Positions 1 to 64,000 of a DNA stretch of 64,000 bases are shown here, piece after piece; within the stretch, counting starts at the first letter, position 1, and the number at the start of each line of letters is the position of its first letter. Location of the stretch: contig JACKFR010000002.1 of NCBI GenBank assembly GCA_020632375.1, positions 51,995 through 115,994 on the forward strand, given 5' to 3'. Below the pieces are notes generated by a model that was not told the DNA's origin, did no database searches, and saw nothing but the letters and a program-made list of their open reading frames with translations. The DNA comes from Candidatus Nomurabacteria bacterium (GTDB lineage: Bacteria; Patescibacteriota; Dojkabacteria; SC72; JAHDCA01). The position numbers and the translations under genes are program-made.

Positions 1-1271
1 AGTAGAAGCCCTTTGAAGTTAATTCTATTGTAGATCCGGACAATGGTTATGCTCGGGAGAATTGCGAGTGGGATAACGGTTAGGGGCCAGAATTTACTTG
101 CATTCCAGCGTAAAGCTATATTTATGTAAGGAAGATGCTCAGTAATACTTAGAAACAGTCTGCTTGAGATAAAAATCCCCAAAATCATTATTGCAACAAG
201 TCCAATAATAAGCTTCTTATTTCTCATGCCATTTCTTAGAAAAGCAAGTGATCCCATTCCTGCAATGAATGGGATCAAACCCATAATCTGAACAGCAGTC
301 TTATTGTAAAGAGTGTAGCTCTGAAGTAAGAGTGTATTTGTTGTATCGTGTGCTTCCATCCAGCTTCCCGCAAAGAGTATTGTATTAACAATTCCTCCTC
401 TAAGGTATCCAGAAGAACGGATGCCTTCGGTTATGGTATCTGTGAGCTGGTTACCTTTCAACTCCGTGATATGGTCTAAGAAAAGACTTCCGACAAAGAT
501 GAAATTACCTGATACCAGAAGTTCAAGTTGTAAAAGTGTAAACCATGAAAGAAAGAAAATCCCCCCGAATAATAGTGCTCTTTTTAGCGCAACATTGTAA
601 TGAACCTTTTTTGAAACTACTACTGAAATAACGATTATTGAAAAAGTGTAAGTCACGAATGCCGTCAGGTTAAGTGAAGTCTGAAGGAATAAGATTAAAA
701 CTAGAAGATGGAGGAGTTTATTAGCCAAAGATGTATTTCTGAAATAGCTTAAAACCGTCTTTCTTCCTATCTTCACTGATATGATCTGTGATAGGTACCT
801 TATGGTCCAAGGTATGCTTGCGTAAGCAGCTACAAACAGGAAATTCGGCTGATTAAACACCCAATAAGTGAAAAGTGTCGTCAAATAAAACAGTCCCCCG
901 AGGGTATATCCGAGTCGCCCTCTGCTTTTATCCCTTATAAGAAAGCTCTCAGTTAGCCTTGCTGCTCCGAGCACTCCCATAATGAGGCTTCCGAACAAAA
1001 ATAGCTGGGAAATAAGCCATGGAGGAATTCCAACTAATCTCATAAAAGAAAAGACTGGTGTTATGAGGACAAGAGGATTAAACGAGACAAAGTGACGGGC
1101 GCTATTGTCAAAAGTTTTAGCTAAAATCGGTTGGATTCCAAAATAGGGTGAAATATTGTCAAATCCCATTACAAATTTACCTGTTTGGAAGTTTGTAACA
1201 ACAATAACCACAAGTATCAAAGCAACAATGATCTTGTGAGCGTGGTTTTTAAACAAATTGCTCCACTTCAT
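1..1271 (-). CDS. Polytopic integral membrane protein (possible GT-C/O-antigen polymerase-like). N-terminus is at 1271; the 3' end is cut by the window edge.
   Basis: The ATG at 1269-1271 on the minus strand overlaps the stop of the upstream GT gene (ATGA overlap). My manual translation is highly hydrophobic with many predicted TM helices. It is not in the ORF track because it runs off the edge. Confidence 0.45.
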   Translation of the reverse strand, partial: MKWSNLFKNHAHKIIVALILVVIVVTNFQTGKFVMGFDNISPYFGIQPILAKTFDNSARHFVSFNPLVLITPVFSFMRLVGIPPWLISQLFLFGSLIMGVLGAARLTESFLIRDKSRGRLGYTLGGLFYLTTLFTYWVFNQPNFLFVAAYASIPWTIRYLSQIISVKIGRKTVLSYFRNTSLANKLLHLLVLILFLQTSLNLTAFVTYTFSIIVISVVVSKKVHYNVALKRALLFGGIFFLSWFTLLQLELLVSGNFIFVGSLFLDHITELKGNQLTDTITEGIRSSGYLRGGIVNTILFAGSWMEAHDTTNTLLLQSYTLYNKTAVQIMGLIPFIAGMGSLAFLRNGMRNKKLIIGLVAIMILGIFISSRLFLSITEHLPYINIALRWNASKFWPLTVIPLAILPSITIVRIYNRINFKGLL

Positions 1272-2515
1272 TTTAGTAACTCCTTTCCAAACTCATTCGC
1301 AAGAAACTTGAGGTTTCTCGTCTTGTTCAGATAATGAGATAGTTCGGATAACTTGGCAAGTTTGTTGGGATTGTTTTTTAGTTCTAGTATTTTGTCTACG
1401 AGGCTCTTAAAATCTTTTGTAGTGAAGCTAAAATCTGTTGGATTAATTCCAAGCTTCTCCATCCCCTTCTGCATGTCTTTTGCCTTGGTATATGCAAGTA
1501 ACTTGTCGGAAATTAAGAATGGTTTTTTGTATGCAATCGCCCAGGCTAGAGGGCCACTTGAAGCCATCAGTACCCTGTAGGGCAAGACAATAATATCTGC
1601 ATTAGTAAAGTAGCGGCCTATCGATTCATCGCTCACGAAGCCGGTATGTTGGGTAAATTGGGATTTAGATATGAGCTTTAGAAGGCTTTCGTAGTAGTCG
1701 TCATTATCAAGGTTTATTGTCTTACCGCCAGCCATGATGAGATTAACCTCTTCTGGCCAATCAGGCTCAATTGTTGCTCTCACAATCCAGTCTGCACCCT
1801 TATACCATGTTAAGAATCCGAAAAAGAGAATATTGAACTTCCCCCTTTTTATCTGAGCTGGTGGTGTTAGATCCAGCTTAGTTGAGGGTTGAGGATTGTA
1901 TATAGGGTGTTGAACTACTGATATCTTTGAAGCCTTTGCGAACGGAAGTTTCAAAAGTCTTTCTTTAAACTCTTCCTCTAACAGGAGGATTTTGTTACAC
2001 AAGATTAAAAAGAGGACAAAGTTAAGTTTGATCCCGATACCGTAGATTTTGAGTCTAAAATCTGTCTCAGACATTTGCAGGTGACCCGCCATTTTTGTGA
2101 GATCTTGAAGTGCTGAGTGCTGGATGATTGTAATCTTGTTATGTTTCAGTCTTAAAAGTATAAGGAAGAATGGAAATATTGCAGCAGATTTTGTACCTCC
2201 GAAAACTCCAAAGTCGTAGTTGACAACAACAGAGTGGTATTTCTGTCTTTTAATCTGTTTGAGTGTCGCAAAAATAGAAAGTATCGCGTTTTTATCCCAT
2301 GTTGGGATGATTTTGTTTCCCTTTGTATCATTAAATTCAGCGTTAGGCACAGTCTTGAATTTTTCGCTCAGGATTGTGAATCTAATCGACTCAATTTGAT
2401 CTACGAAGTTCTTTAAATAATATGCAACTCCCCCAACCTTTTCATCAACAAGCTTTTCTTTTGGTGGGTACGAAGATATTACTAAAATCTGTTGCTTGTT
2501 CATTTCCTGTTCCAT
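1268..2515 (-). CDS. Glycosyltransferase, family 4-like
   Basis: 415-aa ORF. The C-terminal half resembles the Glycos_transf_1 fold (…IIVLPYRVLMASSGPLAWAIAYKKPFLISD…). It sits in a glycan-gene neighbourhood. Confidence 0.55.
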   Translation of the reverse strand: MEQEMNKQQILVISSYPPKEKLVDEKVGGVAYYLKNFVDQIESIRFTILSEKFKTVPNAEFNDTKGNKIIPTWDKNAILSIFATLKQIKRQKYHSVVVNYDFGVFGGTKSAAIFPFFLILLRLKHNKITIIQHSALQDLTKMAGHLQMSETDFRLKIYGIGIKLNFVLFLILCNKILLLEEEFKERLLKLPFAKASKISVVQHPIYNPQPSTKLDLTPPAQIKRGKFNILFFGFLTWYKGADWIVRATIEPDWPEEVNLIMAGGKTINLDNDDYYESLLKLISKSQFTQHTGFVSDESIGRYFTNADIIVLPYRVLMASSGPLAWAIAYKKPFLISDKLLAYTKAKDMQKGMEKLGINPTDFSFTTKDFKSLVDKILELKNNPNKLAKLSELSHYLNKTRNLKFLANEFGKELLK

Positions 2516-2562
2516 AGGAAATATAATATCATGAAAGATAGATAAGGTAATAAAGGATTTTA

Positions 2563-3753
2563 ATGAGAATACTATTCATTGCAAATCGCTTTCATCCTGC
2601 TTTTGGAGGGGTTGAAGTGCTTACTAGAGAATATTCTAAAGAGCTGGTGAAGAGAGGCCATCAAGTTACAGTATTTACTACTGATTTTGTCGATACTCAA
2701 GGCAATGAGAGATTTAGTGACGCCAAATCTGACTTCGAGGGTGTTAAGGTACATCGGTTTAAAGGGATAAGGCTAATTAAAGATCCTTTAACATTGGCTC
2801 CAGGTATGTTTGTGGAGCTATTTAAACAAAGGAAGAGCTATGATGTCGCCATGATCTACACTTACGGCTATGCTACTACTTGGATGTCTTCTCTTATGAA
2901 AATGTTTGGACTTATCAGGCTGCCTTTTTTAGGTCTTCCAAACTATGCTCCAAATTATAATTTCCCTTCTTGGCTGGTAAGTTTTTATGATAAAACACTT
3001 GGCAAAATATTCGTAAAAGAAACTGACGTAATCGTAATTCATACTAGAATGTACGAAGATTTCTTTATTGATATGGGACAGGAAAAAGAAGCCCTCCCTA
3101 CCCTCCTACCTATTGTTTTACCAATTCCATACGTAGAGACTGATCATTTACTGTCTACTAGGCAAAAGTATTCAATACCTGAAACTAAGAAACTGATCCT
3201 GTGCTTTGGAAGAGTAGTTGAATATAAGGGCATACAGTTTTTGATCAAAGCATTTGCACAGCTACTAGCTGATACACCTGAAAGATCAAGAGAGCTCCAT
3301 CTAGTTGTCGCTGGCGGAGGAGCATACCAAGGACCGTTGGAAAAACTTGTCGAAGAACTGAAGATTATTAATAATGTGACATTTACTGGACGTGTTTCAG
3401 AGCAAGATAAGAATTCACTATACAGAATGTCTGATCTCTTCTGCTTACTGTCGTATTCAGGGGAATCTTTTGGAATTACATATGTGGAAGCAATGTCTGC
3501 AGGTCTTGCAATACTCGGAAGTAATAAAGGAGCAGTACCTTTCGTTGTGAAAGATCGGTTTAACGGCTATTTGGTTGATCCTTTTAACCATGAGATAGTT
3601 GTTCAAAAGCTGAAGACAATCCTTATTGAATCTAATCTCGAGCTTTTTAAAAAGAATAATCTTACAGACTTTGATAAGTACAGTCCTAAAGTGGTGGTTG
3701 ATTTACTTGAGAAGTATCTAAATCTTGCTGTGGAATCAGCAAAGGGATCATAA
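2563..3753 (+). CDS. Glycosyltransferase family 4 (GT4, retaining)
   Basis: 396 aa. N-terminal RILFIANRFHPAFGGVEV and C-terminal ESFGITYVEAMSAGLAILGS (an EX7E-like motif) are typical of GT4. Confidence 0.8.
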   Translation: MRILFIANRFHPAFGGVEVLTREYSKELVKRGHQVTVFTTDFVDTQGNERFSDAKSDFEGVKVHRFKGIRLIKDPLTLAPGMFVELFKQRKSYDVAMIYTYGYATTWMSSLMKMFGLIRLPFLGLPNYAPNYNFPSWLVSFYDKTLGKIFVKETDVIVIHTRMYEDFFIDMGQEKEALPTLLPIVLPIPYVETDHLLSTRQKYSIPETKKLILCFGRVVEYKGIQFLIKAFAQLLADTPERSRELHLVVAGGGAYQGPLEKLVEELKIINNVTFTGRVSEQDKNSLYRMSDLFCLLSYSGESFGITYVEAMSAGLAILGSNKGAVPFVVKDRFNGYLVDPFNHEIVVQKLKTILIESNLELFKKNNLTDFDKYSPKVVVDLLEKYLNLAVESAKGS

Positions 3754-6559
3754 TCAGAGTATAGAGTAAGACGGAGGCAATGGTTACTAGCACTAGGTAG
3801 CCATAAGAAGAATTTACAACTGTTACAGAACCTTTGTATGAATCTCTAAAATAAAAACCTTGTAGCCAACCATTTATCATTACTGGTTCAGCGATTTCGT
3901 TTAATCCATCTTTAAGCCTAAAGTTTGGGTTGAAGGGAATATTAAATAATATCAAGCTATCTTCTGCCTGGTTAATGTTGTTACTCTCAAGATTTCCAAT
4001 ACTGCTCGAGCTGAAAACAAGGGTTTCATTTAAAAGGTCAGTCCCCTGCATCTGTCCAACTGTCTCTGCATTGTAAGGAAAACTGGAAAGAATGTTACTA
4101 CCGGATAGTTTGATCAGCTTCAAATTTGAAAGCTCCATCTGTGCTGGCTTAGTTGCTCTGTCTAGAAGAGGAGAATTATGCCCAAGCACTATTGTAAATT
4201 CTGGAGAAGCACTATCATATAGGGAGAATACTGTTGAATAAGTATTATGATTCCCCTTAAGGTAGTCTCTCATCGATGGTATGGGAATAATCTGTCTTGT
4301 GAAATTGTCAGTTATGGTTATGTCTGCATCTCCTCTTTCAGAGCGGGTGAAGTCAAATTCTATGTAGTAAGTTCCTTCTACTTTCTCCAGTGGAAGGTCG
4401 AATCTTATAAGACTGAGCTCTTCACTTGCAATGAATTTCCATGTGTCATCGACTAGGTAGGCGTTTATCCCCTCTATATTTAGTTTCTCTGACAAGTTGC
4501 GTGTTGATTTGAACAGGAAGGTTGATTTACCCTCTGGAGACAGCTTGATATCGAGAATATCTGTTGCTTCGGAAAGTGAAAACTCTTGCTCTTCAAAGTG
4601 GAGGTCCGCATTTGGAGGTTGGCTGGATAATTCGTTTCCATTTAATTTGACGTTGTATGGATCTAATAAATAAACTTGTTGTCTGCTTGGTATCTCACAG
4701 TCGTTTATGGTGAACAAAGACTGGGTCTGACTAGTGTCGTAATAACGGTAGCTGGGCTTAATTACTTCATAATCCCCTTTAAACTGAGGCGAGTAAGGTT
4801 GATTTAGACATACAATCTTTCCGGATGCGTTTCGGGTGACACTTGCTGTGACAGTGTTTTCAACATTTCGAATACTGGGCTCGTATTGCTCAGGCTTTAG
4901 TTCTATAACATAAAGATCTTGTTCTCCTGCAGGAGCATTAAACTCTTGCACCTTGTATGGGACTCCTGTGGACCTGACCGTCTCTATGTCCTGGGGGTAC
5001 TTGGTAAGTATAAAGTTGTCTTCAGTTAAATCGAATGAGTCAGTTGTAAGAATTGCCGACTCGTTAATCCATGTGACCCTGTTTAATATATATGGGCTAA
5101 GGAAGTACTCAATCATTGTAGTGTTATTCCACAGTTCGTCGTGAAAGCCGATCCTTAGATGCTGGTAATTAGCATTTTGGGCAATGTACTGGACAGCAGC
5201 CGGGTAATTGTATTCAAATTTTTCAGCCTCTGATTTCTGGTAACTCTCAGAGTATAGGTAAGTGAACGAAATAAAGATATTTATCGCTAGAAAAATGAGA
5301 ATGCCATAATAGAAATGCTTTTTGTGCTTTGTAAAGAAATTGCTACCTAGGGTGGAAAGTAGTGAAAGTGATAGTGGAATAAACATCAGTGCAGGGATAG
5401 TCTTCGCTATTGAGGGGTTGTCAAAATTGGGGAAAAACGGAAGCAGAAGGTAGCTCAAGAAGAGTGAGAGGGCTAATATCTGGCTCATGTCTTTTTTCTT
5501 GAAGGTTTTGTACAGTAAATATAGCCCTCCGAAGTAAAGCGATAGAGTAATAAAACCAAATGGTCCCAAGTTTGTTATCCACCACTGATTGTATTTCGGG
5601 TTTTTGATCTGAAACCAGAGGATATTACTAAGAGGCTGAGCTCCGTTATCGATGCTTGTACCTGTGACAAGAGAATTGGGGCTGATATACGCACCAAGCT
5701 TTTGGAAATAAGTTTTAAATATTAAATCAATCTCTCCTTCTTGGATAAGATACACAACGCTGAATGTGTATCTAACCTGAATTGATTGGTCCTTTCCTAA
5801 ATAACCTTCCACAAGCGGGTATAAGACAAGCGCTATACTTCCAAGTATTAAGAGAATACTGACTGACGTTGCCAGCTTCGAGTTCAAGATTTTTTTCAAG
5901 TGCTTCTTAACCAGATCTCGCTTCAGAAGAATCAGGAGTGTCAGAAAAGAGCCGTAAAAAACTGGAATAAAAAAAACAGACATACCGTGGGTGTATGTAC
6001 TTAGAACGGCAAGAATAATGCCAATGTAAAGATAAATGATATCTGTTTTTTTTGAGTTAAGAAATTTGATGAATGCAAGAATACTCGCTGAAGAGAAAAA
6101 GAGATATCCTGCTATAAGAGGGATATAGTGACTGAAGACGATTGAATATCCGCTTGGTATGAATATTAAGAAAAAAATAAGTCTTTCAACAAGCGGCCTT
6201 CGTAATTCAACCAGTATCTTCCACCAGACGACTGAGGACATAATAAAAAAAAGTGCGCTGGGAATTCTGCCTGCGATAATCATTCCATCTACTGACAATG
6301 TTGTTCTAAAAAGGTCTACTAAGTAATACGCCCAGTAACCGTTTAGAATATAGAAAGCTACGAATTGTCTTATCCCGAAGTTGTTGCTGATACCTTTGGC
6401 TATTATTTCGGGGACTAAAACAGCTCGTAACTGATCGTATTGAACTCCAGGGGGAATATCTAGAATTTTGTAGAACGCTACAAAAATCGATGAGACAAGG
6501 ACCAGAAGGAATAGAATTCGGTCAAGATGCTTGTATTTAATGATGTTCTTAAAATCCAT
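3686..6559 (-). CDS. Large membrane protein. N-terminal multi-TM GT-C-like (PMT/ArnT-like) domain with a roughly 500-aa extracytoplasmic C-terminal domain.
   Basis: 957-aa ORF with roughly 12 or more hydrophobic segments in the first 430 aa. It lies in the glycosyltransferase cluster. Its 3' end overlaps the convergent GT4 gene by 68 nt. Confidence 0.5.
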   Translation of the reverse strand: MDFKNIIKYKHLDRILFLLVLVSSIFVAFYKILDIPPGVQYDQLRAVLVPEIIAKGISNNFGIRQFVAFYILNGYWAYYLVDLFRTTLSVDGMIIAGRIPSALFFIMSSVVWWKILVELRRPLVERLIFFLIFIPSGYSIVFSHYIPLIAGYLFFSSASILAFIKFLNSKKTDIIYLYIGIILAVLSTYTHGMSVFFIPVFYGSFLTLLILLKRDLVKKHLKKILNSKLATSVSILLILGSIALVLYPLVEGYLGKDQSIQVRYTFSVVYLIQEGEIDLIFKTYFQKLGAYISPNSLVTGTSIDNGAQPLSNILWFQIKNPKYNQWWITNLGPFGFITLSLYFGGLYLLYKTFKKKDMSQILALSLFLSYLLLPFFPNFDNPSIAKTIPALMFIPLSLSLLSTLGSNFFTKHKKHFYYGILIFLAINIFISFTYLYSESYQKSEAEKFEYNYPAAVQYIAQNANYQHLRIGFHDELWNNTTMIEYFLSPYILNRVTWINESAILTTDSFDLTEDNFILTKYPQDIETVRSTGVPYKVQEFNAPAGEQDLYVIELKPEQYEPSIRNVENTVTASVTRNASGKIVCLNQPYSPQFKGDYEVIKPSYRYYDTSQTQSLFTINDCEIPSRQQVYLLDPYNVKLNGNELSSQPPNADLHFEEQEFSLSEATDILDIKLSPEGKSTFLFKSTRNLSEKLNIEGINAYLVDDTWKFIASEELSLIRFDLPLEKVEGTYYIEFDFTRSERGDADITITDNFTRQIIPIPSMRDYLKGNHNTYSTVFSLYDSASPEFTIVLGHNSPLLDRATKPAQMELSNLKLIKLSGSNILSSFPYNAETVGQMQGTDLLNETLVFSSSSIGNLESNNINQAEDSLILFNIPFNPNFRLKDGLNEIAEPVMINGWLQGFYFRDSYKGSVTVVNSSYGYLVLVTIASVLLYTLIMIPLLIPQQDLDTSQVNQPPL

Positions 6560-6623
6560 ATTGGATAGATTGTAGTTGAATTGGTTTTATTTGGGAAGTT
6601 TGTGAAAAGGGTAAGAAGAAGGA

Positions 6624-6672
6624 CCCTGCCGCGCGCTGATAAAAATCAGTGTTGCGCTTGTGCGCGGCAGGG
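6624..6672. terminator. Perfect 13-bp GC-rich inverted repeat (CCCTGCCGCGCGC...GCGCGCGGCAGGG, one G-U pair) with a 23-nt loop.
   Basis: Read directly from the sequence. It lies 23 nt downstream of the stop of the minus-strand gene 6695..7342 and is followed on the minus strand by a T/C-rich stretch. It is also the left edge of the GC-rich island. Confidence 0.45.
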
Positions 6673-6694
6673 TTTCTTACTTCTCGGGGTGGGG

Positions 6695-7342
6695 CTAAGG
6701 GAGGAGGAGTGTTGCGACAGTTGGGTCGATCCAGGTACTGCAAAAAGAAGGATCCCCATGCCAATAATTGTCAACCTTTGCCACCTCTTGGATTGGAATG
6801 TTGAACTCCCCCCCCCGGTTTGGGGTTGTGTTGAATCGTTCCCCATCGAGCCAGCTGCAATGGATCTCATCATTGGGGTTGTAGTCAACCAGGAGAAGTC
6901 TCATCGCCTCTGCCCAGGTCGAAACCGTTTGGCATGCTGTGGCGGCACAGAGAGGATTCAGGACACGATTCTCCTGTGCACTTAAGGGGATGTGGTTGAC
7001 CACGAGGACATACCCAACAAACGCAGCAGGTGGAGCTGCAGGACCGCCACCGACGGGGGGGGCTGCAGGGCCACCAACCGTATCGGTAACCTCAGCAGTC
7101 ATAGCTACATCTGTGAGTGTCATGGTTCCACTTCCTTCCAGTATGCCCTCAATCCATCCCTTCAGACTGATGACTTCTGTGTAAGATTCTCTCTCTGTCA
7201 CCACTGTCTCACCATCTATGACCTCCGTAATTTGTACGGGATCGTGCTCGATAGTGATGTGGGCATCGAAAGTGAAAAGGATTGCCATAACCAACGAAAA
7301 CGGGACGACAACGGACCCCAAAACGATTATAAAGCGTCGCAT
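6695..7342 (-). CDS. Secreted or membrane-anchored protein with tandem GGPAAPP repeats (GC-rich island gene).
   Basis: 215-aa ORF. The N-terminal hydrophobic segment RRFIIVLGSVVVPFSLVMAILF looks like a signal anchor. The repeat reads GGPAAPPVGGGPAAPPA. A perfect SD (AAGGAGG) sits 6 nt upstream of the ATG, unlike neighbouring genes. GC is about 55% against about 38% for the flanks. Confidence 0.6.
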   Translation of the reverse strand: MRRFIIVLGSVVVPFSLVMAILFTFDAHITIEHDPVQITEVIDGETVVTERESYTEVISLKGWIEGILEGSGTMTLTDVAMTAEVTDTVGGPAAPPVGGGPAAPPAAFVGYVLVVNHIPLSAQENRVLNPLCAATACQTVSTWAEAMRLLLVDYNPNDEIHCSWLDGERFNTTPNRGGEFNIPIQEVAKVDNYWHGDPSFCSTWIDPTVATLLLP

Positions 7343-7797
7343 TTGATTCCTCCTTAAAGAAATCTCCTATTCTTTGTCCCTGTGACAAAGAATAATTTTT
7401 GTTTGATTTTTTGCTATCCCAAATGGGACACCCAAGAACAGGTGGGTGGGCTTTCGCCTCGCAATCCTTAGTCACCAGATTGATGAACAAAGATTGCGAG
7501 ACAGCCATTGCAAAAGATCGTGGAGGAAGTTCCCCTCTTTTGCCTTATTCCGAGAAGTCTTGCATTAGACAAATAGACTTATATCAAAAGATACAAAGTT
7601 ACTACCTGTATGCAAGTTATGTAAAAGATCGTCTCTTATAAAAGAGACATATCTAAGGGTTTGTAACCCACAGTTATGTCTTTTCTAACGGTATTTTTCA
7701 AAGATCAATCTCTAAGAATACTATACCATTTCCTTTGCCAAACGTCAATACTATAGGGTCTCGGCATACCCCTGTCGTTGTATTGAATTCTTTTTCC

Positions 7798-7842
7798 CGA
7801 TCCGGCTAATTTTTGTTACGCTAGTGCGCATTAGCCGGATCG
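7798..7842. other. Perfect 13-bp inverted repeat CGATCCGGCTAAT / ATTAGCCGGATCG with a 19-nt loop.
   Basis: Read directly. It lies immediately 3' of the methyltransferase ORF on the minus strand. A T5 run precedes it on the plus strand, and there is no T-tract on the side expected for a minus-strand terminator. Confidence 0.35.
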
Positions 7843-7858
7843 GTTCCAAGAGGGTGTG

Positions 7859-8961
7859 TTAGGGGGGAGACCAGGTGGGGAGCCCGGGGGCTGGCCAGGT
7901 GGCGAGGAAAGCTGAGTTGCATGGAACCTCGGAGAGGTCTTGAATGCGAACATTCACATCTCCTCTCTTCGGGAGCCTTTCGCACCATGATACATGTACC
8001 AAGGTGTTTTTTTTGAGGTTGCTTGCGAGAAGAAACCTCTCAACTTGTTCAGCTTCCCAGCCCATTTCCCATTTCCTTTGATCGCTCGGCCCCATGGCGA
8101 GCGATTGGAAGGCTGCTTTTTCTGCTGCTGTCCTTGGTCCCCAACCAAGGTAGCCATTAAAACTCTCTGGGTCAGTTTGCTCCCATGAGATTTTGGGAAT
8201 CGTTAGTGGGAACTCCACTTTAAAACTCCCAATTCTGAGAGCCCCCTTTGGGGCAAACAAAAAAGCCCAGACAGCTCCAGTCAAAAACAAACAAAATAAA
8301 AACATTAACTTCTTGAAGACTGCAGGAAGTGGAAAGTATCCAGCACCAACTATGGATTCTGTTTCGAACTTGTGTAATTCGAAAATTTCTTTAAGCCCAC
8401 GATAAGCGAAGACCCTCATATGCAACCAACTAGGAAATTCTATTTTTTCTCCTCTGTGAAGTGCAAGTGGATTTCCAACGCCCAACCCTTCTCTGCTTGC
8501 CAAACCGAGGCTAAATGGTTGCCATCCGAAGAAAAGAACCCCGATATTTATCCAGCTAGAGAGGTTTTCTGTAGAGGTTATCGCATAGCCACCTGGCTAA
8601 GTACCCTGTAGATTTCACTTATAAATTGGTCAAGATCGCACAGATGCTCAAACACTTGGTTTGAATGAACAACGTCGAAGGTATTGTTCTCCCATGGAAG
8701 CCCCTGGTTGAGGTTACCTAGCTTAGTTTGTACTCCATTTTCTTTCGCTGCAATCTGAAGACGTTCTCCAACAATATCTAGACCGTGGTAATCTTCTGTT
8801 CCTACTATGTTTGCGAGCTTCTTTGTCCATTCTCCATCGTCACATCCAAGATCGAGAAGTTTCGCACTGGGGTTTGGTTCTAGAAGGTCAATAATGTTTC
8901 TTTTATCTAGCTCCAAGGCATTAAAGAACATCTTTTTAAGTGTTGGCTTCATAGTTTGCAT
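7859..8961 (-). pseudogene. Class I SAM-dependent methyltransferase, frameshifted near 8597-8600.
   Basis: ORF 8578..8961 encodes motif I (LLDLGCDDGEW), post-I (HGLDIV) and motif II (FDVVHSNQVFEHL), then ends RVLSQVAMR*. The next frame continues PGGYAITSTENL..., which is the canonical LKPGG motif, into ORF 7859..8503. A 1-nt deletion in CTT-AAG-CCA (now CTTAGCCA) would explain the shift. Confidence 0.55.
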
Positions 8962-9011
8962 ATTGAAAGATATTAGTTGGGAAAGTATACACTAGATGGA
9001 ATAAAAGTTGT

Positions 9012-9057
9012 CCTCCCTCCGAACTATATTTCTCATAGAGGAAAAGTTCGGAGGGGG
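9012..9057 (-). terminator. Rho-independent terminator-like hairpin: CCTCCCTCCGAACT ... AGTTCGGAGGGGG, followed on the minus strand by ACAACTTTTATTCC.
   Basis: Stem of 11 bp plus 2 wobble pairs and a T-rich tail on the minus strand, lying between the small membrane-protein gene and the methyltransferase start. Confidence 0.4.
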
Positions 9058-9067
9058 TGAAAAAGAG

Positions 9068-9271
9068 TTATCTGGAAAGGAAATAGACCACTAGTAAAGC
9101 GATCCCAAGAATCAAGTATGCGTAATACACTTGTTTCCTTTGGAGATTTCTTACGTGCCTTATGGCTATACCTACGAGGGCATATAAAACGAAAAGCCAT
9201 TCCATTTCCATGAGATTCCTCCTCTGGTGCAGTTGTCCTTTCATATGAAAGAGACATGTCTTAAACCACAC
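9068..9271 (-). CDS. Small two-TM membrane protein (hypothetical).
   Basis: 67-aa ORF with two hydrophobic helices, WLFVLYALVGIAI and AYLILGIALLVVYF, separated by a basic loop. The start is uncertain. Confidence 0.3.
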   Translation of the reverse strand: MWFKTCLFHMKGQLHQRRNLMEMEWLFVLYALVGIAIRHVRNLQRKQVYYAYLILGIALLVVYFLSR

Positions 9272-9325
9272 CAGTCAAAGCCATCTCCCTTCCTCGCTAT
9301 AAAAGGTTCTTTAGAATGAGACTGA

Positions 9326-9586
9326 CTACTTCGTCAAAAGCCCTTTAAGCTTGTTTCCGTTGAGAATAAACACCAGTCCGATTATATAAGCAACTACACC
9401 CGCACCGATGATCAAGTCTGAAGCACCTACTAGACCAGTATCAACAGGCTTATGTCCTCCGTATGGAGAATAAGGCGAGTAAGGTGAATATGGAGATCCA
9501 TCTGCAAAAACAGCGCTGGCATTAGCTAAAAAAACAAAGCCAGTTGCCGTTATAATTCCACTAAATTTTGCCAATTTCTTAAACAT
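9326..9586 (-). CDS. Small secreted protein with (SPY)4 repeats and a C-terminal cell-wall sorting-signal-like tail (PVDTG, hydrophobic helix, basic tail).
   Basis: 86 aa. N-terminal signal peptide MFKKLAKFSGIITATGFVFLANASAVFA, then SPYSPYSPYSPY, then KPVDTG-LVGASDLIIGAGVVAYIIGLVFIL-NGNKLKGLLTK. The SPY codons vary synonymously (TCT CCA TAT / TCA CCT TAC / TCG CCT TAT). Confidence 0.5.
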   Translation of the reverse strand: MFKKLAKFSGIITATGFVFLANASAVFADGSPYSPYSPYSPYGGHKPVDTGLVGASDLIIGAGVVAYIIGLVFILNGNKLKGLLTK

Positions 9587-9840
9587 ATTTTTAAGCTATT
9601 AGTTAAGCTGGCTTATTATACGATAGAATATTTGAAAGGTCAATACTATGGGACTGCCCTGCCAGCTTATAGTGTGAGATGTGCTGGTGTGTAGTCGGCT
9701 CATGTCGCTATTGAAAGTTGAACCTGAATCGCTGATTTTCTATTTGACTTTATACTTGGTTAAGCGGTTAAAGCCAAAGGCTTGTCCTATAAAGGTGATT
9801 AATCATGAAGGGGCTAGGTGGCAGAGCACTCCGCCTTTAT

Positions 9841-10140
9841 TTAAGCAAACACTGCTCTTGCTCTGATTATATTTGAGTGGGTATAGAAATCTTCACTGAG
9901 GTTTTTCTGTTTACCGTTATCGTTATTTGAGCGGAACTCATTTAAAGTCATTTCGAAATTATGAACAGCTTTTGCTATGCTGTAATTTAATTTTCTGTTG
10001 TTGATCTCATCTAGTGCCTCTTGGGAGATTGCTATGAACTGCTCTACTCGTTTGTTGTTCTCTTCTTCAAGAAATCTCGCAATTCTTGCGATATTGTTGG
10101 ATAGGTCGAGATTAATTTCCTTTGTCGTTAGTTCGGACAT
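9841..10140 (-). CDS. Hypothetical protein
   Basis: 99-aa ORF. Its start overlaps the stop of the upstream small gene on the minus strand. Confidence 0.45.
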   Translation of the reverse strand: MSELTTKEINLDLSNNIARIARFLEEENNKRVEQFIAISQEALDEINNRKLNYSIAKAVHNFEMTLNEFRSNNDNGKQKNLSEDFYTHSNIIRARAVFA

Positions 10141-10466
10141 AGGTTGAATTCTTTTAATTGTTTATCTACTTCTGATCTTATTTTTGTAGATAGCACTTCT
10201 CGGCTTGGGTTGTTGTCATTTGTCCTTATATTAATAATAGAATCATAGTCTATTATGCCGGACTCAGTGTCTATTCCTTCTCCCCAAAGCGAACTCTGAT
10301 CTGATCAATTTTCAAGTAAAACAGACTCACCTTCAGCATGTCTCTGTCCACCAATCGTCATTATCCTTTTATCAATGTCCACAACGAATTTAAGATACCC
10401 TTCTAGGTCTTTTGAAGCAAGTTCAATATTCTTTTCGGAGGCTGGCTTTTTTAATAAAATTACCAT
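10128..10466 (-). pseudogene. Small conserved protein of about 110 aa (my recollection is a DUF5674-like family common in CPR), interrupted by an in-frame TGA at 10305-10307.
   Basis: My translation is MVILLKKPASEKNIELASKDLEGYLKFVVDIDKRIMTIGGQRHAEGESVLLEN*SDQSSLWGEGIDTESGIIDYDSIINIRTNDNNPSREVLSTKIRSEVDKQLKEFNLCPN. The reading frame is maintained across the TGA. Neither half is in the ORF track because each is under 60 aa. Confidence 0.4.
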
Positions 10467-10556
10467 GCTAGAGTATATCATCTAATGAAACCTCTTTAAC
10501 ACTGATACTTCGTTAGCTGCTGATTGCTGTATTGCGAGAATCCTTCCCACTATAAG

Positions 10557-11444
10557 TTAGCGGAACCGATAATGCCATCCCTCATAAGCATACCCTGTCT
10601 CTTCTTCTTTTCCTTCCGGGTATGACAGTGTAAACCCAAACTTCTCTGCATTTTCTGCAAGCCATTTCGCTGCAGTGGTTGAATTAAACGCTTCCCCTAC
10701 TACGTTTCCTATTTCAGGGGTGCTGAAGTCAACTGCAGTTCCAAGCTGGTGCTCGCTGTGCCCAGGTCTTGCGGATACCTGATCGGTGAGGCTTTGGTTG
10801 CCGCCATTGTATTGGAGCCAATAGTTATATGTGCTTTGCTGGGTTTGGTACGATCGGTATGCGGAGACTATTGTGAGGTCTATTCCATCGTCTTTTGCTG
10901 CCTGGAGCAGGTTTTGGAGTGGTTTGAGAGCTCGTCCCGCTAACCTATAGCCCGAGAAGGTGACTAGATCTGAGGGAACATAGTCAGCCGGTAGCTTGTA
11001 TTTTTTGTTTACTACTACATCTAGGTCGCTTGGGTCGCCTTGGACTGGCAGTATTTCGTCAGGATACTCCCACCAGTTTTTTTCTTCTACGGGGGGAGCT
11101 GTTTCGGCCTCCGTATCAGCTTCTTGTTTTGCGTCGACGCCATCGTTGTTTTGAGGATGTTCGGAAGGAGTATCGGCGCCATGGTTGTTTTGCGACTGTT
11201 CAGACGGTGCTTCCTGCTTTGTTGGCTCTGCTGGTTCTGTTGTCCCAACAGGATTTTCGCTGTCGACCTCTGAAGTGCTTGTGTCGGCAGAAGACTGGGC
11301 GGTCGGTTTCGGGACTTCGCTTTGTACCGGGGAAGCCGAAAGATCCAATACCGGCAAACCTATTGAGATTGATTGACTCAAAAGCCATATTGCCGCGGCA
11401 GTGCTGATTCCGATTAAGGCAATTAGAAGAAGTTTTGCTTTCAT
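10557..11444 (-). CDS. D-alanyl-D-alanine carboxypeptidase, VanY/peptidase M15B family, with a signal peptide and an acidic low-complexity linker.
   Basis: 295 aa. The C-terminal domain carries SAYRSYQTQ, SEHQLGTAVDF and EGWHYRF, which are the VanY zinc-binding motifs (HxxxxxxD, E/WHxR). Confidence 0.75.
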   Translation of the reverse strand: MKAKLLLIALIGISTAAAIWLLSQSISIGLPVLDLSASPVQSEVPKPTAQSSADTSTSEVDSENPVGTTEPAEPTKQEAPSEQSQNNHGADTPSEHPQNNDGVDAKQEADTEAETAPPVEEKNWWEYPDEILPVQGDPSDLDVVVNKKYKLPADYVPSDLVTFSGYRLAGRALKPLQNLLQAAKDDGIDLTIVSAYRSYQTQQSTYNYWLQYNGGNQSLTDQVSARPGHSEHQLGTAVDFSTPEIGNVVGEAFNSTTAAKWLAENAEKFGFTLSYPEGKEEETGYAYEGWHYRFR

Positions 11445-11447
11445 CCC

Positions 11448-12116
11448 TTATCTTTTGGCGTATCTAAAGATTCTTACAGGAGACTCCCAGTAGAGCTTAC
11501 AAGTGTATAGGATGAGATCGGCGTTGTAGTCGGTGATCTCAGTGTTTTCTTCTCCAGCGTAGATCTCGTATTCATATTTACGCTGCCCCCAGATGATTTC
11601 TATTTTGTCGCCGATCTTTGTATCGGGAAGCTTCAGAAATGAGATCTTTTTACGCTGTTCTGAATCCCAGAAAAGTGTCCCCCATCTGTGCGAAGCAATT
11701 ATTGTCGGTGAATCGGTTGTATCTGGTCGCCCGAAGTCTTCGACCACCCATGGCCCTTTTTTTAATGCGCTTTCCCAGTCAGATCCCTGTTGGAGTTCGG
11801 CATCAACTCCTATGCTTGAAATCTTAATGGAATTTGTTTTTGGCAAACTTGGGTCAAAAGGTGGGAGCTCATCTGAGGTATCTTTGTCATCATTGATGTA
11901 TTTTGCCCTTATGTCTGCGAATGTTTTCTGGTCTTTATCTAAATCTCCTGTTAAAGATTTGATCTCATTCTGATAAAGATGGGGAAAGATATTGTACAAA
12001 ACCGACGGCAAGATCGGTGTTAGAATAAGTATCCCGGCTGCTATCCAAAAGATGACCCCTATTCCGACATAGATGTTAAGGACTTTCGATAGTAGTTTTT
12101 TTTGTGACTTTTTCAT
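11448..12116 (-). CDS. Sortase (transpeptidase) with an N-terminal membrane anchor.
   Basis: 222 aa. Has the catalytic His context IIASHRWG, the TLxTC-type Cys motif LILYTCKLY and a downstream conserved Arg (RIFRYAKR). Lies 4 nt upstream of VanY in the same orientation. Confidence 0.7.
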   Translation of the reverse strand: MKKSQKKLLSKVLNIYVGIGVIFWIAAGILILTPILPSVLYNIFPHLYQNEIKSLTGDLDKDQKTFADIRAKYINDDKDTSDELPPFDPSLPKTNSIKISSIGVDAELQQGSDWESALKKGPWVVEDFGRPDTTDSPTIIASHRWGTLFWDSEQRKKISFLKLPDTKIGDKIEIIWGQRKYEYEIYAGEENTEITDYNADLILYTCKLYWESPVRIFRYAKR

Positions 12117-12249
12117 TAAATTCGCAGCGAAAGAGAACTTACTCGGTTAAAGTATTCTAGCATTTCTTTCGATTTGGTGCTGCTGCTGGCTATAGGTTAG
12201 CGTTAATAGGTGCTCTTGCCTAGCTTCAGCCGACTATAAGTTAGCGGGA

Positions 12250-15108
12250 TTAGAGGATTGCCATCGCAGAAACCTTATCCCCTTTTTTTGTGGACATCAC
12301 TTTCACCCCAGATGTTTGCCTACCTAGGGTTGGAATAGAGTTTATTTCAGATCTGATGACCTGGCCTTTTTCTGAGACTACAAATATCTCTGCATCAGGA
12401 TGGTCTAGAACTCTTGCGACTACAACGTTTCCTGTTTTGGCTGTCACTCTGAAAGTATAAATTCCTGATCCACCTCGTCCTTGTCTCCCATACTCATCAA
12501 GCTTTGTCATTTTGCCGTAGCCTTGCTCGGAAAGTGTGAAAAGCTGGTTCTCATTTGCCCTTACAGCGTTCATAGAAATTACTTTGTCATCTTCAAATTT
12601 GAATCGAATGCCTCTGACTCCCCGCGTCGCTCTACCAGTTGGACGAACATCTTTTTCGCTGAACCTTATTGAGCGTCCTTTTGTTGTAACTAAAATTACA
12701 TCATCGTCTCCGTCAGTTGGTGTCACCCACTGCAGCTGGTCGCCATCATCGAGTTTGATTGCAATCAAGCCGCTTGATCGAATTTTTTCAAAGTCTTTTA
12801 TGTCTGTTTTTTTGACTAACCCGGCCTCGGTCGCCATAAAGAGATACTTGAAAGTCTTTGAATCTACGACTTTGCTCTTATCTTGCTTCTCTTGAATTGC
12901 ATCTTCACTCATAAAGCCTTCTTTGTCTTGGGTCAAAACGCTTGTAACTAGCTCATCTTGATCAAGTTGGATAAGATTTACAAGAGGTAGTCCTTTGGCT
13001 GTTCGACTGTATTCAGGTACTTCATAGACTTTTGTCTTGAAAACGCGACCTTTGTTTGTGAAAAGCAAGAGGTTATCATGTGTACGGCATGAAAAGGCAT
13101 GTTTGATAAAGTCTTCTTCTTTTGTCGCTGCGCCCATGACCCCTTTCCCTCCTCTATGCTGAGCTTTGTAAGTGCTTGGCGGAAGCCGTTTTATATATCC
13201 TTCATGGCTGATGCTGACAAATGTTTCTTCATCAGGAACGAGGTCTTCTTCTGCAATCTCGTCGACATTGCCTTTAACAACTTTTGTCCGTCTGTCATCA
13301 CCGTATTTCTCAGCCATTTCTTTTAGCTCCTGGTCGATTACTTTAAGAACTTCTTCTTGGCTAGATAACACTTGGTTATACTCTTTTATTTTTGCTGTAA
13401 CGTCTTTAAATTCATTTTCAAGCTTCTCACGCTCAAGTGCAGCAAGTCTTCTTAGCTGCATATCGAGAATTGCTTGGGCCTGGACTTCAGTAAACTCGAA
13501 CTTGGTGATTAGGTTGTCTTTTGCTTCTTCTTGAGTTTTTGAGCCCCTAATTGTTGAAATAATTTCGTCAATGACATCAAGTGCTTTCAGATAACCTTCA
13601 AGGATATGTCCTCTATAGCGAGCTTGTGCGAGATCGTATTCATATCTTCTTATCGTGACCGTCATCCTGAAGCTCAAAAAGATTTCGAGCATCCGCTTTA
13701 GAGAGAGTGTTTGAGGCTCCTGGTCAACAAGTGAAAGCATGTTTGCATTAAATGCCATTTGCATTTGGGTGTACTTGTATAGCTTGTTAAGAACAGTTTT
13801 GGGCTGAGCGTCTTTTTTGAGGATTACGACTATTCTGATACCTTCCTTAAGGTTTGATTCGTCTCGTAAGTCGGCGATTCCAGTTACTTTCTTATCTTTT
13901 ACCAGGTCGGCAATCTTAGTCAAAAGTGTCGATTTATTGACTTGATACGGGATCTCTGTGACAAGAATATGCATTCTCCCCTTTTCTCCATCAACAATGC
14001 TCGCTTTCGCTCTCATTAATACTCTGCCTCTTCCTGTTGTGTAAGCATCAAGGATATCTTTGCGATTGTATATGGTTCCTCCTGTAGGAAAATCCGGCCC
14101 AGGAACTATCTCAATCAGCTCGTCTGGAGTTATTGCAGAAGAAAACTCAGGATATAAGGTTCTCTCCTCGGCTTCTTCCTCGGGAGACTCATTGAGCCTT
14201 GTTTTTATCTCTGTGACCTTTGTCTCGTAATCCGGGTCTGATGTGTTAACATAATTTTCAAAATAGTCTGCTGGAGTTGAATTGAGAGCCTGTGGGATCT
14301 TTTCTTCTTTCTCCCGTTCCAGTCTCAACTCATTGTAGATCGCATTTCCCTGCCACTTGTTTCCTTTCTTAATCATTTGATGAAGTGCCCCTACTACTTC
14401 ACGAAGGTTGTGAGGAGGTATTTTGGTAGCCATCCCTACAGCAATTCCATCACTTCCGTTACAGACTAGATTGGGGAAGAGCGTTGGCAATATGTCAGGT
14501 TCAACTCTGGTTCCGTCATAGTTTAGCGTGAACGTAACAGTCCCTTTTTCGAGATCTTGAAGCATTAAATTGGTAACTCTTGTCATTCTGGCTTCGGTAT
14601 AACGCATCGCTGCCGGAGGATCTCCGTCAATAGTTCCGAAGTTACCTTGTCCGTCTACTAGTGGATAGCGTGTAGCAAATTTCTGCGCCAACTTAACCAT
14701 CGTCGGATAGATCACCATTTCACCGTGAGGGTGATAGTTACCTGATGTGTCACCTGCGATTTTTGCAGATTTTCTGTAGTTTGCAGTCGGCTGGAGGTTC
14801 AAGTCTTTCATAGCAACCAGTATCCTCCTTTGTGACGGTTTCAACCCGTCTTTTGATTCTGGCAGCGCTCGTGCGACAATTACCGACATTGAGTAGTCGA
14901 GATAATTGCTTTTCATCTCTTTTACAATTGGCTGCTCAACAATTTCGCCAGGATTGAATTTGGGTTTGAAATCTAAAAAGCTGCTACCGTTATTGTCATG
15001 CTGTGAAGTCTCTTCTTCTGATATACTTTCAATATCCGAAATCTGTTGTTCAGTTTGTGCCCTTTCCAGTAGTTCTTCTTTTTTTGAAATTTTCTTTTTG
15101 TCTGCCAT
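12250..15108 (-). CDS. gyrA: DNA gyrase subunit A
   Basis: 952 aa. Contains the GyrA active-site region (…AAMRYTEARM…), GPDFPTGG, and a C-terminal beta-pinwheel with repeated GxxGxG-like blades. An acidic insertion of about 60-90 aa precedes GPDFPTGG. Confidence 0.95.
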   Translation of the reverse strand: MADKKKISKKEELLERAQTEQQISDIESISEEETSQHDNNGSSFLDFKPKFNPGEIVEQPIVKEMKSNYLDYSMSVIVARALPESKDGLKPSQRRILVAMKDLNLQPTANYRKSAKIAGDTSGNYHPHGEMVIYPTMVKLAQKFATRYPLVDGQGNFGTIDGDPPAAMRYTEARMTRVTNLMLQDLEKGTVTFTLNYDGTRVEPDILPTLFPNLVCNGSDGIAVGMATKIPPHNLREVVGALHQMIKKGNKWQGNAIYNELRLEREKEEKIPQALNSTPADYFENYVNTSDPDYETKVTEIKTRLNESPEEEAEERTLYPEFSSAITPDELIEIVPGPDFPTGGTIYNRKDILDAYTTGRGRVLMRAKASIVDGEKGRMHILVTEIPYQVNKSTLLTKIADLVKDKKVTGIADLRDESNLKEGIRIVVILKKDAQPKTVLNKLYKYTQMQMAFNANMLSLVDQEPQTLSLKRMLEIFLSFRMTVTIRRYEYDLAQARYRGHILEGYLKALDVIDEIISTIRGSKTQEEAKDNLITKFEFTEVQAQAILDMQLRRLAALEREKLENEFKDVTAKIKEYNQVLSSQEEVLKVIDQELKEMAEKYGDDRRTKVVKGNVDEIAEEDLVPDEETFVSISHEGYIKRLPPSTYKAQHRGGKGVMGAATKEEDFIKHAFSCRTHDNLLLFTNKGRVFKTKVYEVPEYSRTAKGLPLVNLIQLDQDELVTSVLTQDKEGFMSEDAIQEKQDKSKVVDSKTFKYLFMATEAGLVKKTDIKDFEKIRSSGLIAIKLDDGDQLQWVTPTDGDDDVILVTTKGRSIRFSEKDVRPTGRATRGVRGIRFKFEDDKVISMNAVRANENQLFTLSEQGYGKMTKLDEYGRQGRGGSGIYTFRVTAKTGNVVVARVLDHPDAEIFVVSEKGQVIRSEINSIPTLGRQTSGVKVMSTKKGDKVSAMAIL

Positions 15109-15150
15109 GTTAGAGTCTTTCTTCTCTACGCTAATTTAATAAACAAGATT

Positions 15151-15972
15151 TTACTTATCGATTTCTTTAAATACTGTTCCGTAGATGTAATCGTTAACAA
15201 GATACATGTAAGCCTGAACTAAGGGCCCGATTAAAACTACACAAAAGAGTGTAAAAATTGATGCGATTGCAGCAGCAATGTTTACAAGTATTACAACTAT
15301 TCCAGCTGTAAGGATTTCTTTCCTGTACTTTCCTAGAAGATCAAAAACATTGGTTGGGTTTAAAGCACTCAATATTGAATCAGTTTTAATATAAAGATAT
15401 TTAGCAATTGGAACGTATATTGCTCCAATGAAAAGTACTTCAGTTATTACAATTAGTGCTAAAATGATTACTCCAATTGCCCCCCCAAAAGTCGAAAATA
15501 TATTTAACCCAGACTCCACTGTTTTAAGCGCCCCTATCATAGCTACAAAGGCAAGTATTTCTAGCATGATCGCAAATCCCATCACAAGCCATGGAAATAG
15601 GTTTAGACAAAACATGTTAATCACACCCAACTTAAATTTCCTCCCAATATTTTTATGTAATGGCGTATAAGGAGTTTTGCCTTTTACAACATTCTTCATG
15701 GTCTCGAGGCTATATCCATAAGTGTAAATCGATGTAGGTAAGATTACTGCTAGATAGAGTGCAAAATAAACCCCTGAAGAAATAACCGACAAAACTGATG
15801 TGTCAGTGTACTTCAGGCTGGCGATATTCAACACACCTCCGGTTAAAAATTGCAGAAAGAAACTTACCATCTGTACTCCAATGAAAATTGTAAGATATAT
15901 ACCTACTCTTTTTATCCAGTCTTTCGGTTTAAACGCAAATTTAAAGGCTTCTACTACAGGGATCTTTCCCAT
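15151..15972 (-). CDS. Polytopic membrane protein (hypothetical) between gyrB and gyrA.
   Basis: 273-aa ORF with 6-7 hydrophobic helices. Confidence 0.55.
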   Translation of the reverse strand: MGKIPVVEAFKFAFKPKDWIKRVGIYLTIFIGVQMVSFFLQFLTGGVLNIASLKYTDTSVLSVISSGVYFALYLAVILPTSIYTYGYSLETMKNVVKGKTPYTPLHKNIGRKFKLGVINMFCLNLFPWLVMGFAIMLEILAFVAMIGALKTVESGLNIFSTFGGAIGVIILALIVITEVLFIGAIYVPIAKYLYIKTDSILSALNPTNVFDLLGKYRKEILTAGIVVILVNIAAAIASIFTLFCVVLIGPLVQAYMYLVNDYIYGTVFKEIDK

Positions 15973-15999
15973 TTGTAAATATTAAAAAAATTAACTATT

Positions 16000-17943
<1,944 letters not shown>

Positions 17944-18090
17944 TCAGATTATTTCACCCTATTGTCGCTAAATCAGGCTATTCTACTCTATTGAAGAGTA
18001 ACATTCAATTCAACAAGTAAGGCAGTGGAGTTAGGACTCTACGATTAATTCTCTTCCAAGGATAGCATATCTAGTTGTTGTCCAAAACCT

Positions 18091-18804
18091 TTAAATCTTT
18101 TTTCTTATGCTTAAGATTAGATTTTCAAGTGCAAGCTTTTTATTAACATTACGAGATATTCTTTCTTGAGCTTCGGAAACTTCATGAATATATCTTGAAA
18201 AGGTTTTAAGCTGCTTTGAGTTGCCCTGTCGTGCTGATTCTTTCATGGTCTGTCTGAGATAAGATAAAATTTCTAGTAAAAATGCTTTTACTGCAATGCC
18301 GTCTTCTTTATCAGTATTAATTATTTTGTCTATCTCTATAAATTGCTTATAAATTGGCAAGTTAAAAATCTCTGGTCTAGCTATATCCAGCGCACCTGCC
18401 TTCGGCTCTCTATCTGCCTTTACATAGTGTTTGATTGATCTTGAAATAATCGTGTCTAGAAGGTTCTTTTCATTATTTACTAAAAGATAGTAGTTTGTAG
18501 TTTCTGATTGCTCTTCAAGAGTTTTAAGAAGAGCATTTTGAGCTTCGGCTGTGAGATTTTGTGAGTAAAAGATTACTGCTAGTTGTTTTATCTCTTGAAA
18601 CGGCTGGAAAATCATCTCTTTCTGAAGGCTTTTAATGTCTTCAATTTTAATTGACTCTCCTTCTCCATTATCTATTATGTGAATATCAGGATTTCTAAAT
18701 AATTGCGCAATTGAATCGAAGTTTTTATCAATGTCTATATTGATTTTGTTTAGAAGGTAACTCCTTCTAAGAGTAACATTGGGGTGAATAATCATGTGAG
18801 TCAT
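18091..18804 (-). CDS. holB: DNA polymerase III delta-prime subunit-like (clamp-loader AAA+ without a P-loop).
   Basis: 237 aa. Contains AQNALLKTLEEQSETTNYYLLVNNEKNLLDTIISRSIKHYV, which matches the sensor-1/SRC region of delta-prime and tau. There is no N-terminal Walker A. Confidence 0.55.
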   Translation of the reverse strand: MTHMIIHPNVTLRRSYLLNKINIDIDKNFDSIAQLFRNPDIHIIDNGEGESIKIEDIKSLQKEMIFQPFQEIKQLAVIFYSQNLTAEAQNALLKTLEEQSETTNYYLLVNNEKNLLDTIISRSIKHYVKADREPKAGALDIARPEIFNLPIYKQFIEIDKIINTDKEDGIAVKAFLLEILSYLRQTMKESARQGNSKQLKTFSRYIHEVSEAQERISRNVNKKLALENLILSIRKKI

Positions 18805-18860
18805 GGCAGATTATACCAAATGGTTTCTGTCGTACATGATAGTGTATATAATGTGTAACT

Positions 18861-20144
18861 ATGGAGATTTCATTTACTGAAGATTTCGCTAAAGCAATGG
18901 CCTTGCTGGACTCTGATCTGCCAGCGGTTATGATTACTGGAAAGGCTGGATCAGGGAAGTCTACACTTTTGAAATATTTTCGAGAAAACACAGATAAGAA
19001 TCTTGCGATTGTAGCACCGACAGGTGTTGCTGCACTTAACGTACAAGGAGAGACGATACATTCATTTTTCAGATTTAAGCCAAATACATATCTAGAAGAT
19101 ATTAAGGCTGTTCGAGATAGGTCGCTTTATAAAGAGCTTCACACACTGGTCGTTGATGAAGTCTCAATGCTTAGAGTTGATCTATTAGATGCTATAGACC
19201 GTTTTCTGAGGATAAATCGTGGTAAAAAAGATATCCCATTCGGTGGCGTTAGAATGGTTTTCTTTGGTGATCTTTATCAACTGCCACCGGTAGTGACTCG
19301 AGAAGATAAAGAAACAGTTCTAAATGGTTATCGCTCTCCATATTTCTTCGAAAATGAAGGGATTAACCAACTCGGTATGAAGGTATTTACTTTGGAAAAG
19401 GTCTTTAGGCAGGAAGAAGGTGAGTTTCTTTCAGCACTTAATCGCGTAAGAACAGGAAAATTTTCTGATGATGATCTAGATTTGCTTAATCAGAGAGTGG
19501 AGAGCAACTTCGACCCTGATTACTCAGAGGGAGTGGTTTATCTTACTGTCACAAATGCGATTGCGCAAGAGATAAATGAGTATAAGCTTAATGAATTAAT
19601 AACTGAAGAAGTTGAGTTTAATGCCGAGGTTACTGGTGAGTTTAATACTTCCGCATGTCCAGCTGAAGAAAAACTATTGCTTAAAGCTGGTGCTCAGGTT
19701 ATGTTTTTGAGTAATGATCCTGAAAAAAAATGGGTAAATGGTTCAATCGGTCGGGTTTTAGATGTTTATCAGAATGGTGAAGAAAATATTGTCTCTGTCG
19801 CACTGTCTAGTGGAGAGATTGTAGAGGTTGCATCATACACATGGGAAAACTACAAGTACGTCGTTAATCAAGATGGTAAGGTTAGCGCAGATAAGATTGG
19901 CACTTTTCGCCAGCTTCCTTTAAAACTTGCTTGGGCTGTAACCATTCACAAGAGTCAGGGAAAGACTTTTGAAAAGGTTTATATAGACCTTGGAAATAGG
20001 GCTTTTGCTCATGGGCAAGTGTATGTTGCTTTAAGCAGATGCCCTACTCTCGCTGGCATCCAGCTAAAGAGACCAATCCGCTCGACCGATATAATAGTAG
20101 ATTCTGCAGTTAGAAATTGGTCGGAAAGTCATTCGCTCGAATAG
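18861..20144 (+). CDS. ATP-dependent DNA helicase, PIF1/RecD-like (AAA_30 + UvrD_C_2).
   Basis: 427 aa. Walker A ITGKAGSGKSTLL, Walker B LVVDEVSM, and the C-terminal TIHKSQGKTFEKVYI motif. Confidence 0.75.
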   Translation: MEISFTEDFAKAMALLDSDLPAVMITGKAGSGKSTLLKYFRENTDKNLAIVAPTGVAALNVQGETIHSFFRFKPNTYLEDIKAVRDRSLYKELHTLVVDEVSMLRVDLLDAIDRFLRINRGKKDIPFGGVRMVFFGDLYQLPPVVTREDKETVLNGYRSPYFFENEGINQLGMKVFTLEKVFRQEEGEFLSALNRVRTGKFSDDDLDLLNQRVESNFDPDYSEGVVYLTVTNAIAQEINEYKLNELITEEVEFNAEVTGEFNTSACPAEEKLLLKAGAQVMFLSNDPEKKWVNGSIGRVLDVYQNGEENIVSVALSSGEIVEVASYTWENYKYVVNQDGKVSADKIGTFRQLPLKLAWAVTIHKSQGKTFEKVYIDLGNRAFAHGQVYVALSRCPTLAGIQLKRPIRSTDIIVDSAVRNWSESHSLE

Positions 20145-20251
20145 AAAGTTGTGCTGACAGGCTGGGATATTACTGTTTGACTTAATGTCTGCTACACTTA
20201 TAATAGCAACTAGTTAAGGATTTCCTTAAATAAAAATTTTAAAATCTGCCC

Positions 20252-22069
20252 GTGAATACAAGTAGACTTGTAGACTTTCTTCAAGAAAATAATAAGCTTT
20301 CTAAAGCACAGGCTGACGAGGTTCGCGTCGAGCTTACAAAAGGCTCTAAATCTGAAGAGTCTATTCTTGTTGAGAAAGGATATGTAACTGAAGAAGATAT
20401 CGTAATGGCGAAATCCACGATGTTTAATATCCCTTATGTAGATCTTAAGAAAGTTCAGATTGAAGATAGTGTATTTTCATTGATAGGTGCAGACAAGCTA
20501 AAAAAATATCAAGCAGTTCCGTTTGATGAAGCTGGTCATGTCGTAAAAGTTGCTATGGCCGATCCTTTCGACATCCAAGCGATTCAAGCTCTTGAAAGCT
20601 ATTTACAGAAAAACAGCAATGTCTTAAAAATTCTTGTTCATATCGCTACGCAGGAAGGCATTCAGTTTATCCTTGATAGCCATATAGGGGGGTTTGTTTC
20701 AACAGAAGTCTCAGATGCGCTCGAAGATGTTGATTTGCCTATTACAGAATTAAAAGGGTCTGAAGCAGATCTTCTCGAAAGCGCAAATATTGAAAGTGCT
20801 CCAGTCACAAGGATAGTTAATTCAATAATGCAATATGCTATTAAATCCAGTGCTTCAGATATTCATATTGAGCCGCAAGAAACAAATCTAAGGGTACGTT
20901 TTAGAGTCAACGGTGTTATGGTTGAAAAGCTGAGTTTGCCGAAAACTCTGAAGAATTCAGTTGTTGCGAGGGTCAAGATCATGTCAGATCTCAAAATAGA
21001 CGAAAAGCGCGTCCCACAAGACGGTCGACTTCAGGTGAGATCAGGCGATAAGAAATTTGATGTTCGTGTCTCTACACTTCCATCAATATATGGAGAAAAG
21101 GTTGTGATGAGACTTCTCGATGGTTCTTCTGGAGTTCCAGCTCTTGAAACTTCGGGGTTGAGGGGCGGTGCATATCAGAACTTTATGGATGCGCTAAAAG
21201 TTACTAACGGTATAATTTTGGTTACTGGTCCCACCGGTAGTGGTAAGACGAGAACGCTTGCTGGCGCTTTAGACAAGCTTAATCAGAGCACTGTAAATAT
21301 TATTACTCTTGAGAACCCTGTCGAAATAAGGATCCCTGGTGTTACACAAGTTCAGATCAATCCCGACGTCGGGCTTACTTTTGCAAACGGACTCCGCTCA
21401 GTCTTAAGGCAAGATCCCGATATTGTTATGGTTGGTGAGATTCGTGATCATGAGACTGCTGGCCTTGCGGTTGAGGCTTCACTTACAGGCCATTTAGTTC
21501 TCGCAACTCTTCATACAAATAGTGCTGCTGCTTCAATCCCTCGTCTCCTAGACATGGGAATTGAATCATATCTTTTAGCTTCTACTTTGAGGCTTGCTGT
21601 AGCTCAAAGACTTCCGAGAAGAATATGTCGTCATTGTTTTGAAGCGTACCCTGCACCGCAAGAAGTCGTGCAAAATATTCGAACAACACTTAGTTCAATT
21701 AAGAATTTTGACCCAATCTCTTATTTGCAGTCTTTATGCCAACAGAAAGATAAGGATGGTGCACCGGAGCATTTGAAAGATTTGCAATGTCCAGTTGTAA
21801 AACCTGATGGGAGTCAGGAGATGTATCTTTATCGAGGTAAGGGTTGTAGTCGATGTGGTGGATCAGGGTACGAAGGAAGAATCGGTATCTTTGAGGTTCT
21901 CGAAGCCAAAGGAGAGATTCTGTCAATGATTTCAGAACGCACTCCAGATTCTGAGATTAACAAAGCTGCAATCGCCGAAGGCATGGTCTCAATGACTCAG
22001 GATGGTTATATAAAAGCTATTGAAGGGATCACAACGATCGAGGAAATACTTAGAGTTTCAAAAGAATAG
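20252..22069 (+). CDS. pilB: Type IV pilus assembly ATPase PilB (GspE family).
   Basis: 605 aa. GTG start. T2SSE_N-like N-terminus, Walker A VTGPTGSGKTRTL, and a tetra-Cys zinc motif (CRHC...CSRCGGSG). Confidence 0.9.
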   Translation: MNTSRLVDFLQENNKLSKAQADEVRVELTKGSKSEESILVEKGYVTEEDIVMAKSTMFNIPYVDLKKVQIEDSVFSLIGADKLKKYQAVPFDEAGHVVKVAMADPFDIQAIQALESYLQKNSNVLKILVHIATQEGIQFILDSHIGGFVSTEVSDALEDVDLPITELKGSEADLLESANIESAPVTRIVNSIMQYAIKSSASDIHIEPQETNLRVRFRVNGVMVEKLSLPKTLKNSVVARVKIMSDLKIDEKRVPQDGRLQVRSGDKKFDVRVSTLPSIYGEKVVMRLLDGSSGVPALETSGLRGGAYQNFMDALKVTNGIILVTGPTGSGKTRTLAGALDKLNQSTVNIITLENPVEIRIPGVTQVQINPDVGLTFANGLRSVLRQDPDIVMVGEIRDHETAGLAVEASLTGHLVLATLHTNSAAASIPRLLDMGIESYLLASTLRLAVAQRLPRRICRHCFEAYPAPQEVVQNIRTTLSSIKNFDPISYLQSLCQQKDKDGAPEHLKDLQCPVVKPDGSQEMYLYRGKGCSRCGGSGYEGRIGIFEVLEAKGEILSMISERTPDSEINKAAIAEGMVSMTQDGYIKAIEGITTIEEILRVSKE

Positions 22070-22156
22070 AGCTAAGGAATTTTCTCTTCTCTCTTGTTTG
22101 CTTTTTGTGTATGATTGAAATATATTAAGCGAGATTATAAGTTTACTGCCCAAACC

Positions 22157-24769
22157 ATGGATTCTACTCCTAAAACTCCTGCTGACGATAGCACTAGTAC
22201 ATCGAGCGGATCAGCAGTTAGTTTCGCCTACCCTACAATGTCAGATAAAAAAGATGATTCTGCGCAATCGACACCAACCTCTCCTTCGCCAACACATAAT
22301 GACTATTCTGTATCCGATGACAGTGGTGACTCTGCTTCCAATAAGAGTAATGATTCATCTGCAACTCAGGCTTCTTCTAGTCCTCCTGTTGGCAACGAAT
22401 CTAAAAGTACAAAACCCGATGATTTAGAAAAACAGTTTGAAGATAAAGTTTCCTCAGTTCCCCCAGTTGTTCCAGCTCAATCTGAAATATCTGCATCCGA
22501 GAATGAATCGAAGAAAGGTAATCAGGCTAAAAAAGACCCGGAAAAGCACGGATTCGGCGGGTTGAAAGCACTTGCAAAAAAACTTTCCGGATTGAAAGAT
22601 GAATTTGTTGAAGAGGTAGGTCAAGATTCAAAGCCTGAAAATCAAAACGATGTATCGAAGCCTATGGATACACCACAAGACTTGCCTGAGCCAGCAAAAG
22701 AAATTGAAAATGACGTAGCTCCTCTTGATGTATCAGATGAGAAAAGTGATGCTGATAGCTCTCAGAATCACTCAGATCAACATGAACAGGTACCTGTTAT
22801 TCCAGTTAATTCGGTTGAGATGGATAACCAGCCTAAGGATATTGGACGTAATGTAGTGTCGATGCCGGCTCCATTGAAAAAGTCAGATGATTTAGTTTCT
22901 ACACCAATGGTAGACAACTCTTTGGACTCAGAAACATCAAAACCAAAAGATGAGAAGAGTTTTTCGGACGAGCCGGATGTAAACAATATGCTTAGCCAAT
23001 TGAGTTCGTTAGGTTCAAAGGGTGTCAATATTGAAGATGCAAATGTAGATAAAAACAATCAAGCATCTGAAGAGCTAGGAACTCTGTCTGTTCAGAATGC
23101 TTCAGGGAATATGGCTTCAACCGATAGTGATGACAATGAGCTAAGTAAAAAGTCTGAAGGTGTAACCACCGCTTCGGCACTAGGCATGTCTGCTCAAGGC
23201 ACTCTTCAAGGAAAAGACGATAAACCTATTGATTCAGATAATAACCCTAGTAAAAATGATTCTAGTTCATTGCCTCTTGCTGATGAAAACCCTGTGATAG
23301 CAGATACAGCAGATGTTCTTTCTGCCCCTACTATTGCCACTGATTTTTCTTCAAGTACTAGTTCTTCAGAAACAAATGAGCCTATTGAGATACTCGCTCC
23401 TGAATCAACACCTGAAGAGGATCCGACTTCAGATCCTAAACCTGAGCAAACAAATTCAGATGATTCCGAGGTAGAAACGGAATCGTCCAGACAGGAGGAC
23501 GCTATCGGTTCCAGTGAGATTGAGTCGATCAAGTCAGCAGATACACCTTCTCTAGACCCTGATACTACTCCTTTGCAACAAGAACAAGGTAGTGAAATTT
23601 CTGAAACTCCTGCCAATGATAAAGTTCTTTCTCAACAGGACGAGGTTTCTAAAAATGCTCAAAACGATAGCACTTCTGCTGAGGTTGTCTCAAGCTCAAA
23701 TGACCCATATCCATACACAATTCAGCAACTTTTAGATATGGTTATTGAGCGGAATGCTTCTGATCTTCATCTCACTGTTAACTATCCTGCTATGCTTCGA
23801 ATTGACGGTAAATTGACACCAGTTGGAGATAGCCGTCCACTAACCGAAGAAGATGCTGTCGGCTTAATTCTTCCTTTGCTTCCCGAGCAGAAAAAAGAGC
23901 TTCTTGAAGTAAATCGCGAAGTTGACTTTGCACATGCGCATAAAGAAGACGCCAGGTTTCGTATAAACTCTTATTATCAGAAACAGACCCTCGCAGCCGC
24001 AATGCGTCTTATACCGAATACGATAAGGAGCATCGACGAGCTAAAGCTTCCACAAATTTACCATCAGCTCGCAAAGCTTAGACAAGGTCTTGTTCTTGTA
24101 ACCGGCCCTACAGGTAGTGGTAAAAGTACAACTTTGGCAGCACTTATCCAAGAAATAAATGAAAGTCGTCCTGATCATATAATCACAATTGAAGACCCTA
24201 TTGAATATATCTTCCCTCTAGGTCAATCGATGATAGACCAGCGTGAGCTTCATGATGATACTCATTCATGGGAGATCGCCCTAAAGAGTGCTTTAAGGCA
24301 AGATCCAGATGACTTACTTATCGGAGAGATGCGAGATTTTGAAACTATCGCCGCTGCAATTACTCTAGCCGAGACTGGGCATCTTGTATTTGCAACCCTT
24401 CACACTAACAATGCCGCTCAAACAGTTGACCGAATAATCGATGTCTTTCCTGAACATCAGCAAGCCCAAGTTAGATCCCAGGTCTCGAATGTTCTTGAAG
24501 CAGTTGTTGCACAGAGGCTAATTCCATTGAATCGCGGCGGACGAAGTGCTGTGTCAGAAATTATGATCGCAACTCCGGCAATCAGAAACTTGATTCGAGA
24601 AGCTAAAAGTCACCAGATTGATAATGTCATAAGAACAAGTGCAGACGTCGGTATGGTCTCTCTTGAACATTCACTCGTTTCATTGGTTAGAGAAAATCTT
24701 ATAAATATGGATCGTGCTCAGGAGTATGCTGTACATCCTGAAGAGATTGTTAGGTTGTTGAAGGCTTAG
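22157..24769 (+). CDS. pilT: Twitching-motility ATPase PilT with a roughly 500-aa acidic, Ser/Thr/Asp/Glu-rich disordered N-terminal extension.
   Basis: The C-terminal 345 aa are canonical PilT (ASDLHLTVNYPAMLRIDGKL; Walker A VTGPTGSGKSTTL; AIRNLIRE). The upstream frame is open for about 1.5 kb in low-GC DNA, so it is coding. The track ORF begins at a TTG at 22115; the first ATG is at 22157. Confidence 0.8.
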   Translation: MDSTPKTPADDSTSTSSGSAVSFAYPTMSDKKDDSAQSTPTSPSPTHNDYSVSDDSGDSASNKSNDSSATQASSSPPVGNESKSTKPDDLEKQFEDKVSSVPPVVPAQSEISASENESKKGNQAKKDPEKHGFGGLKALAKKLSGLKDEFVEEVGQDSKPENQNDVSKPMDTPQDLPEPAKEIENDVAPLDVSDEKSDADSSQNHSDQHEQVPVIPVNSVEMDNQPKDIGRNVVSMPAPLKKSDDLVSTPMVDNSLDSETSKPKDEKSFSDEPDVNNMLSQLSSLGSKGVNIEDANVDKNNQASEELGTLSVQNASGNMASTDSDDNELSKKSEGVTTASALGMSAQGTLQGKDDKPIDSDNNPSKNDSSSLPLADENPVIADTADVLSAPTIATDFSSSTSSSETNEPIEILAPESTPEEDPTSDPKPEQTNSDDSEVETESSRQEDAIGSSEIESIKSADTPSLDPDTTPLQQEQGSEISETPANDKVLSQQDEVSKNAQNDSTSAEVVSSSNDPYPYTIQQLLDMVIERNASDLHLTVNYPAMLRIDGKLTPVGDSRPLTEEDAVGLILPLLPEQKKELLEVNREVDFAHAHKEDARFRINSYYQKQTLAAAMRLIPNTIRSIDELKLPQIYHQLAKLRQGLVLVTGPTGSGKSTTLAALIQEINESRPDHIITIEDPIEYIFPLGQSMIDQRELHDDTHSWEIALKSALRQDPDDLLIGEMRDFETIAAAITLAETGHLVFATLHTNNAAQTVDRIIDVFPEHQQAQVRSQVSNVLEAVVAQRLIPLNRGGRSAVSEIMIATPAIRNLIREAKSHQIDNVIRTSADVGMVSLEHSLVSLVRENLINMDRAQEYAVHPEEIVRLLKA

Positions 24770-24780
24770 TCGATGAAATC

Positions 24781-25992
24781 ATGAGGAAATTTAAATATTC
24801 CGCTAGGACAAAAGAGGGTGCTATTTATAAGGGGTCGATGGAAGCTCGTGCCTCTAGTAGCGTTATCGAGACTCTCCAGTCAAAAGGGTTAATCGTTGTC
24901 TCGGTTGAAGAAGACCTTGGCATTGGTCTAAATCGACTTACCGAGATCAATCTCGGCGGGATACCAATGAAAGACAAAGTAATTTTTATGCGCCAGCTAT
25001 CGACGATGATTACAGCTGGCCTGCCCTTATCACAAGCATTAGAGATCCTGAATTCTCAAGCTACAAACCCCTTGTTTAAGAAAGTTCTTTCTGATGTAAC
25101 TATTTCTGTTCAAAATGGTACTAGCCTTGCAGATTCTTTCAGAAAAGCTGAAGATGTTTTTGATGAAATTACAGTTAATCTTATTGCTGCAGGTGAAGAA
25201 AGTGGCCACCTTGAAGAGATTTTAAGACGGCTTGCAGATGAGTTTGAAAATCAGAAAAAACTTAAAGATAAAATTAAGTCGGCTTTTATATATCCAGCTG
25301 TGATTTCTGTTGTCGTCGTGGCAGTAATCCTTATTTTACTGCTGGTTCTTGTTCCTGCGATGGAAGACATTTACAGTGATTTCAATGCTGAGCTACCCTG
25401 GGTTACGACATTTATGATAAATCTTAGCAATATTGTTGCTCGTTTCTGGTGGCTTATGCTTAGTTTTGTTCTAGCGATTGTGATGTTTGTAAAATATTAT
25501 ATTGAGACACCAAAGGGTAAAAGAAACTTCCATCTGTTGATTTTAAAACTTCCGGTTTTCGGAAATCTGATGACAAAAATGCAGGTGACTCAATTTACTA
25601 GGGTTCTTTCACTCCTTTTGAAAAGTGGTCTTGCAATTATTGAAGCTTTACAGCTTACAGCAGACTCATTAAGCAATGTTCTTTTTAAAGAAGCTGTATT
25701 GAAAGCAAAAGAAGAGGTTGAGAAAGGCACTTCAATGGCCACCCCTATTGCGCGAAGCGAGTATTTTCCCTTGATTGTCAGTCAAATGATTTCTGTAGGT
25801 GAAGAGTCAGGTGAAATAAGTATGGTTCTTGAAAAACTATCTGAATACTACGGCTCTGAGGTAGAAGTAATGTCTGGAAATCTAACGACTCTTCTTGAAC
25901 CCGTAGTCCTTATTATTGTTGGTCTGATAATTGCTTTTATTGCTTTAGCAGTATATATGCCAATGTTTACTCTGGTAAATGTCATAGGCTAA
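24781..25992 (+). CDS. pilC: Type IV pilus platform protein PilC (GspF family).
   Basis: 403 aa with two T2SSF repeats and 3 TM helices (…SQMISVGEESGEI…). Confidence 0.9.
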   Translation: MRKFKYSARTKEGAIYKGSMEARASSSVIETLQSKGLIVVSVEEDLGIGLNRLTEINLGGIPMKDKVIFMRQLSTMITAGLPLSQALEILNSQATNPLFKKVLSDVTISVQNGTSLADSFRKAEDVFDEITVNLIAAGEESGHLEEILRRLADEFENQKKLKDKIKSAFIYPAVISVVVVAVILILLLVLVPAMEDIYSDFNAELPWVTTFMINLSNIVARFWWLMLSFVLAIVMFVKYYIETPKGKRNFHLLILKLPVFGNLMTKMQVTQFTRVLSLLLKSGLAIIEALQLTADSLSNVLFKEAVLKAKEEVEKGTSMATPIARSEYFPLIVSQMISVGEESGEISMVLEKLSEYYGSEVEVMSGNLTTLLEPVVLIIVGLIIAFIALAVYMPMFTLVNVIG

Positions 25993-26095
25993 ATGGCTTG
26001 GACGAGCCCAGATATGCTTTTACTAAGGTATATATTTGACATCTTTGATGATTAATTCTAGATTATATGTATATAAGCTTACACCTTGGATCTAA

Positions 26096-26623
26096 ATGAA
26101 AAAATATAAAGGTTTTACACTTGTCGAGCTCTTAATCGTGATGGGAATAATCGCAGTGCTTGCTGTGCTGGGCATCGCGGTAGCGAGATTTGCAATCCAA
26201 AGATCAAATAACATTCAACACGCTGATGCTGTTAGAGAGCTAGTTCATGCTGTTACTCTGTATCACAATGACTACCAAGAGTACCCCGATCCGACTTCAT
26301 TTACAGAACTGGTAACAACATTAGGTACTTTTACTGAAGCATTTGATCCCGGGGCAAACGCATCTTACTATTACTTTGTAAGCACCGACAAACAGAAATA
26401 TTTGATTTGTGTTAGTTATGGTGGGTGGGCCGATGTTGACGACCAAGGAGGTTACTGCGATGGCGAGGGTATTGGTAAGCTTCCTGAGGGAGTGGCTAAT
26501 AAAATTGATGAGAAGCAGCTCGCAAATCCTAAATTTACTAACCGTGTAGAGCTTCGCAAGCAGCTTGGACTGTGGTCAAATTGGGATTCAGATGCAGGGA
26601 CATGGAATGGTGCAGCGGAATAG
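26096..26623 (+). CDS. pilA: Type IV pilin (major pilin candidate), paralog 1.
   Basis: 175 aa. Class III signal K-G-FTLVELLIVMGIIAVLA (N-methylation motif, Glu+5). Confidence 0.85.
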   Translation: MKKYKGFTLVELLIVMGIIAVLAVLGIAVARFAIQRSNNIQHADAVRELVHAVTLYHNDYQEYPDPTSFTELVTTLGTFTEAFDPGANASYYYFVSTDKQKYLICVSYGGWADVDDQGGYCDGEGIGKLPEGVANKIDEKQLANPKFTNRVELRKQLGLWSNWDSDAGTWNGAAE

Positions 26624-26697
26624 TTCAGATCTTGTTGACATTGATCTGGTTTCGCTTTACAGTAAGTATAGAATTAGTTTAAATTAACTGTCCTAAT

Positions 26698-27234
26698 ATG
26701 AATAAGAAAAAACTTTATAAAGGTTTCACTCTTGTTGAACTCCTCATCGTGATGGGAATCATTGCGGTTCTCGCTGTGCTTGGTGTCGCTGTGGCTAGAT
26801 TTGCTATTCAGCGAGCTAACAACATCCAACATTCTGATGCTGTTGATGAGCTTGGAAACGCTATGCAGCTTTATTATGGTGATAAAAGAGAATATCCTAC
26901 AGTTGCAGAATTTACAGATTTTGAAACAGCCCTTGGAGCCTCTGGTGTAATGGGTCAGTATATTGATACATTTGATGCTGGTGGTACTGCAACATATTAC
27001 TACTTTGTGACTAGCGATCAGCAAAAGTACCTACTTTGTGTGAGCTATGGTGGGTCTGATGATGTTGGGAATCAAGGAGGTGGTTGTTCTGGCAATGGAT
27101 TCGGTGATTTACCAACTACGACAACTCCAGCTTCAAATAAGGAGATGGATGCTACTGTTTTTGAATCGATTGTAGTGAATCAAGCTACTTCTGGTGTATC
27201 TCAAGATTGGGATACAGCTAATGGTTGGCAATAA
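26698..27234 (+). CDS. pilA: Type IV pilin, paralog 2.
   Basis: 178 aa. N-terminus is near-identical to paralog 1, and the shared core reads YYYFV(S/T)xDxQKYLxCVSYGG. Confidence 0.85.
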   Translation: MNKKKLYKGFTLVELLIVMGIIAVLAVLGVAVARFAIQRANNIQHSDAVDELGNAMQLYYGDKREYPTVAEFTDFETALGASGVMGQYIDTFDAGGTATYYYFVTSDQQKYLLCVSYGGSDDVGNQGGGCSGNGFGDLPTTTTPASNKEMDATVFESIVVNQATSGVSQDWDTANGWQ

Positions 27235-27258
27235 TGTCAGTTAATATCGGATTCGACT

Positions 27259-27292
27259 AAGAGGAGGTTGTGTAGCCTCCTCTTTTCATTTA
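27259..27292 (+). terminator. Rho-independent terminator after the second pilin gene.
   Basis: AAGAGGAGG-ttgtgtag-CCTCCTCTT followed by TTCATTTAGATTGTTTTT. Confidence 0.55.
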
Positions 27293-27302
27293 GATTGTTT
27301 TT

Positions 27303-28070
27303 ATGGAAATTTTTTTAACTATCGTAATTGCTCTGTCAGGGAGTGCATTTGCAAGTTTTTTTTCTGTTGTTGTTTACCGTGCAGAAAAGTACCAAGGGTA
27401 TAGAGGTATTTTATTCGGCAGGTCATATTGTGATGCGTGCAAGAAACAGCTTGTTTGGTATGAACTTGTTCCTATTTTTTCTTACCTGATTCAGAGAGGG
27501 AAATGTAAAAAATGCGGTGAAAAGATACTGTTAGAATACTGGCTAGGAGAGATTTTTTTTGGATTCGGATTTGGGTTATTATTTGCCTTTGGAGGAAGTA
27601 TAATTGATTACCTTGTTCTTACAGTGCTAGGGTTTCTTGCTCTTTATGATTATGCTGCACATGGCGTGCCAAAAAAGATTATGAACTTACTTCTTCTATT
27701 GGGGTTTATTTATAGAGTCGTTTTAATCGCCTTTTTTCAGCCAAGAGATTTATTACCTCTCCTTATTGCGGTTTTAGCTGCAGTCATTTTCTATTTCGTG
27801 CTAAATAAGTTTAAGAAATCATTCGGGCTGGGAGACCTGTTGGTCTTCTTGTTTCTTTTTTTTACAATATCAGTACACATGGTCATTGCGGTCTTCTTTT
27901 TTTCGATTCTGATTGGCGGTCTGGTCTCTTCTATTCTTGTTTTATTCAAGAAGATTTCAAGAAAATCATATGTGCCATTCATCCCATTTATTTTCTTCGC
28001 ATATCCTTTGTCTTATGTTTTCGGTGAAAAGGTCTTAGCCTACTTTGCCACTCTATTACAGCTGTGGTAG
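27303..28070 (+). CDS. pilD: Prepilin peptidase PilD (A24 family).
   Basis: 255 aa. N-terminal CxxC...CxxC (CDACKKQ...CKKCGEK) zinc motif and polytopic membrane topology, immediately after the pilin genes. Confidence 0.75.
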   Translation: MEIFLTIVIALSGSAFASFFSVVVYRAEKYQGYRGILFGRSYCDACKKQLVWYELVPIFSYLIQRGKCKKCGEKILLEYWLGEIFFGFGFGLLFAFGGSIIDYLVLTVLGFLALYDYAAHGVPKKIMNLLLLLGFIYRVVLIAFFQPRDLLPLLIAVLAAVIFYFVLNKFKKSFGLGDLLVFLFLFFTISVHMVIAVFFFSILIGGLVSSILVLFKKISRKSYVPFIPFIFFAYPLSYVFGEKVLAYFATLLQLW

Positions 28071-28111
28071 ATTATATTCGTAGATAATCCTACGACGTTT
28101 TAAGCTGCTCT

Positions 28112-28891
28112 ATGAAAATCATAACCAAATCCTCTCACCCCCTGTATGAAGGTTTCACCCTGACGGAGCTTCTTGTCGTTATGATTATTTTTTCTGTATT
28201 AACGGCAATCTCAGTAGCGACTTTCTCGAGTCTTCGTACTAATATTCTCTTGAGCGAAGAGTCTCAGAATGTCTCTCAGCTGATTCGCAAGACACAAAGA
28301 AGCTCTTTGCTCCTTGAACGTAAGGTTGATGAAAAATGGCTTTATGGAATCGGACTTGATTTTAGTACAACCCATGTCGATAACAAGTATAAAGTCTTTA
28401 AATGGTGTTCTACATTCAATTATTACGGGGATCTACTTACATCAGGTAATTTCCCTAACTTTGACCCAGGAGATCCTTTAGGGCCAACTAATGGGAATAT
28501 TCCTAGTCCGGTAACCGATAGCGATGCATATGTTTTAAGTTGTAATAAGTCTGCAATTTTACCAAGTGACGGGGGTCTGTCTAAGCAGGCAGCTGAGTTC
28601 ACAAATATACAAGACCCATTGATAATAGGATTTAAAGGAACATTTAATACAAGACCTGTTCTTATTTTATTTGAGTCTGTTTCGGGAAGAGTCTTCTTTT
28701 ACAACAAAGACGGACTATTGCTAAACTACAATTCTGATGGTACCCCAGTATCCTCTCCTACTGATTTTGAAATGGTTCTTGCGCCTCCAAACAAGAGTCG
28801 TGGTACGCTTGTAAAAATTCATCATAGTTCTGGAAAACTGAGCACTGAGATTTTAGAAGCTTCGCAAGTTAACGATTATGAATTTAACTAA
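28112..28891 (+). CDS. Minor pilin / pseudopilin (prepilin-type N-terminus).
   Basis: 259 aa. Has EGFTLTELLVVMIIFSVLTAI. Confidence 0.7.
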   Translation: MKIITKSSHPLYEGFTLTELLVVMIIFSVLTAISVATFSSLRTNILLSEESQNVSQLIRKTQRSSLLLERKVDEKWLYGIGLDFSTTHVDNKYKVFKWCSTFNYYGDLLTSGNFPNFDPGDPLGPTNGNIPSPVTDSDAYVLSCNKSAILPSDGGLSKQAAEFTNIQDPLIIGFKGTFNTRPVLILFESVSGRVFFYNKDGLLLNYNSDGTPVSSPTDFEMVLAPPNKSRGTLVKIHHSSGKLSTEILEASQVNDYEFN

Positions 28892-29525
28892 CACATCTAA
28901 ACTAATTATGAATTTAAAGATAGATTCTGGGAAAAAATATAAAGGGCAAGGGTTTGTTGAGTCTCTGGTGGCTATCCTTGTAACTGGTCTCGCATCTATT
29001 GCTCTTATGGCTGTTGCAGCGAGGACAATTCGTGAGGTTGTCAGGAATGAACAGCTTGATCAGTTGACTCAAGAAGCGGTTAAAGGCGGGAAAATTTTAG
29101 ACTATGTCGTTGACGAGCATAATCACGGATCCGACCATACAACTCTTTTCCCTTTCAATAATGTTGATGAAGCCAAGTGTGTGGCGATTGACGGTGATAT
29201 AAATGGTGCAAATCTCTATGTTGGGGATAAATCAGACGCAGGTGACGTAGTTTGTAATTATATTTCTCCGTATAGCGGTGTTAATCCGCAGGACTGCCTT
29301 GAGGGAAATGAATCTGAAGTGAAAATTGATTCAATTGACCAGCAGGATCTTTTCAGGATTATGTGCATACACCCGGACTCAAACGCTTCTAAAGGCATTT
29401 TGGTTGTAAAGATTTATACTGGCACATTGACTTGCTCAACGCTTAATTCGAATGTGACTCAAATTCTTGACCCTTCTAGAAACTGTTTAATTTACGAATA
29501 TACAAGTGTTTATAATGTGCTTTAA
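28878..29525 (+). CDS. Minor pilin (PilV-like).
   Basis: 215 aa. Has KGQGFVESLVAILVTGLASIAL. An alternative ATG at 28908 would give a 15-aa leader. Confidence 0.6.
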   Translation: MNLTNTSKLIMNLKIDSGKKYKGQGFVESLVAILVTGLASIALMAVAARTIREVVRNEQLDQLTQEAVKGGKILDYVVDEHNHGSDHTTLFPFNNVDEAKCVAIDGDINGANLYVGDKSDAGDVVCNYISPYSGVNPQDCLEGNESEVKIDSIDQQDLFRIMCIHPDSNASKGILVVKIYTGTLTCSTLNSNVTQILDPSRNCLIYEYTSVYNVL

Positions 29526-30192
29526 GAAATCCCTAAAAAACAGAAAATATGATGGTGTCAGCCTGGTTGAAATGCTTATAACAATGGTCATCATGGTCGC
29601 AGTTTTACTTGTGACCTCAGTCATACTAATAACGCTTATAAAAGCTTCGGCGATTTCGAGCGCAAGGACTCTTTCTCGGAATGAAACTGAGTTTCTATCT
29701 CAATTGCTCCAACGTTATATAGAAAATTCTGAAGCAGATGAGATACATGTCTACAGTGTTACAGGGCGGACAATAGATGCCGATGGTAATATCGGTGGCT
29801 CTCCAGTATTAGCCGAGGTCACTGCAGGGAGTGGTGATTCCGGAAATGAGATTCAATTCAGACCTATTGATAGCGATAAATGGATTTGCATAGCAATGTA
29901 CTGCGATAATGCATCATGCAATTCCAATGCAATAGGCTATGTTGTGAAGTCTTTTTCTTCTGCCGAAGGCTTATCATGTCTAGACGGCACAAATCAAGTG
30001 ACATTTATCACTGCGGATACCGTAGATCTTGATAATTTTGAGATTCAATCTTATGTTGATCAGTCTGGTAATTACTCATTTATATTTGATGTCACTCTGA
30101 AACCGATTTATTGGATCCCTGGACGACAGTCAAGCTTCAAACCTGAATACACCCGTCAACTTATTCTTTCAACCGGCAAGTTGACCTACTAA
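29515..30192 (+). CDS. Minor pilin (PilW-like).
   Basis: Has RKYDGVSLVEMLITMVIMVAVLL. The track ORF starts at a GTG at 29506; the first ATG is at 29515. Confidence 0.6.
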   Translation: MCFKKSLKNRKYDGVSLVEMLITMVIMVAVLLVTSVILITLIKASAISSARTLSRNETEFLSQLLQRYIENSEADEIHVYSVTGRTIDADGNIGGSPVLAEVTAGSGDSGNEIQFRPIDSDKWICIAMYCDNASCNSNAIGYVVKSFSSAEGLSCLDGTNQVTFITADTVDLDNFEIQSYVDQSGNYSFIFDVTLKPIYWIPGRQSSFKPEYTRQLILSTGKLTY

Positions 30193-30241
30193 AAGCTATT
30201 TGTTAAATTAATTCTATTGTATCGGTAGTTTATAAATCCTT

Positions 30242-31255
30242 ATGGTCAAGCTTAAATACGAAGGTCAAGCATTAGCGATTGTGTTAATAGTCCTCATTGT
30301 TGCAGTTATCATTGCATTAGCTGTTGTTTCTCGTACACTAAGCGATCGGACACAGGTTATTAAGGAGCGCTCTTCTGCGGATGCTGTCGAAGCAGCCAAT
30401 TCTACTCTTGACGCTGTAGCAGGAATTAGTATAGCTGATCTCGCAGAGTATGCTGAGGGAACAGGTAGAACTGTTTGTGGTCTCGGACCGACAGATAACT
30501 TTGCTGATGTAGGATGCCATATTGAAAGTGTAGATGACTTAGAAACACTTCTTGATAACTTTGGTCTATCTGCTTTCTATGATTCAATCTCGAACGATCT
30601 CGCTGCAAAATGCCCAGCAACTGATTCAAACCAGTTTAATAAGTCTTTAAATCTTAGCTTTGAGTATGCAAGTGAGGACGATGAAATAACAATTGAAAAA
30701 GATTCAGTTTTTTCAATTGTTAACAATGGAAATCCTCCTAATAATAATCCCGGGACATGTGCGATTGATTTGAATGCCACACCCCTACCTTCCGGCTCAA
30801 CTGCAGGTGTTATTACAAGTGCAGTCTATGTTACGAAGAGTGGAAATGATATCGCTAGCTTTAAACAGTATCGGTATCCTGATGTCAAAGCTTTTTGCAT
30901 ATCTGATGGATGTAACGGAAGTGCAGACTGGGTCGAATCTTCGAATTCAAGCTGGGGACTTCGACTCACAGGTAATATAGATGATGTACCTATTATTAAA
31001 ACGATAGGTTCTACTGATTACTATCTGCAAGAAGTTAGGATTAAGCCTGTTGGATCTGATATCAACTTGACTAGGCAAGAGACAGGAGGTACAGATTGTG
31101 TTAGTTTTAGAGACCTCTTAAAAGTAAGTGCAACTGTAAATTGTGGAGATACTGCGAGAGGTAGAGAGATTGTGCTTACAGACGATGAATGGGCACCTGC
31201 AATATTTGATTATGTAGTGTTTAATGGAAATGGAGTTTTAGAATTATCTCAGTAA
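30242..31255 (+). CDS. Minor pilin (PilX-like).
   Basis: 337 aa. Has YEGQALAIVLIVLIVAVIIALAVV. Confidence 0.5.
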   Translation: MVKLKYEGQALAIVLIVLIVAVIIALAVVSRTLSDRTQVIKERSSADAVEAANSTLDAVAGISIADLAEYAEGTGRTVCGLGPTDNFADVGCHIESVDDLETLLDNFGLSAFYDSISNDLAAKCPATDSNQFNKSLNLSFEYASEDDEITIEKDSVFSIVNNGNPPNNNPGTCAIDLNATPLPSGSTAGVITSAVYVTKSGNDIASFKQYRYPDVKAFCISDGCNGSADWVESSNSSWGLRLTGNIDDVPIIKTIGSTDYYLQEVRIKPVGSDINLTRQETGGTDCVSFRDLLKVSATVNCGDTARGREIVLTDDEWAPAIFDYVVFNGNGVLELSQ

Positions 31256-31289
31256 TTAAGCATATTTAAAATCTTTAGGAAGGTTAAGA

Positions 31290-31712
31290 ATGGATGAGGA
31301 TAATAAAAAGATTGGCATATTAATCGTTGAGGACGAAGTACCTTTACTTGATACGTATGCTGAGATTTTATCTGGAGAGGGATATCAAGTATTTAAAGCC
31401 GAGGGAGGGGTTAGAGGACTACAGTTGATTGAAGAAAATAAAGCAGTCATTAAAGTTGTTTTTCTAGATTTAATGATGTCGGGAATGGATGGGTTGGATG
31501 TTTTACGAAAGGTCAAAAGCGATAGTGCTAAATATGGCTCCCCTAAAGTTATTGTTCTAACTAATATGACCAGTGAGCAGATTATTAAAGAGGCTTTTAT
31601 GATTGGTGCAGATTCGTATTTAATTAAGTCTGAGCTGGATGCAAAAGACATGAAGACTGAAATTGCTAATGTTTTACCGCAAGAAGCGGGAGCTGCTCAA
31701 AATACAAACTAA
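31290..31712 (+). CDS. Single-domain CheY-like response regulator (PilH/PilG-like) inside the pilus operon.
   Basis: 140 aa. Has ILIVEDEVPLL..., VVFLDLMMSGMDG, a conserved Thr and a Lys. Confidence 0.8.
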   Translation: MDEDNKKIGILIVEDEVPLLDTYAEILSGEGYQVFKAEGGVRGLQLIEENKAVIKVVFLDLMMSGMDGLDVLRKVKSDSAKYGSPKVIVLTNMTSEQIIKEAFMIGADSYLIKSELDAKDMKTEIANVLPQEAGAAQNTN

Positions 31713-32369
31713 ATGAAAGAAATTAAGATAAATATAACTAGGAGAAAGCTTATTGCATTGGGGTTGGTTTTTGTGGTTTTGGTCGGAGCTGTTATTGGAT
31801 GGATTGTGGTTAGACCGAAATTGAATACTAACAGTAATGTTGATAAAGAGATTGAAAACGCCCAATACCCATTTTTTCCTGAGCAGTATTACGAAGTGTA
31901 TATGACTCCTGATAACAGCTGGAAGATCAAAAATTTTCAGCCTATTGTTACCGGATTCGAAGATAATGGTACTGCTCAGTACATTTTAGCAAAGTACAAA
32001 GATTATAATGGTGATGTTCGCACGATCAAGATTTATACTACCGGTGCAATTTTAGATCAGCCCGGGCGTGAGAAAATCGGGCTACAAGAAACTGAAGAAG
32101 TGTCAAAACAGGTCACATTCACAGAGCTGAAAGATATCGTTAAAAAAGGTGACCAGATAGATGTCCTTTATCTGGCTGAGTTTACAATTTCGCAAGATAT
32201 CGGAGATATCTGCGTGGGCAAAGAAGATTTATGTGCTCATTCGTCAGTAATGGGAAGGATTTACAACGATTTGCAGTCTTTTGTTACAAATAAAACTGCG
32301 GCAGATGGGTTTGTATTACCTGCTTTTTCAATTAATCTTGTTAATGAGACAAAGGAGAGCAATATCTAA
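31713..32369 (+). CDS. Membrane-anchored hypothetical protein.
   Basis: 218 aa with a single N-terminal TM (LIALGLVFVVLVGAVIGWIVV). Its stop overlaps the start of the giant protein gene. Confidence 0.5.
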   Translation: MKEIKINITRRKLIALGLVFVVLVGAVIGWIVVRPKLNTNSNVDKEIENAQYPFFPEQYYEVYMTPDNSWKIKNFQPIVTGFEDNGTAQYILAKYKDYNGDVRTIKIYTTGAILDQPGREKIGLQETEEVSKQVTFTELKDIVKKGDQIDVLYLAEFTISQDIGDICVGKEDLCAHSSVMGRIYNDLQSFVTNKTAADGFVLPAFSINLVNETKESNI

Positions 32370-35300
32370 TGGCACTGTCAAACAAACTTTCAAAATTACT
32401 CGGATTCTCAGCAGTTTTGTTTGTATTTGGATTTGTCGCTGCTAAAAGTAGCTATGCAGATCCAGATGATTACTGTCCGCCCAATCCAGGTGGGTATTGT
32501 TATGGAACTACAGTACAGCAGAGAGCTGTCGGTTGTAAGGAAGTCCCAGGGAGTAATTTTTGTACTACAAGGTGGTCAGATGTTTATGTATACCAGTGTA
32601 CAGATCCTTATTGTAACGCTCAAAATAATCCATATAACGGTGTAAGATGTGTAGTGAATGCACAACCACCTAATTGTGATGAAGAAATTGAGTATTTTAA
32701 CTACAATTTTAACTGCTGCGTTAACCCAGGAGGTGGAGATGACGGCGGCGGTGATGGTGGCGGTGGTGGTGGTGAACCTCCTCCCCCTCCGGGAGGTGGA
32801 GCGTGTGGTTGTTGTAACGTAGATGACTATAATGGCATTGAGTGCTCTGATACACCGCCTATTGGGGATGGCGATGGAAAGCTTGAATGTTGTTGCGGAA
32901 CAGGAGATTGTTATAGCGATGATACGGGTTCATGTCTTTCAAATCCGTCACAGTGTGGTAACGACTGCTCCCCGCAAGGAAGCTGTTCTTGTAATCCGGT
33001 TTGTCCCGAAGGCTCATCTACAGACTTCACTGGAGAGCTATGTTATGTCGGAGACCAAAGCTGCAACTGTAATGATTGTTTAGGAGATACTTACACTAAT
33101 TCAGGTGGACAATGTTACTCTCCTGAGACCAATGTAGTATCTGACCCACCAGCTTATATTGGTATGATTGTAGCTGGGTTTGATATTCATCTTAGTTCTA
33201 CTGGCAATACTGTGATTCCCAGGCCTTTAGAAAGTGAGAATGAACAGGTTCAAGCTTATCTTCCTGCATTTCCTGGAGATACAGATCTTTCAAGAGCTGT
33301 GAAATATAGAATAAACTTTAATAATCAGGGGCCAGTACCGCTAACAGCTCCATGGAGGTATGTAAATAATAACCCTTCGGAAGATTTTTTTGCACCAATT
33401 CAATGTGATACTAGTAATGTCGGGACAGATAGAATTGTAGATCTTGAGCCTGGTGCAGAAAGCATTTACGATGTCCTTGACCATGGTTATATTGGTGGTG
33501 CTTGGAGTGCTTATGCAACAGTAGATGCCTGTCAGGATGCGTGTAAAAACAGCTCTAATACTACTGGTAATTATGTTGTTAATAGTTATCCTACTTACAG
33601 TTCCATCGAGAATGTTACTGCTGCTAATCCTGACGATTATCTCGGTTGTTCTTCTACAGAATACAGCAGTAGAAATGTTAATAACCCTGTGAATTTCAAG
33701 GTTAAGGTTTCAGATGTAAACGGGGCAAGCAATATAGAAACAATTGCAGTATGGTTCAAGCAGTCAGGTGGACCACCTACGATTCAGGATCTAACTGTAT
33801 ACCCTTCATCTCCTTACTCAAGCCCTGAGATAAAAAACAACAATTCATTTGGATTTCTTGTTGAAAAAGCTCGAAACACAAATCAGTGGAAATATGTTTT
33901 TGTCCCGCATAATATTAACGGAAATAACTGGATCTGGTGGCGGGATGACACTAACTATACAGTTTCGAAGACGCAGAATACAGACTTGGTAAGAATAAAT
34001 GGTGCTTCTGGTAACCCACTTGCAATTATTAGAGATGTTTCTGTCAATGAAGTCGGAAATGATGCTACGCTTGATTTTAAAATCGAATTTATTACTAGTG
34101 ATACTGGCATTACACCTTTTGAACAGGTTCCAGATAACCCGTATGAGCTTTATGCTGCCGTTGGTGATGAATTTGAATTTAAAGCTGACGACCCGCTTAT
34201 AAACCGTGTTACCCCAAGCTGGAATGATACTGGCGAAGGCTGGGATGTAGACATGACTCCTCCCACATATGACCAAGATGTAAGTGTTGTCGGATCGGAG
34301 CTTATTCAGATAGATTGGCATGCAAATGAGCCGGGTAATCATAAAAGTGGTCTTTTTCATGTTGTCGGAGATGCAAGCTATTCACTTTATGAGCCCGGTG
34401 ACGAGATCAGGAATCGAAATGATCCACCGGGGCAGAATTACGGCTTCTCTCCATCTGCTGACCTGTTTACAAATGTATATCCTAATCAGCACTTGTGGTA
34501 TAAGACTGGTATATCAGGTAATGGATCTAACGGATCACCAGTTATACAGATCTTCGATCTTGAAGAGGGCTCGTTAGACTTTTGTGGTGGAGCATTTGAT
34601 CATGCATGTAATACTTCTTCAGGAATAGATGATGGCGGTTTGATAGGAAGCGGCTCGCACTGTGTATCTCAGGCTCTTGGCAAACCATGGATGATGTCAC
34701 GAGCAGGTCATATATATAGTAAAGGGGGGACAAGTCTTTTTGTCCCCGAACTTACAAGTGATCCTAATCCTACTGGCTTTCTTACGGATCAGAATTATCC
34801 TTCCGGGAGTGATTCTATTTGGGATCAACCGTTTAGATTCCAGCTTACAAATGGAGTGAGAAATCCTCCAGATTATGATATTTCGCTTACCTCAGAGGGT
34901 TTGTTGGGATTAGTTCCTACTTCGGGATTAGATAAGACTTCAGGTTTTGGGTACTCTTTAGCAAATTATACTGAGCAGAATAATACTCAAGGCTTCTGGT
35001 TCGATGAGTTGAAGCGTTTATATACTGGAAATAAGTCTAAGTCTGGTGTGCATTTAAAGCAAGTTACATATCCTTCCTCGATCTCAGCAAATAAGAAGGT
35101 CTCTAATTCTTGTTCGATTGGAAGCAATGATGCTTGTGTTTATGTCATGGGTAGCTCTTCTAATCTTTCCATCGGGCAAAACTTCCAGTGTGACCTGCCT
35201 GCAGTGTTTTTCATAAACGGTTCATTAACTATCAACCCTGATTTACTCCGAGATGATGGTGAGGCGCTGAACGGCTGTGTTTTTGTTGTCCAAGGCGATG

Positions 35301-35677
35301 TTGATATTAAGCCGGGCAAAGATCAAAATGAACCTGGTGTATGTAGTTCTGATGTAAACGATCCTGGTTGTTATCCGATGTATGATTTACTAGAAGCGTT
35401 TATTATTTCTGAAGGTCAGATTACAATCGAACCTGATGAAAGAGTTAATCCTAATCTCCTTAATGATGGTCTACTTGTTCATGGGAGTCTGGTAGCTTTT
35501 GGCGGGAACGCATCTAATCCTTCAATTGTTATTCAAAGATCTCTTAAACTTGTTAACAATCTCAAATATCCTTCTGCTGCTTTCCATTATGATCCCAGAT
35601 ATCTTGAAATCGCTAAAACTGTTTTTGGAAGAGAGAAAGAAGCGTACAGAAAAGACATCGGGTTTAAGCCACTTTAG
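32369..35677 (+). CDS. Large secreted Cys-rich protein. Positional analog of the PilY1/pilus-tip adhesin.
   Basis: 1102 aa. Sec signal peptide MALSNKLSKLLGFSAVLFVFGFVAAKSSYA, more than 40 Cys in the first 300 aa, and a Gly/Pro tract GGGDDGGGDGGGGGGEPPPPPGGG. Sits between the minor pilins and pilMNO. Confidence 0.7.
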   Translation: MALSNKLSKLLGFSAVLFVFGFVAAKSSYADPDDYCPPNPGGYCYGTTVQQRAVGCKEVPGSNFCTTRWSDVYVYQCTDPYCNAQNNPYNGVRCVVNAQPPNCDEEIEYFNYNFNCCVNPGGGDDGGGDGGGGGGEPPPPPGGGACGCCNVDDYNGIECSDTPPIGDGDGKLECCCGTGDCYSDDTGSCLSNPSQCGNDCSPQGSCSCNPVCPEGSSTDFTGELCYVGDQSCNCNDCLGDTYTNSGGQCYSPETNVVSDPPAYIGMIVAGFDIHLSSTGNTVIPRPLESENEQVQAYLPAFPGDTDLSRAVKYRINFNNQGPVPLTAPWRYVNNNPSEDFFAPIQCDTSNVGTDRIVDLEPGAESIYDVLDHGYIGGAWSAYATVDACQDACKNSSNTTGNYVVNSYPTYSSIENVTAANPDDYLGCSSTEYSSRNVNNPVNFKVKVSDVNGASNIETIAVWFKQSGGPPTIQDLTVYPSSPYSSPEIKNNNSFGFLVEKARNTNQWKYVFVPHNINGNNWIWWRDDTNYTVSKTQNTDLVRINGASGNPLAIIRDVSVNEVGNDATLDFKIEFITSDTGITPFEQVPDNPYELYAAVGDEFEFKADDPLINRVTPSWNDTGEGWDVDMTPPTYDQDVSVVGSELIQIDWHANEPGNHKSGLFHVVGDASYSLYEPGDEIRNRNDPPGQNYGFSPSADLFTNVYPNQHLWYKTGISGNGSNGSPVIQIFDLEEGSLDFCGGAFDHACNTSSGIDDGGLIGSGSHCVSQALGKPWMMSRAGHIYSKGGTSLFVPELTSDPNPTGFLTDQNYPSGSDSIWDQPFRFQLTNGVRNPPDYDISLTSEGLLGLVPTSGLDKTSGFGYSLANYTEQNNTQGFWFDELKRLYTGNKSKSGVHLKQVTYPSSISANKKVSNSCSIGSNDACVYVMGSSSNLSIGQNFQCDLPAVFFINGSLTINPDLLRDDGEALNGCVFVVQGDVDIKPGKDQNEPGVCSSDVNDPGCYPMYDLLEAFIISEGQITIEPDERVNPNLLNDGLLVHGSLVAFGGNASNPSIVIQRSLKLVNNLKYPSAAFHYDPRYLEIAKTVFGREKEAYRKDIGFKPL

Positions 35678-35700
35678 TAGTTGGTAATTAGCCGAATCTT

Positions 35701-35730
35701 TTGACTTTAAAGCACTTCTCTGCTATCAAT
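35701..35730 (+). promoter_or_regulatory. Candidate sigma70-like promoter for pilMNO (TTGACT, 17-nt spacer, TATCAAT).
   Basis: Sequence ttgactttaaagcacttctctgctatcaat precedes the pilM ATG at 35761. The track ORF start at 35701 is this TTG. Confidence 0.3.
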
Positions 35731-35760
35731 TATGTTGATATAAAATATGATCGACTGCCC

Positions 35761-36795
35761 ATGGCAAAGCTGCCAAACCACGTTGGAATTGACTTCGGAA
35801 ACCATACTGTAAAAGCTGTAGAACTAAAAGATGTTGATGGAGAATCCCCTACTCTTGTTAACTTTGGCAGTCAGCCAACACCTCATGGAGTTATAAACAG
35901 CTCTGATACTGATCATCAACGGAAATTGGCAGATGCTCTGAAAGAAATGTATTCTGCTTCTGGGATAGATAACAAAAAGGTAGTTTTAGCTATACCTGAA
36001 TCTGCTGTGTTTACAAGATTTCTGGAGCTGCCCGGTATTAAAGATGACGAACTACAGAGTGCTGTCTTTTATCAGGCGAAAGAATATCTCCCGATGCCTT
36101 TTGAAGATGTCAGGATGAGCTTTATTAAGATTGGGTTTAATAAAGATAAGAATGCCCATAGGGTTTTGCTTGTCGCAGCACCGAAGAAAATAGTGGATAT
36201 TTACCAGAATGTGTCAGATATGGCTGGGATCGAGCCGGTCGCAATTGAAACCGAGTCTATTGCAATGGGCAGAGCGATGTATCGAGCAACTAAAGAAACT
36301 CAGCTTGTTATGCTGGATTTCGGTTCAGAAACTACTGATATGAGTATTATGGCAGATGGGTATCTTGTTTTTTCTCAGAGTATTTCAATCGGCTCAGATG
36401 CTTTAACCCAGGCGATTGTTAATCAATTTAACTTTGAATATGTTCAAGCTGAAGAGTATAAAAGAAATTATGGTCTTAATGAAGATGCTTTAGAAGGAAA
36501 GATTTCACAAACTCTTTCTCCAATTATGTCTTCTATCCTGACTGAAGTGCGCAGAGGAGTAGAGTTTTACAAAAGCAAGACGCTTCTTCCAGCTCCTAAG
36601 AAATATGTCTTGAGCGGCGATGGGGCTCTTCTTCCAGGACTTGCGGACTACATTAGCTCAAATCTATCAATATCTGCAGAAGTAGCAAATCCATGGAGCG
36701 GTATTAAAGTGCCAGATAAATATGCAAAAGTAATTCAGAAAAGCAAGCCTTCTTTTGCAGTCTCGATAGGGCTTGCTCTAAAAGCAGATATATGA
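35761..36795 (+). CDS. pilM: Type IV pilus assembly protein PilM (actin-like ATPase fold).
   Basis: Has MAKLPNHVGIDFGNHTVKAVEL and the PilM/FtsA-like fold. The ATG at 35761 is preferred over the TTG at 35701. Confidence 0.8.
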   Translation: MAKLPNHVGIDFGNHTVKAVELKDVDGESPTLVNFGSQPTPHGVINSSDTDHQRKLADALKEMYSASGIDNKKVVLAIPESAVFTRFLELPGIKDDELQSAVFYQAKEYLPMPFEDVRMSFIKIGFNKDKNAHRVLLVAAPKKIVDIYQNVSDMAGIEPVAIETESIAMGRAMYRATKETQLVMLDFGSETTDMSIMADGYLVFSQSISIGSDALTQAIVNQFNFEYVQAEEYKRNYGLNEDALEGKISQTLSPIMSSILTEVRRGVEFYKSKTLLPAPKKYVLSGDGALLPGLADYISSNLSISAEVANPWSGIKVPDKYAKVIQKSKPSFAVSIGLALKADI

Positions 36796-37658
36796 CACCT
36801 GAAGAAATAAAAAAGAAGGCCGCAGAACTTCAGACTGAAAAAGAATCCCTACCGCAAAATGGTCTTCAGAAGGCTGTCGGAGAAAAGCCAAGCGAAGTTA
36901 GTAAACCGGCGAACTCAGCTGATCCAGCCACTGAGAGTAAAAAACAAACACCAGATGCAAATGATGAAAAATCTCAGTCAGGTTCAGAAAGTAATTCAAA
37001 GAAAGCCCCGAAAGACACTTCAGCAAAATCTTCCACGCAGAAAAAAGAAAAGGACTTCATATCTACAATCTATTTCGGAAATGGTATAAACCTTGTTCCT
37101 ATACTTTCGGATGAAGAAGAAAAGCTTGAAGAAAAGAAATTGAATTTTAACTACTTTGGTGCTTTTGTTCTGTTATTCCTAGCGATTCTTGCATTAGTCC
37201 TGATCGGCATAAAAGCGTATAACCAGGCTGGGCTAAACAATGAAAAGTCTAGTCTTGCTGCGGCAGAAAAAGAATTCAGAGGAAAGTCAGATATTATCCA
37301 GGCAAATAACAGCATCTTGAGAAGAGTTGACTTATATCAGAATATTGAGGCAGCAACTTTCTCTCCGAAAGAGGCTTTATTGTATTGGCAAGAACTCTTT
37401 GGAAAATTTGGGACAATAAGCAAGATTGAGCTTACTAGCGGACTTAATTTCCAAATAAGTGGTTCTGCGAGTAATTTAACAGAAGTTTCTAGGTTGTGGC
37501 ATTTACTAAGCGTAGACGAAAGAGTCGCCAGAGTGAATCTGGACTCAGTAGATACAGCATATGTTGATGAAACAACTTCTGGGAAGAAAGCCTCATATAC
37601 ATTTACAGGTGAATTAAATTTTGATTATTTTAGTTCTGAAGCATTGAGACCACAATGA
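36792..37658 (+). CDS. pilN: PilN-like bitopic membrane protein with a Lys/Ser/Glu-rich N-terminal extension.
   Basis: 288 aa. Single TM (FGAFVLLFLAILALVLIGI) followed by a periplasmic coiled-coil-like region. Translationally coupled to pilM (ATGA). Confidence 0.5.
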   Translation: MTPEEIKKKAAELQTEKESLPQNGLQKAVGEKPSEVSKPANSADPATESKKQTPDANDEKSQSGSESNSKKAPKDTSAKSSTQKKEKDFISTIYFGNGINLVPILSDEEEKLEEKKLNFNYFGAFVLLFLAILALVLIGIKAYNQAGLNNEKSSLAAAEKEFRGKSDIIQANNSILRRVDLYQNIEAATFSPKEALLYWQELFGKFGTISKIELTSGLNFQISGSASNLTEVSRLWHLLSVDERVARVNLDSVDTAYVDETTSGKKASYTFTGELNFDYFSSEALRPQ

Positions 37659-38398
37659 GCTTGATTAAGAGCCGAAGTGCTGATATTGGCAATAACGAAC
37701 AAAAAATAAAGAAGTACACAATCGGAGATTTACTGATTCCTTTATTAAGCATAATAATTTTTGCTATTTTAACTATCGCATTATATGTTCCGGCGATTTC
37801 GGATATATGGGAAATCAGAAAAGATATAAAAGATGTACAAGACAAGAAGGTTTTTATTGATTCAAATCTTAAGATAGTAGATACTTTGAATCAGGATAAG
37901 ATTGGATTATTAGATTCCGCTAGAATTGCAAGGTTAATTGTTCCCACAGAATTAGATGTTTCCAATTTTACCTATTATGTTGATAAATTGGCTAAAGAAA
38001 ATAATCTTGAATTTAAAGAAGTTTCTTCGACAAATATCTCAGTTGACGCATCAAGCATAGAGAATCTCTCACTTGAAGAAGGTGTTAAAGGAATAAGCGG
38101 TCCATTTGTGTATAACGGTTCTTACGACGACATTGTTTCGTTCTTAGATAAACTACAGGCAGATTCTCCTTACATTGTGTCAGCAAGCTCAGTTTCGTTA
38201 AAACAAGAATTGGCTGATCCAAATGCAAAGAAGCAACCTGCTGAAAGTTGGACATTAGAATTAAGCATAACTGGTTACTATGCTGAGGGCAGGCAAAATG
38301 TAACTGTAAGCCCTTACCAGAAGGTTACACCATACTCTAATTATAAAGACATATTGAATGTGTTTACAAAGAAAGCAGAAAAGCTAAGCTCACAGTAA
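37655..38398 (+). CDS. pilO: PilO-like bitopic membrane protein.
   Basis: 247 aa. Single TM (LLIPLLSIIIFAILTIALYV). Overlaps pilN by 4 nt. Confidence 0.45.
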   Translation: MSLIKSRSADIGNNEQKIKKYTIGDLLIPLLSIIIFAILTIALYVPAISDIWEIRKDIKDVQDKKVFIDSNLKIVDTLNQDKIGLLDSARIARLIVPTELDVSNFTYYVDKLAKENNLEFKEVSSTNISVDASSIENLSLEEGVKGISGPFVYNGSYDDIVSFLDKLQADSPYIVSASSVSLKQELADPNAKKQPAESWTLELSITGYYAEGRQNVTVSPYQKVTPYSNYKDILNVFTKKAEKLSSQ

Positions 38399-38405
38399 TG
38401 CTTTT

Positions 38406-38780
38406 CTATACTTCGTCGTTAAGCATGTCTTCTACTTCTTCGCTCGCTTGTGTGTTCATTTCTGAAGTCTGTTGATCTACCTCTTTAGGGGTAACTTCTT
38501 CTTTTTCTTCTCTTCTTCTATTCTCTTTCCCAGGTCTTTCGTCTTCTTTGACAAGCACCTTTACTCTCTTTTGGTTTCTGATAGCACTTATCTTTATAAG
38601 GTCTCTGATTGCGTTAATCGTTTTGCCGCTTCGGCCGATTAAAATCCCTTTGTCAGAGTCGTCCACTGTTACTTCAAGAATAATTAATCCAGGGAAATCA
38701 ACGCTTTCTCTTTCTTCAACTGAGACTGCATCAGGATTATTTACGATACCTTTCACGATCTGTTCTAGTAGTGCTTTCAT
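38406..38780 (-). CDS. KH-domain RNA-binding protein (YlqC/UPF0109 family) with an acidic C-terminal tail.
   Basis: 124 aa. GxxG KH motif in ILIGRSGKTINAIRDL. Lies immediately downstream of rpsP. Confidence 0.7.
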   Translation of the reverse strand: MKALLEQIVKGIVNNPDAVSVEERESVDFPGLIILEVTVDDSDKGILIGRSGKTINAIRDLIKISAIRNQKRVKVLVKEDERPGKENRRREEKEEVTPKEVDQQTSEMNTQASEEVEDMLNDEV

Positions 38781-38800
38781 TTGGACTGGTATAAAATTAT

Positions 38801-39118
38801 CTATTTGCTTTCTGATTCTTCTTTTGCTGCTTTCTTTTTCGGTTTTAGAGATGGCTTTGTAGAACCTCTTTTGATATCTTTAATAATTCCCGCTTTTACA
38901 AAAAGCTGAGCGACAGTATCAGTCGGTTGAGCACCGTTCCTAAGCCATTTTCTTGCAGCTTCTTGGTCGATCTCAACAGTTGATGGTTGTGTTCTAGGGT
39001 TATAATACCCTATCTCTTCAACAGATTTCGAATTTCGCGACCTGTTGGCCTCTGCAATAACGATTCTGTAATGCGGTTGTCCTTTTCTACCAGTTCGTTT
39101 AAGTCGTATTTTAAGCAT
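38801..39118 (-). CDS. rpsP: 30S ribosomal protein S16
   Basis: Has [31 protein letters not shown]...YYNP. Confidence 0.9.
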
Positions 39119-39216
39119 AGTTTCTATCTAAACATCAAGTTATGAGCTGAAAGATTGTAACAGAAGCAAAGTTTGTTTTCAATATTCCCCTTAAGAAAGA
39201 GGTTTTGAAAGAAGTT

Positions 39217-39948
39217 TTATCCAACAACTTTCCTCTGAGTTTTTTCAATTTTCTCAATCGCTTTTTGTGCAGCTTCTTCTTCGGCTTTTTGCTTGCTAGT
39301 TCCTTCTCCTCTTCCCCATTCTTTTTCGCCAATAAAGGCTGCCATTGTAAAGATTTTATCATGGTCAGGTCCAGATTCACCTACCGTTTTATAAATTGGA
39401 GTCATTTTATAAAGACTTTGTGCTATTTCTTGAAATTTTGTTTTTGCGTCAATGTCTAATCTTTTTTCTACGATTTCTTTAGTTAGCGGAGACAGGCATC
39501 TTAGTACAAAGTCTTTCGCAATATCGTAACCTTGGTCGAGATAGATTGCACCTAAGATCGCTTCGAATGCATTTGCGAGAAGATAGTCTTTGTCTCTACC
39601 CCCCGTCTCTTCCTCACCTTTTGACATATATAAATACCCCCCAACGTTTAATTGTCTGGAGAGACTTGCCAGAGTTTCTGTTTTAACAGAGGCCGCTCTG
39701 AAACTAGTCAAATCACCTTCGGGTTTATCAAGATAGTTATGGAATAAGTGTTCAGAGACGATTAGCTCAAGAACAGCATCGCCGAGAAATTCTAACCTTT
39801 CGTTATGTTTTGGCTGATCTTCCCTGTTTTCATTTACATAAGATCTATGTGTAAGGGCTTTTTTAAGTAGATCAAGATCATTAAATTCAACTTTGATCGA
39901 CTCAGCAAATTCATTAAGCTTCTGATCTTTTTTTCTTTCTCTCTTCAT
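39217..39948 (-). CDS. rnc: Ribonuclease III
   Basis: RNase III signature ERLEFLGDAVLEL, plus a C-terminal dsRBD. Confidence 0.9.
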   Translation of the reverse strand: MKRERKKDQKLNEFAESIKVEFNDLDLLKKALTHRSYVNENREDQPKHNERLEFLGDAVLELIVSEHLFHNYLDKPEGDLTSFRAASVKTETLASLSRQLNVGGYLYMSKGEEETGGRDKDYLLANAFEAILGAIYLDQGYDIAKDFVLRCLSPLTKEIVEKRLDIDAKTKFQEIAQSLYKMTPIYKTVGESGPDHDKIFTMAAFIGEKEWGRGEGTSKQKAEEEAAQKAIEKIEKTQRKVVG

Positions 39949-40360
39949 AAATTGCTCCTAACACGCCTCCAATAAATTTATCGCTTGTCTCCCCGCCAAA
40001 TTCTTTAGCTAGTTCAATTGCTTCGTCAATTGCGACTTTAGGGGGAGTCAAACCTCCAATGAAGCCTTCAAATACCGCAATCCGTAGAATCTGGAGATCA
40101 ACTTTTTTAATTTGATTAATGGGCCATTGAGGTGCAAACCTCGCTATCAGTTCATTAATTTTCACATTCTCTTTCTTAACGCCCTCTTTGAGCTTGGTTG
40201 CAAGATCTGTGTCAAAAACACTTATTTCATCGATTTCTACTAAGTCGAGATCTGTGAACTGTTGAGAGTCAATATTTTCAGATTCTCTATAGGATTCCTG
40301 GAATAAGGTCTGGAGGACAATTAGTCTTGCGTTATGTCTAGGGTCTTCTGGATTCTTCAT
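39914..40360 (-). CDS. nusB: Transcription antitermination factor NusB
   Basis: 148 aa. Has RHNARLIVLQTLFQ. Overlaps rnc. Confidence 0.7.
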   Translation of the reverse strand: MKNPEDPRHNARLIVLQTLFQESYRESENIDSQQFTDLDLVEIDEISVFDTDLATKLKEGVKKENVKINELIARFAPQWPINQIKKVDLQILRIAVFEGFIGGLTPPKVAIDEAIELAKEFGGETSDKFIGGVLGAIYEERKKKRSEA

Positions 40361-40368
40361 GCGGCAGA

Positions 40369-40596
40369 TTATTTAGCATTGATTTTCTTTTGCGAGTCAC
40401 TATCGGATTTCCCAGCTGCTGCCTTCGCGCTGTTTTTTACTTCTCCATAATGTCCGCAAAATGCACACTCAAAATGAGGTCTCTTGACTTTACCACACTT
40501 TGGGCACTTACTCATAGGAGGAGTATCCAGAGCGTCTTGTGCTCTTCTTCTATTTCGCCTCCCTTTAGAGATCTTTCTTTTTGGCTGTGCACCCAT
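40369..40596 (-). CDS. rpmF: 50S ribosomal protein L32
   Basis: 75 aa. Has KRKISKGRRNRRRAQDAL...CPKCG...C..CGHY. Confidence 0.8.
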   Translation of the reverse strand: MGAQPKRKISKGRRNRRRAQDALDTPPMSKCPKCGKVKRPHFECAFCGHYGEVKNSAKAAAGKSDSDSQKKINAK

Positions 40597-40882
40597 CTAA
40601 CTAAAAATTATTTTATTCATACATGCTGACGAGGCTATTATATGTAATTAGCGATTGCCCTGCAAGTGGAAATGATTATATTATATCGTTTATTATGGGG
40701 AGAAGAGACCTGCTACGGGCTGGAGTCGTTGAACCCTATAAGGTACGTATCTTCGCTAGTACTGTAGGATGTCGACCGACTGTTAGTAGCTCTTATCTGG
40801 TCTAAATATAAATTTCTCCCTTTATATAGCTAATGTCCTATATACTTGATTATATTTGGTCTTTATTGTAGAATGCTTTGGT

Positions 40883-41155
40883 ATGGATAATTTAGTTTTA
40901 CAAAGAATTCGTGATTTTCTGAAATCTCAAGGGGTAAGTGAAGATAGCCCTAACTTTGAGATGCTATTCAACAAAACTCTTTCGACTTTTCTTGGGTATG
41001 TCAGTACAAAATACAATAATCTTGAAATAGAAGGTTTAGTAGACGATATTTTAAACCGAGTCGATCTTAAAAAAGTAGAACAGAAAATAGAAGCTATAAA
41101 ATTAACTGAAAAAGAACAGATAAATTTATTAGAAGAATTTCTTAATGAGATTTGA
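40883..41155 (+). CDS. Hypothetical small protein.
   Basis: The track ORF starts at a TTG at 40856; the first ATG is at 40883 (MDNLVLQRI...). Confidence 0.35.
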   Translation: MDNLVLQRIRDFLKSQGVSEDSPNFEMLFNKTLSTFLGYVSTKYNNLEIEGLVDDILNRVDLKKVEQKIEAIKLTEKEQINLLEEFLNEI

Positions 41156-42134
41156 TCCTTATCTTACTGTCTCAGAAGGTTATCTATATACAAATTCTCC
41201 AGATAGATGGGTCAGTGAACCCACTCCTGCTGAAAGCAAGCTCTTTGGTGGTTTAGATAAGCTCAGGGAAGGGTTGCCCAGCTTCAATGTAAAGCGTGTT
41301 GCTGGTAATGCAATCTTGCTTGGTGGATTGGGACTTCTTTTCTTTGCTTTACCTAGTATTGCAGAAGCATATGGTGCTCCAAACGATCCTCTGTGCCAAC
41401 GGATTCAAATTGCCGTAACAGAGGGAGGAATTCCTCATGATGTTGTCGAAAAACAGATGCCGAATTATCCTGCAGTCTGTGATGATGATAATCCACAGCA
41501 ATTAACTGCACCTCCTAACCCTGGCGTACATCCAGTATCCCTAGCTTCCGGTCACAGTTCAGGTGGCGAAGCGATAACTCCTCCAGATGGTATAGACACT
41601 ATTGGATCTACTGGAGCTTCGGTTGTGAATGTCTTTTATGGATATCAATTTCGTCCTGATGACGAATTTTCTGATCCTGAATCTCCTGGATACGGTGTTC
41701 TCGGTGGAATCAATGTTTTGGATGTGCCTGTTCTTAGCGGCGCCTCCAAACTTGCTTTTAGAGGCTTGATGCAAAAAGTATTCACGGGGGAGGCAGATCC
41801 TGACAATCCTGTTGCTCAAGCATATAACAGAGGTGAGGTCTGTTTAGTTGCATATCCGCTAGACGCTGACGATAATGCAACCGTGCATCGTATAGATTCA
41901 GTCAATAGAGCAAAGAATCCATTGGGATCGTCGTCCCTGGTTGATGGTGAAGCAACTCTGTACTATCATTTATTCGGCTTTTGGAAAGATGGCTCATCAG
42001 GCATTTCATCTGATTATAGCGAAATTCCTGCGGGGAGAAGACTAGTGATTTGTGATATCGATGCTGCTTTAGGCAAAAAGACAGCAAATTCTCCTTCAGG
42101 AAACTCAGAAGCGTTCGTGACCGGCGGCAACTAA
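41145..42134 (+). CDS. Hypothetical membrane-anchored extracytoplasmic protein.
   Basis: 329 aa. One TM (AILLGGLGLLFFALPSIAEA). GC is higher than the surroundings. Confidence 0.5.
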   Translation: MRFDPYLTVSEGYLYTNSPDRWVSEPTPAESKLFGGLDKLREGLPSFNVKRVAGNAILLGGLGLLFFALPSIAEAYGAPNDPLCQRIQIAVTEGGIPHDVVEKQMPNYPAVCDDDNPQQLTAPPNPGVHPVSLASGHSSGGEAITPPDGIDTIGSTGASVVNVFYGYQFRPDDEFSDPESPGYGVLGGINVLDVPVLSGASKLAFRGLMQKVFTGEADPDNPVAQAYNRGEVCLVAYPLDADDNATVHRIDSVNRAKNPLGSSSLVDGEATLYYHLFGFWKDGSSGISSDYSEIPAGRRLVICDIDAALGKKTANSPSGNSEAFVTGGN

Positions 42135-44848
42135 TCTCTCAACCAGCTTTCTCTGATAATGACCTGGCTTCCAGAAGTTAGCTTATTGCGGATAATTTCA
42201 TCCGACACTTTCGACTCAATCCTGTCTTGTATAAACCTTTGAATTGGTCTTGCACCCATGCCAGGCTCTTGTGCTTTGTCGGCAATTAACATTGGGATAG
42301 ACTCATCCCATTCGAGAGAGATTCCTCTCTTCCCTATTCTTTCAGCTAGCTTGTTAAGCAAGAGCTTGGTTATTTTAACAAGATTGTTTATGTTGTGCGG
42401 TGAGAAAACGATGATTTTATCGAATCTGTTTAGCAACTCTGGTCTTAGAGCGCCTCTTAGTTCAAGCAGTGCGTTTTGTTTGGCTTCATCCCACATTGTA
42501 TGGTCACGCTCAAGCGCTTGAAGCAGCTTAAGGCTGCCGATATTGCTTGTCGCTATAATGATAGTGTTTGTGAAATTGACCGCTTCACCAGTATTACTTG
42601 TAAGTCGTCCTTCATCGAAAAGTTGCAAAAATAAGTCTAAAATCTGAGGGTTCGCTTTTTCAATTTCATCCAGGAGAACGACTGTGTATGGAGTTGCTTT
42701 TACTTTATCAAGAAGCGTTACTTCAGTCTGTCCAGAGTTAGATGTATTTGTCGTTCCAAGAATTTTGCTAACGCTGTTTACTTCCTGATATTCAGAAAGA
42801 TCAAGTCTGATGATTTTTTCATCGCCTCCGAAAAATTCTTCTGCAATGACTTTAGACAAATATGTTTTACCGGTACCGGTTGGTCCCATAAAGAGGAAGA
42901 CACCAATAGGTTTACTGGGATCTCTGATATCAGTTCTCGCACGTTTAAGAGACTCTACAACAGCATTCACCGCTTCATCCTGCCCTATTACTTTCTCTTT
43001 GATTCTGTTTTCTAAATCTATTAGTGTGGTTGCCTCTTCCGCTGTTATGTTTTCTACTGGAATATTAGTTTGCAAAGCGACAGATTTTGCTACATCTGAA
43101 TTTGTAAGCTTTTTGAGTCCTTGAGACTGTGCCCATGAAACAGCAGATTCGATTGTATTTACTGCGCTGTCAGGAAGTTTTCGGTTTGTCACATAACGCT
43201 GTGACAGCTCTATCGCTGCCGTCAGTGAGGGGAATGTAACATATATTCCGTAATTTCTTTCGAGATCTTTAATTTTAGTCTCAAGGATTCTTAGAGTGTC
43301 TGCGGGTGGGAGTTCGCTTATCTCGATATTTTCAAAGCTAGAACGAAGTGACTCACTGCTATAAAAGTATTTCTTATAATCTGCGTAGTTGATTGACCCC
43401 ACGATCGGAAATTTCCCTTCAAGGATATAAGGCAGGAGTATCCCCGCAAGTGAGTGGCCTGACTCTTCCGCTTTTGCTGGGACTATTTCTTGAATTTCGT
43501 CTATATACAGAATTACGTTTCCGGCTTTTTCTAGTTCATTCATTGATTGCTGTACAAGAGTCTCTACAGACTTTTCTGAATTGGACATAGCAATTAAACC
43601 GTTCAGGTCTAGTTGAATAATTCGCTTACCGTTTATTTGAAGTGGTGTATCGCCAGAGTTAATACGCTGTGCGATTCCTTTAATGATGCTCGACTTCCCT
43701 ACTCCAGGTTCACCGACTAGCAATGCATTGTTTTTTGAGAGCTTTCCCAAAACCGAAAGGAGTTCGTCTATCTCTCTGGCATGACCAATACCATATTTGA
43801 CTCTTTCCTGCATTACCTCTTGGGTAATGTCTTTACTGAATTTATTAAGCACAAATGTGTATCCGTAAACCCACTGACGTGCTATTCCTCCTTTTGGATA
43901 AAATGGTGCGGAGAGATCAAAGTAGTTTGCTTCACGTGTTTTTCTTTCTTCCTCAATTTCATTCCAGACTATTTCACGAAGAAGCTCAATAGAAGAGTTC
44001 TGCTTCGATACGTATTTCTGAAGAGCTGGAAAAGTCTTCATATATGCAAGAAAGACATGGCGTGGCTGTATGTTAGGGCTATTGGTTAATATTGCTTCTT
44101 CAAGACTGTAGATAATGACGCTCCGCACTGAAGGAAGTGGATACTCGGGCATTGTTTGTTGGTTTATTTCGTGCCTTGATAGACTTTCAAGATTTAGGTC
44201 GAGGTCTGCTCTTTTAATTATCTCTTGAATATTTTCATACAGAAGGAGTTCCTTAAATAATTCAAAAGTTTGTACACCCTGTGTGGAGATATATGGCACA
44301 AGAAGCTTCTGAGATGCTTCATCTAAATAGTGGACTGCTTTTAAAAGCTTGTATCTTGCGAATTCAATGCCTGTATTCTGGATTACAGTGGTTGTCTTCT
44401 GGTCTATCTTTCCGGATTGAGGAAGTTTTACCGGATGGGTCTTAGTCCTAAAGTAATCATGCCATAAAACAATTACACAGACTACCGACACCCAAAAGAA
44501 AAAGCTAAGTAAGGATGTTGAGAATGTGTCTGAGAAAAGGTTTAATAATTGATTAAACCTCAAATTCGAGAGCATGTATGCGATCGATACGAGCAATCCT
44601 GGGAGGATAAAGATCTGAGCCGCTTTATTCTTTGCACTGTTAAAAATATTGAGTGCTTTGTAGTTGTTGACAAGAGTTGTTATATCTTTCGTTGAGATAC
44701 TGTAATGATGCTTGTCTGTTATAAGAAATGGAGAGTAGTTTTCTTCTACTAAGATTGGCAATTGTGCACTGATCAAAGCGTATTGGTTAACGCCTTTATC
44801 GTGATATCCCAAAATAGTGCGGTTGTTTCTGTCTCCGACTTGTATCAT
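42131..44848 (-). CDS. ClpA/ClpB-family double-ring AAA+ ATPase with an N-terminal transmembrane region replacing the Clp_N domain.
   Basis: 905 aa. D1 Walker A LVGEPGVGKSSIIKGIAQRI. D2 FLFMGPTGTGKTYLSKVIAEEF...IRLDLSEYQE and RPELLNRFDKIIVFSP. The N-terminal 150 aa contain 2-3 hydrophobic helices (e.g. AAQIFILPGLLVSIAYMLSNL and LLSFFFWVSVVCVIVLW). Confidence 0.8.
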   Translation of the reverse strand: MIQVGDRNNRTILGYHDKGVNQYALISAQLPILVEENYSPFLITDKHHYSISTKDITTLVNNYKALNIFNSAKNKAAQIFILPGLLVSIAYMLSNLRFNQLLNLFSDTFSTSLLSFFFWVSVVCVIVLWHDYFRTKTHPVKLPQSGKIDQKTTTVIQNTGIEFARYKLLKAVHYLDEASQKLLVPYISTQGVQTFELFKELLLYENIQEIIKRADLDLNLESLSRHEINQQTMPEYPLPSVRSVIIYSLEEAILTNSPNIQPRHVFLAYMKTFPALQKYVSKQNSSIELLREIVWNEIEEERKTREANYFDLSAPFYPKGGIARQWVYGYTFVLNKFSKDITQEVMQERVKYGIGHAREIDELLSVLGKLSKNNALLVGEPGVGKSSIIKGIAQRINSGDTPLQINGKRIIQLDLNGLIAMSNSEKSVETLVQQSMNELEKAGNVILYIDEIQEIVPAKAEESGHSLAGILLPYILEGKFPIVGSINYADYKKYFYSSESLRSSFENIEISELPPADTLRILETKIKDLERNYGIYVTFPSLTAAIELSQRYVTNRKLPDSAVNTIESAVSWAQSQGLKKLTNSDVAKSVALQTNIPVENITAEEATTLIDLENRIKEKVIGQDEAVNAVVESLKRARTDIRDPSKPIGVFLFMGPTGTGKTYLSKVIAEEFFGGDEKIIRLDLSEYQEVNSVSKILGTTNTSNSGQTEVTLLDKVKATPYTVVLLDEIEKANPQILDLFLQLFDEGRLTSNTGEAVNFTNTIIIATSNIGSLKLLQALERDHTMWDEAKQNALLELRGALRPELLNRFDKIIVFSPHNINNLVKITKLLLNKLAERIGKRGISLEWDESIPMLIADKAQEPGMGARPIQRFIQDRIESKVSDEIIRNKLTSGSQVIIRESWLRD

Positions 44849-44849
44849 A

Positions 44850-45278
44850 TTATTTGATGAGCGGGCTTAAAATTACCATTACTACAGAAAGTAGAGGCAG
44901 CAGGATCCATCCAAAAATAAATGCCGCATAGCCCACAACGACAATCATAAATGCAGTAAAAGCGATTGGAATATACAGGACTCTCATCGAGATCCCAATA
45001 AAATATCCTACAAATTTGTAATCACGATGCCACGGTACGAGAAAACTCTTTACGAGAAGGCCTAGAGATAACTGGTCATTAACAACTTGCAATGTTCTCT
45101 TATACTTTTGTAGGTAAAAAATAGGCATCTGGATATACCACCAGAAAAAGAAATCCTGTATAACAAATGCAGTTAACTTTAAAAGTGAATTGTATTTTGT
45201 CAGATCTGCATCCGCAAAAACAGGGCTGAAAGTCTGAGCGTTTTCGACTCCTTCATTTTTTACAGATTGAGCTTGCAT
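44850..45278 (-). CDS. Small polytopic membrane protein, translationally coupled to the Clp-like ATPase.
   Basis: 142 aa. Its stop is 1 nt from the start of the downstream AAA+ gene. Confidence 0.5.
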   Translation of the reverse strand: MQAQSVKNEGVENAQTFSPVFADADLTKYNSLLKLTAFVIQDFFFWWYIQMPIFYLQKYKRTLQVVNDQLSLGLLVKSFLVPWHRDYKFVGYFIGISMRVLYIPIAFTAFMIVVVGYAAFIFGWILLPLLSVVMVILSPLIK

Positions 45279-45369
45279 GGGCAGTAAGGTTTCTATTTCA
45301 AATTTTCTCAGAAATATTGTACACGAAAAGGCTCTGTTTTACAGCTACTTAAGCCTAGAATCCACAGTT

Positions 45370-45378
45370 TGGTATAAT
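45370..45378 (+). promoter_or_regulatory. Extended -10 promoter (TGgTATAAT) 5 nt upstream of the ATG, suggesting a leaderless transcript.
   Basis: Sequence tttggtataatctgcgATG. There is no SD. Confidence 0.3.
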
Positions 45379-45383
45379 CTGCG

Positions 45384-45851
45384 ATGGCAGTTACACAATT
45401 TCGAGACTTTCTACAAAAGAGATCGTTAGATATAAAAGTTATTGAGTCAGATAGCTCAACTCATACAGCTCAACAAGCTGCAGATGTTCATAGTGTTCCT
45501 GTATCAAATATAGTTAAATCACTCCTCTGCACTGATGGGGAAGTCTTTTATATGATTCTGACGCCTGGAGACAAGAGACTAGATTTGGAGATGTGGGCCA
45601 AGAATCTTGGTCTAAGCGATTTTCGCATGGCTAATCCGGACGAAGTTAAAAAAATGACAGGCTATTCTATTGGCGGAGTTCCTCCATTTGGGCATTTGAA
45701 TGCTATGAAGATCTATATTGAAAATGGGTTTAATCCCGAAGAGAAACTTGTTGCAGCTGCAGGTTCGTCAAATGCTGTTTTTGAGATTTCTTTTACTGAT
45801 CTGAATGAAATAGTAAACCTGCTTAACTCTGAAGTCGATCATGAAGAGTAA
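45384..45851 (+). CDS. YbaK/ProX-type aminoacyl-tRNA deacylase domain protein.
   Basis: 155 aa. Has GYSIGGVPPFGH and a conserved Lys (NIVKSLL). Confidence 0.65.
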   Translation: MAVTQFRDFLQKRSLDIKVIESDSSTHTAQQAADVHSVPVSNIVKSLLCTDGEVFYMILTPGDKRLDLEMWAKNLGLSDFRMANPDEVKKMTGYSIGGVPPFGHLNAMKIYIENGFNPEEKLVAAAGSSNAVFEISFTDLNEIVNLLNSEVDHEE

Positions 45852-46809
45852 ACGATCATTTTGGAAAGAACTACCCTCACCTTTTTGGTCGCTTGCACCA
45901 ATGGAAGATGTAACTGATACCGTATTTAGACAGATTGTAATCAGCTGTGGGAGGCCACATGTACTTTTTACTGAATTTACCAGTGTAGAAGGGCTTGATT
46001 CTGAAGGAAAAGAAAAAGTCTCGTACCGTCTCAAGTATGAGACGAACGAGCATCCTATTGTTGCACAAATTTGGGGAACAACCCCTGAAGCACATTTTAA
46101 AGCTGCGAGCCTGATCCGAGAGCTTGGATTTGATGGCGTAGATATAAATATGGGGTGTCCGGTAAAGAAAATTGTAAAACAAGGTGCCTGCTCTGCTTTG
46201 ATAGAGAATCACGAGCTTGCAAGAGAGATTGTTGTCGCAACGAAGGAAGGTGCGAAAAACTTACCCGTCAGCGTAAAGACGAGAATAGGTTTTAAAAGGA
46301 GGGTTACTAAAGAATGGGCGGGCTTTCTTCTATCACTTGGGTTAGATGCGCTTACTATTCACGGGCGGATTGCGGCAGAGATGTCCAAAACCCCAGCAAA
46401 TTGGGAAGAGATCGGTAAAGTAGTTAGACTTCGGAACCAGATGGGAGTTGATACACCGATTGTTGGCAATGGAGATGTAATGAATCTTTTGCAAGCTCAA
46501 GAGCTGGTAGATAAATACAGAGTTGATGGTATTATGTTCGGTCGAGCAATCTTCAAAAACCCTTGGCTTTTTAATAGTGCTGTCAATATAGCAGATATTG
46601 GAGTATCTACCAAACTTGACTTGCTTAGAAGACACGCTCTCATGTTTGAAGAGACTTGGGGATGTTTAAAAAACTTTGACCTGATGAAGAAATTCTTTAA
46701 GGTCTATGTGAGCGATTTTGCAGGGTCATCTGATTTACGAAATACTCTCATGAATTGTAAAAATAGCAACGAGGTTATTTCTGTGATTGATCTCTACATA
46801 AACAGATAG
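45841..46809 (+). CDS. dus: tRNA-dihydrouridine synthase
   Basis: Has APMEDVTD, DINMGCPVKKIVKQGACSAL, and a TIM-barrel with a C-terminal helical domain. Confidence 0.85.
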   Translation: MKSKRSFWKELPSPFWSLAPMEDVTDTVFRQIVISCGRPHVLFTEFTSVEGLDSEGKEKVSYRLKYETNEHPIVAQIWGTTPEAHFKAASLIRELGFDGVDINMGCPVKKIVKQGACSALIENHELAREIVVATKEGAKNLPVSVKTRIGFKRRVTKEWAGFLLSLGLDALTIHGRIAAEMSKTPANWEEIGKVVRLRNQMGVDTPIVGNGDVMNLLQAQELVDKYRVDGIMFGRAIFKNPWLFNSAVNIADIGVSTKLDLLRRHALMFEETWGCLKNFDLMKKFFKVYVSDFAGSSDLRNTLMNCKNSNEVISVIDLYINR

Positions 46810-46960
46810 TTGATCTCTCTATGGCAATTAGCGTTGTTTTTATTTTCTGTTAGAGGAGTATGAATCAACTGTGTAAGGGTTTTCTACTAAGTGGTGATTT
46901 TTACTTTGATTGAGTACAGGCTTGCACTAGAATATTGAGGCTAAGATGATATGAAACAGA

Positions 46961-47389
46961 ATGCCTCCGAAAATGCCTCAATTAGAGTCGACTGGAGTAG
47001 TTGATACAAGTACATTATCTTTTGTTCATAATGGAGCGATTTCCTATAGAGATGGTGTTTACAGTGCTAAGATTGGTCCGTTTGGTGGAATGTACCCTGT
47101 GTACTGTATGAACGGTGGCATCCCTTTTCTATACTGGAAAGACGGATTTGTTAATACTGGGGTATGGGGGCCTGAAGGATTCCTCGGAGAAGGTCCTGTT
47201 GTAGGCTTTGTCTGTGAACACGGCGATGTCAGACCATACACCGGTGGGTTTCTCATTCTTGCCGGAAAACACTCAATCGTTGAGGTTCCGCCTTTCTATA
47301 CTGGCTATGCAGGACAACACGCATTGACTCTTCAGGGCTTTTTCCCTGAAGGTGTTCTTACCCAAGCCATCTCTCTGTGTGCAAATTAA
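46961..47389 (+). CDS. Hypothetical protein
   Basis: 142-aa ORF, Gly/Pro-rich. Confidence 0.35.
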   Translation: MPPKMPQLESTGVVDTSTLSFVHNGAISYRDGVYSAKIGPFGGMYPVYCMNGGIPFLYWKDGFVNTGVWGPEGFLGEGPVVGFVCEHGDVRPYTGGFLILAGKHSIVEVPPFYTGYAGQHALTLQGFFPEGVLTQAISLCAN

Positions 47390-48588
47390 TAATGCTTTGT
47401 CGCAATAAACATCTCTCTCCCTTTTTCGACACCAAAGAAAAGCATTACGAACAACGCTGTGGTTAGTACGACATAAATATATGTTTCTCCGCCATCAATT
47501 ACTGAGCCGGCAAAGCCAATGATACTCTGAGGACGATAAGTAATCTCTTGTTTTATTATTGTGGCATCACCATTGGAGAATTTAACCAGGATGACTACTT
47601 CGTTTTGTCCTTCATTTAGTTTGAAGATATGTTCAAAGCTCCCATCTTCTTCCGGCGACATGGTGAATTTTTCTTCTTCACCACTTAGATTTATAGTAAC
47701 TTGTGAGTCAAGATCGCCTACCCTACCTCTAATCGGGTACTCTGCTGTTTTTGTGTCGATGCTATCCGGAGTTTCGATTACAAGATTGGGCTTGACTATA
47801 TAAGTCGAGAAGCCCGCTACATCAAAGCTTACAATTTTGGCTTTAGAGGCGTAGTCCAGGTTGATCTGTTCTGAGTCGAGCTCTGTGTTATCTCGATAAA
47901 CAGAGAATTCATTAGGAACAAGATTCTGATTGTATATGCTCACCCGCGCACGTTTATTTAACTGTGGCAGATTTTCAGAATCAACATAGACTTTCCCCTT
48001 TTCGATTTTTATATATTTCGACAACTCTGCAAATTTTTGTGCAATATCTTCTCCTGAAAGATCTACCTCTTCAGTGAATTGAATCATCCCGAAAAGTACG
48101 TCTTCGATTATAAAGTTTTTGAAATGTGCTGCTTCTTCATTTGTAAGGTTGCTTAAATCAGATGTCCTTGAGGATGAATTCTTAAAGACTGAGCTTAACA
48201 CTACTGATGAAATCGGTGCTAGATCTGTAAAGTTTGAGGTCGAGCTTGTAGATGTGTCACTGGTCTTGCTGCTTGATGAGGAGTTCTTCTTTGTAGTGCT
48301 TGAAGTTCCTGTACTGTCTTGTTGGTCTGTAGAGTCGTTGTTTGTATTGTCTTCAGGTTGAATTGAATCATCTGTCTCATCAACCGGTGGTGTGCTCTCA
48401 TCAGGAGGCTCTTCGGGTGGTGGTTCCTCAGTCCCATCGCTTATCTTGACTCTTGTTTTTACGTTATCTGCAAGAGTTTTAGTTCTTAATTGATAGAAAA
48501 TTGAAAAAGATAATAAAAAGCTCAATGTGGTTACAAGCAGAAGTTTGTAGATCGTCCTCAGTTTTATTTGAAAGTTCACTTTAACCAT
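47386..48588 (-). CDS. Secreted Ser/Thr-rich protein with a C-terminal TM anchor.
   Basis: 400 aa. Signal peptide, an STS-rich low-complexity region and a C-terminal hydrophobic helix. Confidence 0.5.
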   Translation of the reverse strand: MVKVNFQIKLRTIYKLLLVTTLSFLLSFSIFYQLRTKTLADNVKTRVKISDGTEEPPPEEPPDESTPPVDETDDSIQPEDNTNNDSTDQQDSTGTSSTTKKNSSSSSKTSDTSTSSTSNFTDLAPISSVVLSSVFKNSSSRTSDLSNLTNEEAAHFKNFIIEDVLFGMIQFTEEVDLSGEDIAQKFAELSKYIKIEKGKVYVDSENLPQLNKRARVSIYNQNLVPNEFSVYRDNTELDSEQINLDYASKAKIVSFDVAGFSTYIVKPNLVIETPDSIDTKTAEYPIRGRVGDLDSQVTINLSGEEEKFTMSPEEDGSFEHIFKLNEGQNEVVILVKFSNGDATIIKQEITYRPQSIIGFAGSVIDGGETYIYVVLTTALFVMLFFGVEKGREMFIATKHY

Positions 48589-48690
48589 GGCAGTTTCCTA
48601 CCGATATTGTATCTTGGGGTGAGATGCGGAGCAAGGAGAGATTTTAGCCAGATTTAACTTCAAAATCTTTTGTCAGGGATTGCTGATTAT

Positions 48691-49338
48691 CTAGGATTCA
48701 TCAGCCTCAGTGGGAAGTGCTTCAGCCTTGTAAAATGAATACTTTATTATTTGCATAAGCTGAAGCATCTCAATAGGGCTGACTTTGCCTGGAATGTTAG
48801 AATTGTATTGACAATTTTGTCGAAAATAATCGTCCCATGTCATTCCTCCTAATGCGTTTGATTTAACTCTTTCGCCACCAAAAGTTAGCCGGTCAAGTAA
48901 TTTATGGTTGATAACGTGAAGTCCTTGATGGAGTCTTACATTCGTATTACGAATGACAACTCTAAGGGTGTTTGTCATTATTGCAAGGGTTATTATGAGA
49001 GCATGTGCCTCAGGTTTAAGGGTATCGACTTCGTCTGGGTCCTGAAACCAATCGTCTGGAATAACGACTCCAACTTCTCTCAGCCATATAGCCTTTTCTG
49101 TGTCGTGATTTGACCCGAATGAGCTGATTCCTGGTGGATTTGAAGCTTCACTGAGCTTTCCGTAACGTTCAGGGTCTAGATTTTTCATAAATACTTGTGT
49201 ATATAGCTCACCAAGTAGGTGTCTTCTAATCGCATCTTGATCTTCGGGGCTTGTCGTGTGAGCTCCTTGCCATGCTTCTGGATTGAAGCATTCTACTAGG
49301 GGCATAACATCAGGTGATTTCTCTAGCTGACGATCCAT
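48691..49338 (-). CDS. Hypothetical protein
   Basis: 215-aa ORF. Confidence 0.45.
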   Translation of the reverse strand: MDRQLEKSPDVMPLVECFNPEAWQGAHTTSPEDQDAIRRHLLGELYTQVFMKNLDPERYGKLSEASNPPGISSFGSNHDTEKAIWLREVGVVIPDDWFQDPDEVDTLKPEAHALIITLAIMTNTLRVVIRNTNVRLHQGLHVINHKLLDRLTFGGERVKSNALGGMTWDDYFRQNCQYNSNIPGKVSPIEMLQLMQIIKYSFYKAEALPTEADES

Positions 49339-49379
49339 AGTAAATAAGTTGATAAATTATTTACCCACAGGAACTGACA

Positions 49380-49456
49380 TGGTGGGCGATGCGGGACTCG
49401 AACCTGCGACCCCTACAGTGTCATTGTAGTGCTCTAACCAGCTGAGCTAACCGCCC
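49380..49456 (-). tRNA. tRNA-Val (anticodon GAC), with CCA encoded.
   Basis: Reverse complement reads GGGCGGTTAGCTCAGCTGGTTAGAGCACTACAATGACACTGTAGGGGTCGCAGGTTCGAGTCCCGCATCGCCCACCA. Cloverleaf with a 7-bp acceptor stem, the anticodon loop AT-GAC-AC, a T-loop TTCGAGT, and one A-C mismatch in the T-stem. Confidence 0.85.
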
Positions 49457-49507
49457 ATTTATATTCTATGGCTGATTTTACAGTAAAACTAGCTTTGCAT
49501 AAAGCTT

Positions 49508-50107
49508 TTATTTTGAGGCTCTTCTCTTTCTGTGGGTAATGACTTCATCAATTAATCCGTACTCTTTTGCTTCTTTCGCTGTCATGTACTTGTCTCTGTC
49601 TCCGTCTTGTTCGACTTTTTTAAACGGTTGTCCAGAAAATTCGGATAGAAGCTTATTGAGCTGCTCCTTAACCTTGATAATTTCATCTGCATGGATTTTT
49701 ATATCGCTTGCCTGACCGCCAAGCCTGTTTATAAGAGGTTGATGTATCAGAATTTTTGAGTTTGGAAGAGCCATTCTTTTACCTTTAGTTCCACCTGCAA
49801 GTAATACTGATCCCATCGACTGTGCAACGCCTACGCATATTGTCGAGACATCACAGGAGATATACCTCATAGTGTCTAACACTGCTAATCCAGCGTCAAC
49901 CTGGCCACCATAAGAGTTAACAAACATCTGGATCTCTTTATCAGGGTTTTCTTTCTCAAGAAAAAGAAGTTGTGCAATAATTGTATTAGCCATTTCAATT
50001 CCAATGTCACCGCTTACAAATACGATTCGATCTTTTAGAAGTCTAGAATATATATCATATGCTCTTTCGCCTTGCGGCTCTTTCTCAATTACTGTTGGTA
50101 TAAGCAT
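49508..50107 (-). CDS. clpP: ATP-dependent Clp protease proteolytic subunit
   Basis: 199 aa. Active-site Ser context [16 protein letters not shown]. Confidence 0.9.
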
Positions 50108-50128
50108 TGCTTTTTAGCTGAGATAAAT

Positions 50129-51250
50129 TTATTTTTTGCTACTGGCCTTTGCCTTCTTGTCTGAGGTCTGTACTTTAGCGACTTTCTCAACAAAATCTTT
50201 ATATGCTTTCTGCTTCATTATAAAAGTTCGGATTTGTGATCTCCAGTTCTCATCTTTATATGCTTCTTCGTTGAAGTTACTCTCGTGATTGTGGCCTTTG
50301 TGTACTTCTTCATATCTTGCTTTATCTGCTTTTTTAATTTTTGCAATTTCATCCTCTAGTTCTTTTTCAGTAACTTCGATCTTTTTGTCTAAAGCATAGG
50401 TTTTAAACAGTACATCGCTTTCAAGTGCATCCTGAGAGTCTTTTTTCCACATTTCTTTTAGCTCATCAAATTTGACGCCTTGTCTTTTACAGAATTCTGC
50501 AATACTTAAATTCATGGCTTTTACATCTTTTTTAAAAGCTTCTTCTCTTTCTTTCGCTTCATATTCAATAGCAATAAGTGGGATTTTAATTTTCGATAGC
50601 TCTACAGCTTGTTTGATTGCTTCTGCAATTGCTAATCTTTCGGAATAGACTTCTTTCTGAGCCTCGATTACCTTTATAACTTCCTTCTTCAGGCCTTCAA
50701 GTGTCTTTATACCTTCAAACTTGTACAGTTTTGCGATCTCTTTTGCCCAGCTGTCATTAATCTTTTTGGCTTTCACTTTAGATTTATTACTTTCAAACAT
50801 GTTGTTAAGCGTTTCTTCGATTTCTTTTGGCAAAGCCTTCGTGCTTTCTTTTTTCAACTTGATTTGTGACAATGATCCTAATTTAAACTCTGGCATTGTA
50901 GTGACTTTTACGGTGAAAACTATTTTGTGACCTCTTTTTAGCTCTTTTAGATCTGTATATTCAGGTGGAGCGATTGGCTTTAAAGATTCTTTAATAATTG
51001 CTGCATTGACGTAATAGGGAGCAATTCTTTCAAAAGTCTCTGTTAAGATAAGCGACTCTAAATTCGGCTCAACTATGCTTTGAGGGACTTTCCCTTTTCT
51101 GAACCCTTTGATATTAGTTGCCTGGCTCCTTTGCTTTAAAAGAAGGTTATATGACTCTTCGAATGCATCCGCTGGAATTTTCATTTTAAGATGGACTTCT
51201 TGGTCTGATATCTCAACTTTCTCGTAAAATTTGTTTGTTTCCATTAACAC
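50129..51250 (-). CDS. tig: Trigger factor
   Basis: N-terminal ribosome-binding signature GFRKGKVP. Conserved clpP-tig synteny. Confidence 0.85.
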   Translation of the reverse strand: MLMETNKFYEKVEISDQEVHLKMKIPADAFEESYNLLLKQRSQATNIKGFRKGKVPQSIVEPNLESLILTETFERIAPYYVNAAIIKESLKPIAPPEYTDLKELKRGHKIVFTVKVTTMPEFKLGSLSQIKLKKESTKALPKEIEETLNNMFESNKSKVKAKKINDSWAKEIAKLYKFEGIKTLEGLKKEVIKVIEAQKEVYSERLAIAEAIKQAVELSKIKIPLIAIEYEAKEREEAFKKDVKAMNLSIAEFCKRQGVKFDELKEMWKKDSQDALESDVLFKTYALDKKIEVTEKELEDEIAKIKKADKARYEEVHKGHNHESNFNEEAYKDENWRSQIRTFIMKQKAYKDFVEKVAKVQTSDKKAKASSKK

Positions 51251-51345
51251 AGAATTTTATATTATTAATTAATCTCCAGGCGGTTTGTCTGTGATTTTTA
51301 GGCGATTGTAAAAATGTGACTTATGCTCTAGAAACCGAGGTTATT

Positions 51346-52059
51346 CTATATCTTGCGATACACTTTGTCCAGCAAACCCACTACTACAAGCCTTTTTTCA
51401 GAAGTCCATTTCGGCGTACATGTGATGAGCGAGATTTTGTATTCTTTGCCGGATTGTAGAACAGATCTATCAGTTTTCTTTACAACAGATGTCTTGATGA
51501 CTGTATAGGTATAGTTAATGTCTCCTTTTTGCTTGATATAGATCTTATCCCCCACTTTCACTTTGTCTAGATTAAAGAAAGTATTTTTGCTCGGTGGGAG
51601 TTCTGCAAATCTATGACCAATTACAATAAAATTACCTTCTTCACCCGGGCCAACAGAGAGGGGGAAGTGCCACGGACCCAGATCCATTGTATGGGCGTTT
51701 TCTCCATCGTGAACATGACCGGCAATATTAACTGAGGGGACTTCTATTTCCGTTTCCATCTCTTCGAGACGAGAGGTGAATTTTCCTTCATTTTGGTGCT
51801 GGGCAAGAGTGTCTTTACTAACATATTCAAGAGCATTTATGTTGTCAAAGTCTCTTTCGTATACGTCTGGCGAATCAAGTGAGACACTTGTTAGAGTTAT
51901 CAGAGAAGCACTTTGTGCTATATCTCTAATATCAATTCCTTTTGCCGTAATAGAGATGTCGTTGTAAAAGGGATAAAGCAGAAGCCCCCCTGTAGTCAAA
52001 ATAAAAAGACAGGAAATAATCAGACTTATAATCTTAATTGTTATGCTGCGTAGTTTCAT
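51346..52059 (-). CDS. Sortase with an N-terminal membrane anchor.
   Basis: 237 aa. His context FIVIGHRF, Cys motif ISLITCTP, and Arg (KRLVV). Confidence 0.7.
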   Translation of the reverse strand: MKLRSITIKIISLIISCLFILTTGGLLLYPFYNDISITAKGIDIRDIAQSASLITLTSVSLDSPDVYERDFDNINALEYVSKDTLAQHQNEGKFTSRLEEMETEIEVPSVNIAGHVHDGENAHTMDLGPWHFPLSVGPGEEGNFIVIGHRFAELPPSKNTFFNLDKVKVGDKIYIKQKGDINYTYTVIKTSVVKKTDRSVLQSGKEYKISLITCTPKWTSEKRLVVVGLLDKVYRKI

Positions 52060-52230
52060 TTTTTGATGATACCAGAGAAGTCATATATTTTGTATCGTGG
52101 GTAGGTTAGAAGAGATCATTGAGAGGAGAAAATTATTTTGTAATTCCAATTATTGGGGTCCGGATTGCACCCATTATGGGGTTGATGTACAATGTCCTGT
52201 ATAGAAAGTTAATTTATAATCCTATTGCAA

Positions 52231-53190
52231 ATGGCTAACAGTAAAAAGAGATCTACTCAAGCTCCCAGCGAAGCCGAGAATATCCCCAAAGATAAGAAAA
52301 TGGTCGATAAGGTGAATCAACAGATGGCTTCTGATGATAGCACTATAGCTCGATTAATTGGGCTTGGTCTAGTTATAGTCGGGGTAGTATTTATTGTTCT
52401 TGCTGCTGTTGTGATAATCTTATCTCGCAGAGATCCCAAAATTGATGATAATATTGGTGCTCCTACTCTTGAAATCTCTGAAGCCACAAATCTCGATTAT
52501 GTTTTGATCAGCGGTACGGCAGATAAAAAATCTAAGGTTATTTTCTATCTTGATGACAAAAAACAAGATGACGAGATTACCGTGGGATCTGACGGGAGTT
52601 TTGAATACAAATTGCCTATTGAAGATGAAGGCGAGTATGATATCCAAGCAGCAACTGTTAAAGGGTTTCCTTTGAAACGAAGAAGTGAAAAGTCAGAGCC
52701 GGTTATTGTACTTGTCGATAGGACTGCACCTGCTGACAAAGCAAAGCTGACATATGATAAGACAACTGTGAGTGGTAAGGTTACTGTAAGTGGTAGTGTA
52801 GAGCCTGGGGTTACAGTTACAATTTTATCTGGTGAAGAGACTTATTCAACCACATCAGATGATAGTGGAAAGTTTAAAATAAAAGGCGTGAAAATCAATG
52901 CTTCAGAAGCGAGGTTTTCTGTGGTACTAGAAGATAAGGCTGGTAATAAAACTGAGCTAAGCCAAAAGGTTGTTGTCGAATACCCAGCATATGCCTCCGC
53001 TGGAGATCTAAATGGTGATGGTGTTATAGATGCAAATGATAATCCGAATTTACCAGAAGCAGCTGGTGAGATTGAAAACGCATTTGCATTCCTCTTCGGA
53101 AATCAACTGATGACTCTGTTTGCACTCAGTGCACTTGGATTATTTGCTGTAAATAGCGGTGTAGTTCTTGTTAAAGCTAAGAAAAACTAA
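52231..53190 (+). CDS. Secreted Ig-like-repeat surface protein with a C-terminal anchor (LPEAAG, hydrophobic helix, KAKKN). Putative sortase substrate.
   Basis: The track ORF starts at a TTG at 52225; the first ATG is at 52231. Repeated beta-rich modules (VSGKVTVSGSVEPGVTVTIL...). C-terminus reads NLPEAAGEIENAFAFLFGNQLMTLFALSALGLFAVNSGVVLVKAKKN. Divergent from the sortase gene. Confidence 0.55.
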   Translation: MANSKKRSTQAPSEAENIPKDKKMVDKVNQQMASDDSTIARLIGLGLVIVGVVFIVLAAVVIILSRRDPKIDDNIGAPTLEISEATNLDYVLISGTADKKSKVIFYLDDKKQDDEITVGSDGSFEYKLPIEDEGEYDIQAATVKGFPLKRRSEKSEPVIVLVDRTAPADKAKLTYDKTTVSGKVTVSGSVEPGVTVTILSGEETYSTTSDDSGKFKIKGVKINASEARFSVVLEDKAGNKTELSQKVVVEYPAYASAGDLNGDGVIDANDNPNLPEAAGEIENAFAFLFGNQLMTLFALSALGLFAVNSGVVLVKAKKN

Positions 53191-53214
53191 TTCTTCGAAG
53201 TATGACATTGAGTT

Positions 53215-53245
53215 TTGGGGGAGCTGGTCTCCCCCATTCTTTTTC
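53215..53245 (+). terminator. Rho-independent terminator (GGGGGA-gctggtc-TCCCCC followed by ATTCTTTTTC).
   Basis: Read directly from the sequence. Confidence 0.45.
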
Positions 53246-53254
53246 TATCCTGAT

Positions 53255-53986
53255 TTAATTAACTGAATTGTGCCGCTTCAATTTTGTTTTCCACTCCCCA
53301 GAATAAACTCCTAAGTGAAGCTGCTTTGACAAATTTTCTACAGTAACGTCTCTTTGTTCGAGCGATATATGGTTTGGGGTGTTGTTTGTTCTTATTAAGA
53401 TCCAGAGCTTATCGCCTATCATTCCAGTTATTGCTGCTGTTGATTTGGTCAACGACTTCAGATCTTGAACCGAGAAAAAAGCATAATATGATGTTCCGTC
53501 TTCTCTTTTGTGAGGTGGATGAGTATGCATGTTAAATAAATATACAACTTCAATTTTTTTGGGGGCTTTTTTATAGTAAACGTCTTTTTTAGAATAGAGC
53601 TTTCCGTCAAGGTGTACTTCTCTACTCCAGTACTCTCTCTTTTTTGTGGGGACGTAGCTTACGCGAATATTCGCAGATGGTGTTACTGAGCTGGTTGTTC
53701 CTTTTATTGCAGAAGAGAGGATAAGTTCACCGTCAGCCCAAAATACTGAAATCGCTCTCTCATAGCCGTCGCTTCTCGTAGCTTTAAAAAGCTTTATAAC
53801 TTGGGCCCAAAATTCGGACGGGAAACTAATATGCTCTGGTAACTGGTATTCGTAAGGGTATCCTTCGGTTTTTCCCCACTTTCTCATCTTTGAATAGAGC
53901 TGATAGAAAGTGTAGTTGTTTGGTGTTGATCCCCAAAATATAGAACTAAGAAATTGTTTAATCATGAGATAAATATAGCGAAGCAA
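53255..53986 (-). CDS. Hypothetical protein, possibly JAB/MPN-like metal-binding (HTHP...SVQD).
   Basis: 243-aa ORF. The motif NMHTHPPH...FFSVQD resembles HxH...SxxD, but the spacing is non-canonical. Confidence 0.4.
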   Translation of the reverse strand: MLRYIYLMIKQFLSSIFWGSTPNNYTFYQLYSKMRKWGKTEGYPYEYQLPEHISFPSEFWAQVIKLFKATRSDGYERAISVFWADGELILSSAIKGTTSSVTPSANIRVSYVPTKKREYWSREVHLDGKLYSKKDVYYKKAPKKIEVVYLFNMHTHPPHKREDGTSYYAFFSVQDLKSLTKSTAAITGMIGDKLWILIRTNNTPNHISLEQRDVTVENLSKQLHLGVYSGEWKTKLKRHNSVN

Positions 53987-54077
53987 TTGATATAGGGCAA
54001 GCTGCTTCTATGTATTGAATATTTACTTCCTTGTCGCTTCTAAATAGAATAATTGCAAATTAGGATACTGGATAACT

Positions 54078-54728
54078 ATGACCTGGTTAAATAAAAATTT
54101 ACTTTGGCTCATTGTTGGGATTATTGCTTTGTATGTTGCAGGGGCTTTTGCTGCACCAGTCTTTATGGTTAGAGGAGACAAAGAAGTAGCAGGCAGAATA
54201 TATCGCTTCTATGGGCAATTTTGCCATCAAAGGGTTGAAAGATCAGTGTTTCTATTCGGCAAAGAGAGTATTTTTACTACGTATTCGGTAAGCGAATTAA
54301 AAGTGAAATCTGCAATTCCCGATGTCAACCCAGATGTTCGATTGAGTTATGCAACGACCTATTTCGGTCTCGGGTTTAATGGAAATCAAGAAGTCGGTTA
54401 TAAAGCGGCGATATGTATAAGAGACTTGGCTTTATATTTGTCTTTAGTTATTTCTTCTTCCGTTTATATTGCTTTTTCTAAAAAAAGAGAGCTAAATTTC
54501 CAGATGAACTGGAAGTTTCTTTTAGTGTTGATCCTTCCATTAATTGTAGATGGCGGATTCCAGGTAGTTGCTGAGTCTTTAAAGTTAAGCTGGGTTCCTC
54601 AAGCATATTTTGATAATAACCCAAAACGTGTAATAACCGGGGTGCTGTTTGGAACTGGAATAGCGCTTTTAATCTTCCCACCTCTTAAAAAATCTCTTGA
54701 AGAAGCGGGTGATACTGTTTCAGATTAG
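54078..54728 (+). CDS. DUF2085-like membrane protein.
   Basis: Has FCHQRVERSVF and multiple TM helices. Confidence 0.45.
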   Translation: MTWLNKNLLWLIVGIIALYVAGAFAAPVFMVRGDKEVAGRIYRFYGQFCHQRVERSVFLFGKESIFTTYSVSELKVKSAIPDVNPDVRLSYATTYFGLGFNGNQEVGYKAAICIRDLALYLSLVISSSVYIAFSKKRELNFQMNWKFLLVLILPLIVDGGFQVVAESLKLSWVPQAYFDNNPKRVITGVLFGTGIALLIFPPLKKSLEEAGDTVSD

Positions 54729-54741
54729 TGTATAATGTGGT

Positions 54742-55950
54742 ATGAAACAGCTCAATATTAAAAATATGAAGTCAAAGATAGAGATGTCAAAAAGATCAGG
54801 CGGTGAATCGAAGTCAAAAGGGCTGTCCTCAAGCAAGAAAATATCTTCAACTAGTTTTTTCACAACCAGATCTACTGATGTGTATAGAATCGAGATCTCT
54901 CCAAAATCAGTATTAATGCTTTTTGTTACTGTTGCAGCAATTTATCTCTTTATAAAGCTTTGGCCTGCTGTTTTAATTTTGTTCTTTGCTTTTGCAATTA
55001 CCTCTGCAGTACTTCCTTCGGTAAAAAAGATGCAATCGCTTGGGCTTGGGAAGCATTTAAGCGTTTTTGTGGTCTATCTGCTTTTTTTTGTATTTATGAT
55101 GTCGGTACTATTTATTATTGCTGTGCCTTTTGTAAATGAGCTTAAAACGCTTCTTCAAGATCTGCCAAGCTATCTTGATCACTTATCCATAAATATTGTT
55201 GAGACTGTTAACAAGATTCCTATGGTCTCGCTAGATGAGGCTGGAGTCGCTAGCGCAATCCAGAATTTTTATCAGGATAATATTTTGAAAGGTGGTGCAA
55301 CAGCAGGATTGGGCGGATTTCGCACTACATTCCAGACGCTTGGTACTGTCGGAACAGTCGTTGCTGGCTTTTTATTTTCTCTCAGTATTTCGGTCTACAT
55401 GGTGCTTGATCATGACTCTTTCTTAGATGTATTACTTCTCAGGATTAGCCACCCCAAAAAGCGAGCTCTTGTTAAGTCACTTATTGAAGATGTCGAGAGT
55501 AAGCTTGGAAATTGGCTCGTCGGACAAGGTACTGTCAGCCTTGCGGTTGGGATAATAAGCTGGGTCTTTCTTTTCTTTCTTGGCGTTCCATTTGCTTTAC
55601 CGTTAGCATTTCTTTCAGGTTTATTCACAACTGTTCCAAATATTGGCCCTTTCATCTCAGGTATACCAGCTGTGATAATTGGATTTCTTTCTGGAGATGC
55701 TGTAACAGCACTCGTGATCATTATTGGGTATATGATTATTCAGGAGATTGAGAGATCAGTTATTTCGCCTAAAGTTATGGGAAATGTAGTTGGTGTTAAG
55801 CCTCTCATTGTAATGGTGGGGATTTTAATCGGTCTAACTCTGGGTGGGGTTGTTGGAGCAATTCTTACTATCCCTACTCTGGTTATAATGAAAATCGGCC
55901 TTGATTTTTATCAGAGTCTTAAGAGACTGGAAGCCGAAGATTTATTGTAA
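54742..55950 (+). CDS. AI-2E family transporter / UPF0118 permease.
   Basis: 402 aa, about 8 TM. Its architecture matches PF01594-type permeases. Confidence 0.55.
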   Translation: MKQLNIKNMKSKIEMSKRSGGESKSKGLSSSKKISSTSFFTTRSTDVYRIEISPKSVLMLFVTVAAIYLFIKLWPAVLILFFAFAITSAVLPSVKKMQSLGLGKHLSVFVVYLLFFVFMMSVLFIIAVPFVNELKTLLQDLPSYLDHLSINIVETVNKIPMVSLDEAGVASAIQNFYQDNILKGGATAGLGGFRTTFQTLGTVGTVVAGFLFSLSISVYMVLDHDSFLDVLLLRISHPKKRALVKSLIEDVESKLGNWLVGQGTVSLAVGIISWVFLFFLGVPFALPLAFLSGLFTTVPNIGPFISGIPAVIIGFLSGDAVTALVIIIGYMIIQEIERSVISPKVMGNVVGVKPLIVMVGILIGLTLGGVVGAILTIPTLVIMKIGLDFYQSLKRLEAEDLL

Positions 55951-58693
55951 CTGTAGTTGGAAATCTTTCCATCAGGTGATATTATCTGTTAATATAAATA
56001 GCGTAAGATTTATAAACTCACGACCTGCCCATATGTTTGGATTTTCCAAAAGTTCTATAACTGCTAAAGACCAGATGGTTTACTACCATGAAGATTTTTC
56101 AGCAAAAGATCTTGATGAAACTCTTGTTGGTCGAAAGGGTTTGAGCTTGTTCGATCTCAGAGATATGGATGTTCCAGTCCCCGATTTTTTTGTTGTCTCG
56201 CCAAAAGTCTACAAAGAATTTCTTCTAAATGCTTTTGATAGTAAACTTGCTTCGCTTTTAGAGAAGGTCAGAAACCCCGCTTCAGAAGAAATTGAAAGAC
56301 TCATATTAAAAGGCAAGTTTTCTGAAGACTTTATTCAAGATTTTATGAGAGCGTATTCAAGGCTTTCAGGGTTTTCAAAAGCTTGGGTGTCAGTAAGATC
56401 TTCTGTTGTGTATCCTTCCAAACCGAAAGTTTCTTTTTCAGGGATTTTTTCTACTGAGCTAAGTCTACGTGGTCCAGAGCATGTTTTAGATTCTATTAAA
56501 CATGTTTACGCTTCGGTTTTTAAAGAGCAAGTGTTGGTTTACGCCAATCAGCATGAGATTGATCTAACCGAACTTGAAATGGGAGTTGTCGTGCAGAGGA
56601 TGGTTCAACCCGAGGTATCTGGAATCGCTTATACTCTTGACCCAATTACAAGCGATGATAAAAAGATGAGCATTGAGGCAGTCTTTGGGCTTGGTGATGT
56701 TATCGCAGACGGCACCTTGACTCCCGACCAATATTTCTTGGAAAAGAAGCGATTGGATGTTGTCGAAAAGCATATCTCTCCCCAGGAGTGGATGAAAATC
56801 AGAAAAGCTGGTGTAAGAGTTCCTGGTACTAAAGAAGAATTTGAGAAGATAAAGATTTCTTCTGCCTGGAGCCATCAACAGAAGCTTGAGGACAAAAATA
56901 TAAAGACAGTGGCAAAGATTGCCTTGATTGCTGAAGATCGTTCTTCAAGACCTCAGTCAATTGAGTGGGTTTGGGAAAGCGGAAATGTTTGGATTTTACA
57001 AAATAAGCCACTTACTCCAAAAGCAGACCTAGAGGAAATGAATAAAAATAGTGCCGAACAAGACTCTTCTGTTGTTGATGTTGCAATAGATATAGTTAAA
57101 GAAGAAAAATTGAAAAATAAAAAACTTAGAGATTCTGTGCCACAGCCAAAAAGTTCTGGAAAAAACTCAGATGACGACCAGATTGAGGTTTTAGATCGGC
57201 TCGGAGAAAAAATTAGGGTTTTGACTGAGCGTGCAAACAAAATTGACCAATCAAAAAAAGATAAGCTTGCAAAAAAACAAGCAGCATCACTTAGAAAGCT
57301 TGGCAAGAAGACTCTACAGCAAACCCCTGTGACTTCTACGTCTTCATCAAAAAGAAAATTTGAGTTTCTTCTTAGCGGTATCGGATCGAGTTTCGGAGAA
57401 GTTACGGGAGAGGTTCTTGTTATAGGAGATTCTGTGCCTAAAGATTTAGTTGTAACAAAAGACACCGTTTTAGTTATCGGGAAGTTTATATCTAAGATGA
57501 AACCTTATGTATTACAAGCTGGAGGAATCTTAATGGATGAAGGCGGTCTTACAAGTGATATATCGATTCTCTGTCGAGAAGCGAATATTCCTGCAGTTGT
57601 TGGAACTGGTTTGTCTTCGGCACTACTTCAGGATGGCGATTGGGTCAGAATCGATGGGAATATTGGTAGCATTTACAGATCAAAAGTGAGTTCTGAAACA
57701 AAGGTAGCAGCAGATAAGTCAGAAAAACCTGAACCACAAAATCAAGAAAGCACGAAGACAGCTTCCAAGAAAGACAATAAAAACAGCCCACAGATTGATG
57801 AGGATGATATTCCTCGGATTCCTACTGCAACAAAGGTTCTTATCAACATTGGTGAAGATGTAAGTGAAAAATACGAAAGAATAGTTAGCTCAATGGATGG
57901 CATTGCGTGGGTTGATATGGACTTGTTGATGCTTCATGAGGAAAAGCATCTTATGGCTTATGTAAAAGATGGAACATTTAAGAGTTATTCAAAGAAACTT
58001 GAGGAGATCCTTGATAAAGTTTCAGATTGGGCTGGCTCAAATGAAGCTATAGTCTCAATGGGTTCAATGAGTGTCGCCCATTTCAGGAACTTGGTTAAAG
58101 GGACATCTGGAGAGTTGAAAGAAGCTGCAGATGATCTCTCTGGCGCACCAAGACTTCTCTCAAACCGGAAATTATTCAGCCGATATTTAGGTATCTTTAA
58201 AAAAGTTCGTAATGTTTACCGTAGCCGTAATCTATCACTTGCGCTTCACGCCCCTCTTAATGGTGATATAATGAAAGAGCTTAAGAAGGAGATCTCTGCT
58301 TCCGGGCTTCGCCGCACAAGCACGTTTAATATATTTCCTGTTATTGAAAACACTTCTGAGCTTTTGCTACTTTCTGAAATTATTTCTGCAGGTGTAGATG
58401 GTGTTATTTTAAACACACCTCTTATTGCTCGCCAAATACAAGGACTTGGAGTTTATGACCAATCCGCCCTATATGATATTGAGGCTGGGAGTGTTTGGAA
58501 GGTGCTTGAGAAAGCCATTGAATTAGCGAAAGCAGAGAATATCAAGGTAATCGTAGTTTGCGAATCTTCAACCACACTTGTAAAGAAGTGTGTAGAATGG
58601 GGTGTATATGGAGTAGCTGTCTCTCCTAAGAGTGCGAAAGAGATAAAATCTGTTGTTTCTGAACAAGAAACAAAAATCATTCTTCGCAATTAG
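55901..58693 (+). CDS. PEP synthase / pyruvate-phosphate dikinase family protein (PpsA-like) with Asp at the phospho-His position.
   Basis: 930-aa ORF (the true start is possibly the ATG near 56033). It has a PPDK_N ATP-grasp domain (...VRSS...SFSG..., IEWVWESGNVWILQNKPL), a mobile domain GGLTSDISILCREANIPAVVGTG (compare the consensus GGxTSHAAIxARExGIPAVVG), and a C-terminal TIM-barrel-like domain. Confidence 0.7.
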   Translation: MIFIRVLRDWKPKIYCNCSWKSFHQVILSVNINSVRFINSRPAHMFGFSKSSITAKDQMVYYHEDFSAKDLDETLVGRKGLSLFDLRDMDVPVPDFFVVSPKVYKEFLLNAFDSKLASLLEKVRNPASEEIERLILKGKFSEDFIQDFMRAYSRLSGFSKAWVSVRSSVVYPSKPKVSFSGIFSTELSLRGPEHVLDSIKHVYASVFKEQVLVYANQHEIDLTELEMGVVVQRMVQPEVSGIAYTLDPITSDDKKMSIEAVFGLGDVIADGTLTPDQYFLEKKRLDVVEKHISPQEWMKIRKAGVRVPGTKEEFEKIKISSAWSHQQKLEDKNIKTVAKIALIAEDRSSRPQSIEWVWESGNVWILQNKPLTPKADLEEMNKNSAEQDSSVVDVAIDIVKEEKLKNKKLRDSVPQPKSSGKNSDDDQIEVLDRLGEKIRVLTERANKIDQSKKDKLAKKQAASLRKLGKKTLQQTPVTSTSSSKRKFEFLLSGIGSSFGEVTGEVLVIGDSVPKDLVVTKDTVLVIGKFISKMKPYVLQAGGILMDEGGLTSDISILCREANIPAVVGTGLSSALLQDGDWVRIDGNIGSIYRSKVSSETKVAADKSEKPEPQNQESTKTASKKDNKNSPQIDEDDIPRIPTATKVLINIGEDVSEKYERIVSSMDGIAWVDMDLLMLHEEKHLMAYVKDGTFKSYSKKLEEILDKVSDWAGSNEAIVSMGSMSVAHFRNLVKGTSGELKEAADDLSGAPRLLSNRKLFSRYLGIFKKVRNVYRSRNLSLALHAPLNGDIMKELKKEISASGLRRTSTFNIFPVIENTSELLLLSEIISAGVDGVILNTPLIARQIQGLGVYDQSALYDIEAGSVWKVLEKAIELAKAENIKVIVVCESSTTLVKKCVEWGVYGVAVSPKSAKEIKSVVSEQETKIILRN

Positions 58694-58731
58694 CTTACGC
58701 TCGAGATGACACTCTGTGGTATACTCCAGAG

Positions 58732-61347
58732 ATGAAGAAAACTCCTATGATGCAGCAATATGTAAGCTTTAAACGCCAGTACCCTGACAAGCTTGTGCTT
58801 TTTAGGATGGGCGATTTTTATGAGACTTTTGGCGAAGATGCAAAGCTCGCATCTAAAATTCTAAATATTACTCTGACGACCAGAGATAAAACAACTGACC
58901 CCACCCCTCTTGCCGGTTTTCCTCACCACGCATTAGACCAATATTTACCCAAAATTATAGAAGGAGGTTACTGTGCTGTAGTTGTTGAGCAGCTCGAAGA
59001 TCCAAAGCTGGCAAAGGGTGTTGTTAAGCGTGGCGTAACCAGAATTGTGACTCCGGGAACTTTGGATGGAGATCTTGCAGATTCCAATAAGAATCCCTAT
59101 CTTCTAGCTGTTTACAAAGATAAGTCAAATCTAGGTGCAGCATTGGTCGATCTTTCAACAGGTTTGTTTAAAGTAACCTCAAGCACATTTTCTCAAGATT
59201 TTATTGAATCTCTCCTTAGTTCTTATGATCCTTGTGAAATTTTGCTCTCTTCAGATGAAGAAAACGTTTCTGTACAGTCTATTCCTGTTCAGATTGTTGA
59301 CTCTTCGGTTCTTAAAGGAGATCTTTCAGTCAAGAGAATCTTAGACTTCTATAAAGTTAAAAGTTTAGATTCTTTAGCACTGGAAAATGATAAAGCTAAG
59401 GTAAATGCGATTAGTATGGTGCTTTACTATATTGAAGATACACAAAAAATGAAACCGGAGCATTTGGATCGTCCTGCTATGTTCAAAAGAGATGGGACAA
59501 TGGTTCTAGATCGTGCAACAATTCGGAATCTTGATCTTGTCCAAAATTCATTTACAGGGTCTGTAAAAAATTCTCTTATTGATATTTTAGATCAAGCACG
59601 AACTCCAATGGGCCGGAGGATGCTTTACCAATGGATTCTCAACCCATTAGTTAACAAAAAAGATATAGATAAGAGACTTTCTATTGTTGAGGCTTTTTAT
59701 AGGGATAATGGGCTTTTGGCTTCTTGCAGATCTCTTCTCGACGATATTAATGATATAGATAGAATTGTCGGAAGAATAGGCTTAAATCGTGCGAATGCAA
59801 GAGATTTAAAAGCACTTCAAGCTTCGTTAATAAGAGTCTCTGAGCTTACCAAGCTGATCAAGTCAAATAAGCAATTAAAATCAGCCTTCGATTTTTCAAG
59901 ACTTTTCGATAAAAGCGTTTCGGATAATCTTGGAGAGTCGATTGAAATGATCGAAAAAGCAGTCCATGACTCCCCTCCTCTTTCAATAACTGAAGGTGGA
60001 ATTATAAGATCCGGATATAGCGGAGAAGTAGATGAGTTAAGAAGGTTGTCTGGTAATAGTAAAGCTTGGGTAAAAGAATTTATTGCTGAAGAGAAGGAAA
60101 AAACTAAGATCCCAACTTTAAAGATCGGATTTAATAAAGTCTTTGGATACTATATTGAAGTTACGAAAGCCCATCAAAATAAAGTACCTGAAAATTATAT
60201 CCGCAAGCAAACACTTGTAAATTCTGAAAGATATATAACTGAAGACCTTAAGAAAAAAGAAGAGATTATTCTTGGAGCTGAAGCAAAGCTTTCGGAGCTC
60301 GAATACAGAATATTTCAAGAGCTTCGAGTAAGTATTCTGAAATATATTCCAAACTTAAAAATAGTTGGGTCAAAAGTAGCAGAATTAGATGTGCTTTCTA
60401 ATTTTGCGTTTGTTTCAAGGAATAATATTTATGTAAAACCCGAGATTAAAAATTTCGCCGAAGATGGAGGCAAAATTGAAATCCTAGGAGGTCGACATCC
60501 GGTAATCGAGCAGCTTAGCGAGGAAGACTTTGTTTCGAATGATGTCCGTCTAAGGATTGATAAAAGTCGAATGTGCATAATTACCGGCCCAAACATGTCC
60601 GGGAAATCTACGTTTATTCGCCAAGTTGCTCTGATTGTATTGATGGCTCAGATAGGATGTTTCGTTCCTGCTGATTCCGCAAAGATTACTCTCACTGATA
60701 GAATCTTTTCGCGTGTAGGAGCCGCAGACAATCTTGCCCAAGGACGCAGTACTTTTATGGTTGAGATGGAAGAGGCAGCAAATATTTTGAATAATGCTAC
60801 TGAGAACAGCTTGATAATTCTCGATGAAGTCGGCCGCGGAACAAGCACTTATGACGGTGTCAGTATTGCCTGGGCATTGTCTGAATATCTTATTAGAGTT
60901 ATTAAGGCTAGAACTCTTTTTGCCACGCATTACCATGAGCTTCTTGAACTTGAAACAGAACATCCTGATGCCGTGAAGAACTACAATGTATATGTTAAAG
61001 AAAACGATGACGAGGTGGTTTTCTTACGCAAGATTGTGGAAGGCGGAACAGATAAAAGCTATGGCATTCATGTAGGGAAAATGGCGGGGCTGCCTGAGAT
61101 GGTTACTGAGCGTGCTAGCGAGATACTTAAAACTCTTGAAGAAAAAAAGAATCAGTCTGGAGATGCAGTTGACCGTCATAAACAGGTTAAAAAATCTTAT
61201 GAAAATGAGTTTTCTTCTAGCCAGCTAACAATGTATGAACAGTTTGATTCAGAGGTTCGCAGGATTGTCTCTGAGGTTGAATTAGAAAAGATTACTCCTA
61301 TAGAAGCTCTAAATCTTCTTGTTGATATAAAGAATCGACTCAGCTAG
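58732..61347 (+). CDS. mutS: DNA mismatch repair protein MutS
   Basis: 871 aa. N-terminal MutS_I (TPMMQQY), Walker A GPNMSGKSTFIRQ, and STFMVEMEE. Confidence 0.9.
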   Translation: MKKTPMMQQYVSFKRQYPDKLVLFRMGDFYETFGEDAKLASKILNITLTTRDKTTDPTPLAGFPHHALDQYLPKIIEGGYCAVVVEQLEDPKLAKGVVKRGVTRIVTPGTLDGDLADSNKNPYLLAVYKDKSNLGAALVDLSTGLFKVTSSTFSQDFIESLLSSYDPCEILLSSDEENVSVQSIPVQIVDSSVLKGDLSVKRILDFYKVKSLDSLALENDKAKVNAISMVLYYIEDTQKMKPEHLDRPAMFKRDGTMVLDRATIRNLDLVQNSFTGSVKNSLIDILDQARTPMGRRMLYQWILNPLVNKKDIDKRLSIVEAFYRDNGLLASCRSLLDDINDIDRIVGRIGLNRANARDLKALQASLIRVSELTKLIKSNKQLKSAFDFSRLFDKSVSDNLGESIEMIEKAVHDSPPLSITEGGIIRSGYSGEVDELRRLSGNSKAWVKEFIAEEKEKTKIPTLKIGFNKVFGYYIEVTKAHQNKVPENYIRKQTLVNSERYITEDLKKKEEIILGAEAKLSELEYRIFQELRVSILKYIPNLKIVGSKVAELDVLSNFAFVSRNNIYVKPEIKNFAEDGGKIEILGGRHPVIEQLSEEDFVSNDVRLRIDKSRMCIITGPNMSGKSTFIRQVALIVLMAQIGCFVPADSAKITLTDRIFSRVGAADNLAQGRSTFMVEMEEAANILNNATENSLIILDEVGRGTSTYDGVSIAWALSEYLIRVIKARTLFATHYHELLELETEHPDAVKNYNVYVKENDDEVVFLRKIVEGGTDKSYGIHVGKMAGLPEMVTERASEILKTLEEKKNQSGDAVDRHKQVKKSYENEFSSSQLTMYEQFDSEVRRIVSEVELEKITPIEALNLLVDIKNRLS

Positions 61348-62036
61348 ATTGCAATAAAGTACCCTTGTCCGTGCCTGTTTTGGATTAATTTATAGCCGGT
61401 TTGGGTCTCAATTTTATCTCTCAGTCTCTTTATCGAGACTCTGAGTGAATTATAGCTTACAAAACGACCTTTTCTTGCCGTCATTACTCTAATAATTTCT
61501 TCATTCGGTAACTCATAACCAGGATTAGCTAGCAAAATTTCACATAAGTAAAATTCATTTCTTGTTAATTTGACAAGGCTATCGCCTATCTTTATAGCTT
61601 TCCTGACGGTATAGAGCTCAAGATTCTGGTGTCTTACTACTTGCTCTTCAGTTGACCGTATTAAATTTAGGAGCCTCATCATTCTTACTTTTAGTTCTTC
61701 GGGGTGAAAAGGCTTGCTTATGTAGTCGTCAGCGCCTGCTTCAAAGCTTTGAATTCTGTCTTGTATACTCTTCCCCTGTGATAAAACAATTACTTTGGGT
61801 TTATCTATTGCCTGATCGGAGGCATATTTACATATTTCTCGGCCATTTCCATCCGGGAGGCTGAGTTCGGTCGATACTAAGTCGAAATGTTTTCTCTCAA
61901 GCAGTGAGAGTGCCTCAGAAAGGCTCGATGCAGTGTATATATCGAGTCGGTCTTCACTTGAATAAATTGACACAAGTAATCCCAGTACAGCTTTGTTGCT
62001 ATCGACAAAAAGAACAGTTTTTTTCTGAAAATTCAT
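61344..62036 (-). CDS. OmpR-family response regulator (REC + winged-helix) with Glu at the phospho-acceptor position.
   Basis: 230 aa. Has FDLVSTELSLPDGNG where DLVLLDLMLP is expected, so E57 replaces the Asp (codon at 61866-61868). Thr/Ser (VIVLSQG) and Lys (DYISKPF) are retained. The C-terminal trans_reg_C domain has YELPNEE...LRVSIKRLRDKI. Confidence 0.75.
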   Translation of the reverse strand: MNFQKKTVLFVDSNKAVLGLLVSIYSSEDRLDIYTASSLSEALSLLERKHFDLVSTELSLPDGNGREICKYASDQAIDKPKVIVLSQGKSIQDRIQSFEAGADDYISKPFHPEELKVRMMRLLNLIRSTEEQVVRHQNLELYTVRKAIKIGDSLVKLTRNEFYLCEILLANPGYELPNEEIIRVMTARKGRFVSYNSLRVSIKRLRDKIETQTGYKLIQNRHGQGYFIAI

Positions 62037-62157
62037 GCTCTACTATAGCTTACACATTCTGACCGAATCTTTTCTTTTGTGTTTCATCTCTTTTACTATG
62101 TTACTTTCTTGCAGTAGAGATGGTATATTATCTATTAATAAAGTTAGCTTTTACCTA

Positions 62158-62613
62158 ATGCCTAATCGTGAGGGTACTCCCACCCTGACCCGCTCGACAA
62201 AGAATAAATTGATCGCTGGTGTTGCTGGAGGACTTGGTGAACACTTTTCTGTCGATCCGCTTATTTTCAGAATTCTCTTCTTGGTTCTTGCTTTTAGTAA
62301 CTTCCCGGCGGTTATTGTTTATTTAGCTTTGTGGGTTTTAATACCAATAGAAAACTCGCATAAAAGAGATTTCGATAAAGCCGTTAAAGAGACTATTGAT
62401 GAGATGACCGATACTGCAAAGAATCTTGGTAACGATGTTAGGCAATCAGCAAACTCATCAGAAAGCCGTATACTACTCGGAGTGATGGCTATTCTTGCAA
62501 CCGCATATTGGTTTCGGGCATTTGATTGGTTCCATAACTTTTGTAGCTGGGATATGTTCTTTGCAGCGATGTTGATTATTTTAGGAATAATTTTAATCTT
62601 TAAAAAGTCGTGA
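62158..62613 (+). CDS. PspC-domain membrane protein.
   Basis: Has TRSTKNKLIAGVAGGLGEHFSVDPLIFRILFLVLA. The track ORF start at 62035 would overlap the divergent regulator, so the ATG near 62158 is preferred. Confidence 0.55.
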   Translation: MPNREGTPTLTRSTKNKLIAGVAGGLGEHFSVDPLIFRILFLVLAFSNFPAVIVYLALWVLIPIENSHKRDFDKAVKETIDEMTDTAKNLGNDVRQSANSSESRILLGVMAILATAYWFRAFDWFHNFCSWDMFFAAMLIILGIILIFKKS

Positions 62614-63818
62614 ACGAGAATAAGAATAAAACAGTTAAGGGTGGTAGTCCGGCAGAAGCTTCGGCAAAGAAGACTGTCCGCAAAAAAGAACGCACTAATG
62701 ATTCTTCAGAAAGCCCTGATGTAATGAAAGAATCTGATTTAAATGATCAGATCCTCTGTAAAAAACAATCCAACTGGGGGTATGGTCGATACTCTTTCGC
62801 AGTTTTATTGATTGTTTTTGGCTTTATTCTACTTCTCAATAATGTCGGATTGTTGCCTTGGGAAATCTGGGATCAAGTCTGGAAGCTGTGGCCAATTGCC
62901 TGGATAGTTCTAGGTTTACATTGGATCTTGGGTAAATCTCTTTGGACCAAGATTCTTGTGACTCTAATTACAATCGCATTTACTGGGTATGTCATTGTAA
63001 TAGCCTTTGCTCACTTGTCTTTAAAGTCTGGAACTAATTTTATTAGTTCTGTTGTCGATAAGCTTCCGGCCGGATTGGTACAACTTAAAGAAGATCTGAT
63101 CGCTAATGAGAGTACCATCTTGACAACAGATGATTATGATATCAGTCTTTTAGATAAAGTTTCACTAGATTTAGACGTCAATAGCGGTGAACTTACATTG
63201 GCTGATGGTAGCGAAAGCCGAAATATTCTTCAACTTGATTCTAAGTATTATAAGCATAGAACAGTTCCCGATATTAAAGATCGGCTTGTTGGGAGTACAC
63301 TAGATTTTAGTCTTAAGAGTCAAAATAAGAACGCTTTCAATTTTTCAATAAATCAGATTCCTCAGTATGACTTACTGCTTGGGCAAACTGAAATCCCGTA
63401 TGGGATCTATCTAAACATTAACTCTGGCAGTGCAGAGATTGACTTAGAAAAGGTGTTATTAGACGAATTCAATGCAGATATTTCTTCGGGATCTCTTAAT
63501 GCAAAGTTTGGCTCAAATAGCATACCATCTTCATTTAATGTTGAAGTAGGTAGTGGGAGTTCTCTAATTGATTTAACTGATATTGATATGAGTCTAGATA
63601 AGCTTGATATATCTGTACGGTCTGGAACAGTTAGAGTATATCTTCCGTCAGATGCTGGATATCAGATCAATTACGATATTGGATCCGGAATAATGAAAGC
63701 AGACAGCAAAAGCTTTTTAGACACTGGGACGTATACGTCTAAAAACTATCAGAAGGCAGACGTTTCAATTAATCTAACTATTCGTGTAAGGTCGGGGCTA
63801 GCAGTTATAGAACAGTAA
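62610..63818 (+). CDS. LiaF/LiaG-like membrane protein with a DUF4097 beta-helical repeat domain.
   Basis: 402 aa. GTG start overlapping the PspC stop. N-terminal 2-3 TM. C-terminal repeats (INSGSAEIDL, ISSGSLNAKF, VGSGSSLIDL, VRSGTVRVYL, IGSGIMKADS, VRSGLAVIEQ). Confidence 0.55.
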   Translation: MNENKNKTVKGGSPAEASAKKTVRKKERTNDSSESPDVMKESDLNDQILCKKQSNWGYGRYSFAVLLIVFGFILLLNNVGLLPWEIWDQVWKLWPIAWIVLGLHWILGKSLWTKILVTLITIAFTGYVIVIAFAHLSLKSGTNFISSVVDKLPAGLVQLKEDLIANESTILTTDDYDISLLDKVSLDLDVNSGELTLADGSESRNILQLDSKYYKHRTVPDIKDRLVGSTLDFSLKSQNKNAFNFSINQIPQYDLLLGQTEIPYGIYLNINSGSAEIDLEKVLLDEFNADISSGSLNAKFGSNSIPSSFNVEVGSGSSLIDLTDIDMSLDKLDISVRSGTVRVYLPSDAGYQINYDIGSGIMKADSKSFLDTGTYTSKNYQKADVSINLTIRVRSGLAVIEQ

Positions 63819-63824
63819 AAAGTA

Positions 63825-64000
63825 TTATTCGGTTGAAAGAGACTTTTGACGTTTGATGATCTCTGAATACTTTTTTGTGCTTTGACGAACTTTTCTTTTC
63901 TGGGTTTTGAAGTCAACTTCGATTAAGCCAAATCGAGGCCAGAATCCTTTATCCCATTCAAAGTTGTCTAGAAGTGACCAGTGAAGATATCCCTTGATAT
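63825..64000 (-). CDS. Glycoside hydrolase family 1 (beta-glucosidase-like). Only the C-terminal fragment is present; the 5' end is cut by the window edge.
   Basis: Reverse-strand translation gives [57 protein letters not shown]...RFGLxxVD is the GH1 C-terminal signature. Confidence 0.7.

Follow-up and report, generated by a model that had tools for sequence, protein, structure and literature searches.

A GC-rich block in a Candidatus Nomurabacteria genome is probably a native, conserved slot for the expression of a variable surface protein

Introduction

How does a sharply bounded GC-rich block with foreign-looking translation signals come to lie in the AT-richer genome of a Candidatus Nomurabacteria bacterium? 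A preliminary description of a 64-kb stretch of this genome (the window) interpreted such a block, near 6.6-8.2 kb, as an insertion of foreign DNA that had disrupted a native gene or, alternatively, as a metagenome misassembly joining two organisms. The answer matters for the biology of these cells as well as for their assemblies. CPR bacteria (Patescibacteria) are believed to grow on the surface of other microbes, and to our knowledge their surface proteins are almost wholly uncharacterised. The comparisons reported here indicate that the block is probably a native and conserved expression slot, present in a small Nomurabacteria-like CPR clade, whose product is a variable and probably abundant surface protein. 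The features of the locus are collected in Table 1.

Table 1. Features of the locus and their positions in the window
Feature	Position	Strand	Remarks
957-aa polytopic membrane protein	3686..6559	-	C-terminal beta-sandwich (CBM-like) domains; conserved anchor gene of the locus
-10-like box TACAAT	6569..6574	-	9 nt 5' of the 957-aa gene ATG; consensus match
Hairpin H1	6623..6673	-	3' of the 215-aa gene; 12-bp perfect GC-rich stem; apical motif GCGCACAAGCGCAACA (6650-6665)
Cassette 1, 215-aa signal-anchored protein	6695..7342	-	beta-rich N-terminal part, GGPAAPP x2 linker, ~110-aa C-terminal domain
Long 5' leader	7343..7712	-	native GC; built of successive near-perfect hairpins (7368-7394 and 7458-7500 among them); 5' end set by promoter match alone
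Shine-Dalgarno AAGGAGG	7349..7355	-	6 nt 5' of the 215-aa ATG; part of the conserved flank, not of the cassette
Conserved leader hairpin	7624..7650	-	ATGTCTCTTTTATAAGAGAC, then GATCTTT; in the window and in each of the five relatives; stem changes are compensatory
Promoter-like region	7720..7757	-	CCTATAGTATTGAC (7744-7757, holds -35 TTGACG), 17-nt spacer, TG-extended -10 TATAGT (7720-7725)
Hairpin H2	7797..7843	-	3' of cassette 2; 14-bp perfect stem; loop motif GCGCACTAGCGTAACA (7814-7829)
Cassette 2, second and promoterless copy	7859..8305	-	148-aa ORF from ATG 8305; hydrophobic N-terminus (MFLFCLFLTGAVWAFLFA); GC 0.50
Class I SAM methyltransferase pseudogene	8306..8961	-	1-nt frameshift near 8597, between YRVL and xPGGYAI
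Mini-module	9015..9257	-	second leader hairpin motif (9235-9257), AGGAGG, 47-aa two-TM ORF (9068-9211), long hairpin H3 (9015-9055)
86-aa membrane protein gene and upstream box	9326..9652	-	gene with SPY repeats (9326-9586)

Two GC-rich cassettes and a decaying methyltransferase gene

Sliding-window GC, GC3 and tetranucleotide analyses confirmed that the anomaly is real. Against a GC content of 0.396 for the whole window, 600-nt windows exceeded 0.47 in three runs only (6401-7500, with a peak of 0.54, 7601-8400 and 10501-11800), and in tetranucleotide distance across the 64 kb the segments 6501-7500 (z 4.1) and 7751-8750 (z 3.2) ranked first and second. The single island previously drawn from 6620 to 8200 is GC-rich as stated, but it resolves into two pieces, ~6600-7350 and ~7800-8280, and the 450 nt between them have native GC (0.37-0.39). 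No part of the window deviates more strongly in composition than 6.6-7.35 kb and 7.8-8.28 kb, with GC of ~0.52 versus 0.40 and GC3 of 0.54 versus 0.34. The third GC-rich patch of the window, at 10.5-11.8 kb, is the N-terminal linker of VanY.

Cassette 1 has a GC content of 0.52 (GC1/2/3 of 0.59/0.44/0.54); the other ORFs of the window have a GC3 of 0.337 +/- 0.042, and for this gene 0.53 was observed where 0.33 was expected. The hydrophobic N-terminus and GGPAAPP duplication noted earlier are both present. Having been presented as the only clear gene in the block, however, the 215-aa ORF proved to have company, because the GC-rich part of the ORF fused to the methyltransferase remnant (8278-7859) is a paralogue of its C-terminal domain and not methyltransferase sequence. 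The C-terminal ~110 aa of this second ORF, cassette 2 (7859-8190), are homologous to the C-terminal domain of cassette 1 (BLASTP 2e-4, shuffle z 7.5), and this part of cassette 2 also aligns with the first domain of a 284-aa protein encoded by a related genome, L088 (shuffle z 7.9), whose own repeats r1 and r2 align with a shuffle z of 9.7. Cassette 2 had no homologue besides these two. The database search proposed in the preliminary description retrieved for the 215-aa protein only the protein itself, both from a word-indexed collection of 5.8 billion proteins and when HMMER was run exhaustively against 1.84 billion representatives; one candidate, P0041, was discarded as a tandem-repeat artefact. 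Pfam returned no match for any cassette protein, and nothing was found for the cassettes among phages (tblastn) or plasmids (blastn). A single-sequence AF2 model of the 215-aa protein was unusable (pLDDT 45).

Cassette 2 shares its reading frame with the methyltransferase remnant, to which it is fused. The remnant, which matches Pfam Methyltransf_11/25/31 and was aligned with homologues of 230-250 aa, lacks its last ~16 codons, and the loss falls exactly where cassette 2 begins. The gene is frameshifted, as had been reported, but its true 3' half (8306-8596) has normal GC and does not lie in GC-rich DNA. Nor does the frameshift coincide with the edge of the block, since ~320 nt lie between it and the GC boundary, and the DNA around it is of native composition. 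It is a real mutation, identical in contigs L001, L084 and L085, the last of which comes from a different BioSample. A scan of genome contigs with the methyltransferase alignment yielded 80 distant loci from many phyla, of which two extended beyond residue ~231; as the matches are distant and nearly all end by that residue, the scan is of no use for synteny.

Expression signals around cassette 1

The Shine-Dalgarno sequence of cassette 1 had been singled out as exceptional in this genome, and it is: a core of at least 5 nt precedes only 5 of the 53 ORFs in the window, and GGAGG precedes only the 215-aa ORF and the 47-aa ORF at 9211. At least 12 window ORFs instead carry a TATAAT-like box 4-9 nt 5' of their start, which suggests leaderless mRNAs. 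Upstream of cassette 1, the promoter-like region has 10 of 12 consensus matches in addition to the TG extension. Its 14-mer CCTATAGTATTGAC occurs exactly in the window only here and at 9639-9652, and it recurs in the leaders of the relatives.

The leaders are extremely structured, with folding z scores of -9.8 (the window) and -10.3. The conserved hairpin in the window leader is 96% identical to that of L088 across 27 nt, and an upstream segment, AGAAAAGACATA (~7687-7676), can alternatively pair with its 5' arm. Rfam searches of the window and its relatives, at both gathering and E-value thresholds, assigned no family. A scan of viral contigs for the hairpin gave four matches to two distinct sequences, approximately the number expected by chance on a rough estimate and none in a matching context.

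Long perfect hairpins, another element of the first reading, were found 3' of each GC-rich piece. H1 folds at -36 kcal/mol (z -6.4) and H2 at -33 kcal/mol (z -7.4), and the loop motif of H2 matches 14 of the 16 nt of the H1 motif. H1 is presumed to be a terminator or a 3' stabiliser of the mRNA.

The same arrangement in five relatives

The gene that anchors the comparison between genomes encodes the 957-aa membrane protein. Pfam and PDB sequence searches gave no match for this protein. In a Foldseek search with its alignment-based AF2 model (pLDDT 62), the best PDB matches were AftD (6w98/6wby) and AglB (3wak), at E ~1e-5 and TM scores of only 0.24-0.29, and the C-terminus matched CBM folds. 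GT4, GT1 and GT2 genes adjoin the gene. By this weak fold match, the protein is probably a GT-C-type glycosyltransferase and would act in the cell envelope. The TACAAT box 9 nt before its ATG points to a near-leaderless transcript, and most homologues in the relatives have a TATAAT-like box 6-8 nt 5' of their start. Scanning genome contigs with the 957-aa protein gave no match, and scanning metagenomes with the family added a single new locus. Homologues that are 33-41% identical were found in five relatives (L086, L088, L090, L091 and L093), which together with the window make up the six genomes compared here; no close sibling of this organism was among them.

In all five of these loci, the gene directly upstream of the 957-aa homologue, in the same orientation, encodes a small protein with a signal anchor or lipobox. 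The order of elements is also shared by all five: a long structured leader with the conserved hairpin, a Shine-Dalgarno sequence, the small gene, a long hairpin and the near-leaderless big gene. Spacers of 400-900 nt without ORFs occupy the position of the leader, and the small genes are preceded by AAGGAGG, GAGGAGG, AAAGGAGG or AAAGGAG. The preliminary description had proposed comparing related genomes for presence or absence of the block and had counted its presence at the same locus among the findings that would speak against its reading. In each of the relatives, this position is taken by a GC-rich, Shine-Dalgarno-led and hairpin-terminated gene for a small secreted protein. The GC content of the small gene and of its locus was 0.57/0.41, 0.62/0.515, 0.64/0.49, 0.47/0.33 and 0.51/0.31 in the five relatives, compared with 0.52 and 0.50 against 0.41 for the two copies in the window. 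The offset is therefore positive in 7 of 7 cassettes (sign test p ~0.008), and judged by eye across the six genomes, cassette GC3 climbs with that of the host.

Exchange is visible in two pairs of genomes. Between L088 and L090, an identity of 83-84% reaches to 7 nt before the start codon and resumes 35-70 nt past the stop codon, and the coding sequences have no similarity. As similarity is lost across exactly the coding sequence between flanks that are ~84% identical, the coding sequence behaves as a swappable cassette, and since the Shine-Dalgarno sequence and the hairpin both belong to flanks that are conserved where the coding sequences differ, they are not features imported from a donor. 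In the other pair, L086 and L090, the cassettes are ~62% identical and the adjacent big proteins only 44.6%. Judged from these alignments, the class of coding sequence is demonstrably exchanged between lineages. The L086-L090 pair was also the only one connected by phmmer (E 1e-50); for the remaining types, homology depends on local alignments tested against shuffled sequences and is weak or undetectable by HMMER, and three or four of the cassette types may be unrelated proteins that share only position and composition. The leader of L086 is itself GC-rich, and tblastn with the cassettes found no decayed cassette within it.

Origin of the GC excess

Of the GC excess in the window, ~40% derives from an Ala/Gly/Pro/Thr/Val-rich amino acid composition and ~60% from synonymous choice, mainly of C-ending codons. 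Simple translational selection is not demonstrated by this bias, because the pilin genes (assumed to be highly expressed) and ClpP genes lack it. A role of GC in mRNA structure was considered and is weakened by the 215-aa coding sequence, which folds no better than its shuffles (z -1.3).

It is possible, though rather unlikely, that recombination in the conserved flanks recently brought in the 215-aa coding sequence, perhaps along with the 148-aa copy, from a GC-richer donor whose GC it still carries. Lateral replacement of the cassette itself is plausible because exchange was seen in the two pairs above; moreover, its GC3 of 0.54 stands against 0.34 for the host, and the same clade includes relatives with genomes of 49-52% GC. 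Recent import does not fit well with the direction of the offset, as all seven cassettes lie above their hosts and none below, even in the GC-richest hosts (0.62-0.64 versus 0.49-0.52). The increase of cassette GC3 with host GC3 also counts against it, as do the assignment of the Shine-Dalgarno sequence and hairpin to the flanks and the lack of any donor in the protein collections, phages and plasmids searched. This explanation overlaps with that of a conserved slot; the two part only over what raised the GC and how old the allele is.

A somewhat less probable alternative is that the native slot is a hot spot whose repeated recombination raised its GC through GC-biased gene conversion, with neither selection on expression nor import as the cause. 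The slot is a demonstrated target of recombination (L088/L090), and fourfold sites gain both G and C in most cassettes. The GC-rich VanY linker patch, moreover, looks like a recombination tract: all 13 mismatches among the assemblies fall within it, at 10875-11161, and 12 of these lie inside 120 nt. Gene conversion would not readily explain why the gain is asymmetric, with C far ahead of G and no rise of G in L091 or in the NNR codons of several cassettes, or why the leader between the two cassettes of the window keeps its native GC.

The classical reading of such a region, a genomic island that arrived in a single foreign insertion and disrupted the methyltransferase gene, is very unlikely. 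It draws on the atypical composition, which at this block extends to GC, GC3 (z ~4.8) and tetranucleotides, and on a methyltransferase that is both frameshifted and cut by ~16 codons exactly at the onset of the GC-rich DNA. However, all five relatives have a gene with a matching anomaly at this position, the frameshift sits in native DNA at a distance of 320 nt, and the two GC-rich pieces are paralogues parted by a conserved native leader. There was no integrase or transposase among the neighbours, no direct repeat flanking 6.6-8.3 kb and no adjacent tRNA, the only tRNA of the window being at 49.4 kb. The earlier claim of a foreign insertion is therefore not supported in its original form.

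GC-rich islands in AT-rich genomes often encode structured non-coding RNA, and long ORFs on the opposite strand and the folding of the L093 cassette (z -4.6) would agree with such an RNA in place of proteins. This is highly improbable given the lack of an Rfam match, the unremarkable folding of the 215-aa region, the presence at every locus of an open frame that starts at a Shine-Dalgarno-led ATG and encodes a signal or lipobox at the N-terminus, and the conservation of the L086 and L090 cassettes as proteins. Finally, a misassembly, for which the sharp change in composition alone speaks, is all but excluded by the identity of 6.5-8.7 kb, with 0 gaps, in the NCBI MAG contig and two independent per-run Logan assemblies (SRR12358676 and SRR12358675), by a native-composition leader that shares motifs with the relatives, and by the recurrence of the architecture in five other genomes.

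Proposed slot and comparison with known systems

In the arrangement that we propose, the slot would sit directly upstream of the gene for the probable envelope glycosyltransferase and would supply a fixed set of signals: a promoter box, a structured leader of 370-900 nt with the conserved hairpin, a strong Shine-Dalgarno sequence of a kind that is rare in these genomes, which are largely SD-less and often leaderless, and a long hairpin further downstream. Enclosed by these elements would be a short gene for an extracellular protein held by a signal or lipid anchor. Fast evolution, together with recombination in the conserved flanks, could then render alleles often unrecognisable between genomes. 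The window would contain one expressed copy, of 215 aa, and a promoterless paralogue, of 148 aa, that abuts and truncates the decaying methyltransferase gene. The cassette proteins are predicted to be highly expressed and located at the cell surface, where they may serve as a substrate for glycosylation or as an interface with hosts or phages.

A typical S-layer protein is abundant, lattice-forming and wall-anchored and has a mass of 40-200 kDa. The cassette proteins differ in being signal-anchored or lipoproteins of only 15-38 kDa with no SLH or other Pfam domain, and this size and lack of domains argue against strict membership of the S-layer class. The slot also departs from S-layer genes in that its codon shift amounts to a large rise in GC that is absent from pilin genes and in that no inversion or recombinase system was seen. 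Lactobacillus S-layer genes are described as having a long 5' UTR with a stabilising effect, promoters that are efficient or doubled, a bias in codon usage and additional copies that are silent (PMC3666127). Like the slot, S-layer genes of Gram-positive bacteria (such as Lactobacillus slpA with the silent slpB) combine strong, possibly tandem promoters, a structured 5' UTR and a strong terminator with a secreted product, silent copies nearby, high variability among relatives and frequent linkage to glycosylation genes (PMC3666127). The window itself has a structured leader (z -9.8, its start being inferred), the AAGGAGG, a hairpin of -36 kcal/mol and biased codons.

Variable surface-antigen loci, such as those of host-interacting lipoproteins in Borrelia or of capsule and O-antigen switching, swap alleles between conserved flanks. 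They share with the slot the sharp boundaries, the unrelated or much diverged coding sequences and a similarity of cassettes that is incongruent with that of their neighbours, as seen in L088/L090 and L086/L090. The slot differs in that its unit is one small gene and its expression signals remain with the locus, and we know of no report of a consistent compositional offset between allele and host in such systems.

Genomic islands have a similar local anomaly of GC and tetranucleotides and a neighbouring pseudogene, but the block is without mobility genes, tRNA or direct repeats, shows its anomaly at the same position in all relatives and has a conserved leader of native composition in its midst. 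In integron cassettes, too, the ORF is short, often an orphan, and has an imperfect-palindrome hairpin behind it, and the two tandem units and non-host composition are shared; here, however, the hairpin stays in the conserved flank (L088/L090) and the locus gives, or once gave, each cassette its Shine-Dalgarno sequence. No integrase was present among the annotated neighbours, and inspection of the hairpins by eye revealed no attC cores (RYYYAAC, GTTRRRY). Diversity-generating retroelements are common in CPR bacteria, and their targets also have a fast-varying C-terminal region in a secreted protein followed by a hairpin. In the cassettes, by contrast, whole coding sequences differ and not adenine-specific sites, and four assemblies showed no strain-level variation; no TR/VR-like direct repeat involving 6.6-8.3 kb was detected within the 64-kb window.

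A further reading, offered only tentatively, is that the slot belongs to an undescribed system of surface variation, which might control how these episymbiotic bacteria attach to hosts or evade phages. The slot would then drive a special regime of translation and stability, unrelated secreted or lipoprotein cassettes would be shuffled into it between lineages and kept GC-rich by selection or biased conversion, and the leader would be a new class of cis-regulatory RNA with a switch-like hairpin.

The combination of rare expression signals, a rapidly exchanged secreted cassette and a probable GT-C neighbour would make the conserved slot a strong candidate for the major variable surface determinant of these cells, and a concrete handle on how CPR cells may interact with hosts or phages. 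It also calls for caution in calling horizontal transfer or chimeras from composition, as native and conserved DNA, too, can show an abrupt rise in GC and translation signals that look foreign. With its steady offset across genomes of 28-52% GC, the slot lends itself to separating selection, import and biased gene conversion as causes of local GC content.

Neighbouring genes

The block is surrounded by GT, MTase, VanY and DUF5674 genes and by ORFs without a Pfam match. The 86-aa membrane protein gene is preceded by CCCATAGTATTGAC-N17-TATAAT, and its upstream box (9639-9652) is the same as the promoter box of cassette 1. Counterparts of 91-96 aa are kept in the neighbourhood of the slot in the relatives.

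Base composition and translation signals of the GC-rich block

The locus lies on a 184-kb contig of a Candidatus Nomurabacteria (CPR/Patescibacteria) MAG, where the 215-aa protein (H6764_01415) and the 957-aa protein (H6764_01410) are both annotated as hypothetical. In the window, whose overall GC content is 39.6%, 600-nt windows exceed 47% GC in only three runs (6401-7500, with a peak of 0.54; 7601-8400; 10501-11800). By tetranucleotide distance the most atypical stretch of the 64 kb is 6501-7500 (z 4.1), followed by 7751-8750 (z 3.2), and GC3 of the 215-aa ORF is 0.54 against 0.337 +/- 0.042 for the remaining ORFs. These measures bear out the GC-rich outlier of the preliminary description, although not as a single island at 6560-8200, as native GC (0.37-0.39) across 7350-7800 separates two pieces.

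The AAGGAGG 6 nt before the ATG of the 215-aa ORF was likewise recovered, as was the rarity of such sites: a Shine-Dalgarno (SD) core of at least 5 nt (in -20..-4) precedes 5 of 53 window ORFs, the majority of genes lack an SD, and GGAGG stands upstream of only one further ORF, the 47-aa ORF at 9211 in the same locus. A TATAAT-like box lies 4-9 nt ahead of the start codon in at least 12 ORFs (e.g. 18804, 45384, 54742, 58732, 6559), which suggests leaderless mRNAs, and host initiation appears largely leaderless or SD-independent. The long perfect hairpins described at the block edges were also found; four of the 12 short-range inverted repeats in the whole window fall in 6.6-7.85 kb, and a fifth is at 9015-9055.

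The 215-aa ORF had been described as the only clear gene inside the block, but a 148-aa paralogous ORF is also present. Over their last ~110 residues the 215-aa protein and the GC-rich extension of the methyltransferase ORF (8278-7859) align end-to-end, to both stop codons, at 26% identity (BLASTP E 2e-4 for the pair; local-alignment z 7.5 relative to shuffles of the same composition), and the apical part of the long hairpin after each copy carries GCGCAC[A/T]AGCG[C/T]AACA, with 14 of 16 nt in agreement. An ATG at 8305 belongs to the extension itself and precedes a hydrophobic segment (MFLFCLFLTGAVWAFLFA), giving a 148-aa signal-anchored protein that lacks its own promoter, leader and SD. The two GC-rich pieces are thus paralogues, the 148-aa ORF being a second copy that is probably silent or decaying.

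Features of the locus in the window and in relatives (L numbers; folding z is against shuffles)
Feature	Position	Strand	Remarks
957-aa membrane protein gene	3686-6559	-
Perfect hairpin	6623-6673		folding z -6.4
215-aa ORF	6695-7342	-
SD AAGGAGG	7349-7355
Leader, predicted extent	7712-7343	-	370 nt; chain of near-perfect hairpins, folding z -9.8
Conserved leader hairpin ATGTCTCTTTTATAAGAGAC plus TCTTT	7650-7624	-	96% identical over 27 nt to L088
Good promoter match	7748-7720	-	TTGACG, 17 nt, TG-extended TATAGT; upstream of 215-aa gene
Promoter-like box CCTATAGTATTGAC	7744-7757	-	exact second occurrence in window only at 9639-9652, before 86-aa gene
Perfect hairpin	7797-7843		folding z -7.4
148-aa ORF	7859-8305	-
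Methyltransferase, N-terminal half	8578-8961	-
Third long hairpin	9055-9015
47-aa two-TM ORF	9068-9211	-	MEMEWLFVLYALVGIAIRHV...
Second hairpin-motif copy	9257-9235	-	followed by AGGAGG
(S/G)PY-repeat protein gene	9326-9586	-	L088 3870-4145, L090 4126-4401, L091 3883-4173
VanY-like carboxypeptidase gene	10557-11444	-
Leader hairpin in relatives			L086 126-156; L088 5705-5733; L091 4349-4380; L093 815-851
CCYATAGTRT(TGAC) box in relatives			L088 5541; L090 5798; L091 3867/4283/9834; L093 514; L087 8162

The same locus in related genomes

As the 215-aa protein is an orphan in protein sets of 5.8 billion and 1.84 billion, its 957-aa neighbour was chosen as the search anchor. Homologues of this membrane protein were found at 37-41% identity (five) and 33% (one), and the comparison set comprised the five homologue loci that extend upstream of the gene (L086, L088, L090, L091 and L093). 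Immediately upstream, all five carry a co-oriented gene for a small protein (183-356 aa) that bears either a signal anchor or a lipobox (ITAC, LGAC, LSAC, IGGC). This gene is much GC-richer than its own genome; a strong SD (GAGGAGG, AAAGGAGG or AAAGGAG) precedes it, and a long hairpin (-24 to -60 kcal/mol) comes after it. A TATAAT-like box lies 6-8 nt ahead of the big-gene ATG, most clearly in L086, L088, L090 and L093, and the relatives share a wider synteny of gyrA ... VanY ... small SPY/GPY-repeat membrane protein ... slot ... big gene ... GT4 ... GT1. The block had been read as foreign DNA inserted into a native gene; recurrence of the GC offset, SD and hairpin at the same place in 5/5 relatives speaks against this: all of its foreign-looking features are conserved properties of the locus.

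GC content of the small gene in five relatives
Locus	Gene GC	Locus GC	Gene GC3	Big-gene GC3
L086	0.57	0.41	0.69	0.37
L088	0.62	0.515	0.74	0.65
L090	0.64	0.49	0.77	0.62
L091	0.47	0.33	0.44	0.25
L093	0.51	0.31	0.55	0.21

The small membrane protein of this synteny, always near the slot and adjoining a sortase gene in L088 and L090, has a signal peptide, three (S/G)PY repeats and a C-terminal TM helix. It had no Pfam match and may be a sortase substrate or surface fibre subunit.

Exchange of cassettes within the slot

The big proteins of L088 and L090 are 85% identical, and their DNA is 83-84% identical until 7 nt before the small-gene start, resuming 35-70 nt past the stop, with the SD and downstream hairpin inside the conserved flanks. 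Between those flanks (L088 5948-6842, L090 6198-6841) there is no similarity. The L090 small gene is instead homologous to that of L086 (E 1e-50, ~62% identity over 117 residues), whose big protein is only 44.6% identical to that of L090. Unrelated coding sequences in like flanks, together with this homology, show the coding sequence to be a swappable cassette. At least three cassette types can be distinguished: type A takes in both window copies and the two L088 domains (z 7.5-9.7), and perhaps L091 (z about 3.5); type B comprises L086 and L090; and the L093 cassette has no link to either. No cassette had a match in Pfam, phage records or plasmids. Lateral cassette exchange is thus real in this clade, but takes place inside a conserved native slot. 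The earlier reading of a horizontally acquired island or chimera is largely wrong, although exchange of single cassettes does occur.

Sources of the GC excess

Coding GC in the window is 0.398 for the host and 0.526 for the cassette, and cassette amino acids with host codon usage would give 0.453. Amino-acid composition (more Ala, Gly, Pro, Thr and Val, less Lys, Asn and Ile) therefore accounts for ~40% of the excess and synonymous choice for ~60% (GC3 0.53 observed, 0.33 expected), and the excess splits alike in the relatives' cassettes. It may stem from selection tied to expression or to the stability of the mRNA, from gene conversion biased towards GC at a recombination hot spot, or from repeated import out of GC-richer donors. 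C-ending codons show the largest, consistent rise and G-ending codons a less consistent one, an asymmetry that favours codon-level selection over pure biased gene conversion. No single cause is singled out, because three observations cut against a simple answer: the pilin and ClpP genes lack the cassette codon bias, the VanY linker (the third GC-rich patch, and the site of all assembly differences) has it, and the structure of the 215-aa coding sequence is unremarkable (folding z -1.3). Import, which would agree with the exchange of cassettes, fits poorly as the sole source, since 7/7 cassettes (five loci, two copies in the window) show a positive offset and higher host GC goes with higher cassette GC (a trend by eye, six genomes).

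Methyltransferase pseudogene and assembly

At the right edge a class I SAM methyltransferase gene is split in two: the ORF there encodes its N-terminal half, and the C-terminal half lies in another frame past a 1-nt loss near 8597 (between YRVL and xPGGYAI). The frameshift noted earlier is thus real, but it sits in normal-GC DNA, away from the junction with GC-rich DNA. Nor does the 3' half of the gene lie in the GC-rich DNA, as had been proposed: alignment of 230-250-aa homologues ends at 'GAGYFPLPAVFKKL' plus at most a chance-like 'FLT', the last ~16 methyltransferase residues (DPRHAAFLTxKxRK) are absent from the window ORF, and no homologue was found for its remaining ~135 residues. The same frameshift occurs in two Logan assemblies and an ENA contig of another BioSample (SAMN08389225, L085), so the pseudogene is real. 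Metagenome misassembly is highly unlikely, as gap-free Logan contigs of SRR12358676 and SRR12358675 (window 1-12780 and 2578-11328) reproduce the join, and the 13 mismatches to L001, checked position by position, all fall at 10875-11161, far from the block.

All 13 differences fall in the N-terminal linker of the VanY-like carboxypeptidase, which is GC-rich and of low complexity, and 12 of them lie within 120 nt. Mismatch totals are similar for L084 (13) and L085 (12); the cluster may reflect a tract of recombination or repeats collapsed differently in assembly. The methyltransferase family occurs in CPR, Actinomycetes, DPANN and others at ~50% identity. Its tblastn match spans ~1.1-1.4 kb rather than ~0.68 kb in several unrelated genomes (L006, L011, L012, L013, L032, L040, L057, L065), which suggests tandem copies or an interrupted gene.

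Predicted leader RNA and promoter-like box

The leader hairpin, of the form ATGTCTYTTT-loop-AARRGAC then TCTTTWA, recurs in every relative, where changes in the stem compensate one another (GTCTCTT/AAGAGAC, GTCTTTT/AAAAGAC, GTC-CTTTT/AAAAGGAC); against its identity to L088, neighbouring proteins of the two genomes are only 37% identical. In four genomes, too few sequences for statistics, an upstream purine-rich segment can alternatively pair with the 5' arm (AGAARGACATA with TATGTCTYTTT, in place of GTCTCTT with AAGAGAC), which suggests alternative leader structures, and the hairpin may act as an attenuator or 5' stabiliser. Rfam gave no match for the leaders or the hairpin in the window or relatives. 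In L086, the hairpin and the small gene are separated by a 780-nt GC-rich (0.50-0.55) stretch (300-1078, z -10.3) that is rich in GNRA/UUCG-type hairpins and has no credible ORF. This stretch resembles none of the cassettes; it could represent a large structured leader RNA or a cassette of unknown kind that has decayed.

The consensus box, which is specific to the locus, has the window's promoter match embedded in it and is also found in the relatives' leaders, precedes the cassette leader, an 86-96-aa SPY-repeat gene and same-cluster envelope GT2 genes in several genomes, which hints at a shared regulator or sigma factor. The second hairpin-motif copy, the 47-aa ORF and the third long hairpin together look like a miniature slot.

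The 957-aa neighbour and known systems

AF2, run on six sequences, models the 957-aa protein (pLDDT 62) with at least 12 transmembrane helices, the C-terminal half being rich in beta-structure. Among PDB structures the model comes closest to two GT-C enzymes, AftD and AglB (E about 1e-5, TM only 0.24-0.29); its C-terminus matches carbohydrate-binding modules, and GT4, GT1 and GT2 genes adjoin the 957-aa gene. The cassette and 957-aa genes have separate predicted promoters, with a hairpin in between; from their conserved adjacency only, we infer that the cassette protein might be its glycosylation substrate or partner.

In Lactobacillus, S-layer genes are driven by efficient or double promoters, carry a long, stabilising 5' UTR, show codon bias and are accompanied by further silent copies (PMC3666127). 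The slot's expression architecture is alike, whereas the cassette proteins differ from S-layer proteins in size and domains; its evolution by allelic replacement resembles that of variable surface-antigen loci. The slot fails membership tests for a classical genomic island (mobility genes, direct repeats, tRNA, relatives), an integron cassette (attC cores by eye, integrase among annotated neighbours), a DGR target (template/variable repeats in the 64 kb) and a chimera (independent assemblies). Unusual are the consistent cassette GC offset, seen in genomes that range from 28 to 52% GC, and the strong SD site, of which the genome has very few. We regard the locus as a hitherto undescribed slot for variable secreted proteins that keeps conserved RNA signals across a small CPR clade, with high confidence in its architecture and modest confidence in its function.

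Elsewhere in the window, three paralogous type IV pilin-like genes at 26096-28891(+) have in common a conserved region at the N-terminal methylation motif (direct-repeat families D1/D2), and their codon usage is more AT-biased than average.

What the first reader, a model, noticed from the sequence alone, without database searches (positions are those of the whole stretch)
31290..35677. CheY-like regulator, membrane protein and a 1102-aa Cys-rich secreted protein inserted between the minor pilins and pilMNO (PilY1-position adhesin candidate)
The giant protein has a Sec signal peptide (not a prepilin leader), more than 40 cysteines in the first 300 residues, and a Gly/Pro tract encoded by a near-perfect (GGY)n/(CCN)n trinucleotide run at about 32737-32800. 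That run could expand or contract in frame. It occupies the slot that PilY1-type tip adhesins occupy in proteobacterial minor-pilin operons but looks unrelated in sequence. The embedded single-domain response regulator (PilH/PilG-like) indicates dedicated signalling control.
Basis: partly seen in the sequence, partly recalled or inferred. Interest (0 to 1): 0.55.

Follow-up and report, generated by a model that had tools for sequence, protein, structure and literature searches.

The report
Candidate pilus-tip adhesin of ultrasmall bacteria
A 1102-residue secreted, cysteine-rich protein in the type IV pilus gene cluster of an ultrasmall (CPR/Dojkabacteria-like) bacterium belongs to an undescribed family that almost always sits beside a capping-type minor pilin gene. 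It is probably the pilus-borne host-binding protein of these bacteria, doing the job of PilY1 with a different fold.

Summary
The three ORFs are real and at the stated coordinates. They are a REC-only response regulator, a 218-aa protein with one N-terminal membrane helix, and a 1102-aa Sec-signal protein, lying between four minor-pilin genes and pilMNO.

Two details in the finding are wrong. There are 29 Cys in the first 300 residues (42 in total), not more than 40. The GGN/CCN run is imperfect, with (GGT)4 as its longest perfect stretch. An independent assembly of the same gene differs by one extra GGT there, the only indel in 6.1 kb, so the tract does vary in frame.

The giant protein matches no Pfam, NCBIfam or PDB-sequence family, but it has 262 cluster representatives among related proteins. 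These share:
- a Sec signal peptide;
- a variable Cys-rich N-terminus, with lectin or CBM modules in some members;
- β-sandwich domains;
- a conserved β-solenoid domain always at the extreme C-terminus.

In 21 of 23 informative related loci the gene lies in the same T4P slot or directly beside a homologue of the fourth minor pilin, including stand-alone cassettes far from other pilus genes. One related T4P locus lacks it, so it is an accessory insert.

Best reading is a non-pilin, pilus-associated adhesin, analogous to PilY1 but not homologous to it. This rests on genomic context, not experiment. The regulator is a core locus gene, and its PilG/PilH identity is unproven.

The parts
28112..30192 (+). 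Three minor-pilin-like genes (28112-28891, 28878-29525, 29506-30192) with prepilin-type N-termini
   Evidence: N_methyl/IV_pilin_GFxxxE hits for the first and third. The second has KG|QGFVE, which puts Glu at +5. Homologues keep the same order in L001, L003 and L005.
30242..31255 (+). Fourth minor-pilin-like gene ('mp4', 337 aa), a capping-type pilin candidate with leader ...KYEG|QALAIVLIV and no Glu5
   Evidence: The Y-x-[AG]-Q-A-L-A N-terminus is conserved in 13 homologues. No Pfam or PDB-sequence match. A profile search of the 5.8-billion-protein collection returned 74 relatives, none with a Pfam annotation; the few that carry organism names are CPR (WS6/Dojkabacteria, Minisyncoccales). It is the gene most constantly adjacent to the giant protein.
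31290..31712 (+). Single-domain response regulator (REC only, 140 aa)
   Evidence: PF00072 E 4.3e-20. Acidic pair E14/D15, D60, T91 and K113 are present (read). Conserved after mp4 in L001, L003-L005, L007, L018, L021, L024 and L028.
31713..32369 (+). 218-aa bitopic protein: N-terminal membrane helix (residues about 13-33) plus an extracytoplasmic domain of about 180 aa. Its stop overlaps the start of the giant gene.
   Evidence: Homologues lie directly upstream of the giant gene in L001 and L005 and one gene further upstream in L004 (jackhmmer). A bitopic N-terminal-TM protein lies immediately upstream of the giant gene, or one gene removed, in nearly all loci.
32369..32458 (+). Sec-type signal peptide of the giant protein (aa 1-30, predicted cleavage after SYA)
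   Evidence: Read from the sequence. 87 of 107 full-length family members have an N-terminal hydrophobic h-region and none has a prepilin motif.
32459..32725 (+). N-terminal Cys-rich module 1 (aa 31-119, 10 Cys), unique to this protein
   Evidence: No representative aligns upstream of residue about 145. AF2 pLDDT is about 30.
32726..32800 (+). Gly/Asp/Pro linker (aa 120-144) encoded by an imperfect GGN/CCN run; (GGT)4 at 32762-32773 is length-polymorphic
   Evidence: A +GGT allele exists in L026/P0154. Poly-Gly tracts occur in about 15 of 107 family members at varying positions.
32801..33118 (+). Cys-rich module 2 (aa 145-250, 19 Cys)
   Evidence: Cys positions. Shared with a minority of relatives, whose alignments start at aa 145-200.
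33119..34750 (+). All-beta stalk: several beta-sandwich (Ig/FN3-like) domains (aa 251-794)
   Evidence: AF2 pLDDT mostly 80-94. Foldseek against PDB gives only generic tandem beta-sandwich proteins and adhesins.
34751..34975 (+). Low-confidence linker (aa 795-869)
   Evidence: pLDDT below 50.
34976..35677 (+). Family-defining C-terminal beta-solenoid domain (aa 870-1102) with a flanking helix and conserved Cys residues, ending in the conserved tail ...DIGFKPL
   Evidence: Domain model pLDDT 80.7, pTM 0.82. The domain is at the extreme C-terminus in 125 of 125 representatives. Invariant residues are C941, C970, G1039, R1057, P1068, G1098 and K1100. The last 13 residues are conserved but modelled with low confidence.
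35761..38398 (+). pilM (probable start ATG 35761), a pilN-like gene and a pilO-like gene
   Evidence: PilM_2 E 8e-54. Homologue starts match MAKLP(D/N)HVGIDFG. The order M-N-O is conserved in the related loci.

Best explanation
The 1102-aa protein is a Sec-exported, disulfide-rich, non-pilin accessory protein of the type IV pilus. I propose that it rides on the minor-pilin priming complex and ends up at the pilus tip, where it serves as the host- or surface-binding module.

Proposed steps:
1. It is exported by Sec and its leader is cleaved after SYA (read from sequence).
2. It is oxidatively folded outside the membrane. This is inferred: CPR genomes are enriched in MdbA-like oxidoreductases and VKOR (PMC6744442).
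3. It may be held or chaperoned by the co-translated bitopic 218-aa protein (inferred from the conserved upstream position and the TAATG overlap).
4. Its conserved C-terminal beta-solenoid and GFKP tail dock onto the Glu5-less fourth minor pilin, mp4, which caps the minor-pilin complex (inferred from gene adjacency).
5. Pilus extension then presents the beta-sandwich stalk and the variable Cys-rich or lectin-bearing N-terminus outward (inferred from the domain order and its variability).

It works like PilY1/PilC but is not homologous to them. The REC-only regulator is a core gene of this clade's pilus locus and probably modulates the pilus motor. Its partner kinase and its target are unknown.
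For: 1. Family: 262 cluster representatives at E<=1e-3 and 40 at E<=1e-30. Conservation rises toward the C-terminus. The C-terminal domain is terminal in 125 of 125.
2. Export: 87 of 107 full-length members have a Sec-like N-terminus and none has a prepilin motif. The median is 21 Cys in the first 300 residues against 7 in the rest.
3. Context, slot type: the window, L001, L003, L005, L018, L021 and L024 share the order pilC/pilin-pilD-4 minor pilins-RR-(TM protein)-giant-pilMNO. L004 and L007 have giant-mp4-RR-pilM, and L006 and L017 have giant-pilM.
4. Context, cassette type: ten stand-alone cassettes of [TM protein]-giant-mp4 lie among housekeeping genes (L008-L013, L015, L022, L025, L027). 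The giant gene therefore travels with its own copy of the capping-type pilin.
5. Accessory nature: L028 has mp4-RR-pilM with no giant gene, and L021 has two giant paralogues in the slot.
6. Modular adhesin architecture: the N-terminus is variable. About 10 of 80 members carry CBM60, ConA-like lectin, pentaxin, discoidin or other carbohydrate-binding modules.
7. Structure: a beta-sandwich stalk and a beta-solenoid C-terminal domain. A weak profile match links the latter to the carbohydrate-binding beta-helix protein 4PEU (E 1.6e-3).
8. No intrinsic terminator lies in the intergenic gaps between mp4 and pilM, and the genes are tightly packed, which fits co-transcription.
Against: - All evidence for pilus association is genomic context. 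No structure of a complex, no localisation data and no genetics exist for any member.
- mp4's identity as a GspK/PilX-type cap rests on its position and a Glu5-less N-terminus. It has no significant Pfam or PDB match, and most homologues have Ala rather than Gly at the presumed -1 cleavage position.
- Two loci (L014, L016) have a family member with no pilus gene nearby.
- The window protein itself carries no recognisable binding module, and its N-terminal 200 residues could not be modelled.
- The conserved polar residues of the C-terminal domain (Y1005, D1006, R1057, D1075, Y1078, K1100) could equally mark a ligand-binding or catalytic site.
- The loci come from one scan with a single C-terminal peptide pattern plus a few look-ups, so they are not an unbiased sample.
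Confidence: 0.55

Rival explanations
1. It is a cell-envelope or S-layer-associated surface adhesin that is co-expressed with the pilus but is not part of it. The conserved C-terminal beta-solenoid anchors it to the cell wall and the variable N-terminus binds the host after pilus retraction brings the cells together.
For: The layout of a conserved C-terminal domain with a variable N-terminus is also typical of wall-anchored surface proteins. Two family members lie away from any pilus gene (L014, L016). The Saccharibacteria study proposes additional close-range adhesins beside pili (PMC11623550).
Against: This does not explain why stand-alone cassettes carry their own mp4 pilin paralogue next to the gene in 10 loci. 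There is no known wall-binding domain, sortase motif or C-terminal TM anchor, and the protein ends at GFKPL.
Confidence: 0.2
2. It is a secreted glycan-binding or glycan-cleaving enzyme (a polysaccharide-lyase-like beta-helix) that attacks the host cell wall. The conserved C-terminal domain is the active part and the N-terminal modules target it.
For: The C-terminal profile weakly matches the polysaccharide-lyase-like protein Cthe_2159/4PEU (E 1.6e-3), and 2 of 32 members touch PF14262. Pectate lyases appear among non-significant Foldseek hits. Invariant or near-invariant Y, D, R and K residues occur in the domain. CBM and lectin modules occur in relatives.
Against: All these similarities fall below family thresholds (Foldseek E>0.2, TM at most 0.42). 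The best structural matches are non-enzymatic DUF3494 ice-binding solenoids. No catalytic family is detected in any of the 80 full-length members scanned. The coupling to a pilin gene is again unexplained.
Confidence: 0.12
3. It is a structural part of the pilus machine of a bacterium without an outer membrane. It would form a conduit or collar through the wall or S-layer, replacing the secretin-associated parts, and would not be an adhesin.
For: It lies directly upstream of pilMNO in the slot-type loci. CPR lack PilQ (PMC6744442). The protein has a long beta-sandwich array.
Against: A related pilus locus lacks it entirely (L028). Copy number varies, with two in L021 and extra cassettes elsewhere. 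The N-terminus is hypervariable and carries lectin modules, which is not expected of a machine part.
Confidence: 0.08

Closest known systems
PilY1 (Pseudomonas, Myxococcus) / PilC1-PilC2 (Neisseria) non-pilin pilus-associated adhesins
   Same: It is a large (about 1000-1160 aa) protein with a Sec signal and no pilin leader. It is encoded with the four core minor pilins, next to the PilX/GspK-type one. The C-terminal domain is conserved and the N-terminus is variable. Some genomes carry several paralogous copies with their own minor pilin, as in the three minor-pilin/PilY1 clusters of Myxococcus (Treuner-Lange 2020, cited in PMC11623550).
   Different: There is no sequence similarity and no PilC/PilY1 beta-propeller. 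The conserved C-terminal domain is a beta-solenoid. The N-terminus is extremely Cys-rich. The host is a monoderm CPR bacterium without a secretin. A bitopic membrane protein is always encoded just upstream.
ComZ of Thermus thermophilus (competence pilin with an inserted beta-solenoid, PDB 6QVI; PMC6561018)
   Same: A beta-solenoid module is proposed to sit at a type IV pilus tip together with a partner minor pilin. ComZ appears among the Foldseek hits of the C-terminal domain (rank 15).
   Different: The match is not significant (E 1.0, TM 0.27). ComZ is itself a pilin with a prepilin N-terminus, whereas this protein is Sec-exported and non-pilin.
PilX1/PilX2 of Nanosynbacter lyticus TM7x (Saccharibacteria; PMC11623550)
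   Same: These are CPR pilus-associated candidate tip adhesins with accessory domains (a jelly-roll and a 7-bladed propeller) and non-canonical leaders. Glycan binding is proposed for them.
   Different: They are pilin-like proteins with an N-terminal helix and are the likelier counterparts of mp4. No counterpart of the 1102-aa Sec protein, the REC gene or the bitopic protein is described in the TM7x loci.
DUF3494 / type-1 ice-binding-protein beta-solenoid fold
   Same: These give the best fold matches of the C-terminal domain: a right-handed solenoid with a helix alongside (7ddb_A probability 0.93, TM 0.39-0.42). DUF3494 proteins also appear among the weak BFVD hits.
   Different: E-values are 0.2-0.9 and there is no Pfam DUF3494 hit, so this is a fold-class resemblance only.
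CheY-like single-domain regulators of pilus systems (PilG/PilH of the Chp pathway)
   Same: It is a REC-only protein encoded in a type IV pilus locus, with all phospho-acceptor residues present.
   Different: None of the window ORFs scanned with Pfam is a ChpA/CheA-type kinase or any other histidine kinase. NCBIfam matches are generic, so orthology to PilG/PilH is not shown.

Membership tests
PilY1/PilC pilus adhesin family | C-terminal PilC/PilY1 beta-propeller domain (Pfam PF05567) | tested here: not met
   The window protein and 80 full-length relatives give no Pfam hit to it. AF2 models show a beta-solenoid, and Foldseek returns no propeller.
PilY1/PilC pilus adhesin family | Sec-type signal peptide, not a prepilin leader | tested here: met
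   Read from the N-terminus. 87 of 107 members have a Sec-like h-region and none has a prepilin motif. No dedicated signal-peptide predictor was available.
PilY1/PilC pilus adhesin family | Gene linked to the core minor pilins, next to the PilX/GspK-type one | tested here: met
   The window plus 21 of 23 informative loci.
PilY1/PilC pilus adhesin family | Physical presence on pili, and a role in priming or adhesion | not testable with these tools
   This needs pilus preparations, microscopy or genetics.
CheY-like REC-only response regulator | Receiver domain above the Pfam threshold, with acidic pocket, phospho-Asp, Thr and Lys, and no output domain | tested here: met
   PF00072 scores 72.4 bits against a cutoff of 30.2. 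E14/D15, D60, T91 and K113 are present, and the protein is 140 aa.
PilG/PilH (Chp chemosensory pathway) | Orthology to PilG/PilH and a linked ChpA-type kinase | tested here: not met
   The top 25 NCBIfam matches are generic regulators. No histidine kinase was found among the window ORFs scanned with Pfam. The rest of the genome was not examined.
GspK/PilX-type capping minor pilin (for mp4, 30242-31255) | Pilin-like N-terminal helix lacking Glu5, fourth gene after three canonical minor pilins | tested here: met
   KYEG|QALAIVLIV, conserved as Y-x-[AG]-Q-A-L-A. The gene order is conserved.
GspK/PilX-type capping minor pilin (for mp4, 30242-31255) | Sequence or fold match to T2SSK or PilX_N families | tested here: inconclusive
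   There is only one weak PilX_N hit (E 0.21, 1 of 13 members) and no PDB-sequence match.
Cthe_2159 / polysaccharide-lyase-like beta-helix (PF14262) | Match above the family threshold | tested here: inconclusive
   Profile against 4PEU gives E 1.6e-3 over 136 positions. 2 of 32 members hit at E about 1e-3, and the window protein gives no hit.
Simple-sequence contingency (phase-variable) locus | Long perfect repeat whose length changes switch the reading frame or the promoter | tested here: not met
   The repeat is only (GGT)4-5, its unit is 3 nt so changes stay in frame, and it lies within a linker. One in-frame length variant was observed.

The most novel reading that the evidence does not exclude
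Dojkabacteria-type CPR bacteria use an undescribed, clade-specific class of pilus-tip host-recognition proteins. An exchangeable cassette encodes a membrane-anchored helper, a giant Cys-rich protein with a beta-solenoid docking domain, and a matched Glu5-less capping pilin. The same pilus motor could then be armed with different tips, which would set host range. The GFKP tail would be the docking peptide.
Probability: 0.35. Interest if true: 0.75.

Novelty: new variant of a known kind. Interest (0 to 1): 0.6.

Why it matters
How uncultivated CPR/Patescibacteria recognise and attach to their hosts is a central open question. Type IV pili are the main suspects, and only Saccharibacteria pilins have been tested experimentally (PMC11623550).

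This finding gives a concrete, testable candidate for the binding end of the pilus in another large CPR lineage. It defines a protein family with a recognisable signature: a Sec signal, a Cys-rich variable head, a beta-sandwich stalk and a terminal beta-solenoid ending in GFKP. The family has a predicted partner (mp4), and the paralogous cassettes could be compared with host associations in metagenomes.

It would also be a second, independent solution to attaching a non-pilin adhesin to a type IV pilus.

Tried and rejected
- Direct family assignment of the giant protein failed. Pfam, NCBIfam, PHROGs and PDB sequences gave nothing. The only PDB-sequence hits, to cytochrome bc1 subunit 8 at E 0.002-0.005, are chance matches.
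- The word-indexed protein search found only the protein itself, and only two relatives when given a profile. The family became visible only with the exhaustive HMMER scan.
A C-terminal sub-alignment worked, but it used a single peptide pattern, so the 17 loci it returned are a biased sample.
- Whole-model Foldseek gave only generic beta-sandwich arrays. Domain-level Foldseek against PDB and BFVD gave no significant hit.
- PilY1 homology is rejected because there is no propeller.
- Phase variation by the Gly tract is rejected because changes are in frame and the tract is short.
- A sortase, PEP-CTERM or similar sorting signal at the C-terminus is rejected, because the protein ends at GFKPL with no hydrophobic segment.
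- A second paralogue in the window was sought and not found.
- The literature searches found no description of this family.

Full report
**Setting**

The window comes from a CPR/Patescibacteria genome. The 1102-aa protein is identical to NCBI MCB9790685.1 (H6764_01540), which is labelled Candidatus Nomurabacteria. An identical 544-aa fragment from another study is labelled Candidatus Dojkabacteria. The relatives that carry organism names are WS6/Dojkabacteria or generically labelled 'Saccharibacteria' MAGs.

The region 20252-38398 is a complete type IV pilus (T4P) locus on the + strand:

| Gene | Coordinates | Evidence or note |
|---|---|---|
| pilB | 20252-22069 | T2SSE 3e-121 |
| pilT-like ATPase | 22115-24769 | long low-complexity N-terminus |
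| pilC | 24781-25992 | |
| two pilin genes | 26096-26623, 26698-27234 | |
| pilD | 27303-28070 | |
| four minor-pilin-like genes | 28112-31255 | |
| the three genes of the finding | 31290-35677 | |
| pilM | 35701-36795 | PilM_2 8e-54 |
| pilN-like and pilO-like genes | 36792-38398 | |

The best promoter-like site lies before pilB. A strong terminator-like hairpin follows the second pilin gene. No terminator lies in the intergenic gaps between the fourth minor pilin and pilM.

**Checking the observation**

The three ORFs exist exactly as stated. The stop of the 218-aa gene overlaps the ATG of the 1102-aa gene as TAATG.

- The 140-aa protein is a receiver domain only (PF00072, 4.3e-20). It has E14/D15, D60, T91 and K113.
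- The 218-aa protein has one N-terminal membrane helix and matches no family.
- The 1102-aa protein has a Sec-type leader and no prepilin motif.

The cysteine count was misstated. There are 29 Cys in the first 300 residues and 42 overall. The enrichment is still extreme: 13.2% in residues 31-250 against 0.51% in 35 other window proteins.

The trinucleotide run at 32726-32800 encodes PGGGDDGGGDGGGGGGEPPPPPGGG. It is imperfect, with Tandem Repeats Finder scores of 36-47, and its longest perfect stretch is (GGT)4 at 32762-32773.

A second assembly of the same gene (Logan SRR12358675, P0154/L026) matches the window over 6111 bp except for two SNPs and one extra GGT in this tract. Because the unit is three bases and the tract lies in a linker, this alters linker length only. 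It is not an on/off switch.

**What the giant protein is**

The protein matches nothing in Pfam, NCBIfam, PHROGs or PDB sequences. The word-indexed search found only the protein itself.

An exhaustive HMMER scan of 1.84 billion cluster representatives found 262 relatives at E<=1e-3, 199 at 1e-10 and 40 at 1e-30. Most alignments cover residues about 860-1102. Fewer cover 400-1102, and a handful start at 145-200. None covers residues 31-144.

Among 107 full-length members, 87 have a Sec-like N-terminus and none has a prepilin motif. The median is 21 Cys in the first 300 residues and 7 in the rest. About 15 have poly-Gly tracts at varying positions. The conserved C-terminal domain lies at the very end of the protein in 125 of 125 representatives. 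It ends in a (E/D)(V/I)GFKP(L/Y/F) motif in which G1098 and K1100 are invariant.

Structure prediction gave two models.

- The full-length model used a 34-sequence alignment (pLDDT 67). It leaves residues 22-207 unmodelled. It gives confident beta-sandwich domains from about 250 to 790, a low-confidence linker at 795-869, and a helix followed by triplets of short strands from 870 to 1090. Foldseek against PDB returned only generic tandem Ig/FN3-type arrays, including several adhesins, and no beta-propeller.
- The C-terminal domain modelled alone is confident (pLDDT 80.7, pTM 0.82). It is a beta-solenoid with a flanking helix.

The best fold matches of the C-terminal domain are DUF3494 ice-binding-type solenoids (probability up to 0.93, TM about 0.4, E 0.27). 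ComZ of Thermus appears at E 1.0. Neither match is significant, and BFVD gave nothing better. A profile of the domain weakly matches the carbohydrate-binding beta-helix protein 4PEU (E 1.6e-3). A few members touch the Pfam families Cthe_2159, FapA and DUF7305 below threshold.

In both models the last 13 residues are conserved but modelled with low confidence. I read this as a possible partner-binding tail, which is an inference.

Scanning 80 full-length members against Pfam showed accessory carbohydrate-binding modules in about ten of them: CBM60, ConA-like/Laminin_G_3, pentaxin, F5/8-type C, DUF2341, GH130-like and Gly_rich_2. The architecture is therefore a variable head, a stalk and a conserved tail domain.

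**Genomic context across relatives**

A scan of one genome per species returned 17 loci. Contig look-ups for distant members and for mp4 homologues added 12 more. I annotated all of them with phmmer and HMM profiles of the window's proteins.

| Pattern | Loci | Gene order |
|---|---|---|
| Slot type | window, L001, L003, L005, L018, L021, L024 | pilin-pilD-mp1-mp2-mp3-mp4-RR-(bitopic TM protein)-giant-pilM-N-O, often with the same downstream KH/S16/RNase III/NusB/ClpB genes |
| Slot-type variants | L004, L007 | giant-mp4-RR-pilM |
| Slot-type, truncated view | L006, L017 | giant-pilM |
| Cassette type | L008-L013, L015, L022, L025, L027 (ten loci) | [bitopic TM protein]-giant-mp4, among unrelated housekeeping genes, with no other pilus gene within 8-10 kb |

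Only L014 and L016 have a family member without a nearby pilus gene. Three contigs were too short to judge.

Three further observations matter.

- L021 has two family members in tandem in the slot.
- L028, found through its mp4 homologue, has mp4-RR-pilM with nothing in between. The bitopic protein plus the giant protein are therefore an optional insert, while the regulator belongs to the core locus.
- The gene just upstream of the giant gene, or one gene removed, almost always encodes a protein with a single N-terminal membrane helix. It is detectably homologous to the window's 218-aa protein in L001, L004 and L005.

The constant partner, mp4, has a short basic leader and a conserved Y-x-[AG]-Q-A-L-A hydrophobic N-terminus without Glu5. 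It lies fourth after three canonical minor pilins. That position and that property are those of the GspK/PilX-type capping subunit in established T2SS and T4aP knowledge. It has no significant Pfam or PDB match. A profile search returned 74 relatives, none with a Pfam annotation. Most are unnamed, and the few with organism names are CPR (WS6/Dojkabacteria, Minisyncoccales).

**Interpretation**

The most economical reading is that the giant protein is a non-pilin accessory of the pilus. It would dock through its conserved C-terminal domain onto the capping minor pilin and be displayed at the tip, with its variable head as the binding surface. This is how PilY1/PilC are thought to work.

Several features are shared with PilY1/PilC: size, Sec export, a variable N-terminus with a conserved C-terminus, linkage to the PilX-type minor pilin, and multiple paralogous copies. 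Membership of that family fails, however, because the defining beta-propeller is absent. This is an analogue with a different fold.

The high Cys content fits an extracellular, disulfide-stabilised protein. CPR genomes are enriched in MdbA-like oxidoreductases and VKOR (PMC6744442). The lectin and CBM modules in relatives fit glycan recognition, as proposed for Saccharibacteria pili (PMC11623550).

What is shown:
- the family exists;
- its architecture;
- its gene linkage;
- the tract polymorphism.

What is inferred:
- export and disulfide formation;
- docking on mp4;
- tip location;
- adhesion;
- a helper role for the bitopic protein.

**Rivals**

- A wall-anchored adhesin merely co-expressed with pili. 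This does not explain the private mp4 copy in the cassettes.
- A lyase-like enzyme. This rests only on sub-threshold beta-helix similarities.
- A machine component. This conflicts with the locus that lacks the gene, the variable copy number and the hypervariable head.

**The regulator**

It is a complete REC domain, conserved in this clade's pilus locus after mp4, and it remains when the giant protein is absent. None of the window ORFs scanned with Pfam is a histidine kinase. The NCBIfam matches are generic. Calling it PilG/PilH-like is an analogy, not a finding. The claim of signalling dedicated to the giant protein is not supported.

**Novelty**

I found no description of this family or of the cassette in the searchable literature. 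The TM7x pilus study describes pilin-type tip candidates but no Sec-exported giant protein, no REC gene and no bitopic partner.

I rate it a new variant of a known kind, namely a non-pilin pilus-associated adhesin. Interest is moderate to high because it gives a testable handle on host recognition in an uncultivated lineage. Confidence is limited by the purely contextual evidence.

Noticed in passing
window 22115-24769 (+): The PilT-like ATPase (884 aa) carries an N-terminal Ser/Asp/Glu/Pro-rich low-complexity extension of about 520 aa before its T2SSE domain (residues 535-805). This is unusual for a retraction ATPase.
   Followed up: no
window 27259-27284 (+) and 20177-20204 (+): An 11-bp-stem terminator-like hairpin lies directly after the second pilin gene, which may attenuate transcription between the major pilins and the rest of the locus. 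The best sigma-70-like promoter match (11 of 12) lies just upstream of pilB.
   Followed up: partly
window 47386-48588 (-): A 400-aa protein matches the Nup98-type autopeptidase S59 domain (PF04096, 34.5 bits, above its cutoff) and also a Glucodextranase_B domain. This combination is odd for a bacterium.
   Followed up: no
window 3686-6559 (-) and 41145-42134 (+): A 957-aa and a 329-aa ORF have no Pfam match at all.
   Followed up: no
window 32369-35677; P0001 vs P0153: There is a taxonomic label clash. The same protein sequence is filed under Candidatus Nomurabacteria (full length) and Candidatus Dojkabacteria (an identical 544-aa fragment). Synteny and all relatives point to the WS6/Dojkabacteria group.
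   Followed up: partly
L028 3749-6271: A related T4P locus has mp4-RR-pilM directly adjacent, with no bitopic protein or giant protein. The pair is therefore an optional insert and the regulator is a core gene.
   Followed up: yes
L021 5103-14581: Two family members (1285 and 1526 aa, both with a Gly_rich_2 domain) sit in tandem in the slot between the regulator and pilM, separated by a 327-aa bitopic protein.
   Followed up: partly
L009, L012, L025, L029: The stand-alone giant-mp4 cassette recurs at the same chromosomal site in several Dojkabacteria, between an RNase T-like gene and 2-oxoacid:ferredoxin oxidoreductase genes. In L029 the site holds mp4 preceded only by a 177-aa ORF with a faint match to the giant family, which may be a remnant.
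   Followed up: partly
window 35701-35761: The mechanical TTG start of pilM at 35701 is probably wrong. Homologues, and the gene call in L026, start at the ATG at 35761 (MAKLPNHVGIDFG).
   Followed up: partly
window 28878-31255: Besides the giant protein, minor pilins 2-4 are the only proteins among the 35 window proteins tallied with more than 2% Cys (2.2-2.8% against a 0.5% background). This fits disulfide-bonded extracellular parts.
   Followed up: partly
window 36792-37658 (+): The PilN-like protein has an N-terminal Lys/Ser/Glu-rich low-complexity extension of about 100 aa before its membrane helix.
   Followed up: no
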